64,000 nt of DNA. It comes from a virus. A model generated the notes under the pieces. The model saw nothing but the letters and a program-made list of their open reading frames with translations, did no database searches and was not told the origin of the DNA. The position numbers and the translations under genes are program-made. Of this stretch, positions 1-64,000 are shown piece after piece (within the stretch, counting starts at the first letter, position 1; each line of letters begins with the position of its first letter). The DNA lies in the IMG/VR virus record IMGVR_UViG_3300029922_000013, positions 86,859-150,858 of that record. One strand, 5' to 3'.

Positions 1-408
1 AGTTATACAAAAGAAGATTTGAATCTTTCAAAAAAAGAAAGAATCGTCAGAGCTTGTGTAAATCCTTTCTACAAAAACGCTAAGCTTAAGCCATGGATGG
101 CGCTTAACATGGATCTTTTGGAAAAAGCCATAGATTTACATTATCCTGTAATGGAGATTGAAGAAGCCATACTAACTCCTGAACAGGATGCTAAACTCGA
201 TAATATGAAACGAAGAGCTGAGGAAACTAAAGCTCTGAGAACTGCAGATAATTCTGAGTCCGAATATAATGACGGGACAATTGATTTAGCACAAAGTTTG
301 CCAAATATGGGCGATGAAATAGAGCTTACACAGGAGATGTTAGACGCTATGGATGGTCCGGACGTAGTCTACGATGAAGATTTCGAAAAGAAATTAGGAC
401 TCAAATAG
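1..408 (+). CDS. Hypothetical protein, 5'-truncated by the window edge, directly upstream of the helicase
   Basis: Frame is open from position 1 to TAG at 406-408 and abuts the helicase ATG; acidic C-terminus. Confidence 0.6.
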   Translation, partial: SYTKEDLNLSKKERIVRACVNPFYKNAKLKPWMALNMDLLEKAIDLHYPVMEIEEAILTPEQDAKLDNMKRRAEETKALRTADNSESEYNDGTIDLAQSLPNMGDEIELTQEMLDAMDGPDVVYDEDFEKKLGLK

Positions 409-1566
409 ATGAGTCAAGATGTTAATAAGCCCAAAAGTGAAGCTCTTCAGAAGTTACAAGAAGTTCTGGAACGAGATAAAGAACTCGATCTAAGAAAAAA
501 AGAACTTCAGGAAAAAAAATTGTTAGTCGAAACCTATAGGTATACTAACGAACTTGAAAAAATTACTAAAAATGAAGCCGACGTTAATCGGACAGATAAA
601 GTCAATGTCGGTATAATGTCCGATGAAGAAATCGAAGTCATTAAAAATAAAAATCGTGCTTATTTAGAAAATGCAAAAAATGGTATGGACTTTCTAAATG
701 CATGCTTTCGTAAACCGGTCCCATGTTGGGCCGGTAATGTTATTCTGGTGGGTGGCAGAACCGGAGGTGGCAAATCATCAGCATCTGCCAATTTAATTTA
801 CACTACGATTAAACAAGTGAATCTGGTGACAGGTAAAAATCGGAAGGCTCTTATAATAAGTTGTGAAGAAGACACTCTTCAAGTTTTCAATAGACTTACC
901 TGTCTCGTTCATGGTTGGGATTTTAATAACATTGAAGAATTTACAGACGAACAAAAGGAAACACTGATTGAATTTTCTGGTAAATGGCCTAAAATGGGTG
1001 TCACTGTTATCGGAAAAGACGACCACGGGAGAACTGATAGTTTGGAAGGTATTCAGTCAATTTTTCAAAATCTACTGTCCTCTGGAGAACAGTATGACAT
1101 GATCCTGGTGGATTATATTCAGAAGATTGTAAATAGTAAGAAACACATGAACATGCAGCAATTTACAGTCATTAAAGAAGTTATGGGTGTTTTCGATTAT
1201 TATAAAGATTTGTATCCAGCTGTCATTGTCGTAATGTCTCAGCTATCTTCTGCTAAGGCAGGAGATCCAGAAAATGAGATGGATTTTCAAGATCGGTTAA
1301 GAGGTTGCAAAGACATTATTACACCGTGTACCGTGGCTTTAGAAATGGTTCCCGACTATCAAAAACTTAGCACTAAGTGGATTATTAGAAAAAATCGTTA
1401 TAAGGGGCATACCGTAGGTACATTCGTAGAAACAGCCTATGATAGGGGTATGTTTAAGCCAATAAATGATCAGTGGCGAAAGGATGTTGCCGATGCCGCA
1501 GAAAAAGCTAGTCGTTATAACACCATCGGAAAACTTATTGAAGAGCCTAAGAAAGAAGAAAAGTGA
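409..1566 (+). CDS. dnaB: DnaB-like (SF4) replicative helicase
   Basis: Walker A GGRTGGGKS, SCEE, Walker B ILVDYIQ, SQL motif, RKNRY arginine-finger region; N-terminal coiled coil. Confidence 0.85.
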   Translation: MSQDVNKPKSEALQKLQEVLERDKELDLRKKELQEKKLLVETYRYTNELEKITKNEADVNRTDKVNVGIMSDEEIEVIKNKNRAYLENAKNGMDFLNACFRKPVPCWAGNVILVGGRTGGGKSSASANLIYTTIKQVNLVTGKNRKALIISCEEDTLQVFNRLTCLVHGWDFNNIEEFTDEQKETLIEFSGKWPKMGVTVIGKDDHGRTDSLEGIQSIFQNLLSSGEQYDMILVDYIQKIVNSKKHMNMQQFTVIKEVMGVFDYYKDLYPAVIVVMSQLSSAKAGDPENEMDFQDRLRGCKDIITPCTVALEMVPDYQKLSTKWIIRKNRYKGHTVGTFVETAYDRGMFKPINDQWRKDVADAAEKASRYNTIGKLIEEPKKEEK

Positions 1567-1865
1567 TGGAAATAACTTTTAAAGAAATCGAAATAGTTAA
1601 ACTTGACTTAAAACCAGGAGATATCTTGTTGGTTAAAGTTAAAAGCGATGATATAGATGAATCAGTATTAGATCATCTGAAGAAAGGCCTTAAAAGTGCG
1701 TTGCCTGGCATAAAGGTGGCTTTATTTGGGATGTCTCTATTAGATGATATGGATTTTTCCATAGTCAGAGAAGACTCCGTGGAGTGTGGCACTCAAAGTT
1801 ATTGCACAGATTGTAGTTGTGGTAAGAAAGAGCAAAACGAAGCAAAGGGAGAAGAAAATGTATAG
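1563..1865 (+). CDS. Hypothetical protein with Cys cluster near the C-terminus
   Basis: Overlaps helicase stop; CxxCxC near the C-terminus. Confidence 0.6.
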   Translation: MMEITFKEIEIVKLDLKPGDILLVKVKSDDIDESVLDHLKKGLKSALPGIKVALFGMSLLDDMDFSIVREDSVECGTQSYCTDCSCGKKEQNEAKGEENV

Positions 1866-2271
1866 CAGAGAAACTATCAATGAGCTAAATCAGTTGTCCA
1901 AGGATGTGTACGGAGCTTCTAGCAAATGGCGAAAATTGGTCGAAAGGGGAGAAGTAAGACTTCTTACAGAAGAAGAAGTTCAATACGATTCTGAAGCTAA
2001 TAATGGGGAGGGTGAAAGAAAAAATATCACGGTACCCGTTATTTATCATGGACCTAATGGCGGAAAACTTCGTCAAAGTTATATGCACCGTTATGATGAA
2101 AAAACTGTAAAAGAGCATATGCTTAATATTAAAGATCAACGAGATAAGTTCATGGAAATGATTAAGAAACAGCAAGCAGATGCTCAAGCAGCTGATGTAG
2201 CCAAGAAAGTAGAAGAAGCCAACGCGGCTGTAGCAGAGGCTGTTTCAGCAGTTTCTGGTAGTGCAGTCTGA
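1858..2271 (+). CDS. Hypothetical protein
   Basis: ATG at 1858 follows GGGAG and overlaps the upstream gene end. Confidence 0.6.
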   Translation: MYSRETINELNQLSKDVYGASSKWRKLVERGEVRLLTEEEVQYDSEANNGEGERKNITVPVIYHGPNGGKLRQSYMHRYDEKTVKEHMLNIKDQRDKFMEMIKKQQADAQAADVAKKVEEANAAVAEAVSAVSGSAV

Positions 2272-2279
2272 TATTTAGC

Positions 2280-2308
2280 TTGACTTATAATTATATTGGG
2301 TCTAGGAT
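2280..2308 (+). promoter_or_regulatory. Sigma70-like promoter upstream of primase
   Basis: TTGACT-17 nt-TAGGAT in the intergenic gap. Confidence 0.55.
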
Positions 2309-2316
2309 GGTGACAG

Positions 2317-3168
2317 ATGCAAGATCTAAAAAGCCTCCTAGACCTAATGTTTTTACCAGAAGATACGGTGGTTGTTAGTAATAATAAATTCGCTACTCAT
2401 AGTGTTTCAATAGAAACCGTTTTGTCTGGAGAAGTTACCTTAGTAAGCTCTAATCAAAAGGTTTCTAATCAAATTGTTAAAACATCTGAACTAATTTTTT
2501 TAGCTATCAATCCTATCAAAGGATTTCGTTTAGATTCAAATGCTTACAGACTCCAGAATTTTCTTTTAGAATGCGATACTGGGTCCATAACTTCTCAAGT
2601 AGAGTACCTAAAAAATCTAGGTATACCATATTCTGCAATCATATTTAGCGGTTCCAAGTCAGCCCACATTCTAGTGGCTTTAGACACTCCTCTTGATGAA
2701 AAAACCTACAGACTTTTATATGTGTGGATACTACGTATCGGCACACTTTTTGATCAAAATTGCAAAAATCCTTCAAGATGTATTCGTATACCGGGCGCTA
2801 CACGCCCAGAAACTGGAAAACAGCAGACTCTTTTAGAACTTAAAGAAAAGGTGAAACTAGAAGACTTGATGGTGTGGCTAAATCTATATGAGCATCTAAG
2901 ACCTAAAGAGCGTGAACGAAAAAGCTTGACAAACGGAGCAGACCATGACAAACTAAGTCCATGGGTAAAAACTGCACTAAAATATGGTATAAAATTCGAT
3001 AAAGGAAGAAATCACACGTGGCATAGTATATTTTGCGACTTCGCTTTAGCTGGTTATCCTAAAGATCAAGCTATCGACTTTCTAAGTGTCTACTTCGTGG
3101 AGGAATTCGATTTTAAAGAAAAAGAATGGCTTAGAATAGCACAGAGCGCATACGACAAGCATGGATAA
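2317..3168 (+). CDS. Archaeo-eukaryotic-type (RepB/prim-pol-like) DNA primase with C-terminal helical domain
   Basis: LECD acidic motif, FSGSKSAH motif, DQNCKNPSRCIRIPG motif, PriCT-like GRN; close to the helicase. Confidence 0.75.
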   Translation: MQDLKSLLDLMFLPEDTVVVSNNKFATHSVSIETVLSGEVTLVSSNQKVSNQIVKTSELIFLAINPIKGFRLDSNAYRLQNFLLECDTGSITSQVEYLKNLGIPYSAIIFSGSKSAHILVALDTPLDEKTYRLLYVWILRIGTLFDQNCKNPSRCIRIPGATRPETGKQQTLLELKEKVKLEDLMVWLNLYEHLRPKERERKSLTNGADHDKLSPWVKTALKYGIKFDKGRNHTWHSIFCDFALAGYPKDQAIDFLSVYFVEEFDFKEKEWLRIAQSAYDKHG

Positions 3169-3180
3169 AAGGAGGGTATC

Positions 3181-3675
3181 TTGAAAAGAGATGAAGAATT
3201 GAAAAGATTAGTCAAGTACGCTCAAGCTATGAACGTACGCGTATCTTTTAAGCCCCAGCATAACGTGGATGCCGACGCTGATTGGACAACCGATGGAAAA
3301 GAAATAAATATCTATGATTCTTCTAAAAAATCTAAGGTATTTTTAATTTTGTGTCTAATTCATGAGATTGGTCACCATTGTCAATTTATTCACGGGAACG
3401 ATAGAAAAGTAGATGCGAAATTAGATGAAGCGTTAGCTTCAGAAGAAGAGAAAAAATCTTATAGAAAAAGAATTTATGATTGGGAAGTAAAAGGGACTGG
3501 TTGGTGGGAATCTATTTACAAAGACGCTGACTTAAAATTTCCGATCTATAAACTTTATATCGAACGTGATTCCGATCTTTGGATGTACCAAACTTATTAT
3601 GAAACTGGAAAGTTTCCAACAAAGAAAGACAAAAGAGAGAAACGAAAAGAATTAAAAAGGAAATATAGACCATGA
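3181..3675 (+). CDS. HExxH zinc metallopeptidase (ImmA/IrrE-like)
   Basis: LIHEIGHH with downstream Glu (WEVK); GGAGG RBS before TTG. Confidence 0.6.
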   Translation: MKRDEELKRLVKYAQAMNVRVSFKPQHNVDADADWTTDGKEINIYDSSKKSKVFLILCLIHEIGHHCQFIHGNDRKVDAKLDEALASEEEKKSYRKRIYDWEVKGTGWWESIYKDADLKFPIYKLYIERDSDLWMYQTYYETGKFPTKKDKREKRKELKRKYRP

Positions 3676-4247
3676 GTCAAGAAAAGAAGTATCTTGAAAT
3701 TGAAAGTAAGTATTCTGCTGATAACATCAGTAGGCTCGATTTTAAGTCACTTCTTTCGACATTGAATCCCAAGAACTTTCTCTATGTAGAATCTAAAGAC
3801 GTGTACTACACCAAGGGTGAGAATGAGTTTCTTAGGCATAGGAACCGCCCCAATTTTGGGAGCGATGAGCGTTCTGAACTTACCTTTAAAAAGAAACACA
3901 TAAGCACGAACAACATTGTCAGGACTGAAGTAAATTTGAGAGTGGACAAAAATAGTGCAGAATTAGTAGAAGCTTTTTGTAAGGGATTGGGATATGAAAA
4001 GAACTTCTCGGTGGAGAAATTTTGTGATATTTACTACTTTGATGATGGGGACGTAGTGTACTATAGTGTTATAGATGAAGAAGGTAAAACCGCTAGTTTC
4101 TTAGAAATTGAATGCGATGAAGACGCTGATCTAACGGAAGACCAAGCTAGAGAGGTCATCTCTAAATACGAAAAGCTTCTGGCTCCCATAGGAATTACTC
4201 CACAGAAAAGAATGAAGCTGAGTTTATTTGAAAGGTATAGAAAATGA
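3672..4247 (+). CDS. CYTH-domain protein (triphosphate tunnel enzyme / class IV adenylate cyclase-like)
   Basis: N-terminal ExExK (EIESK), FLRHR, LTFKK, RTEVN, LGY, FLEIE motifs. Confidence 0.8.
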   Translation: MSQEKKYLEIESKYSADNISRLDFKSLLSTLNPKNFLYVESKDVYYTKGENEFLRHRNRPNFGSDERSELTFKKKHISTNNIVRTEVNLRVDKNSAELVEAFCKGLGYEKNFSVEKFCDIYYFDDGDVVYYSVIDEEGKTASFLEIECDEDADLTEDQAREVISKYEKLLAPIGITPQKRMKLSLFERYRK

Positions 4248-4492
4248 CTCCTGAAGAAATTGTAGGTTTAATAGGAAATATAGCCAATCGTCAAGATATT
4301 CGCGAGATTCAAGAACGACAGATTGAAGAAATTTACAGTCTCGTCAAAGAATTTGAAGATATTGCTAAGGAATGGCGAAAAGGCTATCTTGATCTAGAAA
4401 TAAAACATAAAGTAAAGGTTGCCAATTTAGAGCAAACTATCGAAGAACTTGAAAAAGATTTTAAGGATCTTAAAATGGATTGGGATGAATAA
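4244..4492 (+). CDS. Hypothetical coiled-coil protein
   Basis: ATGA-coupled ORF. Confidence 0.55.
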   Translation: MTPEEIVGLIGNIANRQDIREIQERQIEEIYSLVKEFEDIAKEWRKGYLDLEIKHKVKVANLEQTIEELEKDFKDLKMDWDE

Positions 4493-4746
4493 TGGAAGAT
4501 GAACAAAATAGTATATATAGAATAGCGGCCAAGGTGAAAAACTTGGCTAGAGGTGATGACGCTCATCTCACGCCCGTAGGTGAAGCTATGTGTAACTACT
4601 ATATTATAGTATTAAAAGATTTTTATGATTTCGCGGAAGATCTGCCAGGATCGTATAAACAAGAGCTAATAGCCTTGATAGAGCATCACTACGATATGCC
4701 TGGTAAGTTGATTAGAGCTGTAAAGCCTAAAAAATCAACTAGCTAA
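4492..4746 (+). CDS. Hypothetical protein
   Basis: TAATG-coupled ORF; last gene of the + strand block. Confidence 0.55.
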   Translation: MEDEQNSIYRIAAKVKNLARGDDAHLTPVGEAMCNYYIIVLKDFYDFAEDLPGSYKQELIALIEHHYDMPGKLIRAVKPKKSTS

Positions 4747-4794
4747 AGCGTCAAAGACAAATTTAACTAGCATGTATATTTCCATATAAAATAC

Positions 4795-4820
4795 TCCTAG
4801 GAGCATCATAACTCCTAGGA
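4795..4820. terminator. Inverted repeat between convergent gene blocks
   Basis: TCCTAGGAG-8 nt-CTCCTAGGA perfect 9-bp stem; no strong U tract. Confidence 0.4.
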
Positions 4821-4840
4821 ATGCTAATCCGCGATTCACA

Positions 4841-7800
4841 TTAGTTACCGATTCTGTAGATGCTTATGGTTGCGGCTACTGGAGCAATAGTAACTGAGCT
4901 ATTTTGGAAAAGAGAAACTGTATCCCCAGCATTTAGTTTTAAAATCGTACCGCCTTGAGCGTATCTATTCACTGCTTGCGTAGTTTCGGCTCTAGAACCA
5001 CCCAAGAGATTGGTAGTCGGTGTAGCTCCACCAGCATTAACTGAAGCGTATCCCTCATAATTTCCATTCACAGCAAAAGCAGTCGCACTAGAAATCAAAG
5101 TACCGTCTGCATGATAAGTGCCACTTTGTGGACAAGTCCAAACGCCAGTGCTCGTATTATACGAATTGGTGGTATCCTCGATCTTGTTCGTAAGGATAAT
5201 TATTCCCGCACTCACGGAAGAACTCGTCGTGTTATACTTCATGGCTACTGTATTGGACCCTGAAGAAGAACTTGAAGACGATCCTCCACCAGAAATGAGT
5301 TCAAACGTTACATAGTTATTCGTAGATGTATTATCTAGAGTAATCGTGTTGCCGGTGCCGTTAGTAACTGTAAGCCACAATAAATCTCCGGCCTGAGCGT
5401 AGAAGGTCGTAGACCCATTAGGGAAAGCTCCAACTGCTGACGTAGTTTGAGCAGAGAATTCCCCAAGTGTAGATGTCGTAGAAACAGACCCAGACTGATT
5501 GGCGGTGAGCTTTATTTGCTGAGACACGGTCATAGTCCCAGTGTTTTGAGTTGTGACAATACCGGTGACCTTCCAATAACCCGTGATCGGAACCGTATAT
5601 TTACCAGTACTAGTCGAATATCCTGCGTTCGTATCGTAAACAGAAGCAGAAAATATAACATTGGTTGTTGCAGTTGTGGCAATGGAAGTATTCGAAGTTG
5701 TGGCTTTTGCAGCTATAGCCCCACTTCCGGAACCTCCCCCACTGCTTCCGCCAGTACCTGCACCGTAGAATTCTTCCACGATGATGATACCTGCAGCTCC
5801 AGTACCCCCAACATATCCAGATCCAGCACCACCACTACCGTTAGTGCCACCTGAACCAATGGCCATCGTATATGTGGGCAATGGATTTGACACAATAGCG
5901 ACAGTCATACCACCGCCACCACCACCTGCTCCCGCCGCGAAGCCAGCCACGTTAGCGAGTGCACCGCTACCACCACCGCCGCTATTAGCGGTGGCATTTA
6001 AGCCGTGCCCAGTAACTGCACTAGAATTTAGTCCACCGCCAGCATAAAGTGGTGAACTACCACCTATACCTCCAGATAAAACGGGTACTGAACCTGATGT
6101 TATCACTTGTTTAGCGCCGCCAACTTGACCACTGAGATTTAAATAACCACCGGTTCCTGCACCGCCAGCTCCGCCATCGTTTGTTCCAGCAGCACTTCCG
6201 CCCGTAGCTGATAACGAAACAGTTCCGCCAGAAAACGTACTGGTACCGCCTCCAGAACCGCCCACCGTTGATGTTGTGCCTGATCCGCCACCGCCACCAC
6301 CACCGCCGACCACAGTAACCCTCAGGTAAGAAGGCGAAGGATTGGATGGGGCCGTATAGGTAGTCCCAGACGTAAGAACTTGAACTGTTGGAGCTTGTGA
6401 GGCAGATGCGGCAGCACTAGTTCCAGGACCAACGTAGAAATCGTCAAGATACAGAGCGAATCCGCCAGCGGGACCAGCTGTTGGATTATAAACTGCTATC
6501 TGAAAACTACCCATATTTGCTGGAGTTTGGAATGATCCCGTACAATAGCCTACACCAGAAATTTGAGTGAAATTGAATACTCCTACGGGAATGATCCAAG
6601 CATTATTTTGGAGATCGTAAATGGCTACCCCAAAAGTATTGCTAGAAGTTCCGGAAAAATTTGTGCCAGTGGAGGTCACGGCACTGTATGCAAAACTAAA
6701 CTGCAAAGTTTTGGATTGATCACAAATGTTTATAGCGACAGCCGGAGAAATGTACATATCCCCAGCATTGGTAGCTCCCGAGGCAGAAAAAGACATGGAA
6801 TATTGACCAGAAAGCTGGCCAGAACTTACAACTGCAGGGGCGTGAGTGTTGGCATTCGCACCAGATCCACCATTAGAAGCAGAAAAGGCAGCATTCCCCG
6901 TTCCCACAGAAGTGGGTAGATTTGTAGAACTAAGAGAGGAATGGGCCAAAGTCCATCCACTGACGTTGTCGTCTTCGAAAGTATTTCCGATAGCCAAATA
7001 GTTTCTACCCAAAACTGGTAAGTTCAACAACTGCCAGTTCCCAGCTTGATAATCGGCTTCAAAACTTACTGAGGAAGAAGTGAACGAAGAAGTTAGAGCG
7101 ATCCAAACATCTTTGTTATAGGTGACACAATTTCCGATAACGTACGGGAAACTTGCAGCCCAAGGATTTAATCCCCCGCTACTTCCTGAACCACCAGTCA
7201 GCAACCAGGCCCCATTTCCGCTATCAGCAGCAGTATCATACGTAAAGATGAAGGTACTGCCCACTGGCATTGTTACGTTTGCCCCGGTTCCAGTTAAAAT
7301 GTTGGTCGGACCAGTAGGAGAATGGTTATTTACGATGGTAGCAAGATTAGAACTTTGATTTGAAATAGTGATCGTTTGTCCATTGGTACCGGTAGGAATG
7401 CCGCTAAAAGTTGTTCCAGATGCAACAGTAGTCAAACGAACAAAGTTGTAGTTCTGGTCCCCAGAAGTTAGGGTCTGATTGGTTCCGCTATAGGAAGTAG
7501 CATCAGTAAAGGCATTGATAATAGTGGAAGCAAGAGCTACCCAAACGCCATTAGTGGTCGTGTTACTTTCCAGTTTTACTATGATAGATGCGCTAGGTTT
7601 TACGGTAAAAAGAGTGGTACCGCCATTATTGTTGATAGTCAAAATTCCAGTTGAAGTATTGTAGAATTCAAACTTTGCCCCACCTGGATTGCCGGAAGGG
7701 GCAGTTGGAAGAGAAAAGGTTGTAGCGTCTGGCAACTGAAATATTTGGGTTGTTGATCCCGTTAGAATCTCAATCTGCGGAGAAAAGTTAGTAAGGGTTG

Positions 7801-7867
7801 TGGTACCTGCTGCTGCGGTAATAGTTGTAATTCTCTCGATCAGACCGCCATATTGAAAAGTTGCCAT
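4841..7867 (-). CDS. Tail fibre / receptor-binding protein with glycine-rich domain and two C-terminal C1q-like domains
   Basis: 1008 aa, T/S/G-rich; VTVVGGGGGGGG glycine-rich domain; YSTSTGKYTVPITGYW and YNTSTGVWTCPQSGTY C1q-like motifs. Confidence 0.75.
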   Translation of the reverse strand: MATFQYGGLIERITTITAAAGTTTLTNFSPQIEILTGSTTQIFQLPDATTFSLPTAPSGNPGGAKFEFYNTSTGILTINNNGGTTLFTVKPSASIIVKLESNTTTNGVWVALASTIINAFTDATSYSGTNQTLTSGDQNYNFVRLTTVASGTTFSGIPTGTNGQTITISNQSSNLATIVNNHSPTGPTNILTGTGANVTMPVGSTFIFTYDTAADSGNGAWLLTGGSGSSGGLNPWAASFPYVIGNCVTYNKDVWIALTSSFTSSSVSFEADYQAGNWQLLNLPVLGRNYLAIGNTFEDDNVSGWTLAHSSLSSTNLPTSVGTGNAAFSASNGGSGANANTHAPAVVSSGQLSGQYSMSFSASGATNAGDMYISPAVAINICDQSKTLQFSFAYSAVTSTGTNFSGTSSNTFGVAIYDLQNNAWIIPVGVFNFTQISGVGYCTGSFQTPANMGSFQIAVYNPTAGPAGGFALYLDDFYVGPGTSAAASASQAPTVQVLTSGTTYTAPSNPSPSYLRVTVVGGGGGGGGSGTTSTVGGSGGGTSTFSGGTVSLSATGGSAAGTNDGGAGGAGTGGYLNLSGQVGGAKQVITSGSVPVLSGGIGGSSPLYAGGGLNSSAVTGHGLNATANSGGGGSGALANVAGFAAGAGGGGGGMTVAIVSNPLPTYTMAIGSGGTNGSGGAGSGYVGGTGAAGIIIVEEFYGAGTGGSSGGGSGSGAIAAKATTSNTSIATTATTNVIFSASVYDTNAGYSTSTGKYTVPITGYWKVTGIVTTQNTGTMTVSQQIKLTANQSGSVSTTSTLGEFSAQTTSAVGAFPNGSTTFYAQAGDLLWLTVTNGTGNTITLDNTSTNNYVTFELISGGGSSSSSSSGSNTVAMKYNTTSSSVSAGIIILTNKIEDTTNSYNTSTGVWTCPQSGTYHADGTLISSATAFAVNGNYEGYASVNAGGATPTTNLLGGSRAETTQAVNRYAQGGTILKLNAGDTVSLFQNSSVTIAPVAATISIYRIGN

Positions 7868-7894
7868 TTTATTCTCCTAAACCTTTATATATCA

Positions 7895-7902
7895 TAAAGA
7901 TT
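7895..7902 (-). promoter_or_regulatory. AATCTTTA putative late-promoter motif
   Basis: 27 nt upstream of the fibre ATG; motif recurs before other structural genes. Confidence 0.6.
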
Positions 7903-7956
7903 GCCGGTTTATCTTTTAACGCTAAATTGCTTACTTTACTAAATAAATTCACATAC

Positions 7957-9054
7957 TTATGGTTGATAACTTGCCAACTGCCACGAAAGTTTGTAATTGG
8001 AGGTGTCTAGTGGCATATTCCAGTCAACTGTAAAAAAGGAAGAGCTTTTGTTCCTAATCAAAATAGGTTGAAATTGTGGGTTGCTATCTGTACTATTTGT
8101 GAATTCTGCCAAAACCACATAATCTCCTGTGGCTAGAGGGGTAGGCAGAGAAATGGTAAGCGTTGTCGCTCCACTTCCTATAGGATACTCCCCTATTTGA
8201 GATATAGCTGCGCTTACCACATAATCTATCGCGTAATCTCCGGTATTTGTAGGATAGTTCCAGGTAGCCGTAAAGCTACTAGTAAGATGTCCAGAGGTCT
8301 TAGCGGTTATGGTAATAGGCTGGTATTCCACTCCGCTGAAAGGATCTAAAAGATTCGTGAATTGGGCCAATACTACAAAACTATTACTGATTTGGTCCAC
8401 CGATAGTGGCACTGTCACGGAAGTAGCACCTAGGCCAACTGGGAAAGTACCGGCTACCCTAGCTGGGGTAACTGAAGTCCCGCTTGAGCTACCACCACCG
8501 ACCAATTGTGTTATGTTACTTTGAGTTAGACCTGAGACCGTTCCAGCATTGTTGAATACGGTTATGTATGCAAATGGAAGAGTATTTGCCGTTGGGAGAG
8601 GTAGTTCAGAAGTTTCATTAACTGCAGCTGCGAGAGAGCCAGCCGAAAAAGAAGGCCCGACAGATATTCCCACGTTAGAGGAAGTATCCAACCACAGTAA
8701 AACCTGCTGATATTGGCCACTAGTAACTGACAGGGCTACGCTAGCACCAGTAGAAGTGGTAACATTTCCAGTAGGTGAAGTTGGTATTGTTGCAGTTGCT
8801 GACGATAAAAAAGGTACCGTATTATTAATGTAAGAGATGCTTCTCTGGATATTTGAATCTGGATTAGAAGGTAGACTCGTGGCTATAAGAACTTCGTGAC
8901 CCAGGTTTATAAAGGGGACCACATTTAGAGGTGGCTCTAATTGAAAATTAATAGAAGTAAGAACTTCTTGAAGAGTCAAACCTGCAGTCGCGGCTATTTC
9001 TGAGAGAAGACCTCTTAATACTATTTGGCGACTATCGATTGGTTTAAATGCCAT
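7957..9054 (-). CDS. Fibre-associated structural protein with two tandem C-terminal beta domains (H-type-lectin-like)
   Basis: Duplicated (F/Y)QPI...WN(Y/M)P...Y module, also found at the C-terminus of 9066-12896. Confidence 0.6.
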   Translation of the reverse strand: MAFKPIDSRQIVLRGLLSEIAATAGLTLQEVLTSINFQLEPPLNVVPFINLGHEVLIATSLPSNPDSNIQRSISYINNTVPFLSSATATIPTSPTGNVTTSTGASVALSVTSGQYQQVLLWLDTSSNVGISVGPSFSAGSLAAAVNETSELPLPTANTLPFAYITVFNNAGTVSGLTQSNITQLVGGGSSSGTSVTPARVAGTFPVGLGATSVTVPLSVDQISNSFVVLAQFTNLLDPFSGVEYQPITITAKTSGHLTSSFTATWNYPTNTGDYAIDYVVSAAISQIGEYPIGSGATTLTISLPTPLATGDYVVLAEFTNSTDSNPQFQPILIRNKSSSFFTVDWNMPLDTSNYKLSWQLASYQP

Positions 9055-9065
9055 ATATTACCCTA

Positions 9066-12000
9066 TTAATTATTCAGTATTGCTGTCCAAGACAAGACAT
9101 AATTTGCCGTATCCGTTGGCATATTCCATTTCAAAGTAAATCCAGTAGTAGCCTGAGCTGTTACGTCGATAGGTTGGAATTGCGGATTCGTATCCGTGGT
9201 ATTTAAGAAATTGGCAGTCACAGAATAGGCGGTACTAGCGTATGCCGTACTGAGCGTGATAGCCTTACTGGTTGCACCACTCGTCAAAGTCGTTTTACCA
9301 CTAAATATCCCTAACATCGTTAGAACTTGAGCAGCAGTTAGATCTGCAGCATTAGCCGTACTACCAGTATTGTTACCTTTGATAGTATCAGCCGGCATTT
9401 GAGCCAAGTTAGTATTGGTAATGACGTTGGTTCCAGATACACTTGCAGCAGTCCCAGACGTATTCGCCGCGTTATTCGGAATGTCCCCCGAAGCTAAAGC
9501 TCCCCATGCTGGAGCGGCAGATACCGATCCCGTTCCAGTTTGAGTTAGGAATTGTTTTGTGGCCGTGGTATTACCTGCAAGTCTGGCTGGTGCTGGAGTT
9601 GCATTTTCATATATAATATCACCCAATGTGGTCATTGGGTTAGTGAACGGAGTAGACCAAGTCATGGCCGTTGAACCGCCAGCCTGGGATGTTAGGACTT
9701 GGCCAGCACTACCAACGGTTGTTGGGAGATTGAAATTGTATGCGGAAGTTGCACCACCGTTTTGTACGGTGATGGATGCTCCACCTACTCCTGTAACAGC
9801 GAAACTAAGTTGACCTGTTTGGACAGCATTGATACCTAAAGTAGGAGTTGCTGTAAACGAAGGATCTGAACTAGTTCCTTGACCAGCAAGAAGTGTTCCA
9901 GCAGCAGCCGCAGCCAGTTGAGTAATGGCAGAGGTTCCAGCACCAATCAGGACACCGTGATTTGTCAGTGTCGTTTGGCCAGTACCGCCATGATTCACAG
10001 CGATGGTGGTAGCATTCCACGTACCAGTTGTGATAGTTCCAACGGACACCAGAGCCGAAGCCGTAGTTAGCCCACTAAGAGTGGTAAGGGTGGAATTAGT
10101 AGTCGCTACTAGTGAAGTTACCCCAGTATTCGAGATGGTCACGTCTCCAGTTACAGCAGTTGCTGTAGCAACATTTGATCCATTACCGAGCAAGATATCC
10201 GCACTTGGAAGAGATGCTAATTTGGAGAAAGCAATTGCTGCAGAGCCAGATACCTGAGTATTTGTAATTCCACCAGCCTTGACTTCTAGCTGATCACTGC
10301 CATTGATATCTATAGTAGAATTATCAACATTAACTGAAATTTTTGTACCACTTCCACCTGAAATAGCGCCGGTAGTGGAGAATGCAGTGGAAGCGATTTG
10401 TGTTTCAGTAATTCCCGCATTTTTAACGGAGAAAACTCCACTTACTAATTGAAGTGTTATTCCATCTGCCGAGTATGCTCCTGCTGAAGAAAACTGGACC
10501 CAAGTGATAGCAGTCGTGCCAAGTGTCCCGCCTGGTTGGGAAGTGCAGACAAAACCTAAATCGGCATTGACAGTACCTTCTTGTACAAATACAGCAGCCG
10601 CTGGGACTTCAGCCCAAGTATTCATATCTGAAGAACGTGCCCACGCTCCAGAAGCGGAAACGTATATCCCGTTATTTGCTGCTGTGGACTGATTTTTAAC
10701 TAAAACACGAGAAGAGCTTGTGGTGAACCCATCAATTGTTTGCTCACCGGACAGGGTAATGTTAGCCGTAGTAGCTACCAAAACTGCATTTTTCCAAGAA
10801 GTAGCGTTGATAAAATTGTCAACATAGCTTTTGTTGACCAAATCATTTGGATTAACAGGAGTGCTACTATTTGTAGGTGTAAATCCGCCAAGATTGATAG
10901 CGCCAGACATCGTTCCACCAGCAAGAGGTAGATATATAGCCGACAAGCTTGGAATGTCTGCGGAAACGAGAGACCTAAAGGTAGGCTGAGCTGCCGATCC
11001 AGTAGATGGCCCCGCAAACACAGTATTGGCAGTTTGAGTACTAAGGGTAAAAGTTAAAGTTCCGGAACTAGTTACCGGACTTCCAGAAATAGAATAAATG
11101 GGTGTTGAACTTCCGTCCGAGAGGGCGACAGAAGTAACGGTACCACTAGTGGCAGGACTTGCCCAAGATGGGATTCCGCCAGACACTGTAAGTATTTGTC
11201 CTGTGGAACCAATGCCCAACTTGGACAACACGTTGGTCGCGCTAGCGTACAAAGTGTCACCAGTTGTGTACGAACTTAGTCCGGTACCACCATGTGTTGG
11301 TCCTATTGCAGTTCCATTCCACACACCGGTCGTAATGGTTCCGATAGACGCAAGACTAGAAGCTGTGGTAAGAGCAGACAGACTAGTGAGAGTTCCGTTA
11401 GAAGTAGCCACTAAACTGGTAGCTAATGACCCAGCAGTAGTCGTTACGTCACCAGTTAATGTTGGGAATTGACCTGCTTGCAAAGTTCCAGATGCTTGTG
11501 TTGTAAGAGAAACTGTGCCAGAAAGTTGAGAAGTTGGCAGACTCAAAGAAGAAAGGGTGGTTAGCGTGGAATTGGAGGTAGCTGTGATATTAGCAGCATT
11601 CCCAGAAATATTTCCAGATACTTGCGATCCAGGCAAAGAAAGGCTTGAAAGAGTAGTAAGGGTACTGTTACTAGTAGCAGTGATATTGGCAGCTGTACCC
11701 GTTGTATTTTGATTTAACGTAGGAATATCAGCTACAACAATAGTTCTAAATGTAGGTGCTCCTGATGATCCATTAGGTGCAGCCAAAAACGTATTTGCGG
11801 CTTGATTTTGAAAACTAGAAAGAGTTAGGTTACCAGTGCTAGTAATCGGAGTATTTGTAACATTAAACAATCCAGTAGAATCAACTAACCCAACTGAAGT
11901 GACCCCAGTACTTGGAATCGAATAGTAACCTAACGTTCCCGAACCGTTCGTACCATAATATTTCGTATTACCTGGGGTTGCGGAATCGTTAACTAAAGTT

Positions 12001-12896
12001 ACCGTTCCACCAGTATTTACTAAAGAATCTGAGAAGACTAATGCCGAACCGCCTGCTTGCCAGGTAGGAAGGGCTCCGGGACCGTTTGAAGTGAGAACAT
12101 ATCCGCTAGTACCTAAACCTGAAACCTGCTGTAGGGCGCCTGTAGAAGTCAACCCACCTGCTAGTACCGCGTAAGGTGTAAAAGAAGTGTTTCCAGTACC
12201 GCCTTCAGAAACTGAAGCTGGATTTGGACCAGCGCCACTTGGGACGTTCCCAACACCCATCATTTGGCCATCGATCCAAATTTGAGTAGTGCTCATCACT
12301 ATACCAATTTTTAGATCGGATTCGTTAGTACCAGTTGGGGCAGTCGTACTAAAAGCTCCTGCGGAAGTCAGCCAAACTGGCTTGCCGATATCGCCTGTGG
12401 CAAAATCAGTATCACTGGAGCCTAGAGTGTAAGAACCGAATGAGTAAACCGTTATGCCTTGTCCAGCGGATACGCTGGTGGTAGAGAAAGCTATACCAAT
12501 CGCCCAAAACTCGTCTGCCGTAACAGTATTGTAATCGGCTTTGTAAACTTCATCTGTTGATTCTGAGAGAGAGTTCATTCCCCATCGAACAATGTAAGAA
12601 GTATCTGCCGTGAAAGATTCACCAGCAATAAAAGTATTTGATATTGCAGAAGAAGTGGCCACTGAAGACCAACTTAAGTTCCCAGAGCCATCGTTTTTAA
12701 GAAATGTCCCGGCTGTTCCCTGGGCATTTGGCCAGAACACAGCATAGCTGGTAGTAGTGGCGGAAGCAAATTGGGTAAGATTTCCAGAAGTAGCTCCGTC
12801 AACTTGTAATCCCAACACACTTAGGGTGTTGAGAGATAGATCTACAGTTCTAGGGGCACCGTTTTGGAGTTGTAGAAATTTCGAATAAACACTCAT
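9066..12896 (-). CDS. Long fibre protein (1276 aa)
   Basis: Repetitive T/S/G/A-rich sequence; GGTG, VTSV and APTFR fibre repeats; RVLVKNQSTAANNGIYV module common in phage fibres. Confidence 0.8.
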   Translation of the reverse strand: MSVYSKFLQLQNGAPRTVDLSLNTLSVLGLQVDGATSGNLTQFASATTTSYAVFWPNAQGTAGTFLKNDGSGNLSWSSVATSSAISNTFIAGESFTADTSYIVRWGMNSLSESTDEVYKADYNTVTADEFWAIGIAFSTTSVSAGQGITVYSFGSYTLGSSDTDFATGDIGKPVWLTSAGAFSTTAPTGTNESDLKIGIVMSTTQIWIDGQMMGVGNVPSGAGPNPASVSEGGTGNTSFTPYAVLAGGLTSTGALQQVSGLGTSGYVLTSNGPGALPTWQAGGSALVFSDSLVNTGGTVTLVNDSATPGNTKYYGTNGSGTLGYYSIPSTGVTSVGLVDSTGLFNVTNTPITSTGNLTLSSFQNQAANTFLAAPNGSSGAPTFRTIVVADIPTLNQNTTGTAANITATSNSTLTTLSSLSLPGSQVSGNISGNAANITATSNSTLTTLSSLSLPTSQLSGTVSLTTQASGTLQAGQFPTLTGDVTTTAGSLATSLVATSNGTLTSLSALTTASSLASIGTITTGVWNGTAIGPTHGGTGLSSYTTGDTLYASATNVLSKLGIGSTGQILTVSGGIPSWASPATSGTVTSVALSDGSSTPIYSISGSPVTSSGTLTFTLSTQTANTVFAGPSTGSAAQPTFRSLVSADIPSLSAIYLPLAGGTMSGAINLGGFTPTNSSTPVNPNDLVNKSYVDNFINATSWKNAVLVATTANITLSGEQTIDGFTTSSSRVLVKNQSTAANNGIYVSASGAWARSSDMNTWAEVPAAAVFVQEGTVNADLGFVCTSQPGGTLGTTAITWVQFSSAGAYSADGITLQLVSGVFSVKNAGITETQIASTAFSTTGAISGGSGTKISVNVDNSTIDINGSDQLEVKAGGITNTQVSGSAAIAFSKLASLPSADILLGNGSNVATATAVTGDVTISNTGVTSLVATTNSTLTTLSGLTTASALVSVGTITTGTWNATTIAVNHGGTGQTTLTNHGVLIGAGTSAITQLAAAAAGTLLAGQGTSSDPSFTATPTLGINAVQTGQLSFAVTGVGGASITVQNGGATSAYNFNLPTTVGSAGQVLTSQAGGSTAMTWSTPFTNPMTTLGDIIYENATPAPARLAGNTTATKQFLTQTGTGSVSAAPAWGALASGDIPNNAANTSGTAASVSGTNVITNTNLAQMPADTIKGNNTGSTANAADLTAAQVLTMLGIFSGKTTLTSGATSKAITLSTAYASTAYSVTANFLNTTDTNPQFQPIDVTAQATTGFTLKWNMPTDTANYVLSWTAILNN
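11535..11693 (-). repeat. Two copies of an identical 21-aa peptide with highly diverged codons
   Basis: AANITATSNSTLTTLSSLSLP encoded at 11631-11693 and 11535-11597. Confidence 0.85.
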
Positions 12897-12957
12897 GTTA
12901 TCTTCCTCTTAACTGCATTAATCTTTTTTGAGAAATTCGTCATCTATCAACCCTAGT

Positions 12958-12965
12958 TAAAGATT
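12958..12965 (-). promoter_or_regulatory. AATCTTTA putative late-promoter motif
   Basis: Just downstream of a terminator, 61 nt before the ATG at 12896. Confidence 0.65.
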
Positions 12966-13000
12966 GCCGTTTTCGAGGCGTTCAAAGGGTTTATATCATA

Positions 13001-13034
13001 ATAAAAAGGGTTGACCACCAATGGCAGTCAACCC
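13001..13034 (-). terminator. Rho-independent terminator
   Basis: GGGUUGACUGCC-AUU-GGUGGUCAACCC stem (G-U pairs fit the - strand) followed by UUUUUAU. Confidence 0.8.
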
Positions 13035-13064
13035 CTTAATATCATTAATTAATTGGGGTAAATG

Positions 13065-15377
13065 TTAATTTATTCCCATAGTTTGAACTTGGACCATGAT
13101 GTTATTGGCATCTTTAACCATACCAACCTTAACAACAGCCGAAAGAGTTGCTGTAGGAGCGGTAGTGGTACAAGCGCCAGATGCACCCAGATAGAGTGGA
13201 AGTCCTGGGGTGAATCCATGCGAAGGTACATTGATATAACCTTCTTCGGTCACAGTGACTGCTCCACCAGCAGAAACTGCACCTGCTGGGTAAGCTAGAC
13301 CGATAACGTAGAAGTTATCGTTAGTGGTGGTATCGTTATCAGCTTTCCACATATGGCCAGCAGTGCCGCCGCCATCAGTTGTACGTTCATATCTCAAGGC
13401 ATACAAAGTACTTGCCGACAAAGCCTGATCTGAAATTTCAGAAGTGGCATTTTTAGGAGAAGACAACACTTCGATAGTGCTTCCAGCTCCATTTTGATCG
13501 GTAGTAATTCCGTCCGTGACAGCGCCGAGTTTAGCAGCAGTTACGGCAGCATTGTTGATCTTAGAAGTAGTAACAGCATTTGCAGCAATCGTAGTTGCAA
13601 AACTACCAGTACCGGAACCAGTTACATCACCAGTCAAGGTGATCGTTTGGTCGCCAGTGTTGGTTCCGCTTGAACTTCCGGAGAAGTTAGAAGCAGAAAT
13701 TGCACCAGAGAAGTTCGCAGCAGCAGCCGTAATGGTTCCAGTGAGAGTAGGGCTTGCACTGAAAACAACGTTTCCAGTACCAGTCGTACCGGTAACCGTG
13801 TTACCTTGGATGGCTGCGATAGTAGCAGCTTCAGATTGCGACTGAGTAGCAGCAGAAGTCGTAACGTCACCAGTTAACTGATTGATAGCGTTAACAGTAA
13901 CAGCGCCAGTTGCACCGTTTACGGAAACAACGCCGTCAGCAAGAGGGGAACGCTGCCAAATAGTGCCATTGTAGATGACGAAATCGCCAACATAGTAGCT
14001 TTGTGAACCGCTACCAAGATTTTGGGTACCAGCGACAGATACGCGATAAACCCAACCAGCAGTTCCGGTGCCGTCAGCAAGAGTTGGAGTGTTGGTAGAA
14101 GCATCCCATGCTCCTTTGTACTCCATGACGCTAGAAGGCAATTGGCTAAGAGGAACTTTACCGGAACCATCCAAAGAAGCTACGCCGTTAGCAGAACCAA
14201 CTTCGGTTTGGGTTACGTAAGTAGCAGACAAATCTGGGATATCTGCAGAAACCAAAGATCTGAATCCTGGTTGAGCAGCAGATCCGCTAGATGGACCAGC
14301 AAATACTTTATTTGCAGACTGAGTGTTAAGAGTAAAGGTCAGATTACCAGTGCTGGTAACAGGACTGTTAGAGATGGTGTAGATTGGTGTACTAGAACCA
14401 TCAGCTAAACCGACAGAAGTTACGGTACCGCTCGTTGCAGGGGCTACCCACGATGCGGTCGACCCATTGGAAGTAAGAACGTACCCAGAAGTACCTATAG
14501 CAAGGTTGCCGTAAGTATTGGTACCGGTTCCTAAGATCAATCCACCAGTTGCAGTAGCTGGGGCAAGTGCGTTAAATGCAGCTGCAGCTGAAGTCTGGCC
14601 AGTACCGCCGTTTGCTATTGCAATCGTAGTACCATTCCAAGTACCGCTGGTGATTGTCCCAACGGAAGTTAAGCTGGAAGAGAGTACGTTAGATGCCAAA
14701 GTAGAGCCAGTGAGAGTTCCAGCAGGAGCAACTACGGCATTACCGCTAGCAGCAGTGATCAATCCCTTAGCATTTACAGTAAAGGTGGGAATGGATGTTG
14801 AAGAACCGAAACTGCCCACATTTAGGTTGACAGTCGCCAAAGTAAAGGCAGCGGCTCCCGGACCACTCGCTGTGCCATCTCCGGTCAAGCTAGTGATAGC
14901 ACTCGTGGAAAGGTTGGCGAGGGCGTTATCGATACCAGCCAATGCGCCCATGACTGTTGGAGCAGTAGGGGTGAAAAAGTTATAAGTAGCCGTATCTCCA
15001 ATGAGAGAAGACCCTGCATCAACCCCACTAGTAAGAGTGGTTGTTCCTGCAGTTGGGGTTTGTGACCCACTACCGCTAGTCAGGGTGGCCATGTTGTTGG
15101 AGTGTGCTAGGTTCCAAGCAGCGATTTGAGCTGCAATCGTAGTCGAACCATTGAACACTAGGGCAATTGAGTTGCCGGCTGCTCCAGGGTTATTTGCCGT
15201 AATCGTTACGGAAGTAGACGTTCCAGGAATCGTCCCAGTAAAGGAGCTATAGGCTCCTGTTTGTGAGAGAAGTGTTGTTCCAACTTCGAGAGCTTGGACC
15301 TGGAGAGTATTTGCTGACAAGTCAATAGTTCGTGCTACGCCATTGACTAATTCTAAAAACTTACTGTAAGTAGACAT
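13065..15377 (-). CDS. Fibre protein (770 aa), paralogous to 9066-12896
   Basis: Shared N-terminus and shaft module; YKGAWDASTNTPTL module; C-terminal cement/decoration-like domain. Confidence 0.75.
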   Translation of the reverse strand: MSTYSKFLELVNGVARTIDLSANTLQVQALEVGTTLLSQTGAYSSFTGTIPGTSTSVTITANNPGAAGNSIALVFNGSTTIAAQIAAWNLAHSNNMATLTSGSGSQTPTAGTTTLTSGVDAGSSLIGDTATYNFFTPTAPTVMGALAGIDNALANLSTSAITSLTGDGTASGPGAAAFTLATVNLNVGSFGSSTSIPTFTVNAKGLITAASGNAVVAPAGTLTGSTLASNVLSSSLTSVGTITSGTWNGTTIAIANGGTGQTSAAAAFNALAPATATGGLILGTGTNTYGNLAIGTSGYVLTSNGSTASWVAPATSGTVTSVGLADGSSTPIYTISNSPVTSTGNLTFTLNTQSANKVFAGPSSGSAAQPGFRSLVSADIPDLSATYVTQTEVGSANGVASLDGSGKVPLSQLPSSVMEYKGAWDASTNTPTLADGTGTAGWVYRVSVAGTQNLGSGSQSYYVGDFVIYNGTIWQRSPLADGVVSVNGATGAVTVNAINQLTGDVTTSAATQSQSEAATIAAIQGNTVTGTTGTGNVVFSASPTLTGTITAAAANFSGAISASNFSGSSSGTNTGDQTITLTGDVTGSGTGSFATTIAANAVTTSKINNAAVTAAKLGAVTDGITTDQNGAGSTIEVLSSPKNATSEISDQALSASTLYALRYERTTDGGGTAGHMWKADNDTTTNDNFYVIGLAYPAGAVSAGGAVTVTEEGYINVPSHGFTPGLPLYLGASGACTTTAPTATLSAVVKVGMVKDANNIMVQVQTMGIN

Positions 15378-15412
15378 GTTGTGTTACCTCTTTTTTTAAT
15401 TATGTGTTGCTT

Positions 15413-15420
15413 TAAAGATT
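15413..15420 (-). promoter_or_regulatory. AATCTTTA putative late-promoter motif
   Basis: 35 nt upstream of the ATG at 15377, with GAGG RBS between. Confidence 0.6.
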
Positions 15421-15464
15421 ATCCCTTGTTTTATAAACCAATACAATTTATTGATATTAAAGGA

Positions 15465-15911
15465 CTATAATTCACCGAAGACTTGCGAGAGTATCTGAAG
15501 GTCTTGATTTGATGGATTAACTATGTTTGGGACAATTGTCCCACAAAACACTATAAAATCGCCCATCCCAAAACCTGTGACACCATCATCTGGACGAACA
15601 TTCTGGAGTGATCCAGATATGCTCATGTAAATAGGATCTCCTAGACTAAAACTATATCCGGTCAAATTTTCTAACCGACCACCCGAAATGACTGGTCCGG
15701 TAGCATTCGCGGCAATCCGGACTTGCGCGTAACCAACAAAACTGGCCACAGAAACGTCGCTACTCACATTGGTGGGATAAACAAAGCTACCAGTTATGCT
15801 TAATGGGGTTCCTTGCGGAATAGCTGTAGGATTACCATTAGTATAGTTAGTCACAAGTGCTATACTTGATCCATTCGCTTGGCTACCAACAAAATTTGGA
15901 TTATAGCTCAT
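15465..15911 (-). CDS. Small structural protein, stand-alone cement/decoration-like domain
   Basis: FVGYA...FSLGDPIYMSISGSL pattern matches the domain seen in both neighbouring fibres. Confidence 0.55.
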   Translation of the reverse strand: MSYNPNFVGSQANGSSIALVTNYTNGNPTAIPQGTPLSITGSFVYPTNVSSDVSVASFVGYAQVRIAANATGPVISGGRLENLTGYSFSLGDPIYMSISGSLQNVRPDDGVTGFGMGDFIVFCGTIVPNIVNPSNQDLQILSQVFGEL

Positions 15912-15929
15912 ATTATAAGATTCCCCTCA

Positions 15930-18656
15930 TTAGAAGAGGTACCAACCAGTTCCAGTGCTAATTATTGAGAATGATTCGTATTGAACCATAGTGGATACGG
16001 TGCTCAGACCGTCAATCAAGTCTCCGCCGTTACCCTGAATAACCATCGCATTGGCTGAAGAATCGATTTTTTTCATATAAAAAATCCTCCCTGTGTTGCC
16101 GCTCGCTGTAGGTAACGTAAATGTCAGAGTTCCAGTTGTCGCATCTGCTGCTAAGAAACAGTCCGTGGTTAAAACAGAGTATGAACTGGTCTTAACAGAA
16201 ACTGGCACGGGACCGCCAGCTGCATTAAAGCCAGGCGCACCCGTAGGACCGGCGACTCCTGGAGGACCTTGAGGACCGGGAGTGCCTCCGCCACCAGCTC
16301 CACCGCCACCACCACTTAATCTAAGTTCAAGCTCATCGCCCACCACAAGACCGTAATGGATCTGAATTTCGTTACTTGGAGCATCTAATGTGCCGACTTC
16401 GGTATAGGCGCCGCTCTCTAAGTCTAGGAACTGGCCATTTAAGAAAACTTGTAGAGTTCCTTTTCCTACCGTGTAATACTGGACTGCATTGGATTCTCTA
16501 GTATTGTTCGGAAGGAAAATATTCGTGCCAGGGGTAACTGGACCAGTTATAGATGTTGGGGGAGTAGCTCCTGAAGCAACGATCTCTACTACTTCGTCAT
16601 AAGTAGGATTATCTAGCGATTCTATAATGCTTGATATTTCTTGATCTAACTTTTTAATAGCTAGAGTTAGATTATCACCATCTTGAATGATGAAGTTTCC
16701 AACACCAGTTCCGGATGTGGAAACAAAAATTGCAAACGGAGGGCCAATATTAAAATCGGCTGGAGAAAACGTAGTACCAGCAGAGTTGTTGGTAATAGTA
16801 ACTGCGTTAGCAATGTTAGTTGCAGTGAAATCTTTGAAAAAAGTTCCATTTAAAGCTGTGACCAACGCGGCAGCGGTTTGAGTAGATGTTTGCCCAGTAG
16901 CTACATCCCACTCAATTCCAGTGGCGTTGGCAACTGGCATTGGATTTATGCCGGTTCCATCTTTGTTAACCCAAACGTAATACTCTCTGCCGCCAGCAGA
17001 ATAAATTAAGAAATACTGATCAGATGTCAATGTACTAGCATCGCCAGTTGTAACGTCGGTAACTTGTTTTGAGACCGTAGGACCGTTACCTTCATATATA
17101 TTGTAGGCAGATACGTAAAAAGGAGTAGTGGAAGACTCAATTTGGCTACCAACGTAGGTCAAGACATTTTGGAGCTGTGGACCAGAAATTTCTTCGGAAT
17201 CACCTTGTTGAAGATCAGTTCCTAGCCATTTAACATAAACTCTAGGAATTGCTCCGCCATCATCTTCTCGAACAAATAGCCAGAAGGTGCTTGGGCTGAT
17301 TGGTACCGCACCGCGACCTGCAAGTTGAATATCTCTCAAGCCACCCGTAACGCCTGGCAAAGTATATGAGCCGTAGGCGTACAAAGAGGGAGCACCTGAA
17401 GAGCTTGTACTAGATCCTGTAAATACTTGAGTTAAAGTTACTTGAGAAGAAGAGTTAATGGTTTGAATCTGGTAATATCCAGCATGAGTGCTAGAAGCCA
17501 GACGAATCCAATCACCAAATCCATTTGCTGTGACGCTATAAAGTCCAGAAGTCCAAGCAACATTTCCAACCGAAGTTACGACAGCGCTTGAGTTGGTCCA
17601 AATCAGATTTGGCGCAACGGGAACATCTCTGGTAAGTTCTATGTAGGCTACTTCATTATCACTTAAAGTGACAGTAGTACCAGAAGGATTGGTTGCGATT
17701 TGATAACTTAAATTTGCACCAATTATCTTCAGATTTATTGGACTAGACCAGTTTATGAGGCCGGCTGTAGTAGCGCTATGAGTGATGGCACCAGTTCCAG
17801 TCATTACAGTTGCTGTAGCATCTTCTCTAAGAAGAGGAACCGACCCAACGTTACTGGATGTGAATGAGTACCAATAAGGGCCACCATTAAGGCCCAGCAA
17901 TTGGGTCATTACGGCGTCCATCCAATCCTTGAGATCTGTTATGCCTTTATCGCCACCAAAAAATGGATTGCTGGAATTGGAAGTAGTGGTAGTGTTATTT
18001 TCGGTCTGACCTTCAGGCCATGGAAACGTGTGGAATGGGTTTGGACTTGCTCCACCAGTTCCTAAGCGTAATAGAAGTGGTCTTGAATCAGTAATAGAAA
18101 CGACGTTATTGCTAGAATCTGTTTGGATTATAGCCAAAGGCAAAACATTTGTTGCCCAAAGGGTGGCCGTGATCACGAACTTGTAGTTCATGGTTATGGC
18201 CGCTGGAGCTATACCCTCGTCTTCTTCGTCACTGGTGGGGTCCCAAAAATAACGCTGAGTATCGGTCGTAGCATCTTGAAAACGGTAATAGTCTATCCCA
18301 ACATAGTTGTTGGCATTAGGGACAAAAGACCCAATCACGTTGGCGACTGTGGCAGCATTCAGGGTGACATTAGGAGTACCAGTTGGGACTAGAAAGAAAG
18401 TACCTGATTGAGAAGCGGTGGTATGTAGTAGTGAGCTATTGGCAACGATGACCTGCAAATTAGAGGCGGCGCCCGTAATAGGGGCAGCAGACATGTTTAT
18501 AGCGAAACCATTGATAATATAGGGGGTATCTGGTCCAGATATGAGAGCCTCTGCGACTAGATCAAAGTCTGCAGACGCAGCGCTTTCGATCGCACGCATG
18601 TCCGAGACTTCTTCTCGCATTTGAGAAAGCTGATTAACTCTCCTAATAATAGCCAT
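15930..18656 (-). CDS. Baseplate-attached tail fibre protein with short collagen-like segment
   Basis: 908 aa; GTPGPQGPPGVAGPTGAPG repeats; C-terminal TLPTASGNTGRIFYMKKID fibre domain. Confidence 0.7.
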   Translation of the reverse strand: MAIIRRVNQLSQMREEVSDMRAIESAASADFDLVAEALISGPDTPYIINGFAINMSAAPITGAASNLQVIVANSSLLHTTASQSGTFFLVPTGTPNVTLNAATVANVIGSFVPNANNYVGIDYYRFQDATTDTQRYFWDPTSDEEDEGIAPAAITMNYKFVITATLWATNVLPLAIIQTDSSNNVVSITDSRPLLLRLGTGGASPNPFHTFPWPEGQTENNTTTTSNSSNPFFGGDKGITDLKDWMDAVMTQLLGLNGGPYWYSFTSSNVGSVPLLREDATATVMTGTGAITHSATTAGLINWSSPINLKIIGANLSYQIATNPSGTTVTLSDNEVAYIELTRDVPVAPNLIWTNSSAVVTSVGNVAWTSGLYSVTANGFGDWIRLASSTHAGYYQIQTINSSSQVTLTQVFTGSSTSSSGAPSLYAYGSYTLPGVTGGLRDIQLAGRGAVPISPSTFWLFVREDDGGAIPRVYVKWLGTDLQQGDSEEISGPQLQNVLTYVGSQIESSTTPFYVSAYNIYEGNGPTVSKQVTDVTTGDASTLTSDQYFLIYSAGGREYYVWVNKDGTGINPMPVANATGIEWDVATGQTSTQTAAALVTALNGTFFKDFTATNIANAVTITNNSAGTTFSPADFNIGPPFAIFVSTSGTGVGNFIIQDGDNLTLAIKKLDQEISSIIESLDNPTYDEVVEIVASGATPPTSITGPVTPGTNIFLPNNTRESNAVQYYTVGKGTLQVFLNGQFLDLESGAYTEVGTLDAPSNEIQIHYGLVVGDELELRLSGGGGGAGGGGTPGPQGPPGVAGPTGAPGFNAAGGPVPVSVKTSSYSVLTTDCFLAADATTGTLTFTLPTASGNTGRIFYMKKIDSSANAMVIQGNGGDLIDGLSTVSTMVQYESFSIISTGTGWYLF

Positions 18657-18721
18657 TATTTCACCAACTTATGTAAGTTTATTAGAAAAGACATACTAGC
18701 CCTCTAGGATACACTCTAAGG

Positions 18722-18729
18722 TAAAGATT
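18722..18729 (-). promoter_or_regulatory. AATCTTTA putative late-promoter motif
   Basis: 65 nt upstream of the ATG at 18656. Confidence 0.6.
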
Positions 18730-18748
18730 CCTATTTGTTTTATATCAC

Positions 18749-18778
18749 TTGACTTCCAATCTTTACCTATGATAGAGT
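18749..18778 (+). promoter_or_regulatory. Sigma70-like promoter
   Basis: TTGACT-18 nt-(TGA)TAGAGT; the spacer contains a + strand AATCTTTA (18758-18765). Confidence 0.5.
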
Positions 18779-18784
18779 CAAGAC

Positions 18785-19177
18785 ATGAGGTATTCCACAG
18801 TGGGGAAATCCAAGGACCGTACTGGTGAAATTAGTAGGGAACAGAGATTTGTTAAGGAAAATCAAGCACTTAAGCGTGAAAATAGTCGCCTTCGTAAACT
18901 ATTAGCTCGCATAGATCTAGATCGTTATGATCAAGTACGTGAAATCATAGAAGAACATTATTCCGAAAGGAAAAATGAGGGACAAGAGATTCTTGATAAA
19001 ATGAAAGAAGAGTGGCGTTGCCACCAGTGTAGAACCGGTTTGTTGGAGATTTTTCTATTTAATAAAATAAATGAAACCTATTATTATCGTAAATGTAATG
19101 GTTGCACAAATCGTACCAAAAGCAAGAAATACACTCCGAGTGTTCGTGGGATCATAAAGAAAGAAGAAAGTAAATAA
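18785..19177 (+). CDS. Coiled-coil plus zinc-ribbon protein
   Basis: CHQC...CNGC motif. Confidence 0.65.
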   Translation: MRYSTVGKSKDRTGEISREQRFVKENQALKRENSRLRKLLARIDLDRYDQVREIIEEHYSERKNEGQEILDKMKEEWRCHQCRTGLLEIFLFNKINETYYYRKCNGCTNRTKSKKYTPSVRGIIKKEESK

Positions 19178-19395
19178 TGGAATTTGTAGAAGGCCAAGTT
19201 GTTATTTGTGGAACAGGACAATGTGGAACTATAGCCCAAAAATCGGGCAAAGAGATCTGGATATTATTGAGAAACGGAGACCTTTTTGTAGGTCAGGACT
19301 ACCAAATCAGGGTTCCTCAATCCCAAGAAGATCTAGATTCCTGCCCTTTAAACGTAGATCGTGTTGAGACCAAAAGAGAAACTAGGGAGCGTTAA
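19177..19395 (+). CDS. Small hypothetical protein (SH3/KOW-like)
   Basis: TAATG-coupled; beta-rich FVEGQVV...GTI pattern. Confidence 0.5.
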   Translation: MEFVEGQVVICGTGQCGTIAQKSGKEIWILLRNGDLFVGQDYQIRVPQSQEDLDSCPLNVDRVETKRETRER

Positions 19396-20144
19396 GTCAC
19401 CCACCACTTCGAATACGGATTTTGGTCCAATCCTTTAGGATTGTAGTAGATCGCAGCCACATCGTTCATCTTATTGGGGTAATCCTTAGCCAGTCTGCGA
19501 AGCCATATCAAAGAAGCTAACAAACACATAAAGCTAGTTTTCTTAGTGTTGTTTTGCAAATGCCATGCTAAACGTCTAGAATCGGTATCTCCAGTAGGAG
19601 TTCCTATGCAAGAAATGGCAATAGAACCTGCAGCTACAAAGTAAACTGGAAAAGACAGGATTCTAATCAACCAGTGAAAAGGATTTAGCAATGATGGGAA
19701 AGCTGCAGATACCATAGCAGCCACCAACTGCGGCTGTCTAACAAGAAAACTTTGCAAAGTCTTCGTTCCAGGATTCACATTATTCAAAAAACCTAGGTAT
19801 TTTATGCAAGCCCAAAATAGTGTTCTGGGGATATCGGTATTTTTTAATTCAATGCAACCATTAAGTACCGCTAAAATATTATCTGGACCGTCTTGACCGT
19901 CATTTTGACCTACAGGAACACGATTGAGCAAACCTTCAGGCCCAATACACCTATCTATCATATGTTCAAAGCTAAGTTCGTCTGATACAGTAAGTTGACC
20001 ATTTTTCTTAAGAATAATATACATCTCAGAGGTATACATTGTACCATTATCTGACCCACTTTGATTTGATGCCCAAGATCCGGGCTGGGGCGAATTTAGT
20101 CCATTACCGTCAATATAGCTCTTAAAATCATCTATAATATCCAT
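19392..20144 (-). CDS. Hypothetical protein with central hydrophobic segment, probably late
   Basis: 250 aa; AATCTTTA motif 5 nt upstream of the ATG. Confidence 0.65.
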   Translation of the reverse strand: MDIIDDFKSYIDGNGLNSPQPGSWASNQSGSDNGTMYTSEMYIILKKNGQLTVSDELSFEHMIDRCIGPEGLLNRVPVGQNDGQDGPDNILAVLNGCIELKNTDIPRTLFWACIKYLGFLNNVNPGTKTLQSFLVRQPQLVAAMVSAAFPSLLNPFHWLIRILSFPVYFVAAGSIAISCIGTPTGDTDSRRLAWHLQNNTKKTSFMCLLASLIWLRRLAKDYPNKMNDVAAIYYNPKGLDQNPYSKWWVT

Positions 20145-20149
20145 ATCTG

Positions 20150-20157
20150 TAAAGATT
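20150..20157 (-). promoter_or_regulatory. AATCTTTA putative late-promoter motif
   Basis: Immediately upstream of the ATG at 20144. Confidence 0.55.
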
Positions 20158-20168
20158 GCGCTTTTTTG

Positions 20169-20197
20169 TTGACTTTTTGCTAGAAGCTTGGTAGTCT
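20169..20197 (+). promoter_or_regulatory. Sigma70-like promoter for the transglycosylase
   Basis: TTGACT-17 nt-(TGG)TAGTCT, followed by GGAGG RBS. Confidence 0.65.
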
Positions 20198-20215
20198 GGT
20201 TATAGGAGGATACAT

Positions 20216-20683
20216 ATGACCTATTTATCCATTATGGCAGCGGCAGCAAAGGCAGCTCATGTATCAACAACACTACTTTATGCAATTTGTGCACACGAAT
20301 CCAAAGATTTTTCATTAGATTTCGCAGAATACGACAATGGTAGCCCATCGTATGGGGTGTGCCAAGTTAAAGAAGACACAGCTAGATTTTTAGGTTTTAA
20401 AGGAAAATCTATGGAACTTAGAAATCCTATGATTGGAGCAAAGTACGCCGCTCTATATTTAAAATATCAACTAGATCGTTATAGCGGAAATGTATATAAA
20501 GCAGTTGCGGCCTATAACGCAGGTTCGTTTATTGAAAGCAAGAAACGTCCTGGTTTTGCTGCGAATCATAAATACATCAATCTCGTAAAACAAAAGCTTG
20601 ACAAACGTCTGCAACACGTACTAGATAGTAACAACACGAATTATTTTATTGACAAAATGGAGTTAAGCTATGAAAGTCGTTAA
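20216..20683 (+). CDS. Soluble lytic transglycosylase (SLT domain)
   Basis: Catalytic HES, SYGVCQV (GLMQ-like) and AAYNAG motifs. Confidence 0.85.
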   Translation: MTYLSIMAAAAKAAHVSTTLLYAICAHESKDFSLDFAEYDNGSPSYGVCQVKEDTARFLGFKGKSMELRNPMIGAKYAALYLKYQLDRYSGNVYKAVAAYNAGSFIESKKRPGFAANHKYINLVKQKLDKRLQHVLDSNNTNYFIDKMELSYESR

Positions 20684-21044
20684 ATTAACTAAAAAAATGC
20701 TTGCTATGTATCCGGACGATCTGCTAGTTAAACTAGGAGCAGTTAATAATAGCAAAACAGTCGTGTATCCGTGTCATGTTTATTTTTCTGAGAAGGACTA
20801 TGAAACTTTGAAAAATTCTTTAAAGAAAAAAATAAAAAAGGAAATGGTTTGGGCTACTGAAAAACATATCAAGACCGTTGTAGAATTTGAGCTACTTAAT
20901 GTTGGTCCAAACGAAGGGTTGAAAAAAGCTATCAAACCTGGATTTGCTATTATAGATGTGGAATCTATTAGAAATGAAAATATGGACAAAGAATTGACTA
21001 AATCTCTAGAATATTATAAAAGAGAAAATAGTGAAATTCAATAA
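20670..21044 (+). CDS. Hypothetical protein
   Basis: Overlaps the SLT end; GGAG RBS. Confidence 0.55.
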   Translation: MKVVKLTKKMLAMYPDDLLVKLGAVNNSKTVVYPCHVYFSEKDYETLKNSLKKKIKKEMVWATEKHIKTVVEFELLNVGPNEGLKKAIKPGFAIIDVESIRNENMDKELTKSLEYYKRENSEIQ

Positions 21045-21470
21045 TTAAGAACGGTCTAGTGCAAAATACGGAACGATGCCCTTAAATGAAAAGTTAAGGC
21101 GATAAGTCCCCTTTGTAGGAACGGTATGATCTTCAGAAGTAACCTTGCACTGTGGAATAAATACGATATCTTCTGCCGTGCTACGATCGGTGACTCTTAA
21201 ACTGACGTAAGGTGCAGCTGACACATCAGTAAAAAGGGGGCGTAGAGTTTTACCTTGAAGGCCACCACTCATCTTTAAACGAAAGCCGCGAATATTTCCG
21301 CTAACTGAGATTTTACCACCGGCAATTTCTTGAGGATACGGACTATCGATACCCCAAATCTCTTCCTCCCCATACGATATGGTAAAAGAAACGTCGGCTA
21401 CTTCTTTATATAAAGCATTATTCCAATAAATGGTGATTAATGCCCCTGTTATCGTTACTGGCGCTGCCAT
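21045..21470 (-). CDS. Tail tube-like protein
   Basis: 141 aa, beta-rich; VSFTISYGEEEIWGIDS...EI pattern; at the end of the baseplate operon. Confidence 0.6.
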   Translation of the reverse strand: MAAPVTITGALITIYWNNALYKEVADVSFTISYGEEEIWGIDSPYPQEIAGGKISVSGNIRGFRLKMSGGLQGKTLRPLFTDVSAAPYVSLRVTDRSTAEDIVFIPQCKVTSEDHTVPTKGTYRLNFSFKGIVPYFALDRS

Positions 21471-21481
21471 ATTAAATCCCT

Positions 21482-23425
21482 TTACGTACTAAATTGTGGC
21501 CAAATCAAATTGTTCCCGGCTACAGGATCTGCGCCGTACAGATAGGCTATTTCCGAATACTGTGTCCCAGCTTTTCCCGTGCCAATATCATTGGGGTACA
21601 AAATGGTAAACACAATCGAGATACCAGCTGCGGTTATTTGGCGTATCAAATCTTGTGCATAAACTCTGCCATCAGCTACATTGGTGAGGAAGAACTCGTA
21701 ATCCGTCCCATTTAGAGCCAGACTAACGGGTGCTTTTTTAGACACTAGTCTTATTTCTTGTCCTGCGGGGTGATCAAATTGCAAGTTATTTACCGGACTT
21801 AAAAGTATAGTTGTACTTGAAGGAACTACTATATAGCTAGCGATTTCTTGAGTAGGTCCGCCGTAATCAAATACCACGTAACCAGGGCTATTGGGGAATC
21901 CCACGCTATTTTCTACTTGGATGAGATCTCCAGTGGAAGCATTGAAATCTTGCTCAATCGTAGAATGTTCAGCACCAACCGTGAAAGATTGAGTTGTGTC
22001 GTAAACATAAGGACCAGGCTGGTTGGGCTCCAGTGAAATATTGGACCCTAAAGGACCGCTAGCCGTTATGCCAGCTATGCCGGTGTAAGAAACTGTGAGC
22101 GTATTTGACAAGGCGTTATTTTGGATATAAACAGTGTCAACACCATTTACAACGTTCGTCAATCCAACTAGACCGGTGTTCGTGGCGTTTATAGCTGCTG
22201 CCATATTGGCGACCGTTTGTGGTATCGTCGCCCCAATAACAAAGTTCGTTCCAGCAACTAATGTTATAAGCGATGTTACGGCAAATTGATCACCTGAATT
22301 AGGTTGAGAGTTGAAACCATACGTTCCACTGGGTGGATCGTGTAGGTGAGCTGATCCAGCTCTTCCCCGTCTAATAACTGTCGTGGTAGCCGGCAAGAAT
22401 ATGTGAATTACGTTGGTAGTAGTTTGATATAGAGCCGCGTAATACCCGTTACTTTGGATAGTTCTCTTGATTGGACTAAAGAATAGGACTGCCGTATTAC
22501 TTCCTTGAGTCACAATTCCCGTGGTTCCCAAAGGATTGTAGACTTCAAAGTAAGAACTGCCGATCACTCCACCTTGAGAATCTGTCACCGTATAAGTGCC
22601 CACATTAGAAGAAGAAGAGAATCCTCCTCCATAAATGTTGACATAATCGTTTGGTATTAATTTGCCTAAGTTTGGATTTGCTCCGCCAGACCAAGTAAAT
22701 CTAATTTTACCAGCGGATTGTACGCTAAGGGTCCATTGGGTTGAGGCATTTCCACCGGCTGCTGCTGGGGAGGGGAAGATCAGTACGTTTTGGGCGCTAC
22801 CACCCAATACGGTAACAGAGGATCTGGGTCCTATGGTATTACTTACAAGTTCTACATAATTACCAGAACCATCATTTTTTATTGTGGCCAGCCCAGTTAG
22901 ATTTTGGCTAGTCAAATAAGCAACGATAGCATCGGCAACCTCGATAGCTTTGGCGCTATTTATATTTGTGAAGCTTGCGGCCTGAAAAGGAATAGTAACC
23001 GTTTTACCACCATCAAAATTCACAATTAACGTATCGCCATCCTGGAGATTGTATGGCTCAATCATCGTACAAGAATCGGTTGCCTTACAGAATTCATCTC
23101 CAAAAATGATGTCGAGAAGATTATTTATAAGATCCCTAACTTGCTTACGATTCTTGACTTGAAGACCAATTTCTCTGAACACATCGTCACCCAAACCAAG
23201 GCTGGGCGGGCGAGTTATTCCGTATTGGGCCAACAAAAGATCGAGATATTGAGCGGAAGCGGTAGTAATGAAAAGGTTTTGATTTACGGCGTAAACTGAA
23301 TTGACCAAATAACTGGTAGAACTTGCAATAGAATTTAAGACAGCATCAGTATTTTTCCCATGGATGGCAGGATTTAGATAACTGCGAAGTCTTTCATATT
23401 CGGACTGTTGTGTTGCTATTGCCAT
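21482..23425 (-). CDS. Baseplate wedge subunit (gpI/gp7-like) with insertions
   Basis: TASAQYLDLLLAQYGITRP N-terminal motif; C-terminal ITAAGI; follows baseplate-J. Confidence 0.65.
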   Translation of the reverse strand: MAIATQQSEYERLRSYLNPAIHGKNTDAVLNSIASSTSYLVNSVYAVNQNLFITTASAQYLDLLLAQYGITRPPSLGLGDDVFREIGLQVKNRKQVRDLINNLLDIIFGDEFCKATDSCTMIEPYNLQDGDTLIVNFDGGKTVTIPFQAASFTNINSAKAIEVADAIVAYLTSQNLTGLATIKNDGSGNYVELVSNTIGPRSSVTVLGGSAQNVLIFPSPAAAGGNASTQWTLSVQSAGKIRFTWSGGANPNLGKLIPNDYVNIYGGGFSSSSNVGTYTVTDSQGGVIGSSYFEVYNPLGTTGIVTQGSNTAVLFFSPIKRTIQSNGYYAALYQTTTNVIHIFLPATTTVIRRGRAGSAHLHDPPSGTYGFNSQPNSGDQFAVTSLITLVAGTNFVIGATIPQTVANMAAAINATNTGLVGLTNVVNGVDTVYIQNNALSNTLTVSYTGIAGITASGPLGSNISLEPNQPGPYVYDTTQSFTVGAEHSTIEQDFNASTGDLIQVENSVGFPNSPGYVVFDYGGPTQEIASYIVVPSSTTILLSPVNNLQFDHPAGQEIRLVSKKAPVSLALNGTDYEFFLTNVADGRVYAQDLIRQITAAGISIVFTILYPNDIGTGKAGTQYSEIAYLYGADPVAGNNLIWPQFST

Positions 23426-23435
23426 ATATATCCCT

Positions 23436-26400
23436 TTACGTAATCAAAGAGACTGAAATATTCTGGCTTGGGTCCAAAATAAAAGTTTGTTCACTAGGCT
23501 GTACTACGATCAAATCGTTGTTCTCATTATAAAGTGGACTAGAAATTGCAACACTTATAACCCCAGGTATCGTAGTGCATACAGCTATTATATTTGATAT
23601 CGCTATGGATTGCCCAACGGGATTTGAGCTTATCAAAGCAGCCACGTTATTTCTAACTTGTTGTGAAATGGATGAGAATGGAGCCCCAGTTTGAAGTCTC
23701 ACTTCCAAAGCCAGATTAACTACCAGCGCTAAAGGCTCTCTCACAAACACATCAGTTCCGGCAGCGACTACTCCGGGAAATGTCAAAGGATCTGTAGGAT
23801 CTCCATATAAAATTCTATTGGCTTCCTGAATGAGTCCAGTATTATACTTATATCCATCCAATCCCTGGCTAACCGTAGTCGGGAAGTTTAGCTTGTCTAG
23901 AGAGGTTACTACTACTCCGGCAGCCTGATTTATCTTTTCGTATTGAGCAACTGTATCAAAAAGAATCTCGTTTAAAGCAGGTGATCCAGGTTGTGGCGCT
24001 ACTAGATAGGTATGCTTGTAACCAGAGTAGGGAACGCCTTCTTCGATATAGAAGGACGATAACAAGCCAGTAAGATTTACCGTGCTGGCAGCTGTTAGGA
24101 CACCTTTGACAATGATGTTATTTTCATCGATTAGTTGGGTGACCGGATAAGTCCCAGCATTGGAAGTGCCTATGGAACTTGTAAAAGCAGTAAAAGTAAT
24201 GGTTGCATCTCCGGTACCGCTAGTTTTTGTCAAAGTACCCGTATTCGTTGGAGTTCCAGTACCCGCAGTCACCAACGTATTGGCGCCCGCGATGGTATTA
24301 GTTACCACAAAAGTCTGACTATTGTTTGTGTAAGTAGCCCCTTCAGTAGCACTCGCCGTGGTCACCGTGAAAGTGTATTGTTGACCATCAAAAGCCGTGC
24401 CAGATATGACCAAATCGTCCCCTACTACAGTATCTTCATATTCATAAAAAGTAAGAGATCCGGAACTCAATACGACTTCTTCTTCTAAAGCGTCGGCATT
24501 TTGAATCCAGAAACTATCATTGAACGTTCTTATAACTCTGTAAGATCCCTGATTAGGTCCTGAGAACGGGCCAGCTACTACTACCGTATCACCTTCCATA
24601 ACACCAGTAGAAGCCTGAAAAGTAACCCCAGCAGTTACCATTTCAGCTCCCGTAGCCACGGCATTAGGGTTGGTTACCTGTAATATATTGGAACTAACCC
24701 CAGTTACAATAAAAGTACCGCTGTTAGGAGCTGATGATGGCATATCTATCGTAACCAATTCGCCGATCGATAAGCCGCTAAAAACAGTACTGCCCAGTAA
24801 AATAGTGTATTTAGAATCATTAGTTCCAGGAACCAAGGCTACATTAAAAATGTCTCCATTTGTACTATTAAAATTGACTGGAACTGTCAAAAACTGAGGA
24901 CTACTAGTAGAACCTACATAGCTAAAACAAACTAAATTCCCCTGATTTTCTACCCTGAATGTAAGTCCTGTCAATCCACTAATCACACGGGGCTGTCCAA
25001 AGTATCTCTGAGTTGAGTTTATTCCAGACAAAGAAATTTGACTAAATCCAGCAGATGGCGTATTAGGTAGAATTGTTACATCAGTATTGTTGCCAAACAA
25101 AGTGTCTTTTTGTTGTGTGTACGTAGCTTGTAACCTAAACCATTGGTCGCTTAGCACATAACCAGAAGGAATGATGGATGCCGATATCGCTGCGTAAGTA
25201 TTATCTATATTTAAAGCGCCGTTGATAACAGGGAAAGTATATCCATTTGCAGCACCTCCAACAACATCTACGTATCCACCAGAACCGAAGGTATCAGAGG
25301 ATATTTCTAGTTCGGAATCTCTATTGGCTGTATTGATAAGGCTCGTCGTTGTTATTCCGCTTACGGGAAGAACATTCACAAATTGATATACTTGATCTAT
25401 GGTAGTAGGCGAGAACATGATAGTTTCGCCATTATTGAAAGCGTATCCCACATCTGTCGGCAAAGAAAGCGGATTCTTCAATACAAACTGAGGTGAGCCG
25501 GTATTCACAAACGTTAGTGTAGTTTGAGTATTGTTACCAGTAGCAGCTGGAGAAATAGTAACAGCAGGCCCATTAACACTCACTACTGTTGTGCCGCCTG
25601 AAATGCCAGCACCGGATACTGCGGCACCAGGCCTAATTCCATTGGTTGGAGATATGTCAGTTAAAATGTTGCTACCAGTAGAAGTGGTTCCATCGACAAC
25701 AGTAGTATTATTGATTAAATTGCTATACAAAAGCCAATTCATGCCATCGAGGAGCTGAGCACTTGCGTTAGCCGTGATGATACCTGCTCCCGGTGTTCCT
25801 CCAGAACCATCGTCAACAACAGTAGCCGTAATATATGTGGGCAAATTAGTGGTTACATATGCTGCAACTGCTGTAGCCGTAGTGGCGGGTGGGACAGTAA
25901 TCGTAATATTTACAGTATTTGTTATAGTGACAGAATTGGTAATAGAACTTGCGGCACCATTGAAAATATAGCTGACTATAATTTCTTGACCCGTTGTGCC
26001 CCATGGAACGGACCTATACAAGATAGAGCTTTGTTGGGTAGTGCTACTCAAAGTTTTCTTGGCTTGCATCAAAACTCTGTAGTTATTGAAAACAAAATTT
26101 GGACCAAAGGAAGTGGCGAAGTTACCGGTTGGTGCGTAATCCTTATCGTAAGCATTGAAATTGTGGGAATTAACCGCATAAGAGGTGTTGGTTAAAGCTC
26201 TTCTGTAGAGAGGTACCTGGAACGTATTGTTGACTGGGTTATTGTCAATAATAGCTACCAACGAGTCATTGTTCCCAAATGACAGCGGGTTGGACAAGAA
26301 ATACCGATCATTAGTTCTGAGTCTTCTTACGTCTGGATCGTAAGTAATAGAAATCGATGTTCCGGCTATGACCGTTTCTTGAACCACTTCATTATCGGGC

Positions 26401-29159
26401 TGCTCATCATCTATGCCACCGTATGGGTTAAGAAAAGTGACTATTTCGTCTGGTTCTCTGCCAGCAACGCTGATTTGAGACGTAAATGTTGTAAGGGAAG
26501 TATCAGGTGGATAGGCAACGGTATCAGATGTGATCTTGCTATGGAAGAAAGCAGGCAAATAAGCACTTGCTGTGTCTTGATGAGCTATGATAGGATAGCT
26601 ACTAGTGCTAGTTTGAGCTACGGTAAAGCCTAGTTGACCCCCAACATTATCGAAAGTAACTACGGTAACAGAACCGTCCGTATTAAGAGTGTTAGTTCCA
26701 ATTAATAGGAACTGCTCTGCATAAACGCTGAAGTTCAAAGAATCGGTTTGTAGCTGTAGATATGCCGCAATAGCATCCAAAGTCAGGGTGCCTGCAGGAA
26801 CATTGAATTTTTGAGGTACATAGGACGTTCTAACTATTACAAAACCAGCCTTGTACAAAACGTTAGTTTGAGGGACCACAGCTGCTGCTTCGGCAGCAGT
26901 AACTAGAACGGTCAGAGTATCATTAGTTAGTGTGGTAGTAGAGATAGAATGAACTCTACCTTCCAATCTATTGGGGGCGTCCAACTCCAAGGACCAGACG
27001 ATCAGGTAGTCTCCGGGATTTACATTTGAAAAAGAATTTGCTATAGATGAGGTGTAACTAACTGTATGCGCACCCGTATTGGCAGTTACGGACAATAGTC
27101 CTCCAGGAGAAGCCCCAGAAGGAATAAATGTTACGGGTTCATCTATAGAAAGCCAGATATATCCTTCGGAAGCAAGGGTCACTGAAGAGCCTGCAAAAGA
27201 AGAGCTTTCTATGGTACCCTTAGTATTGGTGCTCCCAGCAACGAGATTGTCACCGGCAACCAAAGGGGTGGCTAATTGTATTTGTGCAGTATTTCTGTCA
27301 AGTGTATAATCTGCTGCTGCGCCGTGAGAAGACAGGGCTTGGGAACCACCGAACATGCTTTTGGTAACTAAAGTAGAACCGGAACCTATAGTAACTTGGG
27401 CTCTATTATTCTTGCCGAGATTGCTCGACAATTCGATTTCTGTGCCTACTACGGTAGCCGTTACGCCTGTAATTTTGTTATTGAAAACTTCTGCCCACGA
27501 AGCCAACGAATTGGATGGGCTCACCGTGGTGTATAAACCAGTAGCGATAAAATCGGTATCCAAAATAGTGTAGGTGATCGGTGCAGTTCCGTCCACTGAA
27601 ACAATCAGGGTATCGCCATTGGCGATGGAATTAGACCACAACCCTTGTGGCTGAGAAAACACAGAGGCCGTATTCCCATCTTCGCTAAGAAGTGTGCTAT
27701 TTTTGTAAAGTCTTAGTGTCTCATTCAATGTTGTAGGAAATCCTAAGAAATTATTCGCGTCTGTGAGGGTAGAGGGATCTGGAGTTGCGATTTGAATTTC
27801 TTCATTTGATTCTGCTATCGCTCTTATGACTACATAGGCTCCACTTCCAGCAGTAGTAGCTTCGTAATTCAAATTAAAATCAGCATTTATAGAGGCACAA
27901 ATTTCGTATGCCGTAGCAGCACCAGGAGCCTGGAAGTCACTGGTCAAAAATGTATGTTGAGTGGTGACTCCACCAACTGTTACCGCTAGAACATATCCCC
28001 CTAGAACGGCAAATGGACTTGCATCTGTTGATTGCAAAAAAGCTTTTGCAACTGGGGCTTGGGTACCGCCTGTAGCCAATTGAAAGTAATCCTCTCCTCC
28101 AATAGCGGAATCTATGATGTGCTCGATAGCTACACCTGCCGTCTTAGCTTCATAAGGAAGACTAGATCCCGTATTAATGAATACCGTAGAAGATCCATCT
28201 GCATTTGTAATCAGGGAATCTGATGCAATTGTAGCGGATTCTTCTGTAGAACTAGCGCCTATAAGCGAATTTTTAATTGCAGTAGCCGTACCGAGTCCAA
28301 TTGATGATAAAACTAGTTTAATTTGAGTTCTGAGCTGATCGGCTGTTTCTGGATCTTTTCCGCCGCTAGTCGCAAGTGAATTTGTAACTACGGCGCCGTT
28401 AAATGGGGCACTTGAAAAAGTGCTAATAGCAGAAGGAGAGACATTCCCGTTGGCACCTGGAACGAGAGCTGTGATAGGCACGTTATTTACCGTGACTTCA
28501 CCGTCTAATATTACGCCTTGCTGTGTAACTGAATACTGGGTATCTGGCTGCAAACCATTTGAAGGAGCGATAACTACGGTGTTAACTCCAACAATCCGAT
28601 TACCTCCCTGCGATAAAATAATGGATTCGTTTACATTATGAAATTTTTGGGTAGGACTTGAAAGATTAAATTGAAAATAGTTACCAATCGGTACGATGGA
28701 GGTGTAAGGAAGTGGGCCTTCTGAGTCATTCGTTCCTCTACCAACATAAATACTGCCCGTTGCGGGAAAACCTACATTTGACCCTGCATAAACTATGACA
28801 GATCCTTGGTTAACAGCAGCTGCGCCAGGGTAAACTGAGGTTGAAACTTTTAGGAAGGAAGAGTCCGTAACATTTACGAACCCAGTGGCCGGTTGTTCAA
28901 TGGTGGGAGTTATACCAAACTCAGCTGCTATGGCTTGAAGCGAATTTCCCGTGGCATAATCAATACTTGCATTCAATATGGTCTGAAAAACGTCACCGCT
29001 TGAACGACTAACAGCAAGAGCCACGGTTTCCAATAGTGAAAGGGAGGCGGACCCAACTGATACGGAAGGGATTCCGGTCTTACTAGCGAATGTTGCCAGC
29101 ATTGCTCCCAAAATTGCATCGTATGACTGTGGCTGTGGGAGAGTAGGTGTCGTTGCCAT
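23436..29159 (-). CDS. Baseplate J-like wedge protein with very large central insertion (1907 aa)
   Basis: N-terminal ATGNSLQAIAAEFG, VPITALVPGANGNV, SGGKDPETADQLR; C-terminal VGQSIAISNIIAVCTTIPGV. Confidence 0.8.
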   Translation of the reverse strand: MATTPTLPQPQSYDAILGAMLATFASKTGIPSVSVGSASLSLLETVALAVSRSSGDVFQTILNASIDYATGNSLQAIAAEFGITPTIEQPATGFVNVTDSSFLKVSTSVYPGAAAVNQGSVIVYAGSNVGFPATGSIYVGRGTNDSEGPLPYTSIVPIGNYFQFNLSSPTQKFHNVNESIILSQGGNRIVGVNTVVIAPSNGLQPDTQYSVTQQGVILDGEVTVNNVPITALVPGANGNVSPSAISTFSSAPFNGAVVTNSLATSGGKDPETADQLRTQIKLVLSSIGLGTATAIKNSLIGASSTEESATIASDSLITNADGSSTVFINTGSSLPYEAKTAGVAIEHIIDSAIGGEDYFQLATGGTQAPVAKAFLQSTDASPFAVLGGYVLAVTVGGVTTQHTFLTSDFQAPGAATAYEICASINADFNLNYEATTAGSGAYVVIRAIAESNEEIQIATPDPSTLTDANNFLGFPTTLNETLRLYKNSTLLSEDGNTASVFSQPQGLWSNSIANGDTLIVSVDGTAPITYTILDTDFIATGLYTTVSPSNSLASWAEVFNNKITGVTATVVGTEIELSSNLGKNNRAQVTIGSGSTLVTKSMFGGSQALSSHGAAADYTLDRNTAQIQLATPLVAGDNLVAGSTNTKGTIESSSFAGSSVTLASEGYIWLSIDEPVTFIPSGASPGGLLSVTANTGAHTVSYTSSIANSFSNVNPGDYLIVWSLELDAPNRLEGRVHSISTTTLTNDTLTVLVTAAEAAAVVPQTNVLYKAGFVIVRTSYVPQKFNVPAGTLTLDAIAAYLQLQTDSLNFSVYAEQFLLIGTNTLNTDGSVTVVTFDNVGGQLGFTVAQTSTSSYPIIAHQDTASAYLPAFFHSKITSDTVAYPPDTSLTTFTSQISVAGREPDEIVTFLNPYGGIDDEQPDNEVVQETVIAGTSISITYDPDVRRLRTNDRYFLSNPLSFGNNDSLVAIIDNNPVNNTFQVPLYRRALTNTSYAVNSHNFNAYDKDYAPTGNFATSFGPNFVFNNYRVLMQAKKTLSSTTQQSSILYRSVPWGTTGQEIIVSYIFNGAASSITNSVTITNTVNITITVPPATTATAVAAYVTTNLPTYITATVVDDGSGGTPGAGIITANASAQLLDGMNWLLYSNLINNTTVVDGTTSTGSNILTDISPTNGIRPGAAVSGAGISGGTTVVSVNGPAVTISPAATGNNTQTTLTFVNTGSPQFVLKNPLSLPTDVGYAFNNGETIMFSPTTIDQVYQFVNVLPVSGITTTSLINTANRDSELEISSDTFGSGGYVDVVGGAANGYTFPVINGALNIDNTYAAISASIIPSGYVLSDQWFRLQATYTQQKDTLFGNNTDVTILPNTPSAGFSQISLSGINSTQRYFGQPRVISGLTGLTFRVENQGNLVCFSYVGSTSSPQFLTVPVNFNSTNGDIFNVALVPGTNDSKYTILLGSTVFSGLSIGELVTIDMPSSAPNSGTFIVTGVSSNILQVTNPNAVATGAEMVTAGVTFQASTGVMEGDTVVVAGPFSGPNQGSYRVIRTFNDSFWIQNADALEEEVVLSSGSLTFYEYEDTVVGDDLVISGTAFDGQQYTFTVTTASATEGATYTNNSQTFVVTNTIAGANTLVTAGTGTPTNTGTLTKTSGTGDATITFTAFTSSIGTSNAGTYPVTQLIDENNIIVKGVLTAASTVNLTGLLSSFYIEEGVPYSGYKHTYLVAPQPGSPALNEILFDTVAQYEKINQAAGVVVTSLDKLNFPTTVSQGLDGYKYNTGLIQEANRILYGDPTDPLTFPGVVAAGTDVFVREPLALVVNLALEVRLQTGAPFSSISQQVRNNVAALISSNPVGQSIAISNIIAVCTTIPGVISVAISSPLYNENNDLIVVQPSEQTFILDPSQNISVSLIT

Positions 29160-29196
29160 TTAGATATCCTCTTATTTACCTTTATATATCATTACT

Positions 29197-31857
29197 TTAA
29201 GCAGCCAACTGGAATGAAACCGGAAGAGTTCCTTGCATATTTGGCAATGAAACTCCTAACGATATCGTTAGGTTAGGTGGATTAGCTTGAATTTGCAAAG
29301 AAGTAACGCTCGCGAACCTCGGATCTTGAGTAACCTGACTATTTATTTGCTTAAATAATTCTTGAACATTAAGATCGCTGATGGAAGTTCCTGGTTGCAC
29401 GCCAAGACCATACTCTGGGTGTATTAGAAAAGAATTCAGAGTAGTTGTAAATAAAATTCTTAATGCTTGGATAAGATTAGTCAACCCATAACTAATTAAA
29501 AAATCACCGTAGCTATTCAATGCCAAATCGCCGTCGTCTGTAAGTAGCAGATCGGTTCCCGACAATCCTGTCAAAGGGTCGGAAGCGGCAACAGAAGGTG
29601 GTAAAATATTCAATTGCCCAGGATAAGTCGGGGGGGCCAAATCCGATGGAATGAAAATCTTTTGCTGAGAATTGGTTGTATTAGGAAGATAGGCTTGTAC
29701 ATAAGCCCCATCAGCAGTTACAAAAATACCTAGATTAGGTTCTCCGTTTAATGTTAACAAATAGCCATTGCCATTGGGTAGAGGGGTAATGTTCGTAATA
29801 TTTCTAGCAACCTGAATCTGAGTAGAACTTTTTAAAATAACAGTTTGCCCCAAATATAGGTTTGCGTTACTGGAAACTATTACCTGTCTACCTATAGCAT
29901 TGCTGAGCAATGTCAACTGAAAGCCATTTTCATCTATATACGGTTCTTCTAGATTATTCAAAGTCGCAATCTCTAACCATCTAGTCGCATCTCCCAAATA
30001 ACGGGCCGCTATTTGTTCAATATTTGCATTATAGGGGACTGGAACTATTACCTTAGATGTTGGAATATTGAAAGTTATATTGGATTGATTAGCTAATCCT
30101 GCAATAAACTCTAAAGAATTTTGCAATGCCACATCAGTTACTTGAGTAGTGGCCGTTAAAAAATTTATCCCCTGAATAGCTTCATAAAGAACATCAAGAA
30201 TTAAATACTGATTGATTGTCATGGGCTGAATCAATGTAGGTGGAGGGGTTAGTCCATATGTGCTGTTGTACAGAGCGTTGCCAGCTCCATAGTAGTCGCT
30301 CAACTGAACCGTTAATGTCAACAGAACGTTGGCGTTATTTTTAAGTTGAGTAACAGTCAATGACGTATTAGATAAAATCTGATTTAATTTCTTCTGTTGT
30401 GCTGCGTTTAAAGCTAACTCATTAACGGGAACTTGATCGAATAAATCAACATTTGAGTTGGGATTATTAGTAACTGAAGTAGCATTGCTAACTTGCTGAG
30501 CATTAGCTGCTGTTGGTCCGAGCGCACCACCCGAAACGGCGGTGGTAGAAAGTCCATTATTTCTGTTTGAGCCTGACTTAATAGCTATTGCAGCGGCAGC
30601 ACCAGCAGCAGTAGTGACGGCTCCTAGAATCGTTGCAGCATTTTGAGCAGTGTAGGCTTGGGTAGCAGAAGCAAAATCTTGCTGAATACTAGACGGCAGA
30701 TCAGAAGCGGTGGCTATTACACCCAGCGCATCTTTTACAAAGAGAGCTGTTTGTCTTAATACATTGAAAACGCCGTCTACGTCTGATCTAACAGCTCCGA
30801 TAACCGCTATAGCAGAACTACAAATCAGCCTAGCTTCCATGATACTGGCCAGAACTCTTTGTAAGATACCTGGAGTCACGGTGTACGCTTGAGCTGGAGA
30901 AGGTTTTTGCGGAACTTCGTTTAGATTTATTCTTCTCCAAGCCTTGAACTGCATTTGATAAGTAATTTCCATAGGTCTGTTCACGGACTGTTGCCACGTA
31001 AACTGCATTGGAGTTACTACGAAGGATTGGTTTTGCTTAGGGATATCAAAAACTAAACGCCAACCATAGTTTTTAGGATCTTTCTTTGCTTCTGCATATT
31101 GTTCCAAAAATTGCTGGAGATACATGGCTTGATAATAGCCAGTGCTGCTTCCGCCAAACTGAGATCCCAAATCGGTTGGGCTAATCGTGGATGGTTTACT
31201 AACTGGATAGTTATTCGTAAAACTATTCACAGTAGTAACAACTTGACTAATCAATCCTGATGCAGCCTGAATCGTTCCACCTAGTACAGATTGCAGAATC
31301 CCTGCGCTACCAGGAGCTTTGGATACGCTTTCTCTGTAGGGCCACACACCCATAGTTCCAGAAGCGCTAATCATCTTAAATTTGATGCCATTATGCTCTT
31401 CTACCACTCCTCTTAGGGTGGCGGAAGTGTTTATCGCAAATTGATCAACAATACTCATCTGTTGTGGAGTTATGGGTAAATTAAATACCCAATTATAGCC
31501 TAGTGGCTCGAAAATTAACGTGGGAGTTCCTTGCCCAACTGGGGTGACTATTTTAACGGTACTATTTGTACTAAAGTTACCCACCAGCCTATTACCTTGG
31601 CTAGTATCGATCACCAATAGTCTGTAGGGGTAAAGCTGATTCCATCTGTTTGGATCTATGTCAACATAAGTATAAAATGGACTATTGACCGGAAATCCAC
31701 CCGCTGCACTCCAAGGTACTGGGTTAGGACTTTTAACAGTTTGTAAACCGGAAATGATCTGTGCTCCGTTTTTAGCAGCATTAGATAAGCTGTCTACAAC
31801 GTCTCCATACCCCAAATTTCCAGTGCCATTGTCAAAAATTCCCATTAAAACCCTCAT
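29197..31857 (-). CDS. Fused baseplate protein: tube-initiator-like N-terminus, LysM-like segment, gp25/gpW-like C-terminus (start at 31857 or 31845)
   Basis: FNLPITPQQMSI...TLRG; IEQIAARYLGDATRWLEIATLNNL; DGDLAL...NLIQAL...HPEYGLG. Confidence 0.65.
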   Translation of the reverse strand: MRVLMGIFDNGTGNLGYGDVVDSLSNAAKNGAQIISGLQTVKSPNPVPWSAAGGFPVNSPFYTYVDIDPNRWNQLYPYRLLVIDTSQGNRLVGNFSTNSTVKIVTPVGQGTPTLIFEPLGYNWVFNLPITPQQMSIVDQFAINTSATLRGVVEEHNGIKFKMISASGTMGVWPYRESVSKAPGSAGILQSVLGGTIQAASGLISQVVTTVNSFTNNYPVSKPSTISPTDLGSQFGGSSTGYYQAMYLQQFLEQYAEAKKDPKNYGWRLVFDIPKQNQSFVVTPMQFTWQQSVNRPMEITYQMQFKAWRRINLNEVPQKPSPAQAYTVTPGILQRVLASIMEARLICSSAIAVIGAVRSDVDGVFNVLRQTALFVKDALGVIATASDLPSSIQQDFASATQAYTAQNAATILGAVTTAAGAAAAIAIKSGSNRNNGLSTTAVSGGALGPTAANAQQVSNATSVTNNPNSNVDLFDQVPVNELALNAAQQKKLNQILSNTSLTVTQLKNNANVLLTLTVQLSDYYGAGNALYNSTYGLTPPPTLIQPMTINQYLILDVLYEAIQGINFLTATTQVTDVALQNSLEFIAGLANQSNITFNIPTSKVIVPVPYNANIEQIAARYLGDATRWLEIATLNNLEEPYIDENGFQLTLLSNAIGRQVIVSSNANLYLGQTVILKSSTQIQVARNITNITPLPNGNGYLLTLNGEPNLGIFVTADGAYVQAYLPNTTNSQQKIFIPSDLAPPTYPGQLNILPPSVAASDPLTGLSGTDLLLTDDGDLALNSYGDFLISYGLTNLIQALRILFTTTLNSFLIHPEYGLGVQPGTSISDLNVQELFKQINSQVTQDPRFASVTSLQIQANPPNLTISLGVSLPNMQGTLPVSFQLAA

Positions 31858-31860
31858 AGC

Positions 31861-31868
31861 TAAAGATT
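31861..31868 (-). promoter_or_regulatory. AATCTTTA putative late-promoter motif
   Basis: Immediately upstream of the ATGs at 31857 and 31845. Confidence 0.55.
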
Positions 31869-31902
31869 GCAGTTTAGGGATTATGATATAAATATAGGTA
31901 AT

Positions 31903-32472
31903 ATGACTAATTTTCTTACCGTAGTGTTTGTTTTTATTGGATTTTTTTGTGGAGCGCACTTGCTCTCCCATCAAAATCGACCTAAAAAAGCTCCAGAATA
32001 CGTAGGGGTCGCTCCAGCCGCTAAACCATACTATGATGAGTATAAAAGGCTAGCCAAAAATGAGGGCATAACTTTTAAACATGATATAACTATTGGATTT
32101 AAAAGGATTAATATGGGAGATGCGATAGGGCTAACCACTTATGGAAGAAACTGGAGAGAAATAGACGTAGACAGTGACTATTGGGAAGATGCAACTGACG
32201 AGTCCAAAACCATGGTTCTGTACCACGAACTCACACATGCTTTTTGTGACAGAGGCCACGACTATGGGGACGGCGTGCCGTATCCAGTAAGCGAGGAAGC
32301 CAGGAGTGACCAAAAAAAGAAATGCCGGAAGGAAAGCTGCATAACTCCTGGATATTATAAAGATGAGTGCCCTTTATCTCTTCTATATCCCGCTATTTTT
32401 GACGATTACTGTTTCTTAATTCATCGCGACGATTATTTAAAAGAAATGTTTCAAAGGTGTATCCCATACTAA
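31903..32472 (+). CDS. Membrane-anchored or secreted zincin metallopeptidase
   Basis: N-terminal hydrophobic helix; LYHELTHAFCDRGH (HExxH...H). Confidence 0.65.
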   Translation: MTNFLTVVFVFIGFFCGAHLLSHQNRPKKAPEYVGVAPAAKPYYDEYKRLAKNEGITFKHDITIGFKRINMGDAIGLTTYGRNWREIDVDSDYWEDATDESKTMVLYHELTHAFCDRGHDYGDGVPYPVSEEARSDQKKKCRKESCITPGYYKDECPLSLLYPAIFDDYCFLIHRDDYLKEMFQRCIPY

Positions 32473-32473
32473 A

Positions 32474-32833
32474 ATGCTAACTACAGAACAAATTAAAAAT
32501 ATCACTTACGTTTACAATAAACTCATGGAAACCGAAGACAAAGGTTGGGATACTGTAGACGATCTATTGGAAATAATGGAGTGGCTAAGCGACGACCAGC
32601 TTTATAGAGAATGCGAGGTACTATATTCTTATCACAAAAGTAAAAATATGGGCTGTCCTCATATGCATAAGCCAAGCACTGCGTGTTTTGTAGAAAATAT
32701 ACTAGAAGCGGTCGAATCAATCCTGGAACTTTATGAAGAAACTAACAATCTGCACACCAAAAATAGGTACATACTAGACTATTATGTAGTGCTTTGTCAA
32801 AATGGGTATATAGTAGAATCACTGAATCCGTAA
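32474..32833 (+). CDS. Hypothetical protein
   Basis: Follows the zincin by 1 nt. Confidence 0.55.
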   Translation: MLTTEQIKNITYVYNKLMETEDKGWDTVDDLLEIMEWLSDDQLYRECEVLYSYHKSKNMGCPHMHKPSTACFVENILEAVESILELYEETNNLHTKNRYILDYYVVLCQNGYIVESLNP

Positions 32834-33082
32834 CGAAAAAACCCTAAAAGTAGACAAGCATTTTATCGCGTCTCTCTTTTGTTTATCAGTCCCATTGCTG
32901 ATGGCGTACAGAATTTTATTCAATATACTATTGTAGTATTTGTTGACCTGACTTTCACTAAATGTAAAATTTCCATCCTTATTGTAAAAGTCATTCCCAA
33001 GCTGGATGACAAAAGAATTCCTTTCAATCTTAAGTACTTCTTCTACGGTAAACCCTTTAAATGGACTTTTTTGTTTTATCAT
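32819..33082 (-). CDS. Hypothetical protein
   Basis: Directly follows 33086-33625. Confidence 0.5.
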   Translation of the reverse strand: MIKQKSPFKGFTVEEVLKIERNSFVIQLGNDFYNKDGNFTFSESQVNKYYNSILNKILYAISNGTDKQKRDAIKCLSTFRVFSLRIQ

Positions 33083-33085
33083 AAA

Positions 33086-33625
33086 TTATTGTGCCGATAT
33101 AGGTATTGGGATAGGGGTTAGTGCAGGTGGGGCCGCTAAACCAATACAAAGAAAGGTGAACGCAAGGGTAGCGTCTCTAATCGATGTAGCAAATTGAAGT
33201 GTTTTGTCGCTGGCAGTGGGAACGCTCACTAATCCAGCACTGAGCGCCGCTGTTGCAGCTGGGATTGTGATAATTGTGGCCGCAGCCGTAGGGAGTGTGT
33301 TGGAGTCCAAGCTTGCTGATCCTATCCATATAGGGTTCATTACGGTGCCGGGAGTTATAATACTAGCGGTTACAGCAGTGGTCCAATTAGTGACAAAAAT
33401 TGGTATCCAAGAATTGTCCGGTACTGGTAGCATGGCTAGCATTAAGGGAATCATTACGGCATTATTAAATGTAAATATACCGGGACTTCCTGTGCTTCCT
33501 GCCTGTGTTTGATTCATGAATCCAGCTAAAGCTCCAACAAAAGCTGCGGCCCCCGATGCTGGATCAGTTGTTGGGCTTAAAGCTAGTAGTTGACTTTTAA
33601 AGTCAGCAGCAGTGGATAACGTCAT
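33086..33625 (-). CDS. Small structural protein downstream of the spike
   Basis: A/T/P-rich; ATGA-coupled to the spike gene. Confidence 0.55.
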   Translation of the reverse strand: MTLSTAADFKSQLLALSPTTDPASGAAAFVGALAGFMNQTQAGSTGSPGIFTFNNAVMIPLMLAMLPVPDNSWIPIFVTNWTTAVTASIITPGTVMNPIWIGSASLDSNTLPTAAATIITIPAATAALSAGLVSVPTASDKTLQFATSIRDATLAFTFLCIGLAAPPALTPIPIPISAQ

Positions 33626-34584
33626 TCAGTAAATACCTTTGTACTCAATGTATTAGGAGGCATAGGAACTATAGGAGGAGAGCTGGGTCCTAAAACTGTG
33701 GCATGTGTATGTGTATTAAAATAGGCCATAAAAGAAGTACCCTTAATCACAGACTCTACCGCGTTAGCACCTAAATCTATTAGAGTCCCGTCTATCACAG
33801 TATTGCCGCTGGAAGTGATGCTAGTGTTTCCGGTAGTTGTAATCGTAGTATTGCCTTGTGCAGTGATATTGATATTGCCTTGTACGGTAAGTGTCCAATC
33901 CCCAGCAGAAGTTACATTGACTTCTTGATTGGTATTGTCCAGCTTAAACATAATTGCATTATTGGTAATTGTGAAGGTCCCGTCTACATCTATGGCCAGG
34001 ACGGTGGTTCCATGAGAATCGTCTATTACCTTGCCGTCATTATCGGTAGCGCTATTCCACGTAAGGGCCGTAGAACCATCGCTATTGACTACTATATTGA
34101 CACCGTTATATTCACCCTCAAGATGAGGATCGGTATCTTTTAATGTAGTATCCCTGTCAGGATGTGGATAGCCACCCAGAATAACAGCTTTGTTAGTAAA
34201 ACCATCCAAACAAAGGATAAGAACTATAGCGCCGTTCTGATCTGATGTATTTGCTTCACCATTTTTATTATTGTCTTGGATCTGATAACGCAAATTCTTT
34301 TCAAAAAAATCAGCTACAGAACCCAGTCCATCTGATGAAAGACAGTTTCTGTAGATAATATTGGTGCAGCTAATATTTTCATTTTGTTCAAAAACTTGTA
34401 CATCATATTCGGTTGACAAACGAGAGAAATTATTGGGATCACCCACTGCGTAAGACTTCAGGACCACACCCATTCTCATTTGTGTATTTTTATAGGATTT
34501 ATTAAAAGCAGCCGTTTCGGACTCTACATCTAGTCCCAAAACTCCAAACGGCAAAACTGTTCCATTTTCAAGATGATTGCTCAT
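33622..34584 (-). CDS. Baseplate central spike (gpV/gp5-like)
   Basis: OB-like N-terminus (AVILGGYPH), 8-residue beta-helix repeats (VQGNINIT, AQGNTTIT, TTGNTSIT), apex NTHTH metal motif. Confidence 0.8.
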   Translation of the reverse strand: MSNHLENGTVLPFGVLGLDVESETAAFNKSYKNTQMRMGVVLKSYAVGDPNNFSRLSTEYDVQVFEQNENISCTNIIYRNCLSSDGLGSVADFFEKNLRYQIQDNNKNGEANTSDQNGAIVLILCLDGFTNKAVILGGYPHPDRDTTLKDTDPHLEGEYNGVNIVVNSDGSTALTWNSATDNDGKVIDDSHGTTVLAIDVDGTFTITNNAIMFKLDNTNQEVNVTSAGDWTLTVQGNINITAQGNTTITTTGNTSITSSGNTVIDGTLIDLGANAVESVIKGTSFMAYFNTHTHATVLGPSSPPIVPMPPNTLSTKVFTE

Positions 34585-34586
34585 TT

Positions 34587-36482
34587 TCAGCTCTCTGGGT
34601 CAGTGGGTTGAGGAAAGGGAAAGTTTTTAATTTGGCTAGGATCTATATCAATATTATTGCTTCTATCAAGAACATCCTGCGATTCAGATACCCCAGGCAG
34701 TATTTGGTCCAAATTGTTGTAGTCATTTTGTCTGTCTAAGTAGCCACTAGTATTAGTCATTTCAGAGTATTGTGTCACACTGCTAGGACTATCCAAGGCC
34801 ACTCCTTGGCTTAATTTCAAAGTAGTCTTGAATCTTTTTATACCGCTACTTGGGTCTATGTTACAAGAATGAATGATGCTTTCTATATGAAACACAACGC
34901 CTTCAAATTGTAAGTTATCCCCAATGCAGATTGGTTGGGACACGCCAAGCATTTCTATGGTGCCGTTCAATTTGAGCTGACCACCTATGGTGGCATCCCC
35001 CATAATTTTGGCCCACGACGGGCTAAGTGGGCCTGTTTGTACATAAGGATCGAACATGTTGCTTACTATTGACGGTCTTAGACCACTTCTGGTTACATCT
35101 TCGGAATCAAATGCGTAATTACCAGCACCCACTTCTTGGGCCGGTCCCGATCCCTGTTTGTCATTTATGGCAGCTCTGGAATAATACTGATAAAAATTGA
35201 TTCTAGCCACCTCGTCTCTTCCAATATCGTAACTATAAACCAAAGCAGAGTCCACTTTCCAGCGTGGGATCGTTAAAAATTGTGTCACAGGTATGGTAAC
35301 ATTTGTTCTAGCTTTAAAATCTTGAGTAGTGAACGGAATTTGTCTAAAAACTACAGTAGGGTAAATCTTATTATCTGTTCCTAATTTATAGCAAGTAAAA
35401 ATTTCATTAAGCGGTGCATTAGTATATTGATTGAGAATGGACCAAGCTTTTACGGAATTCCAATACTCTGGCATGAAAAATGACAGACCCTGCAGTTGGG
35501 TAGGAGTAAAATGAAAGCCAGGACCACTGAAATTAGAGTTGAATTTTGGATTCAAGCCTTGGGCCATTGTCTGGTTACTGCTTCCCGAATACCCCTGAAC
35601 TCCAAAATTGTAGTTGTAGATATCTTTTGCGGCTTTTGCGTTAGATATTCCCATTAGCTTGCCTACCAAAGCAGGTATTAAAAATTGCGTGTTGGCTGTA
35701 GGTAAAAAAGCTTTAAAATCATCACTGTAATTTGTGGTGTTTATTCCATTTCCGATAAAACTGGTGATCAGAAGGGCTACTATATCACGTAATTGAAAAT
35801 AACCTTTACTATTAGCCAACTGAGCCCAATCAGAAGATAGCTTTCTTATGAAGATACCAAAATTAGACTCTGACCCTGATGCCAGTAGATTTTGATTGAA
35901 ATAGATGGTATTATTAAATTCTGTAAAACCATAACCATCTATTTTATAGATGACTTGTTTAGTGCCCGATTGCTCGTTAATAGAAATATTTTTACTGACT
36001 CTTTGTATCTTGTAAAGACCCTTAAAACCATCATCTGGTCCATTTATTGGAGAACCATTTCTGGCATTTTGGGCTACTCTGCGGGCATCAGACTCCCAGT
36101 TTAGGATGTTTACGAATACAAAGTCACCTGGGGCTACAGCGGTCAGATAATTGACATCGGTTTCTTTGAATGTAGCTTCCATAGAAGGAGTCAAAGTGCC
36201 TTTATTCATACCTGTTGTTACAGCTATGCAATCACTTTCAATGACTAAAGGATCGTTTTGTTTAACTTCTAGAGCCGAATTGTTATTATTTCTAAAAGTG
36301 TCTCTATTCTCAAATCTAATGAAGGTTAGAACCCAAGTAGGACTGCTTTGGTTCACAAATGATTCAGGATCATTAGATGTAGAATCGTTTGAAAAATTAG
36401 GATTGATGGCCGAATCAACCACAGCTTGCTGGGAATTAGGCAGTAAGTCTACGGTGTATGCACTTACTCCATTCATTACCAT
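34587..36482 (-). CDS. Baseplate hub protein (gp27/gpD-like)
   Basis: Lies between tape measure and spike; C-terminal LNGTIEMLG...IGDNL...FHIESIIH...TTLKLSQG. Confidence 0.7.
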   Translation of the reverse strand: MVMNGVSAYTVDLLPNSQQAVVDSAINPNFSNDSTSNDPESFVNQSSPTWVLTFIRFENRDTFRNNNNSALEVKQNDPLVIESDCIAVTTGMNKGTLTPSMEATFKETDVNYLTAVAPGDFVFVNILNWESDARRVAQNARNGSPINGPDDGFKGLYKIQRVSKNISINEQSGTKQVIYKIDGYGFTEFNNTIYFNQNLLASGSESNFGIFIRKLSSDWAQLANSKGYFQLRDIVALLITSFIGNGINTTNYSDDFKAFLPTANTQFLIPALVGKLMGISNAKAAKDIYNYNFGVQGYSGSSNQTMAQGLNPKFNSNFSGPGFHFTPTQLQGLSFFMPEYWNSVKAWSILNQYTNAPLNEIFTCYKLGTDNKIYPTVVFRQIPFTTQDFKARTNVTIPVTQFLTIPRWKVDSALVYSYDIGRDEVARINFYQYYSRAAINDKQGSGPAQEVGAGNYAFDSEDVTRSGLRPSIVSNMFDPYVQTGPLSPSWAKIMGDATIGGQLKLNGTIEMLGVSQPICIGDNLQFEGVVFHIESIIHSCNIDPSSGIKRFKTTLKLSQGVALDSPSSVTQYSEMTNTSGYLDRQNDYNNLDQILPGVSESQDVLDRSNNIDIDPSQIKNFPFPQPTDPES

Positions 36483-38833
36483 TTACCACCAGATGGCCCA
36501 ATCATGGGTGAGCTTTTGCCAGCAGATGAAGAATTGGCTTGAGGCTGAGATTTGCCCAGTTTAGCTGCCATGGCATTGTAGTCTTCGGCTTTCATTTTTC
36601 CTTCTTTAACGGCTGCTGCGGCGGCGCCCAACGTAAGTATAGATACAGTAAGTTTGTCTACATCTGTGGCTGTTGGAACTAAATTTTTACCGAAAGATTC
36701 GAAATTTTGTATAAATTTTAATTGACCTGCCGCTATGGCAGCATTCTCTTGATCCGCCAATTTGGGCGTTTTAGGTTCTTCTGGAGCTAGTGGGCGAGGG
36801 AAGAAACCCTTACCTTTTGGAGTAAGAGATGCACCAGCCGCATTCATTTCCTGTGCTTTAGTTATTTCTGGAGCAGCGCCTGTACCGGTAGCCGTATACC
36901 ACAAACCTGTTTGTCTGGCAGCAGATTCTATTTCGGCAGGAATATCGGCTCCCAAACGTTTAGCCTCAGACATAGAGTTGTATCCGGCTTTTTCTAACCA
37001 GGATCTAACTGCCTTGGCATTCTCTTGTGTATGTCCCGTGATATCTGAACCGGCAGCAGTTGTGGAATCCTTCATTCCCATTATATCTTGTGCCGTGACT
37101 TGCTTGCCACCGCGCTTATTGAGCTGATACATGGCTTCCTGAACAACTGGATGCTGTTCTGTTAAATCTGCTGGTGATATCTTTTTCAACTGCTCAAATA
37201 GCATGGCCCCTTCGTCGCCCATGCCCGCTAGGCGTCTGCCTACAGGATTTCTCAACATCGCAGCTCTTTGCATTACGCTAAAAGGACCACCCTGCTGACT
37301 ACCGAGTTTTTGATAAGCCTCATAAGCAGTCTTTGCGGCTTCCATACCTGCAGACGTATTTTCTACAAATCCTCTGCCGAATTGCTCGCTAATGCGAGAA
37401 ACATCTCCTGGGGTTTTAGCACCACTTCTAGATACATATTCACTAGTAGTTTGCGTAAAATCTCTTAATAAGTCAACTAAGTCGCTATCATTCAGACCTA
37501 TCTTAAAAGCTTCTCCGATAATCTTGGCGGAAGCTTCTTTAGTCTCTTGTGCTCCACCCATAGTCTTACTAATATTGGCCAGCATCTGGGGAGCGTTAGT
37601 TAAATTATAATCTTTTTGCAACTGAAGCCCGTAACCCGATTCTCTGCCAACTCTAGCAGATCCACCAGCTCCCATTATAGCTTGCTGCATTTGAGTAACT
37701 TGCTCTTCAGTAAATTGAGTAGTTCCCCCATATGACATATTTCTTTGCAGGAAACCACTCTTACCCATAAAACCTTGATCAGAAAGGCCTAACCCTCTTT
37801 GAGCACCAAGATTTCTTTGATAATTATGAGCATTATACTCTGCAGCCGCTTTTTTAAGAGGGTCAGCATTCTCTTCGGCTTCTTGCGACCGTTTTACGAA
37901 CTCGGCTAAATCCTGAGAGGAAAGCTTTTCATAAGATTCCGTATCGCCGAGTGTCTTGGCTCTTTGTTTCGAATCGAGCAATTTCATGCCAATACCGCCA
38001 GCGGCTACTCCTAGGCCGCCTGCCACCAATCCTGCTGGAATCCCTACGCCAGTTGCACCTAAAAGTCCCGCAGCTCCCAAGCCGACTGCACCTGCCCCTA
38101 CCAAAGCATTTCCAGCCCACTGTTGGGCGGTGTCGAAAGTTCTTTGGCCTTGCCAAGCCTTCCTAGCATTAGCCATTGCTGCCGCTCTTTCAGGCATAAA
38201 AGCTAAGTGATAAGGATCAGCGGCGGCTTTTAATTGATCGCCAACAAGCGCATTGTTGGAACTCCCCATAGCAGAAGCCGCATCTAATGGAAGCCTACTT
38301 ATTCCAGCCACAGCAGCCCCAACACCAGTGATTATGGCAGCTATCGCGGCTCCCATTTTAGGTATATCTGCCGCAGAATTTCTAATTTTTTTATTGGATT
38401 CTTCATCCATACTAGCAATTCTTGTTGTAATAGCAGCAGCTTTAGCCATTGTCTCCGTTATTTGTTCTTGTATCTTCAGCTTTTTTTCATCGTTGCCCAA
38501 AGCCTGCTTCGCTTCGTAACTCATCTCCTTTTCTTTTTGGAGAATCTTGTTTTTTTCATTCAAAAGTTCAGTATACTTGCCCTTAGTTAAATTGAGATCT
38601 TTAACCAAATCATCTCTATATTTCTTCTGAGATTGTTCGTATTGCTGTTGAGAAGGGGCTCCAGGCATCGTACCTAGCCCATGCTGTTGCATTTTTTGCG
38701 ATATTTGCCTAAGTTGGGTCATTTGCTGAGGACCAGAATACATTTGATTCAGCTGTTCCTGCATTTTTTTGATAGTAGCATTGAACTGCTTATCGTCTAG
38801 ATCAAGTGATATTTTGAGTTTTTTCTCAGCCAT
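36476..38833 (-). CDS. Tape measure protein (785 aa)
   Basis: N-terminal LKISLDLDDKQF, helical A/G/Q-rich body with hydrophobic Gly/Ala segments; upstream of the hub. Confidence 0.75.
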   Translation of the reverse strand: MAEKKLKISLDLDDKQFNATIKKMQEQLNQMYSGPQQMTQLRQISQKMQQHGLGTMPGAPSQQQYEQSQKKYRDDLVKDLNLTKGKYTELLNEKNKILQKEKEMSYEAKQALGNDEKKLKIQEQITETMAKAAAITTRIASMDEESNKKIRNSAADIPKMGAAIAAIITGVGAAVAGISRLPLDAASAMGSSNNALVGDQLKAAADPYHLAFMPERAAAMANARKAWQGQRTFDTAQQWAGNALVGAGAVGLGAAGLLGATGVGIPAGLVAGGLGVAAGGIGMKLLDSKQRAKTLGDTESYEKLSSQDLAEFVKRSQEAEENADPLKKAAAEYNAHNYQRNLGAQRGLGLSDQGFMGKSGFLQRNMSYGGTTQFTEEQVTQMQQAIMGAGGSARVGRESGYGLQLQKDYNLTNAPQMLANISKTMGGAQETKEASAKIIGEAFKIGLNDSDLVDLLRDFTQTTSEYVSRSGAKTPGDVSRISEQFGRGFVENTSAGMEAAKTAYEAYQKLGSQQGGPFSVMQRAAMLRNPVGRRLAGMGDEGAMLFEQLKKISPADLTEQHPVVQEAMYQLNKRGGKQVTAQDIMGMKDSTTAAGSDITGHTQENAKAVRSWLEKAGYNSMSEAKRLGADIPAEIESAARQTGLWYTATGTGAAPEITKAQEMNAAGASLTPKGKGFFPRPLAPEEPKTPKLADQENAAIAAGQLKFIQNFESFGKNLVPTATDVDKLTVSILTLGAAAAAVKEGKMKAEDYNAMAAKLGKSQPQANSSSAGKSSPMIGPSGGKW

Positions 38834-38885
38834 TTCAAGACCTTACGTTTAGTAAACAATTAATAAAAATAGGAACATCCTAGGT

Positions 38886-38893
38886 TAAAGATT
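38886..38893 (-). promoter_or_regulatory. AATCTTTA putative late-promoter motif
   Basis: 52 nt upstream of the tape measure ATG. Confidence 0.6.
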
Positions 38894-38957
38894 CCGACTT
38901 TAACCCTAGATATCCCTATTATATCATTAAACTAAATAAGTCTATAAAATCACGTAT

Positions 38958-39131
38958 CTACAAACGAAACCAAATTCTAAGGGGGCCTCCCAGAGCTGCC
39001 ACAAATCCTATGTAAAGAAAATATAAAGGGGCGAATTCCTGCTGGAACGCGAGCGCAAAGATAAGATAAAAAAAGCCTAAAAAGCTCAATATATAGTATA
39101 ATGCTCCGAAATAGGCTCTTAAAAAATTCAT
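38958..39131 (-). CDS. Small two-TM membrane protein (57 aa, absent from the ORF track)
   Basis: MNFLRAYFGALYYILSFLGFFYLIFALAFQQEFAPLYFLYIGFVAALGGPLRIWFRL; ATGA-coupled, GAGG RBS. Confidence 0.6.
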   Translation of the reverse strand: MNFLRAYFGALYYILSFLGFFYLIFALAFQQEFAPLYFLYIGFVAALGGPLRIWFRL

Positions 39132-39313
39132 ACACCCTCTTTTAGTCTACTCTCAAGTTTCTTTAATTGACCCCTAAACAGTAAATCCAGAGGAGAGTCA
39201 TCGTTAGTAATATTTCTTTTCGTTAATTCTATCATGGCCATTATATGAAGAGTTTCATTGGAAGGTTTTGGAGTTAGTTTCTTTTTAGACTTTTTGATTT
39301 TCTTTTTAGTCAT
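39128..39313 (-). CDS. Small basic hypothetical protein
   Basis: AGGA RBS; in the operon. Confidence 0.5.
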   Translation of the reverse strand: MTKKKIKKSKKKLTPKPSNETLHIMAMIELTKRNITNDDSPLDLLFRGQLKKLESRLKEGV

Positions 39314-39316
39314 ATC

Positions 39317-39805
39317 CTACCATTTCATACTTAGTTGCAACGTTAAAAAGTCTCTACCCACATTTTGATCAAATATACCGGCACTTGATGTGTGACTGTA
39401 ATCCAACCCAATCCCATTTCCGTGCCTATCTCTAACACCAGCGTAAAAATCTGTACTGAATTGTGGAAATCTACCCCCAAGATAGCTGTCTGGGCTGGAG
39501 ATAATAGTCAACCCAGAACCACTCCTAAGTTCTACTGGATGGAGATCGACTTCCAATCCAATTCCTGATGACGCGTAAAGACTACTACTTCTAGTTGGAT
39601 CATTGCTTCCGTCTTTCCAGAAACCTATTTTGTTTTGCCAATAAAGTCCATCCCACAAAAAATTTCTTAGTCCAAGTTCTGCCACTTTAGTTTCGGCGAA
39701 GAAAGTTGAAGCGCTAGGACCCATTCCTACGCCATAACCAACGAATCCTTCGTCTGATTGGCATATAGTAGAAAACAATAGCAAAAGACATATAAATAAC
39801 TTCAT
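39317..39805 (-). CDS. pagL: PagL-like lipid A 3-O-deacylase (outer-membrane beta-barrel)
   Basis: Signal peptide; amphipathic beta-strands; HTSSAGIFDQNVGRD motif; terminal aromatic Trp. Confidence 0.75.
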   Translation of the reverse strand: MKLFICLLLLFSTICQSDEGFVGYGVGMGPSASTFFAETKVAELGLRNFLWDGLYWQNKIGFWKDGSNDPTRSSSLYASSGIGLEVDLHPVELRSGSGLTIISSPDSYLGGRFPQFSTDFYAGVRDRHGNGIGLDYSHTSSAGIFDQNVGRDFLTLQLSMKW

Positions 39806-39808
39806 TTA

Positions 39809-39955
39809 TTACCGACGATTATAGTTATAGTTTGGCAATTCTTCACATTCGTATAAATCGTTACCAATGGCCACGCAATTCTTTGCTTTGATCTTTGTCA
39901 CACTAGAACAAGCAACTACAAAAAGTAGTGCGATAAAAATAATAACATTTTTCAT
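39809..39955 (-). CDS. Small lipoprotein
   Basis: MKNVIIFIALLFVVAC lipobox; two further Cys. Confidence 0.65.
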   Translation of the reverse strand: MKNVIIFIALLFVVACSSVTKIKAKNCVAIGNDLYECEELPNYNYNRR

Positions 39956-40329
39956 ATTTTTTCCTTTTCTATAACACCGTCTAAAATCCACTGATTGAAA
40001 AGCTCTTTTTTAACTCTTCTAGGTTGAGATCGGTGCATCCATTGTCCCGATAATGTGTTGGTTACATATAAATCATTCGTTGCTTTACAAAAGACTTCTG
40101 CTTCACAAACATAGTACGTTACAGCGTCCAGTTGTATTCTGAGTCGATAACAATCATTACTGGGGACTGGAGTCAAAACAGATACTCCATTTCTATCTTT
40201 TAATGAATGGAGCACTTGTTCAAATCCTCTACCAATCACAAAATGAAGCGGATTTCCGTAATAGATTTCTCCCTTTTTAGGGGGTACAAGCAACAATTTG
40301 ATCTTATTTATCCACTTAAAAGACATCAA
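39952..40329 (-). CDS. Hypothetical protein
   Basis: Overlap-coupled ORF. Confidence 0.5.
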   Translation of the reverse strand: MMSFKWINKIKLLLVPPKKGEIYYGNPLHFVIGRGFEQVLHSLKDRNGVSVLTPVPSNDCYRLRIQLDAVTYYVCEAEVFCKATNDLYVTNTLSGQWMHRSQPRRVKKELFNQWILDGVIEKEKI

Positions 40330-40664
40330 ATCACCGTATTGGTGTAGGCATCCACAATAGATTGGCGAAGTTTGTTGAGTGAGCTAAGGTCACCAGCATC
40401 AAGCCCTTCGGTGAGCTTATTCAAAGCCCTGGCTACTGCATAGGTTGTAACAGAACCATTATCCTTATTCAGGATAAGACCACCTCCGCGCCCACGCCTC
40501 ACATTCACAAGTCCTGCAAGACGCAGTTTACGTGTGATCTGTTGAAGAAAATGAAAGGAAACGTTTAGCTTCCTAGAAATCTCTACAACTGTCACTGGAT
40601 TTTCCTTGTCCTTAAGATAACTTACTGTTTCTACTGCAATTTCCAAATCTCGTCCCAATTTCAT
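40326..40664 (-). CDS. Rrf2-family winged-helix transcription regulator
   Basis: EISRKLNVSFHFLQQITRKLRLAGLVNVRRGRGGG signature; AGGAG RBS. Confidence 0.85.
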   Translation of the reverse strand: MKLGRDLEIAVETVSYLKDKENPVTVVEISRKLNVSFHFLQQITRKLRLAGLVNVRRGRGGGLILNKDNGSVTTYAVARALNKLTEGLDAGDLSSLNKLRQSIVDAYTNTVI

Positions 40665-40699
40665 ACTATTCTCCTTTGTTTAATTACCTATCTCACACT

Positions 40700-41107
40700 C
40701 TACTTGGTCTTTTTCAAGATGTCAAGGGATTTCTTTACATCTGATTCGGTTAGTCCAATAAAAGAATTCGTTTGAACTAGATGATCTAGCACTTTATCCA
40801 TATCTGCCTTGTTGTCTAGGATAACGAAAGCTTCTGGCTTATGGTCCTTGATCCATCTTTCGATGTGATGCCCTCTGTTGTTTCTTTTTGCTCCATCTGT
40901 GGTGTCAACGACTCGTTCTGAATCTACACCCTGTTTTTCCAACATCCCTTTGCAGAATTTCAAACCTCTATGGCGCCAACTAGAGGAAACGACGATCTTA
41001 AGATCAGGTTCCTTCTTAAGAAGCCTATTTAGATTCTTTATAGCAGATGGAGAAAACTTGTCTCCGATTCGTAGGACACCGTCAAAATCACAGAAGCATA
41101 TTTTCAT
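40700..41107 (-). CDS. HAD-family phosphatase (Swiss-Army-knife RNA-repair-like HAD)
   Basis: FCDFDGVL, IVVSSSWR, RG..I..W, FVILD, GLT motifs. Confidence 0.8.
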   Translation of the reverse strand: MKICFCDFDGVLRIGDKFSPSAIKNLNRLLKKEPDLKIVVSSSWRHRGLKFCKGMLEKQGVDSERVVDTTDGAKRNNRGHHIERWIKDHKPEAFVILDNKADMDKVLDHLVQTNSFIGLTESDVKKSLDILKKTK

Positions 41108-41367
41108 ATCGCATCTCCAGGGTAAGTGTCGGGTTTTCCCAAAACCTCAGTGTATTTGTAAAATTGTACCATTCTAGCTATGGTGTTCAAGGTCTCTGGA
41201 GACCATCCATCCACTTCACCGATCCAAAAAGCAACCACTATAATTGGAGTGTGAATGGCCGTGGCTATAATAGAAGCTGCTTCTGCAGGTTTTCCGTTCC
41301 CTTTTTCCAAATACCACTTTTGAACGAAAGCTCTTCCTACCTTATAATCATCGATATTAACTTTCAT
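41104..41367 (-). CDS. Hypothetical protein
   Basis: ATGA-coupled on both sides. Confidence 0.5.
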   Translation of the reverse strand: MKVNIDDYKVGRAFVQKWYLEKGNGKPAEAASIIATAIHTPIIVVAFWIGEVDGWSPETLNTIARMVQFYKYTEVLGKPDTYPGDAI

Positions 41368-42509
41368 GACTTCTTTCCATGCGGTGTTCCTTCGAAATAT
41401 CCCGCACCAGAAACTCTTACAAATTGTGCCTTTTCTTGGAACTCCTTCAAATTGGTCGCTCCCACATAAGAGAACGCGCTTCTTAGTCCACCCTCAATAT
41501 TCTGGAGTATGTCCTTAACAGATCCTTTATAAGGTACATAAAAAGCTTCACCTTCAGCAGTACGCCATTGAGCTTCCTTCCCTTGTGCTTCATAGGATTC
41601 CTTGGAGGCTGATCCACGGTATTTCTTGAAAGCTGGCAGATCAATCGGGTAGGTTTTATCCAAAACTTGCAGGCCATCAGTCATTCTTACTGGGTACACC
41701 GACTTTTCAGGATAATAGAAACCTTTGCTTTTCCAAACTTTCTCTCCAGGACTCTCGTCAGTCCCAGCAAAGAAAGAGCCGCTCATAACCATGTGAGCAC
41801 CTGCGGCTAGGGCTTTTGCAACATCCCCAGAATTTTTCATTCCTCCGTCAGCGATGACAGAAATATTGGTATCAAAAAGTACTTCAGAAATTTCCAAAAT
41901 TGCACTCAATTGGGGATATCCGCAGCCAGTCTGAGTGCGTGTAGAACAGGCGCTTCCTGGTCCGATACCAACTTTTATCCCTTCAATCTCATATCCACCG
42001 TCTAAATGGTGCATGAAATCTTCCACGCTATCTGCGGTGGCAAAATTACCGACAATAATGGACAAATCTTTTTTAAAAAGTTTTCGAAGCTCTTTAACCT
42101 GATTCACCACGCTCATACTCGCTCCATGAGCCACATCAATCACCACAGTATAAGCTCCGGCATGAGATAAAGCTTCAGCTCTTTCAAGCTCCGCATTGCC
42201 CAATCCAATCGAAACCATGGGTAATTGAGGTCCCATACGATCACGGGGCTCTACTAGATAGCTGTCCTTGAACATTGTTACATTGTCTTCTATAGAACAG
42301 AATCTATGAAGACATCCAATTCCACCGCCCTTTAGCATCGCTCTCGCCATTTCCGGGCCTGTTACAGAATCCATGTTAGCTGAAATGATTGGCAATCTCA
42401 AGTAGGGCAATCCATCTGGACTAGAGGTTAAATCCACGTCTTTTCGGCTAGTAATGGTAGAAAATTTAGGTGTAATCAGAACATCGTCAAAAGTCAATAG
42501 TTCTTTCAT
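41364..42509 (-). CDS. GMP reductase / IMP dehydrogenase family protein without CBS domains
   Basis: LTFDDVLI, ISANMDSVT, IDVAHG, GIGPGSACSTR catalytic Cys loop, IADGG, YRGSAS; GAGGA RBS before 42509. Confidence 0.85.
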   Translation of the reverse strand: MKELLTFDDVLITPKFSTITSRKDVDLTSSPDGLPYLRLPIISANMDSVTGPEMARAMLKGGGIGCLHRFCSIEDNVTMFKDSYLVEPRDRMGPQLPMVSIGLGNAELERAEALSHAGAYTVVIDVAHGASMSVVNQVKELRKLFKKDLSIIVGNFATADSVEDFMHHLDGGYEIEGIKVGIGPGSACSTRTQTGCGYPQLSAILEISEVLFDTNISVIADGGMKNSGDVAKALAAGAHMVMSGSFFAGTDESPGEKVWKSKGFYYPEKSVYPVRMTDGLQVLDKTYPIDLPAFKKYRGSASKESYEAQGKEAQWRTAEGEAFYVPYKGSVKDILQNIEGGLRSAFSYVGATNLKEFQEKAQFVRVSGAGYFEGTPHGKKS

Positions 42510-42561
42510 TAAGTAATCCTCATATATCAACATTTACATATTAAATCGAATTTGTCAAGAA

Positions 42562-42909
42562 CTATTTCCAGGGCATGCTCCACTTGAGATTCAAGCTGTA
42601 GGAATTGGTAGTTATCCTGTTGCTAGCAGACTCGCAAACTCCAAATGTGGGTAGCCTGAACTCTATACTACGGTCTCTGACTACTTTATAGACATAAGCT
42701 ACACTACCAATAGCCCCAACGGTTTCTTGCCCCAGATACTTTACAGATGTCTTGGTAGCATAGTTAGTCATGTAGTTTTCAAGTTTTTCATCAGTTTGAA
42801 ACAACTGAACTTGTTTAGTACTAGCTTCTAAAGCTTTGGAGCACGCATCCATGTGCCCAGGACTCAGATCGGTGCACGCTAAGCTGATGGCCACAGCTAC
42901 TAAAGACAT
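42562..42909 (-). CDS. Hypothetical protein, possibly exported
   Basis: Hydrophobic N-terminus followed by Cys. Confidence 0.5.
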   Translation of the reverse strand: MSLVAVAISLACTDLSPGHMDACSKALEASTKQVQLFQTDEKLENYMTNYATKTSVKYLGQETVGAIGSVAYVYKVVRDRSIEFRLPTFGVCESASNRITTNSYSLNLKWSMPWK

Positions 42910-43133
42910 TAGTCCTCCTGGAATACTTCTTCGTCAAGATCATCCAAATAAAGGGATTCCGAATCTTCAGACCATTCTTTGTACGTATCGCCTTTACTTA
43001 CAATACGCTCAGATAACTCGAATAGGTGCTGTCTGTTGTCATCATTTTCGTCTTGGATTGTTTCTCCAATAGCTCTAAAAGCCTCTTTATCAGTCATTTT
43101 TCCAAGTTGCCACTCCGAGCAAATTTTACACAT
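42909..43133 (-). CDS. Small acidic CxxC protein
   Basis: MCKIC start; acidic tail. Confidence 0.55.
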   Translation of the reverse strand: MCKICSEWQLGKMTDKEAFRAIGETIQDENDDNRQHLFELSERIVSKGDTYKEWSEDSESLYLDDLDEEVFQED

Positions 43134-43373
43134 TCAGTCATTCCCCATATTCCAAGACATACCCTTCATTCTCATATCTTCTGGATCATCTTCTTCACTT
43201 TTCGTAAAAGGAGGAGCGCCGGCATAAGTGTCTATTTTCGTTTTAGAAAGATCCTTAACAGACATTTCCTTGTCACCACACACGCTGCACTTAATGCCTT
43301 CTAAAGAAGCAGCGCTATAGATGTGCTTTTCAGTTCTATGGCCACAATACTTACAAATAATTTCTACATCCAT
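43134..43373 (-). CDS. Zinc-ribbon protein (FmdB-like)
   Basis: CKYCGH...CSVCG. Confidence 0.6.
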   Translation of the reverse strand: MDVEIICKYCGHRTEKHIYSAASLEGIKCSVCGDKEMSVKDLSKTKIDTYAGAPPFTKSEEDDPEDMRMKGMSWNMGND

Positions 43374-43708
43374 TAGTTTTCACCATAGACTATGTCGCTA
43401 AAAAGGGCAACAATATTAGCGGACAAGGTTCTAACCAAAAGATTGAAAGTTGGGTCTTCCTGAGTTTGTATCTTGATCTCTCTATCAAAATAGGTAGGAC
43501 ATACCTTAACTGCTTTATCGAGTAGGTCTCTTCCTTTATCTTCATCTCCCATAGCATACCAGTCTGCAGCAAGGCAGACGTATCCTTTGGCCATCAAATC
43601 ACTCGGAAAAGTAACAGCCTTAGATTCAAAATATTCTTCAAGTCCAATGAGTTCTTCAGCTATTTTGAGATGCTCTTCTGGTACATCACCGTGTAGTTTA
43701 TGCTTCAT
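43373..43708 (-). CDS. Helical (TPR-like) hypothetical protein
   Basis: Probable start MKHKLHG overlapping the upstream gene end. Confidence 0.5.
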   Translation of the reverse strand: MKHKLHGDVPEEHLKIAEELIGLEEYFESKAVTFPSDLMAKGYVCLAADWYAMGDEDKGRDLLDKAVKVCPTYFDREIKIQTQEDPTFNLLVRTLSANIVALFSDIVYGEN

Positions 43709-44027
43709 ATGGGAGCTTCTCAAGCTTATAAAAACCACCCTCAGTCTCAAAAGTGATCGTATCGCTAGTGGCATCCAGAACTTTCACAATAGGACTGGTT
43801 CGAATGTAATCCGTATAATTCCGACTATTCACTTTAACACCTGGCAGTCCCAATTCCTTGACATTTACGATTTGAAGCGATCCAGTCATAGTATCGCCAT
43901 CTGAAACATAGAAGTTGTATAGTTTACTTCCTGTTTTGGTCAACTTATAAGTCGCGTCAGCTGGCAAGTTCTTAAATTCTGTAGGTGTTACATCTAGAAC
44001 TGCTTCGTGAATCTTAATTGTACTCAT
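43698..44027 (-). CDS. Hypothetical protein
   Basis: Probable start MSTIKIH after AAGGGA. Confidence 0.5.
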   Translation of the reverse strand: MSTIKIHEAVLDVTPTEFKNLPADATYKLTKTGSKLYNFYVSDGDTMTGSLQIVNVKELGLPGVKVNSRNYTDYIRTSPIVKVLDATSDTITFETEGGFYKLEKLPYEA

Positions 44028-44028
44028 A

Positions 44029-44274
44029 TTATCCCTTCTCGATTTCCATTTGGTCCATAGCAACAACTTTGCCATTAATATTTGTGACTAGCAAATCTAT
44101 CCAGTACCCATCCATGGGATCTGGATTCTCCTTCGTGTAAGTTTCTACGAAAGAGAGAGCTTTTTTAAGGTCTTTAAACACTTTTACTTTTTGAATGCTG
44201 TTGTCAACATATACGACAATATTCTTACCGCTTGGCTTTATTGTCTTTTTTGCTTTTAGCTTTTTCTTTGCCAT
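44029..44274 (-). CDS. Hypothetical protein
   Basis: Co-oriented ORF with AAGGA RBS. Confidence 0.5.
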   Translation of the reverse strand: MAKKKLKAKKTIKPSGKNIVVYVDNSIQKVKVFKDLKKALSFVETYTKENPDPMDGYWIDLLVTNINGKVVAMDQMEIEKG

Positions 44275-44432
44275 CTTTATTTTCCTTCGGTTTGATCAAC
44301 TTCTTATTTTTGTCGAAAAACTTTAAAGTGAGAGTCTTATCCTCATTTATATCTAAAGAGTAATATACTACTTTGGAAATGTCAATCAGATTTTTGAACT
44401 TACTCAGAAGAACTTTTCCGGTGGAGGGTACT

Positions 44433-45563
44433 TTAATGGTTGTCGCTATTGGTTTTGTCATCCAAATAATCCTCACTTATCCACTTCAAAGCCTTCTTGT
44501 TGCCCTCAATACTATAATCAGTGGCAGCCTTAATTACAATACCTTCCCTGACCTTGGTATTAGGGTCGTATACGCTAGGACCTTTGGTTAACCCATAGGC
44601 AAGTTCCTTGTTGTACGGACCTTTGTGCAGGACTGGAACGTACTCAAACCCACGTTCTTTAGCAAAGACTTCTACGTCCCCTGGATTAAGCCAGGTTTGC
44701 TTGCCATCTGGTTGAAGTACTTTGACATCAAACAGCACAAAATGGTATTCCTTGAGGCTATAGTCGTAATTGGCCTGAATCCCTGGCCCAATAATCTCTC
44801 CGTAGACCGTTTCACCTAGTTTAAGTTTACTAAACACGTCAATTGATCTGAACGTTTGTCCCCAAACATCTTCTGAATAGAAATGCTTATTGTCGCGACC
44901 TACAGCTTTTTGGACATTATTAGACCCATAACATTGTTCCTGTTTAGGGGCCAGACCAAGGAACTTAACTATCTTACGCCACAGAGTGTTGGTTTGGTAA
45001 GGCAGTAAGGATGCCCGTGCATTCGTACCGTGCAATTTGCACTGAATAACGACTTCTTCACCTTCTTTAAACAAATTAGGTAGCCAGCGTATGGAATCAA
45101 GCCCGTTATATTTGTGGAATAATGGGTGTTCGTAAGGCTTATTCCTTTGCTTATCTTTACCTATAGTTGTTGAAGGACCCTTAACTGGAGGTTCGTACTT
45201 GATAACACCCAAAGCTTCTGCTAAGTTGTCTTCGAAACGAACCTTCTTAAAATCTACCTTATCTCTTACATCAGTAGTGTCCAGCAGCATTCCTTGCGAA
45301 GCGAGCCCTCTCAACCGTATCTGACGCACCCTGCTTCCATTTAATTTTACTTTAGATTCTGGGGGGAAGATTCGATCCTCTAGCCATTTCGGGAGCACAG
45401 AGTCAATCGGAATTAGAATTACGCTATCTCCCACTTTATATTGGGACTTTCTGACTACAATCTGGAATCCGTACACAACTGCGACCTCAAGTTTTTCCGC
45501 GTTATTATGCGGGTTAATTTCCAAAATCTTGGTCAATGGTACTTTAAAATCAGTTTCAGACAT
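44433..45563 (-). CDS. ATP-dependent RNA ligase, DRB0094/Rnl5-like, with N-terminal OB domain
   Basis: INPHNNAEKLE...IRLRGLASQG OB domain; motifs KLHGT, YGEIIG, FVLFDV, REGIVIK, LKWISEDYL. Confidence 0.88.
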   Translation of the reverse strand: MSETDFKVPLTKILEINPHNNAEKLEVAVVYGFQIVVRKSQYKVGDSVILIPIDSVLPKWLEDRIFPPESKVKLNGSRVRQIRLRGLASQGMLLDTTDVRDKVDFKKVRFEDNLAEALGVIKYEPPVKGPSTTIGKDKQRNKPYEHPLFHKYNGLDSIRWLPNLFKEGEEVVIQCKLHGTNARASLLPYQTNTLWRKIVKFLGLAPKQEQCYGSNNVQKAVGRDNKHFYSEDVWGQTFRSIDVFSKLKLGETVYGEIIGPGIQANYDYSLKEYHFVLFDVKVLQPDGKQTWLNPGDVEVFAKERGFEYVPVLHKGPYNKELAYGLTKGPSVYDPNTKVREGIVIKAATDYSIEGNKKALKWISEDYLDDKTNSDNH

Positions 45564-45598
45564 ATTTGCTCCTATTCAACATTCTAACATCATTTTTA

Positions 45599-45681
45599 CG
45601 TGGGCCGGTTTGAGATCCCTCCAGGCATGTCAACCAGCCATGTCCATCAACGGGATTGCGCCACGGGAAGGACTACCTTCC
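45599..45681 (-). ncRNA. Candidate cis-regulatory structured RNA (kink-turn plus pseudoknot, c-di-GMP-II-like topology)
   Basis: Nested stems CGUGG/CCACG and AUCCC/GGGAU; 3-nt bulge plus tandem G.A/A.G; loop GCUGGUUGA complementary to UCAAACCGGC. Confidence 0.55.
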
Positions 45682-45687
45682 AATTCT

Positions 45688-46551
45688 TTAGAAATTACCT
45701 TCTGCTACTTGAAAAACCGTTAGCCCACGTTGACGTAACATTTTAACTACTTGGTTTCGATCATCTAAACAAAAATAAACATCGAAGCGGGTCAACACTT
45801 CAAAATCAAGCATTATTTCCTTCACAATATTATCCGGCCTAGAATCACTTCTAGGCCGCATAAACAAAAGACCATGCGGAGCGCTATTATCTTTTAGCCA
45901 ATCTTGCGTCTGCTTACGCCAGTTATCCGGTCTACCAGAGCAATATACAACTCCGTGGCTCTTAGAAAAGTTCTTTAGTAGGTCCATTACAGGCCAATTT
46001 ACTGTGTCGTCTGCCATTCCTTTAAAAAAACCGTTCCAGTCTTTTTTGCATTCTCCTCGAACAAAATGACGTCTATGTTCCACATCGCATAGAGTCCCGT
46101 CTAAATCTGACCAAATCACTGGTTCTTTAAAACCCTCAGGCCACACCCTAGTCACGGTGTCCGCTTCCGAATCTTGCACGCGCTCATACTTGGAAAAGAA
46201 CATGTTTAGAGCATTGCTAGCATCAGCTTCTACTTTAATCGTTTCATGGTCCTTACGGGCTAGACAACGATCAAAGCAGGTCTTAAAAGACTCATGGAGA
46301 ACGATAATTTCAGTCTGATAGCCCTTTCCTTTGGCTGGATTAAGATAGCGATCTCTCTGGATTTTATTAAAGTTGAGCCTATCGATCACAATATCTTTGC
46401 CGTCTTGGATGGCTTGATGGAATAGAACCAGATGTTCTTTTTGTTGGGAATCTTGATTGATGTAGATATAGCCTTCGTTGCGAGCTAGGGCTTTAGCCTT
46501 AGAACTCTTACCGCTGCCAGGTGGGCCTACCATTAGGATTAACTTGCTCAT
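45688..46551 (-). CDS. pseT: Polynucleotide 5'-kinase / 3'-phosphatase
   Basis: P-loop GPPGSGKS; HAD motifs DLDGTL, SGR, LDDR. Confidence 0.88.
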   Translation of the reverse strand: MSKLILMVGPPGSGKSSKAKALARNEGYIYINQDSQQKEHLVLFHQAIQDGKDIVIDRLNFNKIQRDRYLNPAKGKGYQTEIIVLHESFKTCFDRCLARKDHETIKVEADASNALNMFFSKYERVQDSEADTVTRVWPEGFKEPVIWSDLDGTLCDVEHRRHFVRGECKKDWNGFFKGMADDTVNWPVMDLLKNFSKSHGVVYCSGRPDNWRKQTQDWLKDNSAPHGLLFMRPRSDSRPDNIVKEIMLDFEVLTRFDVYFCLDDRNQVVKMLRQRGLTVFQVAEGNF

Positions 46552-46558
46552 ACATACC

Positions 46559-46586
46559 ATCCTACCCAAACTTTTATAAAAGTCAA
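46559..46586 (-). promoter_or_regulatory. Sigma70-like promoter for the PNK-ligase unit
   Basis: TTGACT-16 nt-TAGGAT. Confidence 0.5.
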
Positions 46587-47563
46587 CCTCTTTTTACGAT
46601 ATCTGAATAAACTTCATAAATAAAGTTGTCGGCCCATTCCTTGTCTGGTGTGTCGCGGAGGGTAGATTTTAGCTGAGTTTCTTTAAGTAGTTCTAGACCG
46701 TTCTCAATGATTTCTGCAGTTTCTTTATATGGAATCTGTCCCAATTTAACCTTGAGCAAAAGTTCTCTATCTGGTCTAGGGAACGTAATATGTCCTGTCT
46801 GGAGTAGTTCCAAAGCTTCACTATTTACACGAATGGCATGACTACACGCTTTTTGATCCACGCCCTGGTTGTTCTCAGCGAGTAGCGCTCTCTTGCCGTA
46901 TTCATCAAATTTACGTTGAATTTGTGATTTCACATACTTCACGCTAGCATGATAGGGATACTTTTTATCACATACCTCTAGATGAGGCTCTAGAGTTCCA
47001 TTAGGTGCTTTACATTGTGTTACCTTTATGTACTCATTCTGGCAAGTTTTAATAAAGTTATCTACGTCAGTTGCGCCTAATTCCATATATTCTGGGAGAT
47101 CTTTTAGCCATTCTAGGGTGGCTCTAAGTGCATGAATTCTAAAGCCTTTTAGCCCATATTTTTGAGCTTGAGTTTTCGCGTAACCGATGAAAGCACAAAC
47201 GTTTCTAGTCAGAAGCTTTTCTCTATTTTCATAGATAGGAGAAATTATGAAAGAATTGGCTCCTATGGAGCTATATTTAGAAGCTCTAAATTCTGGAGAA
47301 AACAAAACATCCAGGGCTACGGTTTGGCCTTCCATTAATAATTCTAAAAAACGATCTAAGCTAAAGATCTCAATATCAATGTCGTCTTTCGTATTACGCT
47401 CACAATCAGCTTTTGGTCGAGTTTTTTGAATGGTCTTCTTATAGTTTCCTAATACGATTTCTCTTGGACTTGGAAGGTATATAGCTTTGTAGTCCAAATC
47501 GGATTCTGGGGTATCTGTCCCGTAAAGATGACTGCCGAACTTAATGCGTAATATTTCATTCAT
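46583..47563 (-). CDS. Pol-beta superfamily nucleotidyltransferase (RlaP / T4 NrdC.11-like)
   Basis: FGSHLYGTDTPESDLDYKAIY motif; C-terminal KACSHAIR...ELLQTG. Confidence 0.82.
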   Translation of the reverse strand: MNEILRIKFGSHLYGTDTPESDLDYKAIYLPSPREIVLGNYKKTIQKTRPKADCERNTKDDIDIEIFSLDRFLELLMEGQTVALDVLFSPEFRASKYSSIGANSFIISPIYENREKLLTRNVCAFIGYAKTQAQKYGLKGFRIHALRATLEWLKDLPEYMELGATDVDNFIKTCQNEYIKVTQCKAPNGTLEPHLEVCDKKYPYHASVKYVKSQIQRKFDEYGKRALLAENNQGVDQKACSHAIRVNSEALELLQTGHITFPRPDRELLLKVKLGQIPYKETAEIIENGLELLKETQLKSTLRDTPDKEWADNFIYEVYSDIVKRG

Positions 47564-49185
47564 ATCCCACAAACCCCGTTAACACAACTATTTTCCATTT
47601 CCTCAAACACCTTGCCTTCATCTTGAAGAGCTTCTTCCAGAGTAACTCGTGTCAATGGCTGTCCACCACGGCATCCATCTGGATAAACGGTGAATCCCCT
47701 AAGACGCTTAGCGTACTTCAGAAGAACATTAGCATTCTTCTCATAGTTATCTTCATTATTAGTCTCAGATCCCCATGACGGCATGTTACAAGTACTAGAA
47801 ATAGACATATCCACATAGTTTTGAACATCGGCCTGGAACTTAACCCGTTGCTTAAATGTCAAGTCGTAAGAATCCTTGATATTTTCAAGTTTGACACCTT
47901 GTTCTAGGAGCCTCTTGACAGATCCGTCCACTACATATTGATACATCCACTTGTTGTCCTTGAAGTAACGCCTCTTATAAGCCTTACAGAAGAGTGGTTC
48001 AATCCCTGTAGTAGATTCTGCAATGATCCCGATGGTTCCTGTTGGAGCGATTGCACGAACCCCCTTTGGCACAGATACTCCCAATTGCTTAGCTCCAATG
48101 AAGGCTGCGGAGTCTGATTCTTGTTCATAAATAGACAGCCACTTGTGGAGTTCTGGGCTTACTTCATATCCCAAACCTCTGGCCATGAGCCATTCATGGA
48201 TTCCACCTAGACCCAATCCAATGCGGTTGTTCTTAACGCCCACTTCCTTAATCTTGGCTGTAGGAACGTCACTGTAGATACCACCACAAAGCAAGAACAA
48301 GGTAGCGTACTTAACGGTTTCTGCAAGATCCTTCTTATCCTTAATCCTATTAATCCAAACTGTTCCTAGATTACACTTATCAGAATCATCTTCGCTCGTC
48401 ACTTCCGTACATGCATTTCTCAATGATTCCGCATCCTTACGGAAGTTAAAGCTCATGCCTGGTTCAGCAGAAGAAAATGCTTGCTTACAATTTTCCAACC
48501 AAACCTTCTTGGCCAGTTGGTGCTTGTCGTGGTTCTCGTTCTCTATAGCAATGAAGAATTCCGTATCATAGACCACAGAAATATTGGTGAGTTCCATTGG
48601 GAGTGGGAACGTTAGGTCTGATAGTTTAGCCTGCTTAAGGAAATCCGTGTAGTCCTTGAGGTGGATAAATTTAAAAACATCCTTATGTGACCAATTGAGT
48701 CCAGCCCAGATTGCAGATCTACGTTGTCCTCCCTGCATAATATAGCGCCCAGACTCGTTAACCATTTTCATCAAGGCAATCGGTCCTGTAGAAGTCCCAC
48801 CTGTTCGAGCGATCTTTTCGCCTTCGCCACGCAACTTAGAGTATTCTACTCCAATACCACCACCAGTCATCAACGCTGCAGTAACCTTGTGTTGAACTTC
48901 AGCCCAGGACTCTCTGGAATCTTCTGCTCTGAATAGAAAGCAATTATTAACTTGATGGAACTCTCTTCCGGCAGCGTACAGGTAGCGTCCACCTGGAATG
49001 AATTTACGATCTAGGATGATATTGTAGATCTTTTCTTTAGTCTTGGCATCAAGTAACTGAGAACAAACTGCTTCAGTTACTCGTTTGGCTGTATCAGCCC
49101 ATGTTTCAACTCCGTCTTTGGAGTATTTTTGCAGATAAATGTCTTGTGAAAACTTAGACGAAAAAACATCGAACGAACTCTTCAT
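47560..49185 (-). CDS. nrdJ: Class II (adenosylcobalamin-dependent) ribonucleotide reductase, compact
   Basis: PGGR, NNCF, NACTE, CNLG, APTGTI, GFTVYPDGCR (no class I YY pair), C-terminal CxxGxC; no adjacent beta subunit. Confidence 0.82.
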   Translation of the reverse strand: MKSSFDVFSSKFSQDIYLQKYSKDGVETWADTAKRVTEAVCSQLLDAKTKEKIYNIILDRKFIPGGRYLYAAGREFHQVNNCFLFRAEDSRESWAEVQHKVTAALMTGGGIGVEYSKLRGEGEKIARTGGTSTGPIALMKMVNESGRYIMQGGQRRSAIWAGLNWSHKDVFKFIHLKDYTDFLKQAKLSDLTFPLPMELTNISVVYDTEFFIAIENENHDKHQLAKKVWLENCKQAFSSAEPGMSFNFRKDAESLRNACTEVTSEDDSDKCNLGTVWINRIKDKKDLAETVKYATLFLLCGGIYSDVPTAKIKEVGVKNNRIGLGLGGIHEWLMARGLGYEVSPELHKWLSIYEQESDSAAFIGAKQLGVSVPKGVRAIAPTGTIGIIAESTTGIEPLFCKAYKRRYFKDNKWMYQYVVDGSVKRLLEQGVKLENIKDSYDLTFKQRVKFQADVQNYVDMSISSTCNMPSWGSETNNEDNYEKNANVLLKYAKRLRGFTVYPDGCRGGQPLTRVTLEEALQDEGKVFEEMENSCVNGVCGI

Positions 49186-49200
49186 TTACGGTGTCCTCTA

Positions 49201-49500
49201 TTATTCTTGTGGTTCAAGTATCTTGTTAATTTCTTCTACCAGCTTAGCATTTCCCTTACGAAAGTCAAGCCTAATTTGCAGTACAAACATGATTCCGTTT
49301 AGGAAGCTTGAAACAGTAACAAAGGCTTCGGAATTCAAATATTTAAAATTTAAATATCCAATTAAAATCGTGGCGGCTACTAGTAAACTAAAATTCTTGA
49401 ATGCTATCCAGGCTCCATTCCAAATGGCCCAACGGCTCAGCCTTTTCAATTTGGTCTTCTGCTCATCGGTAATATCTAGATCATCGATATTAAATCCCAT
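49201..49500 (-). CDS. Two-TM membrane protein
   Basis: Two hydrophobic segments; start overlaps the upstream stop. Confidence 0.55.
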   Translation of the reverse strand: MGFNIDDLDITDEQKTKLKRLSRWAIWNGAWIAFKNFSLLVAATILIGYLNFKYLNSEAFVTVSSFLNGIMFVLQIRLDFRKGNAKLVEEINKILEPQE

Positions 49501-50150
49501 CAGTCCCACCATTTTCTTGCGTGCGCTTTAAGTATATGTGCCAGCTTATCAACGTCGTTCAAATAATCCTGATCAGCTTTTTTATACATCTCCTGACGCT
49601 CTTCCATTTCTTGATTCTTGACTTCTTCGGTTGCATTTAGGGTACCGGAACGCCAAGATTCCCATTTAAAGAGAGTGGGCTCTCCATTCTTATCGAACTT
49701 TTCAGGAATAGTCTTAGTTTCAAGCTTACCCCAGCGTCTCTCGTGCTGGCGATAATACTTATCTTCATATCTACCTCTTTGAAGCCTCCAAGTGATCTTA
49801 ATTAGATCGCTCAACGCTTTCATATCCTCGTCTTCTTGAACAGCATGGCCGTTCTCTAGCGCCTTACGGATTCTCTTAAGCTTAAAATTAAGAAGATCAT
49901 AAGCGCAAGCAAAATCGAAATCGTAGTTTTTCCATCCAAAACGAGCGTAATCCCAAGCTCTGCGAGTTCTATCTATCTTTACATCAAAAAAGCTTTCAAT
50001 TGGATAAACAACCTTAAACATAATGAACTGTAGAACATGGTGAAGCCCCTTCTGGAACAAATTACAATCAGTATCAACTCCCATTGGGCAACCACAATCC
50101 ATTGCGAGCCAGCGGGGCTTGCGTTCTTTTAGAGCTTTAGAATTTAACAT
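49500..50150 (-). CDS. Hypothetical phage protein
   Basis: 216-aa ORF with GGAG RBS; ends in WWD. Confidence 0.6.
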   Translation of the reverse strand: MLNSKALKERKPRWLAMDCGCPMGVDTDCNLFQKGLHHVLQFIMFKVVYPIESFFDVKIDRTRRAWDYARFGWKNYDFDFACAYDLLNFKLKRIRKALENGHAVQEDEDMKALSDLIKITWRLQRGRYEDKYYRQHERRWGKLETKTIPEKFDKNGEPTLFKWESWRSGTLNATEEVKNQEMEERQEMYKKADQDYLNDVDKLAHILKAHARKWWD

Positions 50151-50442
50151 CTTGACTCCTCAAAGTGGTAAGTTGGGATCTGAGTTCTACATTTTCTCTA
50201 ATTAGTTCTGAATTCAAAAGCTCAGCTCTACTCAACTTTGTCCATCTCTCGGCCAATGCCTTCTGCATCTGGCGGAGTTGAGCCCTACGACTCTTGCCTC
50301 TTCGCTCTTTGGGTTCATCAGTTTCACTTGCCAAGACCCAATCGCCTATCGTTGGTCGATCTGATTCGTAGTAGCCCCAGCAAACATCTACAGGATTTCC
50401 ACTTCCTTCATCAATCTGTACCCAAAAGCTTCGTTTACTCAT
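50137..50442 (-). CDS. Hypothetical protein
   Basis: Coupled ORF. Confidence 0.5.
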   Translation of the reverse strand: MSKRSFWVQIDEGSGNPVDVCWGYYESDRPTIGDWVLASETDEPKERRGKSRRAQLRQMQKALAERWTKLSRAELLNSELIRENVELRSQLTTLRSQDVKF

Positions 50443-50623
50443 TTCTTCATCCTTTGTATCAATTTATCGATTAGAATAACCATGTCCGTAGGATCGACGC
50501 GTTCCATAATCATCAAATCAGCGAATCTTTCAACTGCTTTTTCGGGGTCTAGTTCCATGGTATGCTCCATGACGAAATCTATCTGCTTTTTTGTAAGTCT
50601 AATTCTGTCGCTCAAATATCACC

Positions 50624-50839
50624 TCAATCTGTCAGCACTAGCATTCTGTAGACACCATCTTCATCCAAAAGTACGACATGTCCTGTTTTTTGGTTCACCT
50701 TAACATATTTTTCAATGCCCTTTTGGTCTGCCCTGCCAATTTCAACCCAATGACCGCGACCATCCTGATTAGTCCTACGGCGATCTACCTTCTTTAGGAA
50801 GGGATGACCAAATCGATCTGAGTGTATTTCAAACACCAT
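50624..50839 (-). CDS. Hypothetical protein
   Basis: Coupled ORF, GAGGA RBS. Confidence 0.5.
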   Translation of the reverse strand: MVFEIHSDRFGHPFLKKVDRRRTNQDGRGHWVEIGRADQKGIEKYVKVNQKTGHVVLLDEDGVYRMLVLTD

Positions 50840-51071
50840 TGTAAAGTTCCTCGTTATGATCTTCTAAAAAGTTAATAAGCGAATGGTAGACCTGTTCTTC
50901 TAGGTGTTTCATTGTTGCTCCTGGAAAGCCTCTGTGTTCATGGTGATAATAGTCTTTATCCCATTCTTTCCTGTATTCAACTCTAATCATGCCGTTGAAA
51001 TCGCTGCAGAATTGAACTTCATAGTCTAATTGGGTGATGTCATGCAGTAGTTCGGTGATGGTTCTAGTCAT
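50829..51071 (-). CDS. Hypothetical protein
   Basis: ATGA-coupled to dUTPase. Confidence 0.5.
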   Translation of the reverse strand: MTRTITELLHDITQLDYEVQFCSDFNGMIRVEYRKEWDKDYYHHEHRGFPGATMKHLEEQVYHSLINFLEDHNEELYNGV

Positions 51072-51508
51072 AGGCCAGTGCTCCCGAATCCGCCAGTAGA
51101 ACGTTCTGTTTCACTTAGATAGTCTACCACCTCAATATCAGCTTGGACTACGGGGCAAACCACACCTTGAGCAATGCGGTCACCCTTTTTAATAGTGTAA
51201 GAAATGGTTCCATAGCTGTTTGCGGCTAGATGCATAATGGCACAAACCTCGCCGCGAAACGACGAATCAACCGTTCCTGGACTGTTGGCCACACGCAGTG
51301 AGGTTTTCAATGAAAGTCCAGATCTAGGTCTTACTTGGAGTTCATACCCGTAGCCCACATCAAAAGCCAGGCCTGTGCGAACTAGTTTAGTTTCTCCTAC
51401 AGCAATTGTCACGTCTTCTAGGGCATAAAAATCGAATCCGGCGTCCCCTGGCATAGCATACTTAGGAATTACCGCGTCTTCGTGCAACTTCTTAATTCTG
51501 ATCTTCAT
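51068..51508 (-). CDS. dut: Trimeric dUTPase
   Basis: AGFDF, RPRSG, GTVDSSFRGE, GDRIAQ, RSTGGFGSTG motifs I-V. Confidence 0.95.
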   Translation of the reverse strand: MKIRIKKLHEDAVIPKYAMPGDAGFDFYALEDVTIAVGETKLVRTGLAFDVGYGYELQVRPRSGLSLKTSLRVANSPGTVDSSFRGEVCAIMHLAANSYGTISYTIKKGDRIAQGVVCPVVQADIEVVDYLSETERSTGGFGSTGL

Positions 51509-51722
51509 TCTTAACTCCTTCTGTCAAACTATAGTTACCGTCGTACCTTGGCCTTAGCACTATCAAATTTCTATACCCAAGCGGCTGATCACCTTTATAA
51601 ATAATACATTCCTTTGGATCTACATTGTAGAGATCCATAAGCTGCCGAGCGTTTACGTAATGAACATTCCCATCATTCTTAGACGCCACCTTACCGGGCA
51701 TAACCAAATATCTTTTGGCCAT
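51492..51722 (-). CDS. Hypothetical protein
   Basis: Coupled ORF. Confidence 0.55.
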   Translation of the reverse strand: MAKRYLVMPGKVASKNDGNVHYVNARQLMDLYNVDPKECIIYKGDQPLGYRNLIVLRPRYDGNYSLTEGVKNEDQN

Positions 51723-52135
51723 TACTTCTTCCCCAAGTCATAATCTGGCATCATAGAACTTCGGTCTTCTGTGCCTATCAAATCAAAAGCTCCTACTACT
51801 TCTTCTGACTGCGAATAAGTAATTACATGCTTTAATATACGAGTTTCAAAGAAAACTGAGTCAAACACTAAACTAGCATGGAACCACCAACGCAAAGCCT
51901 GCGCTGCGGAATAACTCAGAAGACCAAGTTCTTTGGCTCTATTACAAAATATTTGATTTGGAACCCCAACTTTTGCTTCTTCAAAAGTGACCCTTTTCCA
52001 TTCTTTGTGGAAAATAACTCCACCTACTTCTTTGGGTTCCCTAAAGTTTACACGAGCTTCTACCGAATAGGCTGGCGTAGTTCCAGATGACGATGACTGC
52101 TTTTTGGGAAATTCAGGAGCTTCTTCTTTTGTCAT
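51722..52135 (-). CDS. Hypothetical protein
   Basis: Coupled ORF. Confidence 0.55.
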   Translation of the reverse strand: MTKEEAPEFPKKQSSSSGTTPAYSVEARVNFREPKEVGGVIFHKEWKRVTFEEAKVGVPNQIFCNRAKELGLLSYSAAQALRWWFHASLVFDSVFFETRILKHVITYSQSEEVVGAFDLIGTEDRSSMMPDYDLGKK

Positions 52136-52299
52136 TCCTCGTCCACCTCTTCTGAGTTCTCATCATCCAGTGAAAAATCAAGGTCATCCTCCTCGATACA
52201 GCCTTCAAGGTAGTCAAAAAGACGATATTTAAGATCATCCAAATCTGTGGGATCTCCTTTAAGTTCTACTTCAATTTTAACTTTAAGCATCTTAAGCAT
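52132..52299 (-). CDS. Very acidic 55-aa protein (absent from the ORF track)
   Basis: MLKMLKVKIEVELKGDPTDLDDLKYRLFDYLEGCIEEDDLDFSLDDENSEEVDEE; AGGAG RBS; ATGA-coupled to the next gene. Confidence 0.65.
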   Translation of the reverse strand: MLKMLKVKIEVELKGDPTDLDDLKYRLFDYLEGCIEEDDLDFSLDDENSEEVDEE

Positions 52300-52300
52300 C

Positions 52301-52591
52301 TTATGATCTCCTATTTAAATAGTATAAGGTATTCTTTGAAAAGTCAACCTTTTTTGGAAATAACTTGTATCGCCAAATTACAAGTAAAAATACAAGGTTA
52401 GCACTATAATTAAACACCAAGTAAGCGAAACTAGCATCTTTTAGAACCGCCAATAACGTAAAAAGTTCACCTAGAGTCCACAATATCAAGAAAGTGGGAT
52501 CTAATCCCTTAGCATGTCCATCCCTGTAGGCTCTTAAAGCCTGAGGGCAGGCACAAAATGCAAGTGCGATGGAACCTAACCATCCAATCAT
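52301..52591 (-). CDS. PQ-loop / SemiSWEET-like 3-TM membrane protein
   Basis: IGWLGSIALAFCACPQ...AKGL...W...GE...NY pattern. Confidence 0.8.
   Translation of the reverse strand: MIGWLGSIALAFCACPQALRAYRDGHAKGLDPTFLILWTLGELFTLLAVLKDASFAYLVFNYSANLVFLLVIWRYKLFPKKVDFSKNTLYYLNRRS
52319..52347 (-). promoter_or_regulatory. Sigma70-like promoter
   Basis: TTGACT-17 nt-TACTAT within the 3' end of the PQ-loop gene. Confidence 0.55.
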
Positions 52592-53202
52592 ACTAGGCTA
52601 GCCTTATCGCACCAATTCGAATGAAGTCCTGCTACTTTGTCGGCTCCACAAGTGCATTTGTCTTTGACCCCAGGATTTTTAATGCTAATGGTTACGGGCA
52701 CATCAGTAATTCCATATGAAGTTATTGGAACACTTCCATAGGTAACTTTGTATTTATAGGTTGCTGAAGCAGCTGTAGGCAAAGTGTAGCCCGTTGCGGT
52801 TGGATTGTAGCTATTAGGTGAAGGATGTGCAGGCTGGGAGGGTGTCGGAGGTCCTAAACTAGTGTTGTGGTTATGAGCATTCCCAACAGTAGCGCCACCC
52901 GGAGGATCGATTATAGTAATGCCCTGAAAAGTATTAAATTGCTTCAAAAACCCGTTAATAGGAATGACGTGTCTTTTCCAATTACCTTCGATCTCGGTTC
53001 CATCTGCAAAGTCATCGTTTTCGGCTTCTACTTTATACACTTTGGACAATGAAATAGTTGGCATATCTTCAATATTAGTTATACGAGTTTCTCCTGGCAA
53101 AGAATTTATCATTTGCTGCAACTCCTTAAAAGGAACTCCGGCATCGCCGGCCACAAATCCGAGTGTGTGCGACACTCTAAAAATCATAAAAATCTTACCC
53201 AT
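52588..53202 (-). CDS. Hypothetical protein with Pro-rich linker and C-terminal CxC..H..C motif
   Basis: CTCGADKVAGLHSNWC; AGGAG RBS. Confidence 0.55.
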   Translation of the reverse strand: MGKIFMIFRVSHTLGFVAGDAGVPFKELQQMINSLPGETRITNIEDMPTISLSKVYKVEAENDDFADGTEIEGNWKRHVIPINGFLKQFNTFQGITIIDPPGGATVGNAHNHNTSLGPPTPSQPAHPSPNSYNPTATGYTLPTAASATYKYKVTYGSVPITSYGITDVPVTISIKNPGVKDKCTCGADKVAGLHSNWCDKASLV

Positions 53203-53436
53203 AAATCTCCTACTTCTTGATTAGACTTGTCAAACTAAAATAGTTCAAATAATGTACATGACTATGACTACTAAACACACTCAAGATGGCCGAAACTATC
53301 AAGGCTGTTTTAAGCGTTGGCCAAATATTCTGTGGCGCTGGCAAACCTGAGTTGTAGATGGTGCAGCCAAAACCAAAAACTACCCAGAGCCCAAAGTGTA
53401 CTAAATATACGTGGAACCACTGGCTTAGGTAGTGGA

Positions 53437-53787
53437 TCATACTTCTACACCCACAGATTTGAGGGCTGCGCGACAAATAGCCTCCGTTACTGTTGTGGCT
53501 TTTGCATTCACAAATTTATCCGAATAAGGTCCTTGGGGAGTTGCTAATCTAACTACCCAGCCATCCGACACCGATCCAATATCCCAAACACCATACACAT
53601 GCCCAACTACCACCCAAGCGTACTCAATATCTTCCCAAAAATTGGGCAGTGGATTAAACAAAATCGACTCTCCGCGATCATCATAATAATCCGCCTCACC
53701 TAGGCTCCAATCACCTTTTTTATTGCGAACTACTTCTAGTCCCAATACTTTTTCTGCGACTAGGGCGTTTATTTCTTGGTTAGTCAT
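53437..53787 (-). CDS. Phage ABA-sandwich-like protein
   Basis: INALVAEKVLG...PNFWEDIEYAW...AICRAAL pattern. Confidence 0.6.
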   Translation of the reverse strand: MTNQEINALVAEKVLGLEVVRNKKGDWSLGEADYYDDRGESILFNPLPNFWEDIEYAWVVVGHVYGVWDIGSVSDGWVVRLATPQGPYSDKFVNAKATTVTEAICRAALKSVGVEV

Positions 53788-53981
53788 TTTATTTCCTTAC
53801 CGTGCCACAGATTTGGGCTACACACGCAAATTCCTCTGTAAGGACTTCCGGTATAAAAATCCATATCACGGGCGAGACTTTCACACAAGTCACTACAGCC
53901 CTCTACAGTGCAATAATCACTATTGCATCTATTTGCTGTAGAACAACCTGTAAATATTAGGAGTAGAAGCAAGTATTTCAT
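53784..53981 (-). CDS. Cys-rich small lipoprotein
   Basis: MKYLLLLLIFTGC lipobox; six further Cys. Confidence 0.65.
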   Translation of the reverse strand: MKYLLLLLIFTGCSTANRCNSDYCTVEGCSDLCESLARDMDFYTGSPYRGICVCSPNLWHGKEIK

Positions 53982-54131
53982 TCGAGTTCATCCATAATAT
54001 GGAGATAGTTGTATTCAATCAATTGCGTAATAATATAAACTAAACAAGTACCATCAGAATTGTGGGTTGCGAACCAGTACCCTGCAGAATATATTGCTGC
54101 TGAAACCGAAGAAACTAAAAAGTTTTTCATT

Positions 54132-54413
54132 TTATACTCCTAGGTCGAATCCAGCTTCTTGAGCTTCCTTCTTACTTAGAACAGTTCCACCCTTTTCACC
54201 CGGTAAAGCTGTGCGCTTGTAATCCAAGTCTGAATAATAAACGAATCTGCCGTTAGGCTTTACGATCTTATAAACTACCAAAGTAGCTGGGTCTTGGATA
54301 TAAGACCCTTCCTTAAGATCTACCATGACGGCGTGAAGTTCCTTTTTCCTTGCCACTAAGAGTTCTTCGTATCGTTCAATTTCATAAGCTAAAGCTAAAA
54401 ATTTCTCGTTCAT
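54132..54413 (-). CDS. Hypothetical protein
   Basis: Coupled ORF. Confidence 0.55.
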   Translation of the reverse strand: MNEKFLALAYEIERYEELLVARKKELHAVMVDLKEGSYIQDPATLVVYKIVKPNGRFVYYSDLDYKRTALPGEKGGTVLSKKEAQEAGFDLGV

Positions 54414-54589
54414 TCGTCATCTCCCCAAATACTACTAAGTGCGTCACCATAACCATCCCAATTATCTACTCCTTGCGCTCTAAGAGCATTCAGAAATTCC
54501 GAATCTTTTACAAGTTCTTCGTACTCTTTCTTGGTAATGGTAACCACTTCACCCGTTACTGGAATCGTGTCTTGTACTTCAAAAACCAT
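54410..54589 (-). CDS. Small acidic phage protein with GVDNWDGY motif (59 aa, absent from the ORF track)
   Basis: AGGAGG RBS; VTITKKEYEELVKDSEFLNALRAQGVDNWDGY. Confidence 0.65.
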   Translation of the reverse strand: MVFEVQDTIPVTGEVVTITKKEYEELVKDSEFLNALRAQGVDNWDGYGDALSSIWGDDE

Positions 54590-54598
54590 ACTTCCTCC

Positions 54599-54826
54599 TT
54601 AATCTAGTACGGGTCCGCGACCCTTATAGTTTGTATACCCATTTAGAATCCTATTCTTACCTTGGTCCAGTAAGAAATTCGCTTCAGTGTCGCTTTGATT
54701 AAAAGCAAAACACTCTACATGGTTACCATCGGTTAGCACCAAAACGGCCTTAATGTTCTTATTTGTTAGCAATGCAGCCAACTCTTTGGGGACTGTTGTT
54801 AAAAGATCACTTGGAATAAAATACAT
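54599..54826 (-). CDS. Hypothetical protein, first gene after a promoter and structured leader
   Basis: AAGGAG RBS. Confidence 0.55.
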   Translation of the reverse strand: MYFIPSDLLTTVPKELAALLTNKNIKAVLVLTDGNHVECFAFNQSDTEANFLLDQGKNRILNGYTNYKGRGPVLD

Positions 54827-54842
54827 ACATTCTCCTTAAATT

Positions 54843-54912
54843 GCAGGGCGGCCACTTTGGCCTGGGCATTGTGCAGGCGCGTTTAAAGTAGTGTTTCAGA
54901 GCTACTCCCTGC
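54843..54912 (-). ncRNA. Structured 5' leader / small RNA candidate
   Basis: Closing stem GCAGGG/CCCUGC enclosing several hairpins; GC-rich island after a promoter. Confidence 0.4.
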
Positions 54913-54928
54913 TCATAGCCATTGAAGT

Positions 54929-54957
54929 AGTCTATAGAAGGTTAATAGAAATGTCAA
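54929..54957 (-). promoter_or_regulatory. Sigma70-like promoter
   Basis: TTGACA-17 nt-TAGACT. Confidence 0.75.
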
Positions 54958-55069
54958 TAGAAAATATTAGGGGAAAGAACTAAGAAGTCCTAATATTAGG
55001 ATCTGGAGCTAATATTGATAAATTGATGTTAGAAATCAAATAGATAGATACTTATGGCATAAATAATGC

Positions 55070-55077
55070 AATCTTTA
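55070..55077 (+). promoter_or_regulatory. AATCTTTA putative late-promoter motif
   Basis: 4 nt upstream of the ATG at 55082. Confidence 0.55.
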
Positions 55078-55081
55078 AGGT

Positions 55082-55801
55082 ATGACATTCCCAATTGCTT
55101 ACCCCTTTCCGACCCTGACCTATACTCCAAACCCATCATTCTTTCAAATGGGTCAAGCAACAGTCATTTCTCCGGTGCCAGGAACAGGCGGGAGCAACTT
55201 TGCTATAGCTTCTGGGAGTTTACCAGCTGGATTGACTTTGAATCCAACCACAGGAGTGATTTCGGGTACACCAACGGCTCTGGTTGTTTCTAACGTGGTC
55301 ATTAGCGATACCTTACCAGATACTACGGTGCTGACTTGTTCTCTTATCATTACCATTACTGATATCCCTACAGTAGCCCCTGTATCTAATACCACCTCAG
55401 CTACCGACTTGGTTGCTTTGATGAACTTCTACGAGAAGAATTTTGTAGCTGCCACAACACAGATGATCGCAAATAATCAACAACTCGGAATGTACTGGGT
55501 GGACGTTGACTTGCCCCTACGCGCGAACCCTAAGACAATGCGTGCTTATTTCGAAGCTTTGGGTTACCAGTTCTACGCGGTGAACTGGCGCGATTACCAG
55601 ACTAACTACGACTATTTTTGGGGTACTGGCGACTTCTTTAATCGGGGTTACTACGGTCAGGGCTGGGGTTTGCTCAACCCTGGCTACGGTAGGAACAAAC
55701 CTGGCTATCCTTGTGCACCTGTAAACAAACCTAGGATCAGAATTAGTTGGTTCGGAAATCCCGTAATTTGTGTTAAAACTTACGAAATAGACGAGCCTTA
55801 A
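55082..55801 (+). CDS. Putative-Ig (He_PIG-like) domain protein, probable virion component
   Basis: SGSLPAGLTLNPTTGVISGTPT signature. Confidence 0.7.
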   Translation: MTFPIAYPFPTLTYTPNPSFFQMGQATVISPVPGTGGSNFAIASGSLPAGLTLNPTTGVISGTPTALVVSNVVISDTLPDTTVLTCSLIITITDIPTVAPVSNTTSATDLVALMNFYEKNFVAATTQMIANNQQLGMYWVDVDLPLRANPKTMRAYFEALGYQFYAVNWRDYQTNYDYFWGTGDFFNRGYYGQGWGLLNPGYGRNKPGYPCAPVNKPRIRISWFGNPVICVKTYEIDEP

Positions 55802-56043
55802 TAGGGCGATATGATATCCAGCGGTACCCAATGTAAGCTTGCTGGTTCAACCATGTCGATCTTTTCTCCATTCGATAACCAATAACTTACGTAATTCATG
55901 TAGGGTCCATACAAACAGGCTTTGTATGTGAGATGATGTCCGTTTGCTAGGGCGTCAAGTAGCATCTCTTGAGCCTCTTTATTGGCAACTTCATGCTCAT
56001 CCATGAGCTTCTGTCTGTAACGGAATGGTTCTAAACTACTCAT
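55798..56043 (-). CDS. Hypothetical protein
   Basis: Coupled to the DUF1003 gene; GGAG RBS. Confidence 0.5.
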   Translation of the reverse strand: MSSLEPFRYRQKLMDEHEVANKEAQEMLLDALANGHHLTYKACLYGPYMNYVSYWLSNGEKIDMVEPASLHWVPLDIISPY

Positions 56044-56345
56044 TCGCTCTCCTTCAACAAAATATCCAGCTTAGCATGCAATCCGGCCACATTCTCTCTA
56101 TCCCGGTCAACTTGACGATTTTGAGACATCATAATAATTGGACTCTGCATGGTACTTACAACAGTCAAAAATAAGTTAAGTAAAATAAACGGATATTCAT
56201 CAAACTTGTGGAATAGTACCAAGCAGGTGTTAAGTAGTACCCATACGAAAATGCCTAGGGAGAACCAAAATACGAACCCCCATGAACCGCAAAATTCTGC
56301 GATATGATCGGACCAACGCTGAGCTAAAGTTCTTTTGTCTTCCAT
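56040..56345 (-). CDS. DUF1003-like membrane protein
   Basis: GSWGF...FDEYPFILLNLFL...QSPIIMMSQNRQ signature. Confidence 0.82.
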   Translation of the reverse strand: MEDKRTLAQRWSDHIAEFCGSWGFVFWFSLGIFVWVLLNTCLVLFHKFDEYPFILLNLFLTVVSTMQSPIIMMSQNRQVDRDRENVAGLHAKLDILLKESE

Positions 56346-56346
56346 A

Positions 56347-56553
56347 TTATTCTTCCTCATCCCACCGATATCCTGATCCACCATCGCGCCACACTTTCTG
56401 GTGGATTTCATGGCTGAAGGGCGGAAGCATTCCATGGTCTTCCAGTTTTTGGAGAACTTTAGAATATATTTCATAATCTGTATTACAGCACATGCAATTC
56501 ATATGTTCTACAGTCTCAGACCAAAGAATTTGGACCATTTCGTCACGCTTCAC
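56347..56553 (-). CDS. Hypothetical protein
   Basis: Coupled ORF, GGAGG RBS. Confidence 0.45.
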   Translation of the reverse strand: MKRDEMVQILWSETVEHMNCMCCNTDYEIYSKVLQKLEDHGMLPPFSHEIHQKVWRDGGSGYRWDEEE

Positions 56554-56816
56554 AAGTCTTCCTCCGGATCAAATTTACCACCCCGTTGAACTATCTCCGA
56601 GTCTTCTAGAATACCTTCGCTATTAGCACAAGCCCGTAATCGATAGGTATGACCGCAGTGGCTTAGCGAGTTACCTGTAAAATATCCTTCGTTGTCAATT
56701 CTAACCCACTTATACATGTAAACCTTCTTCCTTCGCAGAGCGGCTACATAATGGAATACCTTGAGAACGTCGTATTCTTTAATTTCCCGACCTTTTTTAT
56801 CAAAGAATTTATTCAT
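56550..56816 (-). CDS. YopX-like small protein
   Basis: FFDKKGREIKEYDVLK pattern. Confidence 0.5.
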   Translation of the reverse strand: MNKFFDKKGREIKEYDVLKVFHYVAALRRKKVYMYKWVRIDNEGYFTGNSLSHCGHTYRLRACANSEGILEDSEIVQRGGKFDPEEDL

Positions 56817-57169
56817 ACCTTCTTCAAGCTCCGCTCAGACACATAAGTCCTATACTTACCATAGCGCATCTTGAACTCAACATAAACGTTGTTTAGGTCT
56901 TTCGCATCAACCCATTTGTTGGGGTCTTCCTTGGAGGGTTCAATATCAGCAGCTCCATAGGCTAATACTTTGCCTACAGGCATCTTTTTGGTCAAGTAAT
57001 GAGATAGCCAATTGGCTACGTCCCCGTAGTCTTTTTCCATGAGTTCCGTGTGTCCTGGAACTAGATTCAACTCATTAAGATGTTCTACGTACCACTTAAC
57101 CAATTCTGGTTTGGCCTGAACCTTATCTTCAACCTTCAACTTATTCTTCTTACCCTTTTTATAAACCAT
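56813..57169 (-). CDS. Hypothetical protein
   Basis: Probable start MVYKK. Confidence 0.5.
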   Translation of the reverse strand: MVYKKGKKNKLKVEDKVQAKPELVKWYVEHLNELNLVPGHTELMEKDYGDVANWLSHYLTKKMPVGKVLAYGAADIEPSKEDPNKWVDAKDLNNVYVEFKMRYGKYRTYVSERSLKKV

Positions 57170-57170
57170 A

Positions 57171-57434
57171 TCAATTCCCCTTCTTAGTCGTTGGCGTAGT
57201 GGTAACACCTGTTTTAAGTTGTTCTACGATACCTAAAGTTGACATATGAAATCCAATCTCATGGATGCTGAAGCAATTATCGCATGCCAAACACACGGCA
57301 TCATTCCCAGCATAGTAATCCCTTGGGCCTTGTTCCTCATACACTTCTCTGGTGCCACACATAGGACAATAATACTCTGTCTTTTCCCATACTTCTTCGT
57401 AATGATGCGTTGAATATTCTCTAATGACTTTCAT
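57171..57434 (-). CDS. Zinc-ribbon protein
   Basis: CPMCG...CLAC. Confidence 0.6.
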   Translation of the reverse strand: MKVIREYSTHHYEEVWEKTEYYCPMCGTREVYEEQGPRDYYAGNDAVCLACDNCFSIHEIGFHMSTLGIVEQLKTGVTTTPTTKKGN

Positions 57435-57811
57435 CCTATTTCCTTTCCAAGTTTAGCCAGAACTTTCAGGGTGATCTTATGTCCGTCACAGTAACCCCAT
57501 TCTTTGCCGTCCCAAGTGCAAGCACATCCCATCTCAAATTCTGCACAAACAAGGGCTGGGTCATTCCAAATCTTAAGGGCGCTCTCCGCTTCTTTTAAAA
57601 GCCCTCTCAGCTGATCTCTATCCCACAAAGCGTTTTTGAGAGCAGCATCGTATTGTTCTGCAATAAATTTACCTGCATTTTCGAGATCTTGGCACTTGGC
57701 CTTTAGCTCAGCATTCTCATCTGCCAACGTTTTAGGGTGGTAGTATTCGTCCAGTGATTGGGCGCAAATCGAACAAACACCCACGATATCTTTGTTATGG
57801 AAGCAACTCAT
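57431..57811 (-). CDS. Coiled-coil / Cys-rich hypothetical protein
   Basis: Coupled ORF. Confidence 0.5.
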   Translation of the reverse strand: MSCFHNKDIVGVCSICAQSLDEYYHPKTLADENAELKAKCQDLENAGKFIAEQYDAALKNALWDRDQLRGLLKEAESALKIWNDPALVCAEFEMGCACTWDGKEWGYCDGHKITLKVLAKLGKEIG

Positions 57812-58431
57812 TCTTTCTCCTTTGGACACAATACTTTCTCCAGAACCTTATAAGCCAAAGCGCCGTCCTGAGAATCGTTATCCACAATATCAAAGGCCTC
57901 TCTAGCCGCCTTATTTAAAAGGCTAAGTTGTTTAGCAAGTTCTCTATTCTCCTCATCTTTATTGGCAATTTCAACCCGATAAGCCCGCAGTTCCTTCCTG
58001 AGATAGGAGTGAGCCTCATTTTCATCTGCAAACTTTTGGCCAGCTAGCGTTTCTGGTACCCAGCGCCAGTTCTTGACTTCTTTTTGGGCTTTTTCGCACT
58101 TTTCTTTCCAAGCCAAGGCCAAACCAATTTGAACTTCGAGCTGATTCTTGAGATCTTCATTTTCTTGAGCAAACTTTACATTGGTTTGTTCCAATTCCCC
58201 TTGGCGACCTTTGTGAGTCAAGGCTTCGATCTCTTGATTGAGTCGGTCAACTTCTTGTTTATGATCATCAATAGTTGCTTCGTGTATGCTTACTCCCATA
58301 ACTCTAAACCTCCTATTGAGTTCCTGCATTTTAGCCATCGTGTTTAGTGCCTTGGCTTCTTTGCAACACATGCATCTTTCATCGAAGGATATTCCATGAT
58401 CACTGCACCAATGACTTACTTCTGTGCTCAT
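57808..58431 (-). CDS. Coiled-coil protein with N-terminal Cys/His cluster
   Basis: CSDH...CMCC followed by heptad-rich body. Confidence 0.55.
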   Translation of the reverse strand: MSTEVSHWCSDHGISFDERCMCCKEAKALNTMAKMQELNRRFRVMGVSIHEATIDDHKQEVDRLNQEIEALTHKGRQGELEQTNVKFAQENEDLKNQLEVQIGLALAWKEKCEKAQKEVKNWRWVPETLAGQKFADENEAHSYLRKELRAYRVEIANKDEENRELAKQLSLLNKAAREAFDIVDNDSQDGALAYKVLEKVLCPKEKE

Positions 58432-58704
58432 CTAAAACCCCTGAAATTCTTCGAGTTTTTCATATTCACATCGTTTGATCTCAACCCGAGTTACTGTGTA
58501 CTGCGTACCTACATCCATTTGTTGGATCATTTCGAATACACCTTCTGCATTGGTTTCCAGATAAGAGTCTTCGTCATTGGATATACGCCAAGCAGGAATT
58601 ACGGCGTAATAATAGTCTTCGTAACAATGCAAATGACAGCCACCCTGTTGGACCATTTGACCAGGCATCTCTTCCTTACAATGGTGACAGTGAAATTCAA
58701 GCAT
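58432..58704 (-). CDS. Hypothetical Cys/His protein
   Basis: CHHC...HLHC. Confidence 0.5.
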   Translation of the reverse strand: MLEFHCHHCKEEMPGQMVQQGGCHLHCYEDYYYAVIPAWRISNDEDSYLETNAEGVFEMIQQMDVGTQYTVTRVEIKRCEYEKLEEFQGF

Positions 58705-58909
58705 CTTCGCTCACTACCAATGTGAGAGGTTCGTACTTTTCTTTAAGTTTGTCATACTCACGCATCCAGGATATGCAAAGGGTTTCCAGCTCCTCATTAT
58801 TTTGGTTAAGTACTTTAATTTCCTTTAGCAAATCTCCAATCATATTGTACTCCATCGAGTCATTAAAGGATGTATTACGGTAGTAATGTTCAATTTGTTC
58901 AGTAGTCAT
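58697..58909 (-). CDS. Hypothetical protein, first gene of the leftward block
   Basis: Probable start MTTEQ. Confidence 0.45.
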   Translation of the reverse strand: MTTEQIEHYYRNTSFNDSMEYNMIGDLLKEIKVLNQNNEELETLCISWMREYDKLKEKYEPLTLVVSEDA

Positions 58910-58958
58910 ACCCCCATATTCCACTAAGTGAACCAAAAAGTCAAGCTTAAAATAAAGG

Positions 58959-58987
58959 TTGACAAATGCAACATATAAGGATATCCT
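58959..58987 (+). promoter_or_regulatory. Sigma70-like promoter at the strand-switch point
   Basis: TTGACA-17 nt-TATCCT. Confidence 0.75.
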
Positions 58988-58993
58988 GTACTA

Positions 58994-59181
58994 GAGATGA
59001 GCGGAATGTTAGATGTGAGAGCGGGACGGCGTTAAAGAGGTTAAAGCCCTCAGGTTCAAGAGTAATTACTTGACGGCCGTAAACAGCTCACTGGAAATAC
59101 TCACCGGCCATTGTCGGCGATAGGGAATAATTGGCGCCTACTGAATACCTATCAAAGCTAGCGTAGCGACTAGCCCATCTC
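58994..59181 (+). ncRNA. Candidate ~190-nt multibranched non-coding RNA
   Basis: Begins at the predicted TSS; terminal stem GAGAUG/CAUCUC encloses at least seven further stems; no annotated ORF. Confidence 0.6.
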
Positions 59182-59199
59182 GCTTTTAAAGGAAGAAAC

Positions 59200-59454
59200 A
59201 TGACCCTAATAGAAATTTTGGAAGAGCTTACAAATTACTGTGCCCTGAACACTTCTGAACGAATAGAATTAGATCTTCTCTTACCTGGAACAGTTTTGGA
59301 AGCCTGGAATCACAGTATGCGTCCTATAATGATCTATAATCCTGGAACTCCTTCTGATATGACTCCTACGATATCGGGCACTATCTACGGAACAGGCGGA
59401 ATCGTCAGACTCCACAGACAAGAATTCGTGGAAGTTAGAGATAAAAATAGTTGA
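59200..59454 (+). CDS. Hypothetical protein
   Basis: AAGGA RBS. Confidence 0.5.
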   Translation: MTLIEILEELTNYCALNTSERIELDLLLPGTVLEAWNHSMRPIMIYNPGTPSDMTPTISGTIYGTGGIVRLHRQEFVEVRDKNS

Positions 59455-59478
59455 CTTTTAAAAATAGTATGGTATCGT
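59451..59478 (+). promoter_or_regulatory. Sigma70-like promoter
   Basis: TTGACT-16 nt-(TGG)TATCGT. Confidence 0.6.
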
Positions 59479-59568
59479 AGTTTTGTGATCATGGAAGACC
59501 ACAACAAAGCAGCGGATGTCCTTGGCCCGCATCCTTGGGTGTCCGCTGTGTAAATTTTTGGAGGTAGT

Positions 59569-59934
59569 ATGTCTAATCTAGTCAAACATGCAGAACAAGA
59601 AATGCGAATCGCTGGCCTTTATGATGAAGGCGCTGATTATGATGGCATGATTCCAGATGCTGTCGTAGAAATTGTCAAGGTATTCGCAGCTCAAGGACAT
59701 TCCGGCATGTCTGCTTCTATTGTAACTTCCATTCTAGAAAGAGTCCTAAGATATAAGGTTCTTGAACCCATCAATTCAGATCCTCAATATTGGATGGAAG
59801 TTTCTGCTGAACAAATGGGCAGAGCGGGAGTTTGGCAATCCACTAGAGATCCTGGCTTCTTCTCAGAGGACGGTGGAACTACATTTTACAGTTTGGATGA
59901 CCCAGAAAAGAAGAATTGGCCAAAGAGGTTCTAA
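59569..59934 (+). CDS. Hypothetical phage protein (QGHSGMSA motif)
   Basis: GGAGG RBS; FAAQGHSGMSA. Confidence 0.65.
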   Translation: MSNLVKHAEQEMRIAGLYDEGADYDGMIPDAVVEIVKVFAAQGHSGMSASIVTSILERVLRYKVLEPINSDPQYWMEVSAEQMGRAGVWQSTRDPGFFSEDGGTTFYSLDDPEKKNWPKRF

Positions 59935-59935
59935 T

Positions 59936-60166
59936 ATGACAAAAAATGACTTTACTATGTTTTTAGGGAATATCTTCAAGAAATGGTCCGTAACTGAGAA
60001 TCAGAAGACTAATACTATTACAGTTAAAGTGGATGGACCTATGCTAGCCCACGACGTTATCTATTTAACAGGTTTTGCTCCAGCTAGCGTGCGCGTGGAG
60101 TTCTGTACCATGAACTGGTTCGAGCGACGTTTCACTGAAAACAGGAGCTGGAAGGTTAAGAAATGA
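59936..60166 (+). CDS. Hypothetical protein
   Basis: Probable start MTKNDF after GAGG. Confidence 0.5.
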   Translation: MTKNDFTMFLGNIFKKWSVTENQKTNTITVKVDGPMLAHDVIYLTGFAPASVRVEFCTMNWFERRFTENRSWKVKK

Positions 60167-60360
60167 CCAGCATCTTAGACCAACTACAGAAGCTTAATCT
60201 GATGCAAACTATAGCAGATATAGAGAATATGGACAAGCAACCTTCTTTGTGGTATGGTCACTTTAAGTCAATAAATGGCAGAGAGCCTACCCAAGAAGAA
60301 ATTGATTTGGAATTAGCTGGATTATACGATACCTTAAACTGGCTAGACACACATGAGTGA
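60163..60360 (+). CDS. Hypothetical protein
   Basis: ATGA-coupled. Confidence 0.5.
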   Translation: MTSILDQLQKLNLMQTIADIENMDKQPSLWYGHFKSINGREPTQEEIDLELAGLYDTLNWLDTHE

Positions 60361-60559
60361 AGAAGACCAAATCCTTCTAGAAGTTAGAGAGCTTATGGGT
60401 TGGACAAAGAGATATGCAGAGCTTTGGTATACTTTACCTAATTCGAATTTTGGAAATGTTAGTCCAAAACAGATGGTTGATGTGGGACGTGCGCACAAAG
60501 TATTTCAGTTCATATCAGCCGCAAGAGAAGAAAACTTTCCTCCGAAGGATTCAAAATGA
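60353..60559 (+). CDS. Stand-alone Xre/MbcA/ParS antitoxin C-terminal-like domain
   Basis: AELWYTLPNSNFGNVSPKQMV...G...V pattern (W..PN..FG..SP). Confidence 0.65.
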   Translation: MSEEDQILLEVRELMGWTKRYAELWYTLPNSNFGNVSPKQMVDVGRAHKVFQFISAAREENFPPKDSK

Positions 60560-60804
60560 CCCAAGAAGACCTAAAGTTTCTAGAAGAAGTGATCTCCAAG
60601 GCATCTCCTAAATTTGGACCTTACACGTCTAATTACCCTTTCTATGCGGACGTTACCAAACCTGCTCCTAGCATGTCCAAGCACGACCACGAAAGACCTA
60701 CGTACTGGCGTATAGAAGACGCTGTGTTTATAGCTGTCGCCCGTGAGTTCCTACCGAAATTGGTAGAAGAAGTTAAAAGGCTTCAAAAGGTAGAGAATGC
60801 CTAG
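60556..60804 (+). CDS. Ead/Ea22-like phage protein
   Basis: DAVFIAVAREFLPKLVEEVKRL. Confidence 0.55.
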   Translation: MTQEDLKFLEEVISKASPKFGPYTSNYPFYADVTKPAPSMSKHDHERPTYWRIEDAVFIAVAREFLPKLVEEVKRLQKVENA

Positions 60805-61094
60805 ACTCGTGTATACTCAAGAAGACTTGGGTAAGATGGACCATGAAGTATATGAACACTTAATGTTCGCCATCAATACTCGTTTTTGGCATATGCTAGG
60901 GATTGACTGGAAAACGTATATAGAGTACTACCAAGACCCGGTAACCAAAGAAATGGTGATTGAATGGGAATGAAAGTACATAAACACTTGACTTCTGGAA
61001 TAACTCATTGTATGCTGGGCTTAGGAACAAAGCCAATTTGGATTACTCTTCATTGGACCAACGTAACGTGTAAGAAGTGTCTTGGGAGGAAGAA

Positions 61095-61337
61095 ATGAAT
61101 AAACTAATTTTGTTTATTATTTTAGTGTCTATGCCGGTTCTTGCCGAAGAACGATACTACCACTACATGGACTGTGTTAAGGTTGTGAGTGGATTTTTTG
61201 AAGGATGTAAAGGCAAAACGGTAAGTTGGCGCTATGTGGGTGAAGTTACCTACAGTGTAGAGTTGCAGTGCAAAGGACATTCCACAATTGAAAGTTTTAT
61301 AAGTTTGGATCTTAGGCCAGCTAAAGGATGTTTATAA
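61095..61337 (+). CDS. Secreted small beta protein
   Basis: MNKLILFIILVSMPVLA signal peptide; GGAGG RBS. Confidence 0.55.
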   Translation: MNKLILFIILVSMPVLAEERYYHYMDCVKVVSGFFEGCKGKTVSWRYVGEVTYSVELQCKGHSTIESFISLDLRPAKGCL

Positions 61338-61489
61338 TATATGAAAACACTAGTAATTGCGACACAAGGTATTTTGTTAGGCGTAGGTATTCAGGGTCTA
61401 TTCGAGTCAAATCCTCGCTTATGGCTAGCTATTATAATTCTAAATCCAGTGCTGACATGCGTATATTCGCTGTTGGATAGGAAATAGAT

Positions 61490-61702
61490 ATGGCCAAAAC
61501 AACAACCGCAAAAGAACTTCTTGACTTTTTAGAACAAGTAGTACATGATGGTTATGGTGAAGCGGAAGTCCTGCTCGATACTGAAGCTAGAACTTTTGAT
61601 TATCATATGGCTAAAGTAGGTAGAGCTTACGTAAATAACGAAACCGATCCAGAGTATCCATTCGTAAGTTTACATGAACAAAGAAACATTAAAGGAGAAT
61701 AA
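61490..61702 (+). CDS. Hypothetical protein
   Basis: AGGA RBS. Confidence 0.5.
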   Translation: MAKTTTAKELLDFLEQVVHDGYGEAEVLLDTEARTFDYHMAKVGRAYVNNETDPEYPFVSLHEQRNIKGE

Positions 61703-61703
61703 A

Positions 61704-61949
61704 ATGGCACGCAGATACAACTTTCCAAATCGTAAAGAAGCCCGTAAAGCATCAGCACAAACTAGACAAGAAGCCTCAGATAAGCTCACTACAGAACAAA
61801 AGCTGGCTAAAGCTACTCCTGGTTCTAGGGAGTACAATAGGCTTCTAACCAAGGTAGGGACGGTGCCTAAGCCTAACAAGAAGTCTAAGAATAAGGCTTT
61901 AGACGCACTTGCAGTAGAAACCGAAAATCTAGGTGTGGAGTTTAAGTAA
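61704..61949 (+). CDS. Small basic protein
   Basis: AAGGAG RBS; K/R-rich. Confidence 0.6.
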   Translation: MARRYNFPNRKEARKASAQTRQEASDKLTTEQKLAKATPGSREYNRLLTKVGTVPKPNKKSKNKALDALAVETENLGVEFK

Positions 61950-61950
61950 T

Positions 61951-62262
61951 ATGATCACTAACAATACACAAATGACAACTACCCCAGCTAAGCTCAGTCC
62001 GGAAAATTTTTGCTATTGGCTTCAAGGCCTATTTGAGCTGACAGATACGGTAGCATTAACCGAAAAACAAGTAAAACAAATCAAAGACCATCTTGGATAT
62101 GTATTTAACACAGTCCATGTTCCAACCACTGTAACTATTGCAACACCTCCAGCTTCTCCCTACCTTCCTGGTTATGGTGGGCCTACATCTGGTACCACTA
62201 CTATCTCTTGTGGAAATATTCTCGATAGTGGTACATTACCTTTCATCTCTACAGTTTGTTAA
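61951..62262 (+). CDS. Hypothetical protein
   Basis: FCYWLQGLFEL...IKDHL motif; low-complexity tail. Confidence 0.55.
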   Translation: MITNNTQMTTTPAKLSPENFCYWLQGLFELTDTVALTEKQVKQIKDHLGYVFNTVHVPTTVTIATPPASPYLPGYGGPTSGTTTISCGNILDSGTLPFISTVC

Positions 62263-62274
62263 AAAGGAGTAAAT

Positions 62275-62496
62275 ATGTCAGAACGTGCAAAGAAAGTATT
62301 CGAAAGTCGTGGGTTAGATGGTCAGGAAGAGCACATGGCTCGCATTAAAGCTGCTGCGGAAGTACTTTGGGACGAACTAGATAACATTTCTGTTTATCCT
62401 GGTAATTCTGAAGGGATGCGTTTGATTAGTTTGGCCAAGACTTCTTTGGAGCAGACTGTCATGTGGGGCGTTAAATCGCTATCGAGGAATCACTAA
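62275..62496 (+). CDS. Acb2/Tad1-like helical hairpin protein (candidate nucleotide-signal sponge)
   Basis: RLISLAKTSLEQTVMWGVKSL helix; 73 aa; AAGGAG RBS. Confidence 0.6.
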   Translation: MSERAKKVFESRGLDGQEEHMARIKAAAEVLWDELDNISVYPGNSEGMRLISLAKTSLEQTVMWGVKSLSRNH

Positions 62497-62789
62497 TGAA
62501 AGACTACGAGAACGAGCTAAGTATTGTAAGGGAAGCTCTCGCAAAAAGTATGGAGAGTTTTATAGGTGAAAAGCTTACGTCAGCAGCATTAGTAGATATA
62601 GAACACGTTATCCTAATGCAGCTTCACGACCTAATTAGTAGGGGGATCGTCTCCAATCCTAAATTGCCAGTAGTTAGGGTTAAGTCTAACAATGTGGACA
62701 GAAGCGTATCCGTAAAATTCTTCGATTCAGATACAAACGAAGAAATATCACTACAAGATTTGCTTTTAGAGGAGAAGATAGGAACATGA
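62496..62789 (+). CDS. Hypothetical protein
   Basis: Coupled ORF. Confidence 0.5.
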   Translation: MKDYENELSIVREALAKSMESFIGEKLTSAALVDIEHVILMQLHDLISRGIVSNPKLPVVRVKSNNVDRSVSVKFFDSDTNEEISLQDLLLEEKIGT

Positions 62790-63001
62790 AAGACCATGAC
62801 GAAGACTATGAGGGGCGGATTTTTACAGTTGAAGTGACCAACAATGGTTTTCTACTTGTAAACAATAACACCAATGTTACGGGCTGGAAAAGCAGACACT
62901 TCAATAATTTTACGGATCTGGTGGACAGTCTTGCAGGAGCGGTGGGCATCCTAGATTCAGGCGAAATCGTAAGTAATATACAAAATGGATATAAATTTTA
63001 A
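62786..63001 (+). CDS. Hypothetical protein
   Basis: Coupled ORF. Confidence 0.5.
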   Translation: MKDHDEDYEGRIFTVEVTNNGFLLVNNNTNVTGWKSRHFNNFTDLVDSLAGAVGILDSGEIVSNIQNGYKF

Positions 63002-63002
63002 T

Positions 63003-63179
63003 ATGGCAAAAACTAAACAAAAGAAAATCATGTGTCCAGAAACCGATGTTGTTGATCAACTAACACCAGCTCAAGCAAGGGCTCTTCTTAAGGATCTTAT
63101 GGAAAAGTTAGACGAACTAGCTATGGACGATTTCTTTGGTACCGAAGGGTGGAGAGAATATCTAGGTTATGGAAGTTAA
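63003..63179 (+). CDS. Hypothetical protein
   Basis: Probable start MAKTK; DDFFGTEGW motif. Confidence 0.5.
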   Translation: MAKTKQKKIMCPETDVVDQLTPAQARALLKDLMEKLDELAMDDFFGTEGWREYLGYGS

Positions 63180-63315
63180 TATGGAAATTGAAGTTCAAGT
63201 TTCAAATTGCGCGTGCACTGAAGAATCGGACGTTGGCACTCATTGGGTTAAAGACGGAGTGGTTTACAGTGAGTACTATTGTTTTAAGTGTTACAATAAG
63301 AAGGGTAATAGTTGA

Positions 63316-63876
63316 GTGATTTACTTCAGTAGTGATTCTCATTATTTTCACCGAAACATCATTACCTATACTAATAGGCCGTTTAAAGATATCGAGCACA
63401 TGAATGAAGCTCTAATCCAAAATTGGAATTCGGTTGTGAAGCCTGAAGACGAGATCTGGGTTCTGGGAGATTTTTCGTTTGGCAAGCCAGATAAGACTGC
63501 TGAGATCGTAAAAAGACTTAATGGTTACAAGAGGCTTGTTTTGGGGAACCATGATAAAAAGAGTCATTTATGGGGATTTGACGAGGTGATTACCGGTAAC
63601 ACCTCTACTAAAATCGGCGACACTTCAGTGTTACTAAGCCACTATCCATATCCGCCTAGACCAGAAGAAAATTCTGATCAGTACGACGTAAGATATCTCG
63701 ATCGTAGGTACGAAGACAGAGGAGCCTGGTTGCTTCATGGCCATAGCCACGGCAATAACGGCAAAATGAAAAGAAAAATGATTGATGTTGGAGTAGACTG
63801 TTGGAACTATACACCGATTTCCATTGACTTCATCCAAGAACTTATGGCAAAATATCCAGAAGGATTTAAAGAGTAG
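63316..63876 (+). CDS. Calcineurin-like metallophosphoesterase
   Basis: SDSH, LGDF, GNHD, SHYP, HGHSH motifs. Confidence 0.88.
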   Translation: MIYFSSDSHYFHRNIITYTNRPFKDIEHMNEALIQNWNSVVKPEDEIWVLGDFSFGKPDKTAEIVKRLNGYKRLVLGNHDKKSHLWGFDEVITGNTSTKIGDTSVLLSHYPYPPRPEENSDQYDVRYLDRRYEDRGAWLLHGHSHGNNGKMKRKMIDVGVDCWNYTPISIDFIQELMAKYPEGFKE

Positions 63877-63878
63877 CA

Positions 63879-64000
63879 TAGGGGTGCAAAGCGCAATTCG
63901 TTGGGATCGCTGTTAAATGGCCTTAACCAGCCCCATTGGAAACAGGTGCCTTAAGGATGCTTAGGGTAAACGAGACGTGGACACACTATCGGCCTGTTTG
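63879..64000 (+). ncRNA. Candidate structured RNA, truncated by the window end
   Basis: Several stems with G-U pairs that fit the + strand; no annotated ORF. Confidence 0.4.

Follow-up and report, generated by a model that had tools for sequence, protein, structure and literature searches.

The window, a stretch of 64,000 nucleotides that spans bases 86859-150858 of a 150,858-bp IMG/VR record (IMGVR_UViG_3300029922_000013; ~91% complete, 40.9% GC), carries on its minus strand a compact unit of six genes, among which lies a gene of the PagL family. The sequence was found in peat metagenomes, and four further peat runs carry identical pieces without variants; the stretch was not found in any RNA run. 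The features of the locus, from the start of the unit to the gene beyond its end, are listed below in window coordinates.

40697..40725, minus strand: promoter-like element TTGACA-17-TAGAGT, located 33 nt ahead of the Rrf2 start
40326..40664, minus strand: Rrf2-type winged-helix regulator (Pfam Rrf2, 63.2 bits), first gene of the unit
39952..40329, minus strand: 125-aa protein of no significant family, without N-terminal membrane segment, second gene of the unit
39809..39955, minus strand: 48-aa predicted lipoprotein, lipobox ...V-V-A-C, three Cys
39317..39805, minus strand: PagL-family gene (P0001), ATG start, 162 aa, stop included; predicted outer-membrane esterase with an eight-stranded barrel
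39755..39805, minus strand: signal peptide (residues 1-17) of the PagL-family protein, cleavage predicted from inspection before D18-E19
39350..39394, minus strand: active-site stretch H138-T-S140 ... N148-V-G150-R151-D152, comprising the end of strand 7, a loop and the start of strand 8
39128..39313, minus strand: 61-aa Lys-rich soluble protein, no Pfam or PHROG family; begins 3 nt past the PagL stop
38958..39131, minus strand: 57-aa protein with two hydrophobic segments (2-TM) and the motif A-L-G-G-P-L, no family match
38868..38920, minus strand: terminator-like hairpin with a U-rich tract after it, in the gap that separates the 2-TM and putative tape-measure genes
36476..38833, minus strand: 785-aa putative tape-measure protein, conserved neighbour of the PagL cassette, outside the unit

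The six genes follow each other in the order Rrf2 regulator, 125-aa protein, lipoprotein, PagL, Lys-rich protein and 2-TM protein, with spacings of -4 to +3 nt. The ATG of the lipoprotein gene overlaps the stop of the 125-aa gene and its own end lies 3 nt ahead of PagL, and the 2-TM gene overlaps the Lys-rich gene by 4 nt. Searches of Pfam and PHROG gave no family match for the small proteins of the unit; a PHROG match of the lipoprotein to Cor (E 0.031) covers the signal peptide only and was rejected. The putative tape-measure protein is marked by Gly/Ala-rich hydrophobic blocks and is followed by baseplate genes, and it is assigned by composition and position, without a family match.

The open reading frame encodes an intact PagL-family gene on phage DNA. 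Its coordinates, as given in a preliminary description made from the sequence, are exact on the minus strand, with 162 codons from the ATG. Inspection of the translation revealed a signal peptide with a Lys at position 2, a hydrophobic run and the small residues C-Q-S preceding D-E. Consistent with this, residues 2-15 form a helix in the AlphaFold model, and the aligned homologues show A-D/E or A-Q/E at the predicted cleavage point. At the other end, the C-terminus ...L-T-L-Q-L-S-M-K-W has a hydrophobic residue at every second position and Trp as the last residue, similar to an outer-membrane β-signal. By inspection, the protein thus bears both outer-membrane export signals, namely a Sec signal peptide and a C-terminal aromatic β-signal. 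The signal peptide, the alternating β-strand pattern and the terminal Trp of the preliminary description are all found in the translation and the model (helix 2-15), and the 15-residue motif that it quoted is the letter-for-letter translation of 39350-39394 on the minus strand.

Comparison with Pfam, which had been suggested as a check of the assignment, revealed a match to the PagL family (PF09411) of 36.6 bits against a gathering cut-off of 23, with an E value of 5.7e-9 over profile positions 27-135 of 136; the score at the level of the whole genome is 36.5 bits. PagL is the sole Pfam match even at E values up to 10, the LpxR profile (PF09982) giving none, and NCBIfam and PHROGs returned no match for the protein. 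A word-indexed search of 5.8 billion proteins yielded 16 homologues of 37-66% identity, all of which carry PF09411; one of them is already named 'Lipid A 3-O-deacylase (PagL)' by automatic annotation. In the resulting alignment of 17 sequences, with identity down to 37%, the residues H138, S140, N148, G150, R151 and D152 are invariant, unlike most surface positions, which vary.

A family profile built from the 17 homologues was further compared with solved structures and gave one match, the PagL of Pseudomonas aeruginosa (PDB 2ERV), with an E value of 6e-7; the single-sequence search of PDB sequences with the phage protein found nothing, so that 2ERV is reached by the profile only. The profile alignment places H138, S140 and N148 of the phage protein onto His126, Ser128 and Asn136 of 2ERV, the first two of which are the catalytic pair and the third the oxyanion-hole residue. 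These roles were reportedly assigned by Rutten et al. in 2006. The corresponding His163 and Ser165 of Salmonella PagL are essential (PMC4958258). With His at 0, Ser at +2, Asn at +10 and Asp at +14, the phage motif keeps the spacing claimed for the His-Ser-Glu triad and oxyanion Asn of Pseudomonas PagL. The part of that claim which concerns His, Ser and Asn holds in register with 2ERV, and an acid does stand at +14, but it is an Asp rather than a Glu. D152 falls at the spacing of Glu140 by ungapped continuation, because the HMMER alignment ends at Gly138/G150, two residues short; its assignment as the triad acid is therefore by register and not by alignment. Among 171 clade sequences, 159 contain H-x-S-x7-N-x3-[D/N/E], with the last position occupied by D in 131, N in 27 and E in 1. 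Thr is found at the acid spacing in the chromosomal PagL of one metagenome-assembled genome (MAG), so that the acid may not define the family. At the level of sequence, the match of the motif to PagL is not a chance one, in view of the Pfam and profile-2ERV E values and the invariant residues.

The AlphaFold2 model built on the 17-sequence alignment (pLDDT 87.8, pTM 0.79) has eight β-strands (residues 19-28, 39-51, 54-65, 75-87, 91-102, 115-125, 130-140 and 150-161). H138 and S140 close strand 7 and D152 opens strand 8 of the same hairpin, which fits their adjacency in an active site. Structural similarity search using Foldseek gave 2ERV as the top PDB chain, with an E value of 4.4e-6 and TM scores of 0.65/0.71. 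VIA-align also placed 2ERV first, with a Z score of 18.3 and an RMSD of 2.2 Å over 133 residues at 20% identity, followed by a runner-up with a Z score of 16.4 and an RMSD of 3.1 Å. The barrels of OprF, OmpA, NspA and OmpW have Z scores of 14-16, RMSDs of 3.1-3.9 Å and 5-10% identity, and the de novo designed barrel 6x9z aligns with a Z score of 15.7 and an RMSD of 2.0 Å over 114 residues at 13% identity. In the ESM Atlas, the nearest clusters are PagL and 'lipid A 3-O-deacylase'. Since other eight-stranded barrels also reach Z scores of 15-16, the fold alone would not discriminate PagL, and the assignment rests on fold, motif and HMM together. The eight-stranded barrel foreseen in the preliminary description is thus what the prediction yields, and its best solved match is PagL itself.

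The gene lies in the genome of a phage. Around it are genes for baseplate proteins, the putative tape measure, RNA ligase, polynucleotide kinase, nucleotidyltransferase and ribonucleotide reductase, in addition to an IMPDH/GMP-reductase-type enzyme, an RNA-repair HAD phosphatase and the Rrf2 regulator, and elsewhere the genome encodes terminase, portal, GroEL, helicase and SbcC-like proteins. The portal, terminase, baseplate, putative tape-measure, RNA-repair and ribonucleotide reductase genes bear out the proposal that the enzyme is phage-encoded. The closest cultured phage is Myxococcus phage Mx1 (OR576727.2), which has 42% identity in the portal and 29% in the terminase and, at ~170 kb, a genome similar in size; Mx1 differs in that it gives no match to the PagL profile. 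A tblastn search with four clade members (P0001, P0060, P0090 and P0015) found no PagL in 50,697 cultured-phage records. The gene had been called unusual cargo for a lytic phage, which stands as far as cultured phages are concerned; PagL is nevertheless common in uncultivated phages and hence unusual only among the cultured ones, and 'lytic' is not established, because the genome contains a tyrosine-recombinase domain gene (genome positions 10804-11274). The further proposal of a diderm host is supported by the Sec signal, the barrel β-signal and the adjacent predicted lipoprotein. A MAG contig considered as a clue to the host was set aside: in it a 16-kb phage piece of 38% GC is abruptly joined to DNA of 65-70% GC, with no tRNA gene or integrase-like ORF evident at the joint, and it is probably a chimeric assembly.

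Linkage of PagL to the putative tape-measure gene is conserved. The two genes adjoin in at least 11 related contigs, four from metagenomes and seven, of 21-177 kb, from IMG/VR, the latter found by a tighter alignment profile; when P0001, P0060, P0015 and P0132 were each used alone to scan viral contigs, no relatives were returned. In the metagenome relatives, which are three contigs (L001, L026 and L027) and the phage end of a fourth (L005), PagL has 47-59% identity to that of the window and stands directly by the tape-measure homologue. Tape-measure homologues flanking PagL in the relatives share 29-37% identity.

Small genes accompany PagL as well. A protein of ~60 aa with two hydrophobic segments and the motif A-[LI]-[AG]-x-P is encoded next to PagL and the putative tape-measure gene in nine of the 11 relatives, or 10 of 12 contigs when the window is counted. 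Lys-rich proteins of 53-82 aa occur with PagL in eight of the 12, the counterparts to that of the window being weak (23-30% identity). Seven contigs have a Cys-rich protein of 106-193 aa with a CECG motif after PagL, which is missing beside PagL in the window. The arrangement takes two forms: most relatives have the Lys-rich, 2-TM and PagL genes in that order, with overlapping stop and start codons, pointing away from the tape-measure gene, and the window and three contigs have PagL in first place, with all genes directed at the tape-measure gene. Moreover, a counterpart of the lipoprotein (38% identity) lies 1 kb from PagL in L001, and an Rrf2 gene is also near PagL in L001 and L027. The same promoter element stands directly before the cassette of the relatives, with the start codon 6-7 nt past the -10 box in three of four.

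Beyond these relatives, a profile search using HMMER against 1.84 billion cluster representatives gave 510 matches at E<=1e-3. Of these, 320 are at E<=1e-10, and make up the wider clade, and 68 are at E<=1e-30; scores of 93-219 bits were obtained for the best 150 of the 510. Distant members of 29-37% identity sit in other surroundings. Two of them (L030 and L032) directly follow the gene of a family-A DNA polymerase, within a replication module of Rad52, PDDEXK, DnaB and primase genes, and two others (L028 and L031) have small ORFs as neighbours, together with genes for endonuclease VII, HNH and pyrimidine-dimer excision proteins. All four contexts are phage-like; a fifth contig is too short to judge. 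In 400 Pseudomonadota genomes the clade profile reached at most 41.6 bits, save for a phage fragment in one genome (G001), so that the sampled PagLs of this phylum score at most 41.6 bits against at least 93 bits for the clade members. Across 15 informative contexts and this one sampled phylum, the clade is apparently seen only on phage-like DNA. The ESM Atlas labels its nearest clusters 'Bacteria' from a few members, which speaks weakly against a restriction to phages.

The unit is bounded by candidate transcription signals. The hairpin at its end, of ~22 bp, has a folding energy of -27.8 kcal/mol (z -5.2), and none of 200 shuffles was as stable; another terminator-like site, inside the Rrf2 gene, was no better than shuffles and was rejected. 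The element upstream belongs to a class, TTGAC-N17/18-TAnnnT, that occurs at 39 sites in the genome versus 14 +/- 3.3 expected, the promoter calls being consensus matches only. For 23 of these sites, a co-oriented ORF starts no more than 120 nt downstream; the helicase, SbcC-like, ribonucleotide reductase and SLT genes are among these ORFs. A generic promoter scan of the 2.6-kb unit region was not above shuffles. From the promoter class and the terminator hairpin, that is from motifs and not RNA, the PagL unit appears to form a separate transcript driven by the host polymerase early or midway in infection. As judged from the DNA, the promoter class leans to early or middle expression over a purely late role in lysis.

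Altogether, we consider it probable that the protein is a working member of the PagL family that remodels the host envelope from the early or middle phase of infection, out of a discrete six-gene unit. We infer its export route, substrate, timing and purpose as follows. Transcription of the unit would start at a host-type promoter, of the class that also serves the genes for replication and nucleotide metabolism. The host Sec machinery would export the protein, the signal peptide would then be removed, and the host BAM machinery would fold it into the outer membrane as an eight-stranded barrel. At the end of strand 7, on the rim that faces the outer leaflet, His138 would activate Ser140, with Asp152 on the adjacent strand 8 at the place of Glu140 in P. 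aeruginosa PagL; Asn148 would help to build the oxyanion hole. By analogy with the characterised PagLs, which release the 3-O chain, the enzyme would act on lipid A of the membrane in which it sits and hydrolyse the ester bond of a primary acyl chain.

The most likely purpose is an altered packing of the outer membrane, by which later phages might enter less well, more vesicles might be shed, or both. Published effects make such a benefit to the phage plausible. In Salmonella, active PagL, and not its His/Ser double mutant, raised vesicle release ~4-fold without envelope stress (PMC4958258). In P. aeruginosa, genome entry of phage PP7 rose when lipid A had lost a secondary acyl chain, showing that the acylation state of lipid A controls a step of entry after adsorption (PMC10783630). 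The preliminary description had offered exclusion, weakening of the outer membrane before lysis, vesiculation and reduced re-adsorption to debris as a menu of possible purposes. Our own ranking would put envelope remodelling (exclusion or vesicles) first, the opening of the outer membrane at lysis second and a changed substrate third.

According to the second of these, the enzyme would aid lysis as a late-acting disruptor of the outer membrane: by thinning or destabilising the LPS leaflet, it would let the last barrier give way once holin and endolysin have acted. PagL would then replace or assist spanins, and the holin-like 2-TM protein, the Lys-rich peptide and the lipoprotein would belong to the same lysis device. 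Several features are consistent with this proposal: 10 of the 12 contigs couple PagL to a small protein that has a short charged tail besides its two hydrophobic segments; the lipoprotein adjoins it; the sole endolysin candidate, an SLT domain at 20216-20683, has no neighbouring holin or spanin; and no spanin pair was recognised. The timing also leaves room for a role in lysis, because a promoter of the type found at the unit precedes the candidate endolysin gene too. However, that promoter type is the one of the replication and nucleotide-metabolism genes, and the terminator closes the unit before the structural genes. In addition, the 125-aa protein upstream of the lipoprotein lacks a membrane anchor, so the two do not make an i-spanin/o-spanin pair, and there are no matches to spanin families in Pfam or PHROG; nor do the small proteins match holin families. 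An enzyme that depends on Sec, chaperones and BAM would moreover be slow as an end-point trigger. When overexpressed, Salmonella PagL led to more vesicles without causing envelope stress, and no lysis was reported (PMC4958258). We therefore regard a role as lysis aid as unlikely.

It is also conceivable, but quite unlikely in our judgement, that the fold and chemistry of PagL are kept and serve another substrate, such as another position of lipid A, a phospholipid, lipids of the ornithine or sphingolipid type, or an acylated polysaccharide made by an unusual host. The clade is far from bacterial PagLs (at most 41.6 versus at least 93 bits) and is set apart by an invariant G-R-D motif, which includes Arg151; moreover, Myxococcus is the host of the closest cultured relative. 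Against such a change of substrate stands the position of the active site on the barrel rim, which is kept. To our knowledge, moreover, all characterised PF09411 members are lipid A 3-O-deacylases, as Geurtsen in 2005 and Rutten in 2006, both cited in PMC4958258, reportedly described.

That the protein is a non-catalytic barrel, which masks receptors or acts as a surface protein of the Lom/Ail/OmpX/OmpA type and resembles PagL by ancestry only, is highly improbable: although BFVD, a library of viral structures, contains many phage-encoded eight-stranded barrels and generic barrels reach Z scores of 15-16, all 17 sequences keep the His, Ser, Asn and Gly-Arg-Asp in spite of variation at most surface positions, and the viral barrels have at most 16% identity, none of them matching better than PagL.

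Returning to the envelope-remodelling enzyme that we favour, a broader proposal can be put forward tentatively. PagL, the 2-TM protein of the inner membrane, the Lys-rich protein and the lipoprotein might form one envelope module directed at the lipid anchor of LPS, for superinfection exclusion or as a new outer-membrane disruptor, within a phage-only PagL clade that spans several unrelated phage lineages, and the editing of lipid A might be a general and undescribed phage strategy. We consider this less probable than not by some distance.

Compared to the bacterial PagLs (2ERV and the Salmonella and Bordetella enzymes), the phage protein has the same HMM match, barrel, H-x-S motif with Asn at +10 and, by register only, an acid at +14, signal peptide and C-terminal aromatic residue. 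It differs from P. aeruginosa PagL by an identity of only ~20%, by Asp in place of Glu and by its own invariant G-R-D, and from chromosomal PagLs in that its gene sits in a phage operon and its clade on phage-like DNA. The pagL genes of Salmonella and P. aeruginosa are reported to be under PhoPQ control (PMC9804370).

The editing of lipid A by phage-borne genes has a precedent in LpxR, since this lipid A 3'-O-deacylase rides on the DNA of lambdoid prophages of EHEC and EPEC, by the antiterminator Q gene (PMC13192938, PMC6863877). Both proteins are outer-membrane lipid A deacylases on phage DNA. Nevertheless, LpxR belongs to an unrelated family, forms a 12-stranded Ca2+-dependent barrel of 319 aa and removes the 3'-acyloxyacyl group, whereas the phage PagL has 162 aa and eight strands. 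LpxR is, in addition, a moron of temperate phages that has been studied for immune evasion by lysogens. Other small outer-membrane barrels made by phages, namely the Lom, Ail, OmpX, OmpA-like and 'opacity' barrels of cultured and uncultured phages in BFVD, resemble the present one in fold (Foldseek E 4e-6 to 1e-3). They differ in sequence (at most 16% identity) and in function, being adhesin- or porin-like proteins outside the PagL family with no His-x-Ser...Asn motif reported.

Phages are known to alter LPS sugars. The O-antigen glucosyltransferases (Gtr) and acetyltransferases (Oac) of phages serve superinfection exclusion, usually in lysogens. Similar to PagL as proposed here, they would change the LPS surface that other phages meet; they differ in acting on O-antigen sugars at the inner membrane or in the periplasm, whereas PagL would target the lipid anchor in the outer membrane. 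Our literature search found no paper on a phage-encoded PagL. To what is known, the present locus adds an Mx1-like lineage, conserved small-gene partners and a defined transcription unit. Should the proposal be true, with a PagL-type enzyme made by large and possibly virulent phages and belonging to hundreds of sequence clusters seen only on phage-like DNA, editing of the outer membrane's lipid anchor would be routine among phages, which bears on the exclusion of other phages, on vesicle shedding and on the opening of the last barrier at lysis. Such phages would also be a source of small, self-inserting outer-membrane esterases with specificities to explore, the enzyme of the window being a bona fide member of the PagL family in a divergent, apparently phage-restricted clade.

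The promoter-like motif TTGAC-N17/18-TAnnnT, frequently in the form TTGACTTTT, is enriched across the viral genome, with 39 sites versus 14 ± 3.3 expected. Motif matches in the window include the sites at 2280, 20169, 40725, 46586, 49268, 52347 and 59451. At several genes (genome positions 41537, 45813, 60756, 70128 and 89138) the start codon is separated from the -10 box by just 7-9 nt, and in the PagL cassettes of three of the four related metagenome contigs it sits 6-7 nt past this box. Such close spacing of 6-9 nt suggests that these transcripts are leaderless. A promoter of the same class also lies ahead of the only endolysin candidate seen, which is surrounded by tail genes, with no recognisable holin or spanin adjoining it:

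Window 20216-20683, plus strand, SLT-domain lytic transglycosylase, 155 aa

In most of the relatives, PagL is followed by a Cys-rich protein of 106-193 residues, located as follows:

L001 10497-10853
L026 8757-9101
L027 8495-8860
L005 6252-6578

The smaller copies start at the N-terminus with Y-P-D-G-T, and all copies share C-E-C-G ... H-S-x-W-C, which looks like a zinc-binding motif; the protein has no family match. It does not adjoin PagL in the window, and elsewhere in the genome it has just one weak match, at 57425-57586.

The gene order of the PagL cassette varies among the relatives, and therefore a recombinase may drive its local rearrangement. The related phage L001 has a recombinase gene close to PagL:

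L001 11687-12250, serine recombinase (Resolvase), 1.2 kb from PagL

The window's own genome has no Resolvase match. Outside the window, this genome has a tyrosine-recombinase (Phage_integrase) domain scoring 72 bits (genome 10804-11274, L043) within an open frame of just 193 residues, which could encode a short integrase or an Xer-like resolvase. Other genes of the genome are:

Genome 60781-62547 (L023 3784-5547), GroEL-type chaperonin (PHROG 5725, E 1e-78)
Genome 7581-7657, tRNA-Ile, anticodon TAT, one copy
L022 10805-12367, homing/HNH endonuclease, 521 aa, directly before the terminase gene

The sole bacterial-genome match to the window PagL is found in L008 (G001:C2, positions 1-20000), part of a contig 397 kb long from a MAG labelled 'beta proteobacterium'. 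This match belongs to a 16-kb phage fragment of 38% GC that carries tape-measure, PagL, RNR and HNH genes, and gives way within 200 nt to DNA of 65-70% GC (joint near 16000), the high-GC side opening with a GcrA-like reading frame. The joint has no tRNA gene and no evident integrase-like ORF. The contig is probably a chimeric assembly, and a host assignment from it was rejected.

Contigs from four additional peat metagenome runs contain, at low depth, pieces of window 38900-41200 that are identical to it, without a single variant letter; thus the phage is a recurrent member of peat communities.

Follow-up and report, generated by a model that had tools for sequence, protein, structure and literature searches.

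Genes and predicted promoters at the strand switch

The window, that is, the whole stretch of 64,000 nucleotides analysed here, forms the final 64 kb of an IMG/VR virus record of 150,858 bp, whose completeness CheckV puts at 91%, and DNA of this phage is present in the peat metagenomes of nine studies. The sequencing runs listed for this DNA include no RNA run, which says nothing about expression. A gap of 290 nt (58910-59199) separates a leftward block of small genes, which ends at 58909/58936, from a rightward block of small genes, which starts at 59200 and extends to the end of the record with 17 ORFs by a rough call (Table 1). The product of the 70-aa gene on the left has no family in Pfam or PHROG. 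The first gene on the right, an 84-aa ORF whose Shine-Dalgarno (SD) sequence AAAGGAAG sits 5 nt ahead of the ATG, likewise encodes a product with no Pfam or PHROG family and matches only unnamed viral clusters in the ESM Atlas. A search for relatives of these flanking proteins (84 aa and 79/70 aa) returned only their own sequences on record. The rightward block includes the genes for the Thoeris inhibitor Tad3 and for a protein with the Acb2_Tad1_hairpin domain. Therefore, early anti-defence operon is a fair label for it, and the first-pass annotation, which was made from the sequence alone and placed an early transcript here, read this context correctly.

Also adjoining the strand switch is a minus-strand gene (58432-58704) for a 90-aa Cys/His-rich protein. 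Its family is small and unnamed and consists of proteins of 56-120 aa; a further 33 representatives match with E-values up to 1e-3, mostly within that size range, and the protein also matches repeats in two giant proteins (3500 and 4357 aa). The relatives of this protein (35-43% identity) lie in surroundings that lack synteny to this locus.

Table 1. Features at and around the strand switch, in coordinates of the window
Feature	Position	Strand	Details
70-aa orphan gene	58697..58909	-	Gene callers' product P0031, start at ATG 58909; mRNA probably leaderless
P_left (predicted promoter)	58916..58944	-	TTGACT 58944-58939 (as TTGACTTTT, 58944-58936), 17-nt spacer, GAATAT 58921-58916, 6 nt, ATG 58909
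P_right (predicted promoter)	58959..58987	+	TTGACA 58959-58964, 17-nt spacer, TATCCT 58982-58987; predicted start ~58994-58995
Untranslated leader, 206 nt	58994..59199	+	Local hairpins, G+C 0.48, stops in all frames
Possible 12-codon mini-ORF	58997..59035	+	MSGMLDVRAGRR, stop TAA; ATG 9 nt after -10
Shine-Dalgarno AAAGGAAG and 84-aa orphan ORF	59187-59194; 59200-59454	+	Opens the early operon on the right
Tad3 promoter (sequence scan) and 90-nt leader	within 59451-59568	+	TTGACT-16-TGgTATCGT (extended -10)
Tad3 gene	59569-59934	+	Thoeris inhibitor, PF25185, E 1.1e-31
Acb2/Tad1-like gene (Acb2_Tad1_hairpin domain)	62275-62496	+	PF24729, E 2.5e-11

The promoter TTGACA-17-TATCCT that the first-pass annotation had put ahead of the RNA is where it was said to be, and its predicted start, at about 58994, coincides with the beginning of GAGAUG. 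Judged by consensus match only, this site, P_right, is the best sigma-70-like site within 58000-60500 (10 of 12 positions). In the entire phage sequence, a scan for TTGACN-16..18-TAnnnT found 46 sites, P_right among them, and the putative promoter fits a family of this phage's own, TTGAC(T/A)-16..18-TAnnnT. The same reading of the strand switch was incomplete on the other strand, since it overlooked a putative leftward promoter, P_left. The two candidate promoters stand back to back and span 58916-58987, their -35 boxes lying 14 bp apart; TTGACTTTT, in which the -35 of P_left stands, is the reverse complement of the -35 of the Tad3 promoter. The 6 nt from the -10 of P_left to the ATG correspond to the geometry of the leaderless class of this phage described below, and we infer that its transcript would start at or beside the ATG of the 70-aa gene, a start that would make the mRNA of this gene leaderless.

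At 12 of the 46 sites, an ATG lying 6-10 nt past the -10 opens an ORF of 70-726 aa. The same geometry is encountered at 1.4% of random positions (P ~1e-12). Therefore, the phage appears to make many leaderless mRNAs, and these look like a major mode of its expression. Examples inside the window are 2280 to ATG 2317 and 18749 to ATG 18785 and, on the minus strand, 46586 to ATG 46551 and 58944 to ATG 58909. Most of the other promoter-like sites that stand directly before genes are followed by SD-led leaders of about 16-32 nt. These leaderless starts provide a clear signature for setting gene starts in this phage and a hint about the translation habits of its host. A minus-strand promoter-like site at 59155-59127 (9 of 12 consensus positions) was rejected as being at chance level, with six such sites found and 5.0 +/- 1.8 expected.

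Composition and fold of the leader

The RNA proposed by the first-pass annotation runs from 58994 to 59190; we count the leader to 59199, immediately before the ATG of the 84-aa ORF. At 206 nt, it is the longest leader among the convincing promoters of the phage. The scan for TTGACN-16..18-TAnnnT found no site inside it. All six frames contain stops, and the longest open pieces have no PHROG match, which leaves no sign of hidden coding. The G+C content of the proposed RNA is 0.48 over its 197 nt, with a maximum of 0.50 per 150 nt, compared with 0.41 for the genome and 0.356 +/- 0.067 for 39 other gaps; the leader is thus about 1.9 sd above these gaps, just one of which, a short one, is richer. 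Structured RNAs in A+T-rich genomes often stand out by high G+C. Internal repeats in the leader are short ones only.

The first-pass annotation also noted GCUUUU after CAUCUC. This is not a terminator, and the plus strand carries no terminator-like site here or elsewhere between P_right and the 84-aa ORF. The last hairpin of the leader has 5 bp (-6.5 kcal/mol), and the U-run begins 10 nt beyond it; therefore, a product of about 190 nt has no visible 3′ end. In the wider interval 58000-60500, no terminators that would need antitermination were found.

An AUG at the predicted transcript start was overlooked in the first-pass annotation. It opens the possible mini-ORF of Table 1, into which the 5′ strands of three of the proposed helices extend. 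The position of this ATG is within the 6-10 nt range of the leaderless starts of the phage, a weak indication because the chance of such a placement is about 0.09 by a rough estimate.

The individual helices of the proposed RNA are all present in the sequence. The closing helix pairs GAGAUG (58994-58999) with CAUCUC (59176-59181) and can be extended to 8 of 9 pairs. Inside it lie GUGAG/CUCAC (59015-19 with 59087-91), ACGGC/GCCGU (59026-30 with 59076-80), GAGG/CCUC (59037-40 with 59048-51), UCAAG/CUUGA (59056-60 with 59069-73), CCGGC/GUCGG (59104-08 with 59113-17), GAUAGG/CCUAUC (59119-24 with 59148-53) and GCUAG/CUAGC (59157-61 with 59170-74). The RNAfold centroid reproduces these stems, and the structure as originally drawn scores -47.2, compared with an MFE of -50.6. 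The longest helices in 58994-59199 have 5-6 bp. The palindromes GTAATTAC and GGCGCC, suggested as sites of kissing or dimerisation, also exist, but palindromic hexamers are not enriched over chance: the proposed RNA holds 7, against 3.7 expected, and 7.8% of genome windows equal this number.

The single statistical test applied, a comparison of folding energy with that of shuffled sequences, is one that the claimed ncRNA fails, and the first-pass annotation itself had named such an outcome as refuting. Its MFE of -52.3 kcal/mol compares with -51.3 +/- 4.1 for the shuffles (z = -0.25), and 73 of 200 dinucleotide shuffles fold as well as the proposed RNA. The fragment 58994-59181 gives z = -0.32, the full leader z = 0.00 and the opposite strand z = -0.91. 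The values for sub-domains range from -0.2 to -1.3, the best being a local three-way junction (59014-59100), which is also recovered by RNAfold. A functional RNA may nevertheless have a z-score close to zero.

The multibranched shape depends on where the transcript is taken to end, a point that the first-pass annotation missed. In the 188-nt fragment 58994-59181, the closing helix has a pair probability of 0.99, which falls to 0.02-0.07 in transcripts ending at 59260, 59454 or 59600; for GUGAG/CUCAC, the corresponding values are 0.63 and 0.02-0.12. Only the five local hairpins persist in the longer transcripts, with probabilities of 0.46-0.82. Ribosomes on the ORF would release the leader from pairing with the coding sequence, and therefore the result for longer transcripts counts against the robustness of the shape and not against its possibility. 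According to these models, the local hairpins GAGG, UCAAG, CCGGC, GAUAGG and GCUAG probably form, and the closing helix and the multibranched shape are statistically indistinguishable from what any sequence of like composition gives. In the ensemble, the SD and AUG of the 84-aa ORF are about half unpaired. The predicted 5′ end is complementary, at 8 of 9 positions, to a stretch that ends 6 nt before the SD, for which the chance is 0.02-0.05 by a rough estimate.

Search for relatives

The first-pass annotation could match the RNA to no tRNA, tmRNA, RNase P, 6S or known riboswitch, and this has been borne out. ARAGORN finds no tRNA or tmRNA in the whole window, and cmscan with Rfam 15 gives no match at gathering thresholds over the same length. 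When the E-value limit was raised to 10 for 58800-59400, the best Rfam matches had E-values of at least 2 and scores of at most 15 bits. One of these low-scoring alignments, to the DUF2815 RNA (RF03084), covers 59122-59202 and takes in the SD and the ATG, with 15.0 bits against a gathering threshold of 41.2 (E = 8). Two other sites of the genome score 14.5 and 14.2 bits for the same family, and hits below its cut-off occur in 9 of 14 control genomes. Moreover, the product of the 84-aa ORF that follows falls into no Pfam family and is therefore not DUF2815, the gene that lies downstream of this RNA in its own family. The match is noise.

At the DNA level, the leader has no match among INPHARED phages in distant mode, and pattern scans for it in IMG/VR, JGI metagenomes and GTDB genomes returned 0. 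Four small contigs of the same gap have an identical sequence. The contigs of four peat runs contributed identical pieces and one diverged piece of 66 nt, which belongs to a 237-nt contig of peat run X7 and matches 59112-59177 with 9 differences (about 86% identity). This contig ends 3 nt beyond 59112. At 59177 it departs from the sequence of the window (CTCCACATTTAAGGAGATTTATGTTTGATA...), so it has no match to the 84-aa gene; past this point, it continues with unlike sequence that contains AAGGAG and an ATG. A second peat phage thus shares at least the 3′ part of the leader, which is therefore found in more than a single genome.

Relatives of Tad3 offered another route to the leader. The loci examined were contigs for seven relatives, one of them without DNA, and 80 further IMG/VR loci. 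Tad3 identities are 66-76%, the contigs are not syntenic and the upstream regions are unrelated; even at the closest loci (74-76% identity), the upstream regions are quite different from the leader. Neither blastn nor nhmmer finds the leader in the Tad3 loci. A covariance model built from the structure of the first-pass annotation itself has no match in 454 kb of sequence (90 loci, most of them around Tad3 relatives; best E = 1.8), in five whole viral records or in T4 57-68 kb. The helicase and a 785-aa protein of this phage have no matches in INPHARED or IMG/VR either. The phage is almost without relatives, and therefore the missing RNA homologues are weak evidence.

Nature of the leader

We consider the gap to be, probably, a divergent early control region, in which the 206 nt downstream of P_right are a 5′ untranslated leader and not a discrete RNA gene. 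Because the fold is at the level of scrambled sequence and detectable relatives are lacking, the stretch is most probably a normal mRNA leader of unusual length. According to this reading, two host-type (sigma-70-like) promoters standing back to back would control 58910-59199. P_left would fire leftward and give the leaderless mRNA of the 70-aa gene. P_right would fire rightward from about 58994, and its transcript would run through 206 nt of non-coding sequence to the SD-led 84-aa orphan ORF and continue into the small early genes, including Tad3 and the Acb2/Tad1-like gene. The role of the leader would be at most a general one, such as slowing decay that depends on the 5′ end or tuning the translation of the first gene. 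Both start sites, the read-through into the 84-aa ORF and any function of the leader are what we infer from the sequence.

A sigma-70 promoter followed by a 5′ untranslated region is recognisable here by the 16-18 nt spacing, the SD-led ORF downstream and the lack of an intervening promoter or terminator. Of the marks of an independent small RNA gene, a promoter of its own is present, by consensus, and a defined 3′ end before the next ORF is absent. Thus, "large leader", which the first-pass annotation had kept as its alternative, is the description that survives: the promoter fits the family of the phage, no other promoter-like site precedes the SD-led ORF at 59200 and all frames carry stops. 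Its first choice, an undescribed early phage ncRNA acting as a decoy, scaffold or ribozyme, does not hold up, with a fold no different from shuffles, no 3′ boundary and no family of relatives. The points that speak against a plain leader are its length, its high G+C content, the complementarity between its 5′ end and the stretch before the SD, and the piece of about 86% identity in a second phage.

Alternatively, the leader could be a real structured RNA that has not been described before. It would be a riboswitch-like or protein-binding element that controls the early anti-defence operon in cis, or else a stable ncRNA released by processing, and its relatives would be absent from the searched collections because its peat phage lineage is barely sampled. 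We regard this as unlikely. Its G+C content is high relative to other gaps, the leader is unusually long, its 5′ end is complementary to the pre-SD stretch, RNAfold recovers a local three-way junction (59014-59100, z = -1.3), and the sequence is partly conserved at about 86% in the other peat phage, unlike the sequence beyond 59177; in addition, the phage as a whole is nearly without relatives, its helicase and 785-aa protein having no hits in INPHARED or IMG/VR, so that missing RNA homologues are weak evidence. However, the fold energy is the same as that of shuffles, the multibranch closure is lost in longer transcripts and no Rfam match appears even at E up to 10. Furthermore, neither sequence nor covariance-model searches match in the 454 kb of 90 loci or the five whole viral records, and the closest Tad3 loci (74-76%) differ in their upstream regions.

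There is a similarly small chance that the 206 nt have no function and are either the remains of a first gene now lost or a recombination import at a mosaic junction, transcribed only by virtue of their position between P_right and the next ORF. The G+C content of 0.48 is nearer to that of coding DNA (genome 0.41) than to that of other gaps, the nearest Tad3-bearing phages differ in gene order and in the first genes at their switches, the similarity of the second peat phage stops at 59177 as it would at a mosaic junction, and the leader has no excess structure. However, no trace of a reading frame is left (stops in all frames, no PHROG match), the DNA matches no phage record, and phages with compact genomes seldom retain some 200 nt that serve no purpose.

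A more specific proposal is that the G+C-rich leader acts in cis as a structured RNA of a new kind, possibly together with the 12-codon mini-ORF, and gates the early anti-defence operon of large peat phages whose lineage is barely sampled and otherwise uses leaderless mRNAs. We think this quite unlikely. If it were true, the regulator would head an operon in which Tad3 and an Acb2/Tad1-like sponge are known to act in counter-defence, and, to our knowledge, RNA-level control of counter-defence operons is poorly known. Least probable, and very unlikely in our judgement, is a leader-peptide mechanism in which the near-leaderless mini-ORF is translated and translation or stalling (three of its last five codons are Arg codons) remodels the hairpins and tunes the operon: the ATG lies 9 nt past the -10, inside the range of the starts of 12 long genes, the 5′ strands of three of the proposed helices fall within the mini-ORF and a possible mini-ORF stands at the start of the Tad3 leader too, but an ATG in that range is not rare by chance, as estimated above, no terminator/anti-terminator pair follows and the SD, about 0.5 unpaired, is not sequestered.

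An ordinary mRNA leader, the reading that we prefer, has counterparts in well-known phages, and the promoter-leader arrangement itself is an ordinary one. In phage lambda, PRM and PR are divergent promoters, and the cI mRNA is leaderless, starting at the A of its start codon. The present locus would resemble this pair in having two back-to-back sigma-70 promoters, one giving a leaderless transcript and the other a transcript with a leader. It differs in that no operators or repressor gene have been identified here, in that this phage is large (a 150.9-kb record) and apparently lytic, and in that leaderless starts occur genome-wide (12 sites) and not as a single case. In phage T7, the early leader lies upstream of gene 0.3 (ocr) and carries the RNase III site R0.3. 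By analogy, both phages would have early promoters for the host polymerase, a hairpin leader of a few hundred nucleotides and an anti-defence cluster heading the early operon; however, 58994-59199 has no RNase III-type duplex of about 20 bp or longer, and there is no sequence similarity. Promoter-proximal antitermination RNAs are a third case: in HK022, put is made up of a pair of defined stem-loops that together measure about 70 nt, and lambda nut of boxA and boxB. The likeness would lie in a structured RNA directly 3′ of early promoters where a long operon begins, but no such motif is recognised in this leader. As it stands, the locus means little beyond an ordinary divergent early promoter region with a long rightward mRNA leader.

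The 90-nt leader of Tad3 itself contains a 13-bp interrupted hairpin (59509-59551, z = -2.0), which is statistically better supported than the proposed ncRNA at 58994-59190. A possible mini-ORF of 20-22 codons, from GTG 59485 or ATG 59491 to TAA 59553, spans this hairpin and ends 15 nt before the Tad3 ATG. The arrangement is missing from the closest Tad3 loci examined, and the locus L006 has a short leader. L006 is the closest of them (Tad3 74%; RlaP 87% over 83 residues). At L006:3524-3830, about 300 nt of G+C-rich, gene-free DNA lie between leftward genes and an A+T-rich promoter zone; this segment has no Rfam match, and its fold gives z = -1.6 on the plus strand and -0.25 on the minus strand. 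On another Tad3-carrying phage contig (L009:2150-2460), about 290 nt of gene-free sequence rich in G+C separate a promoter-like site from the first gene of a rightward block that it precedes. This sequence is unrelated to the leader of the window and holds a perfect 15-bp hairpin inside a 10-bp stem (MFE -95.3, z = -1.6).
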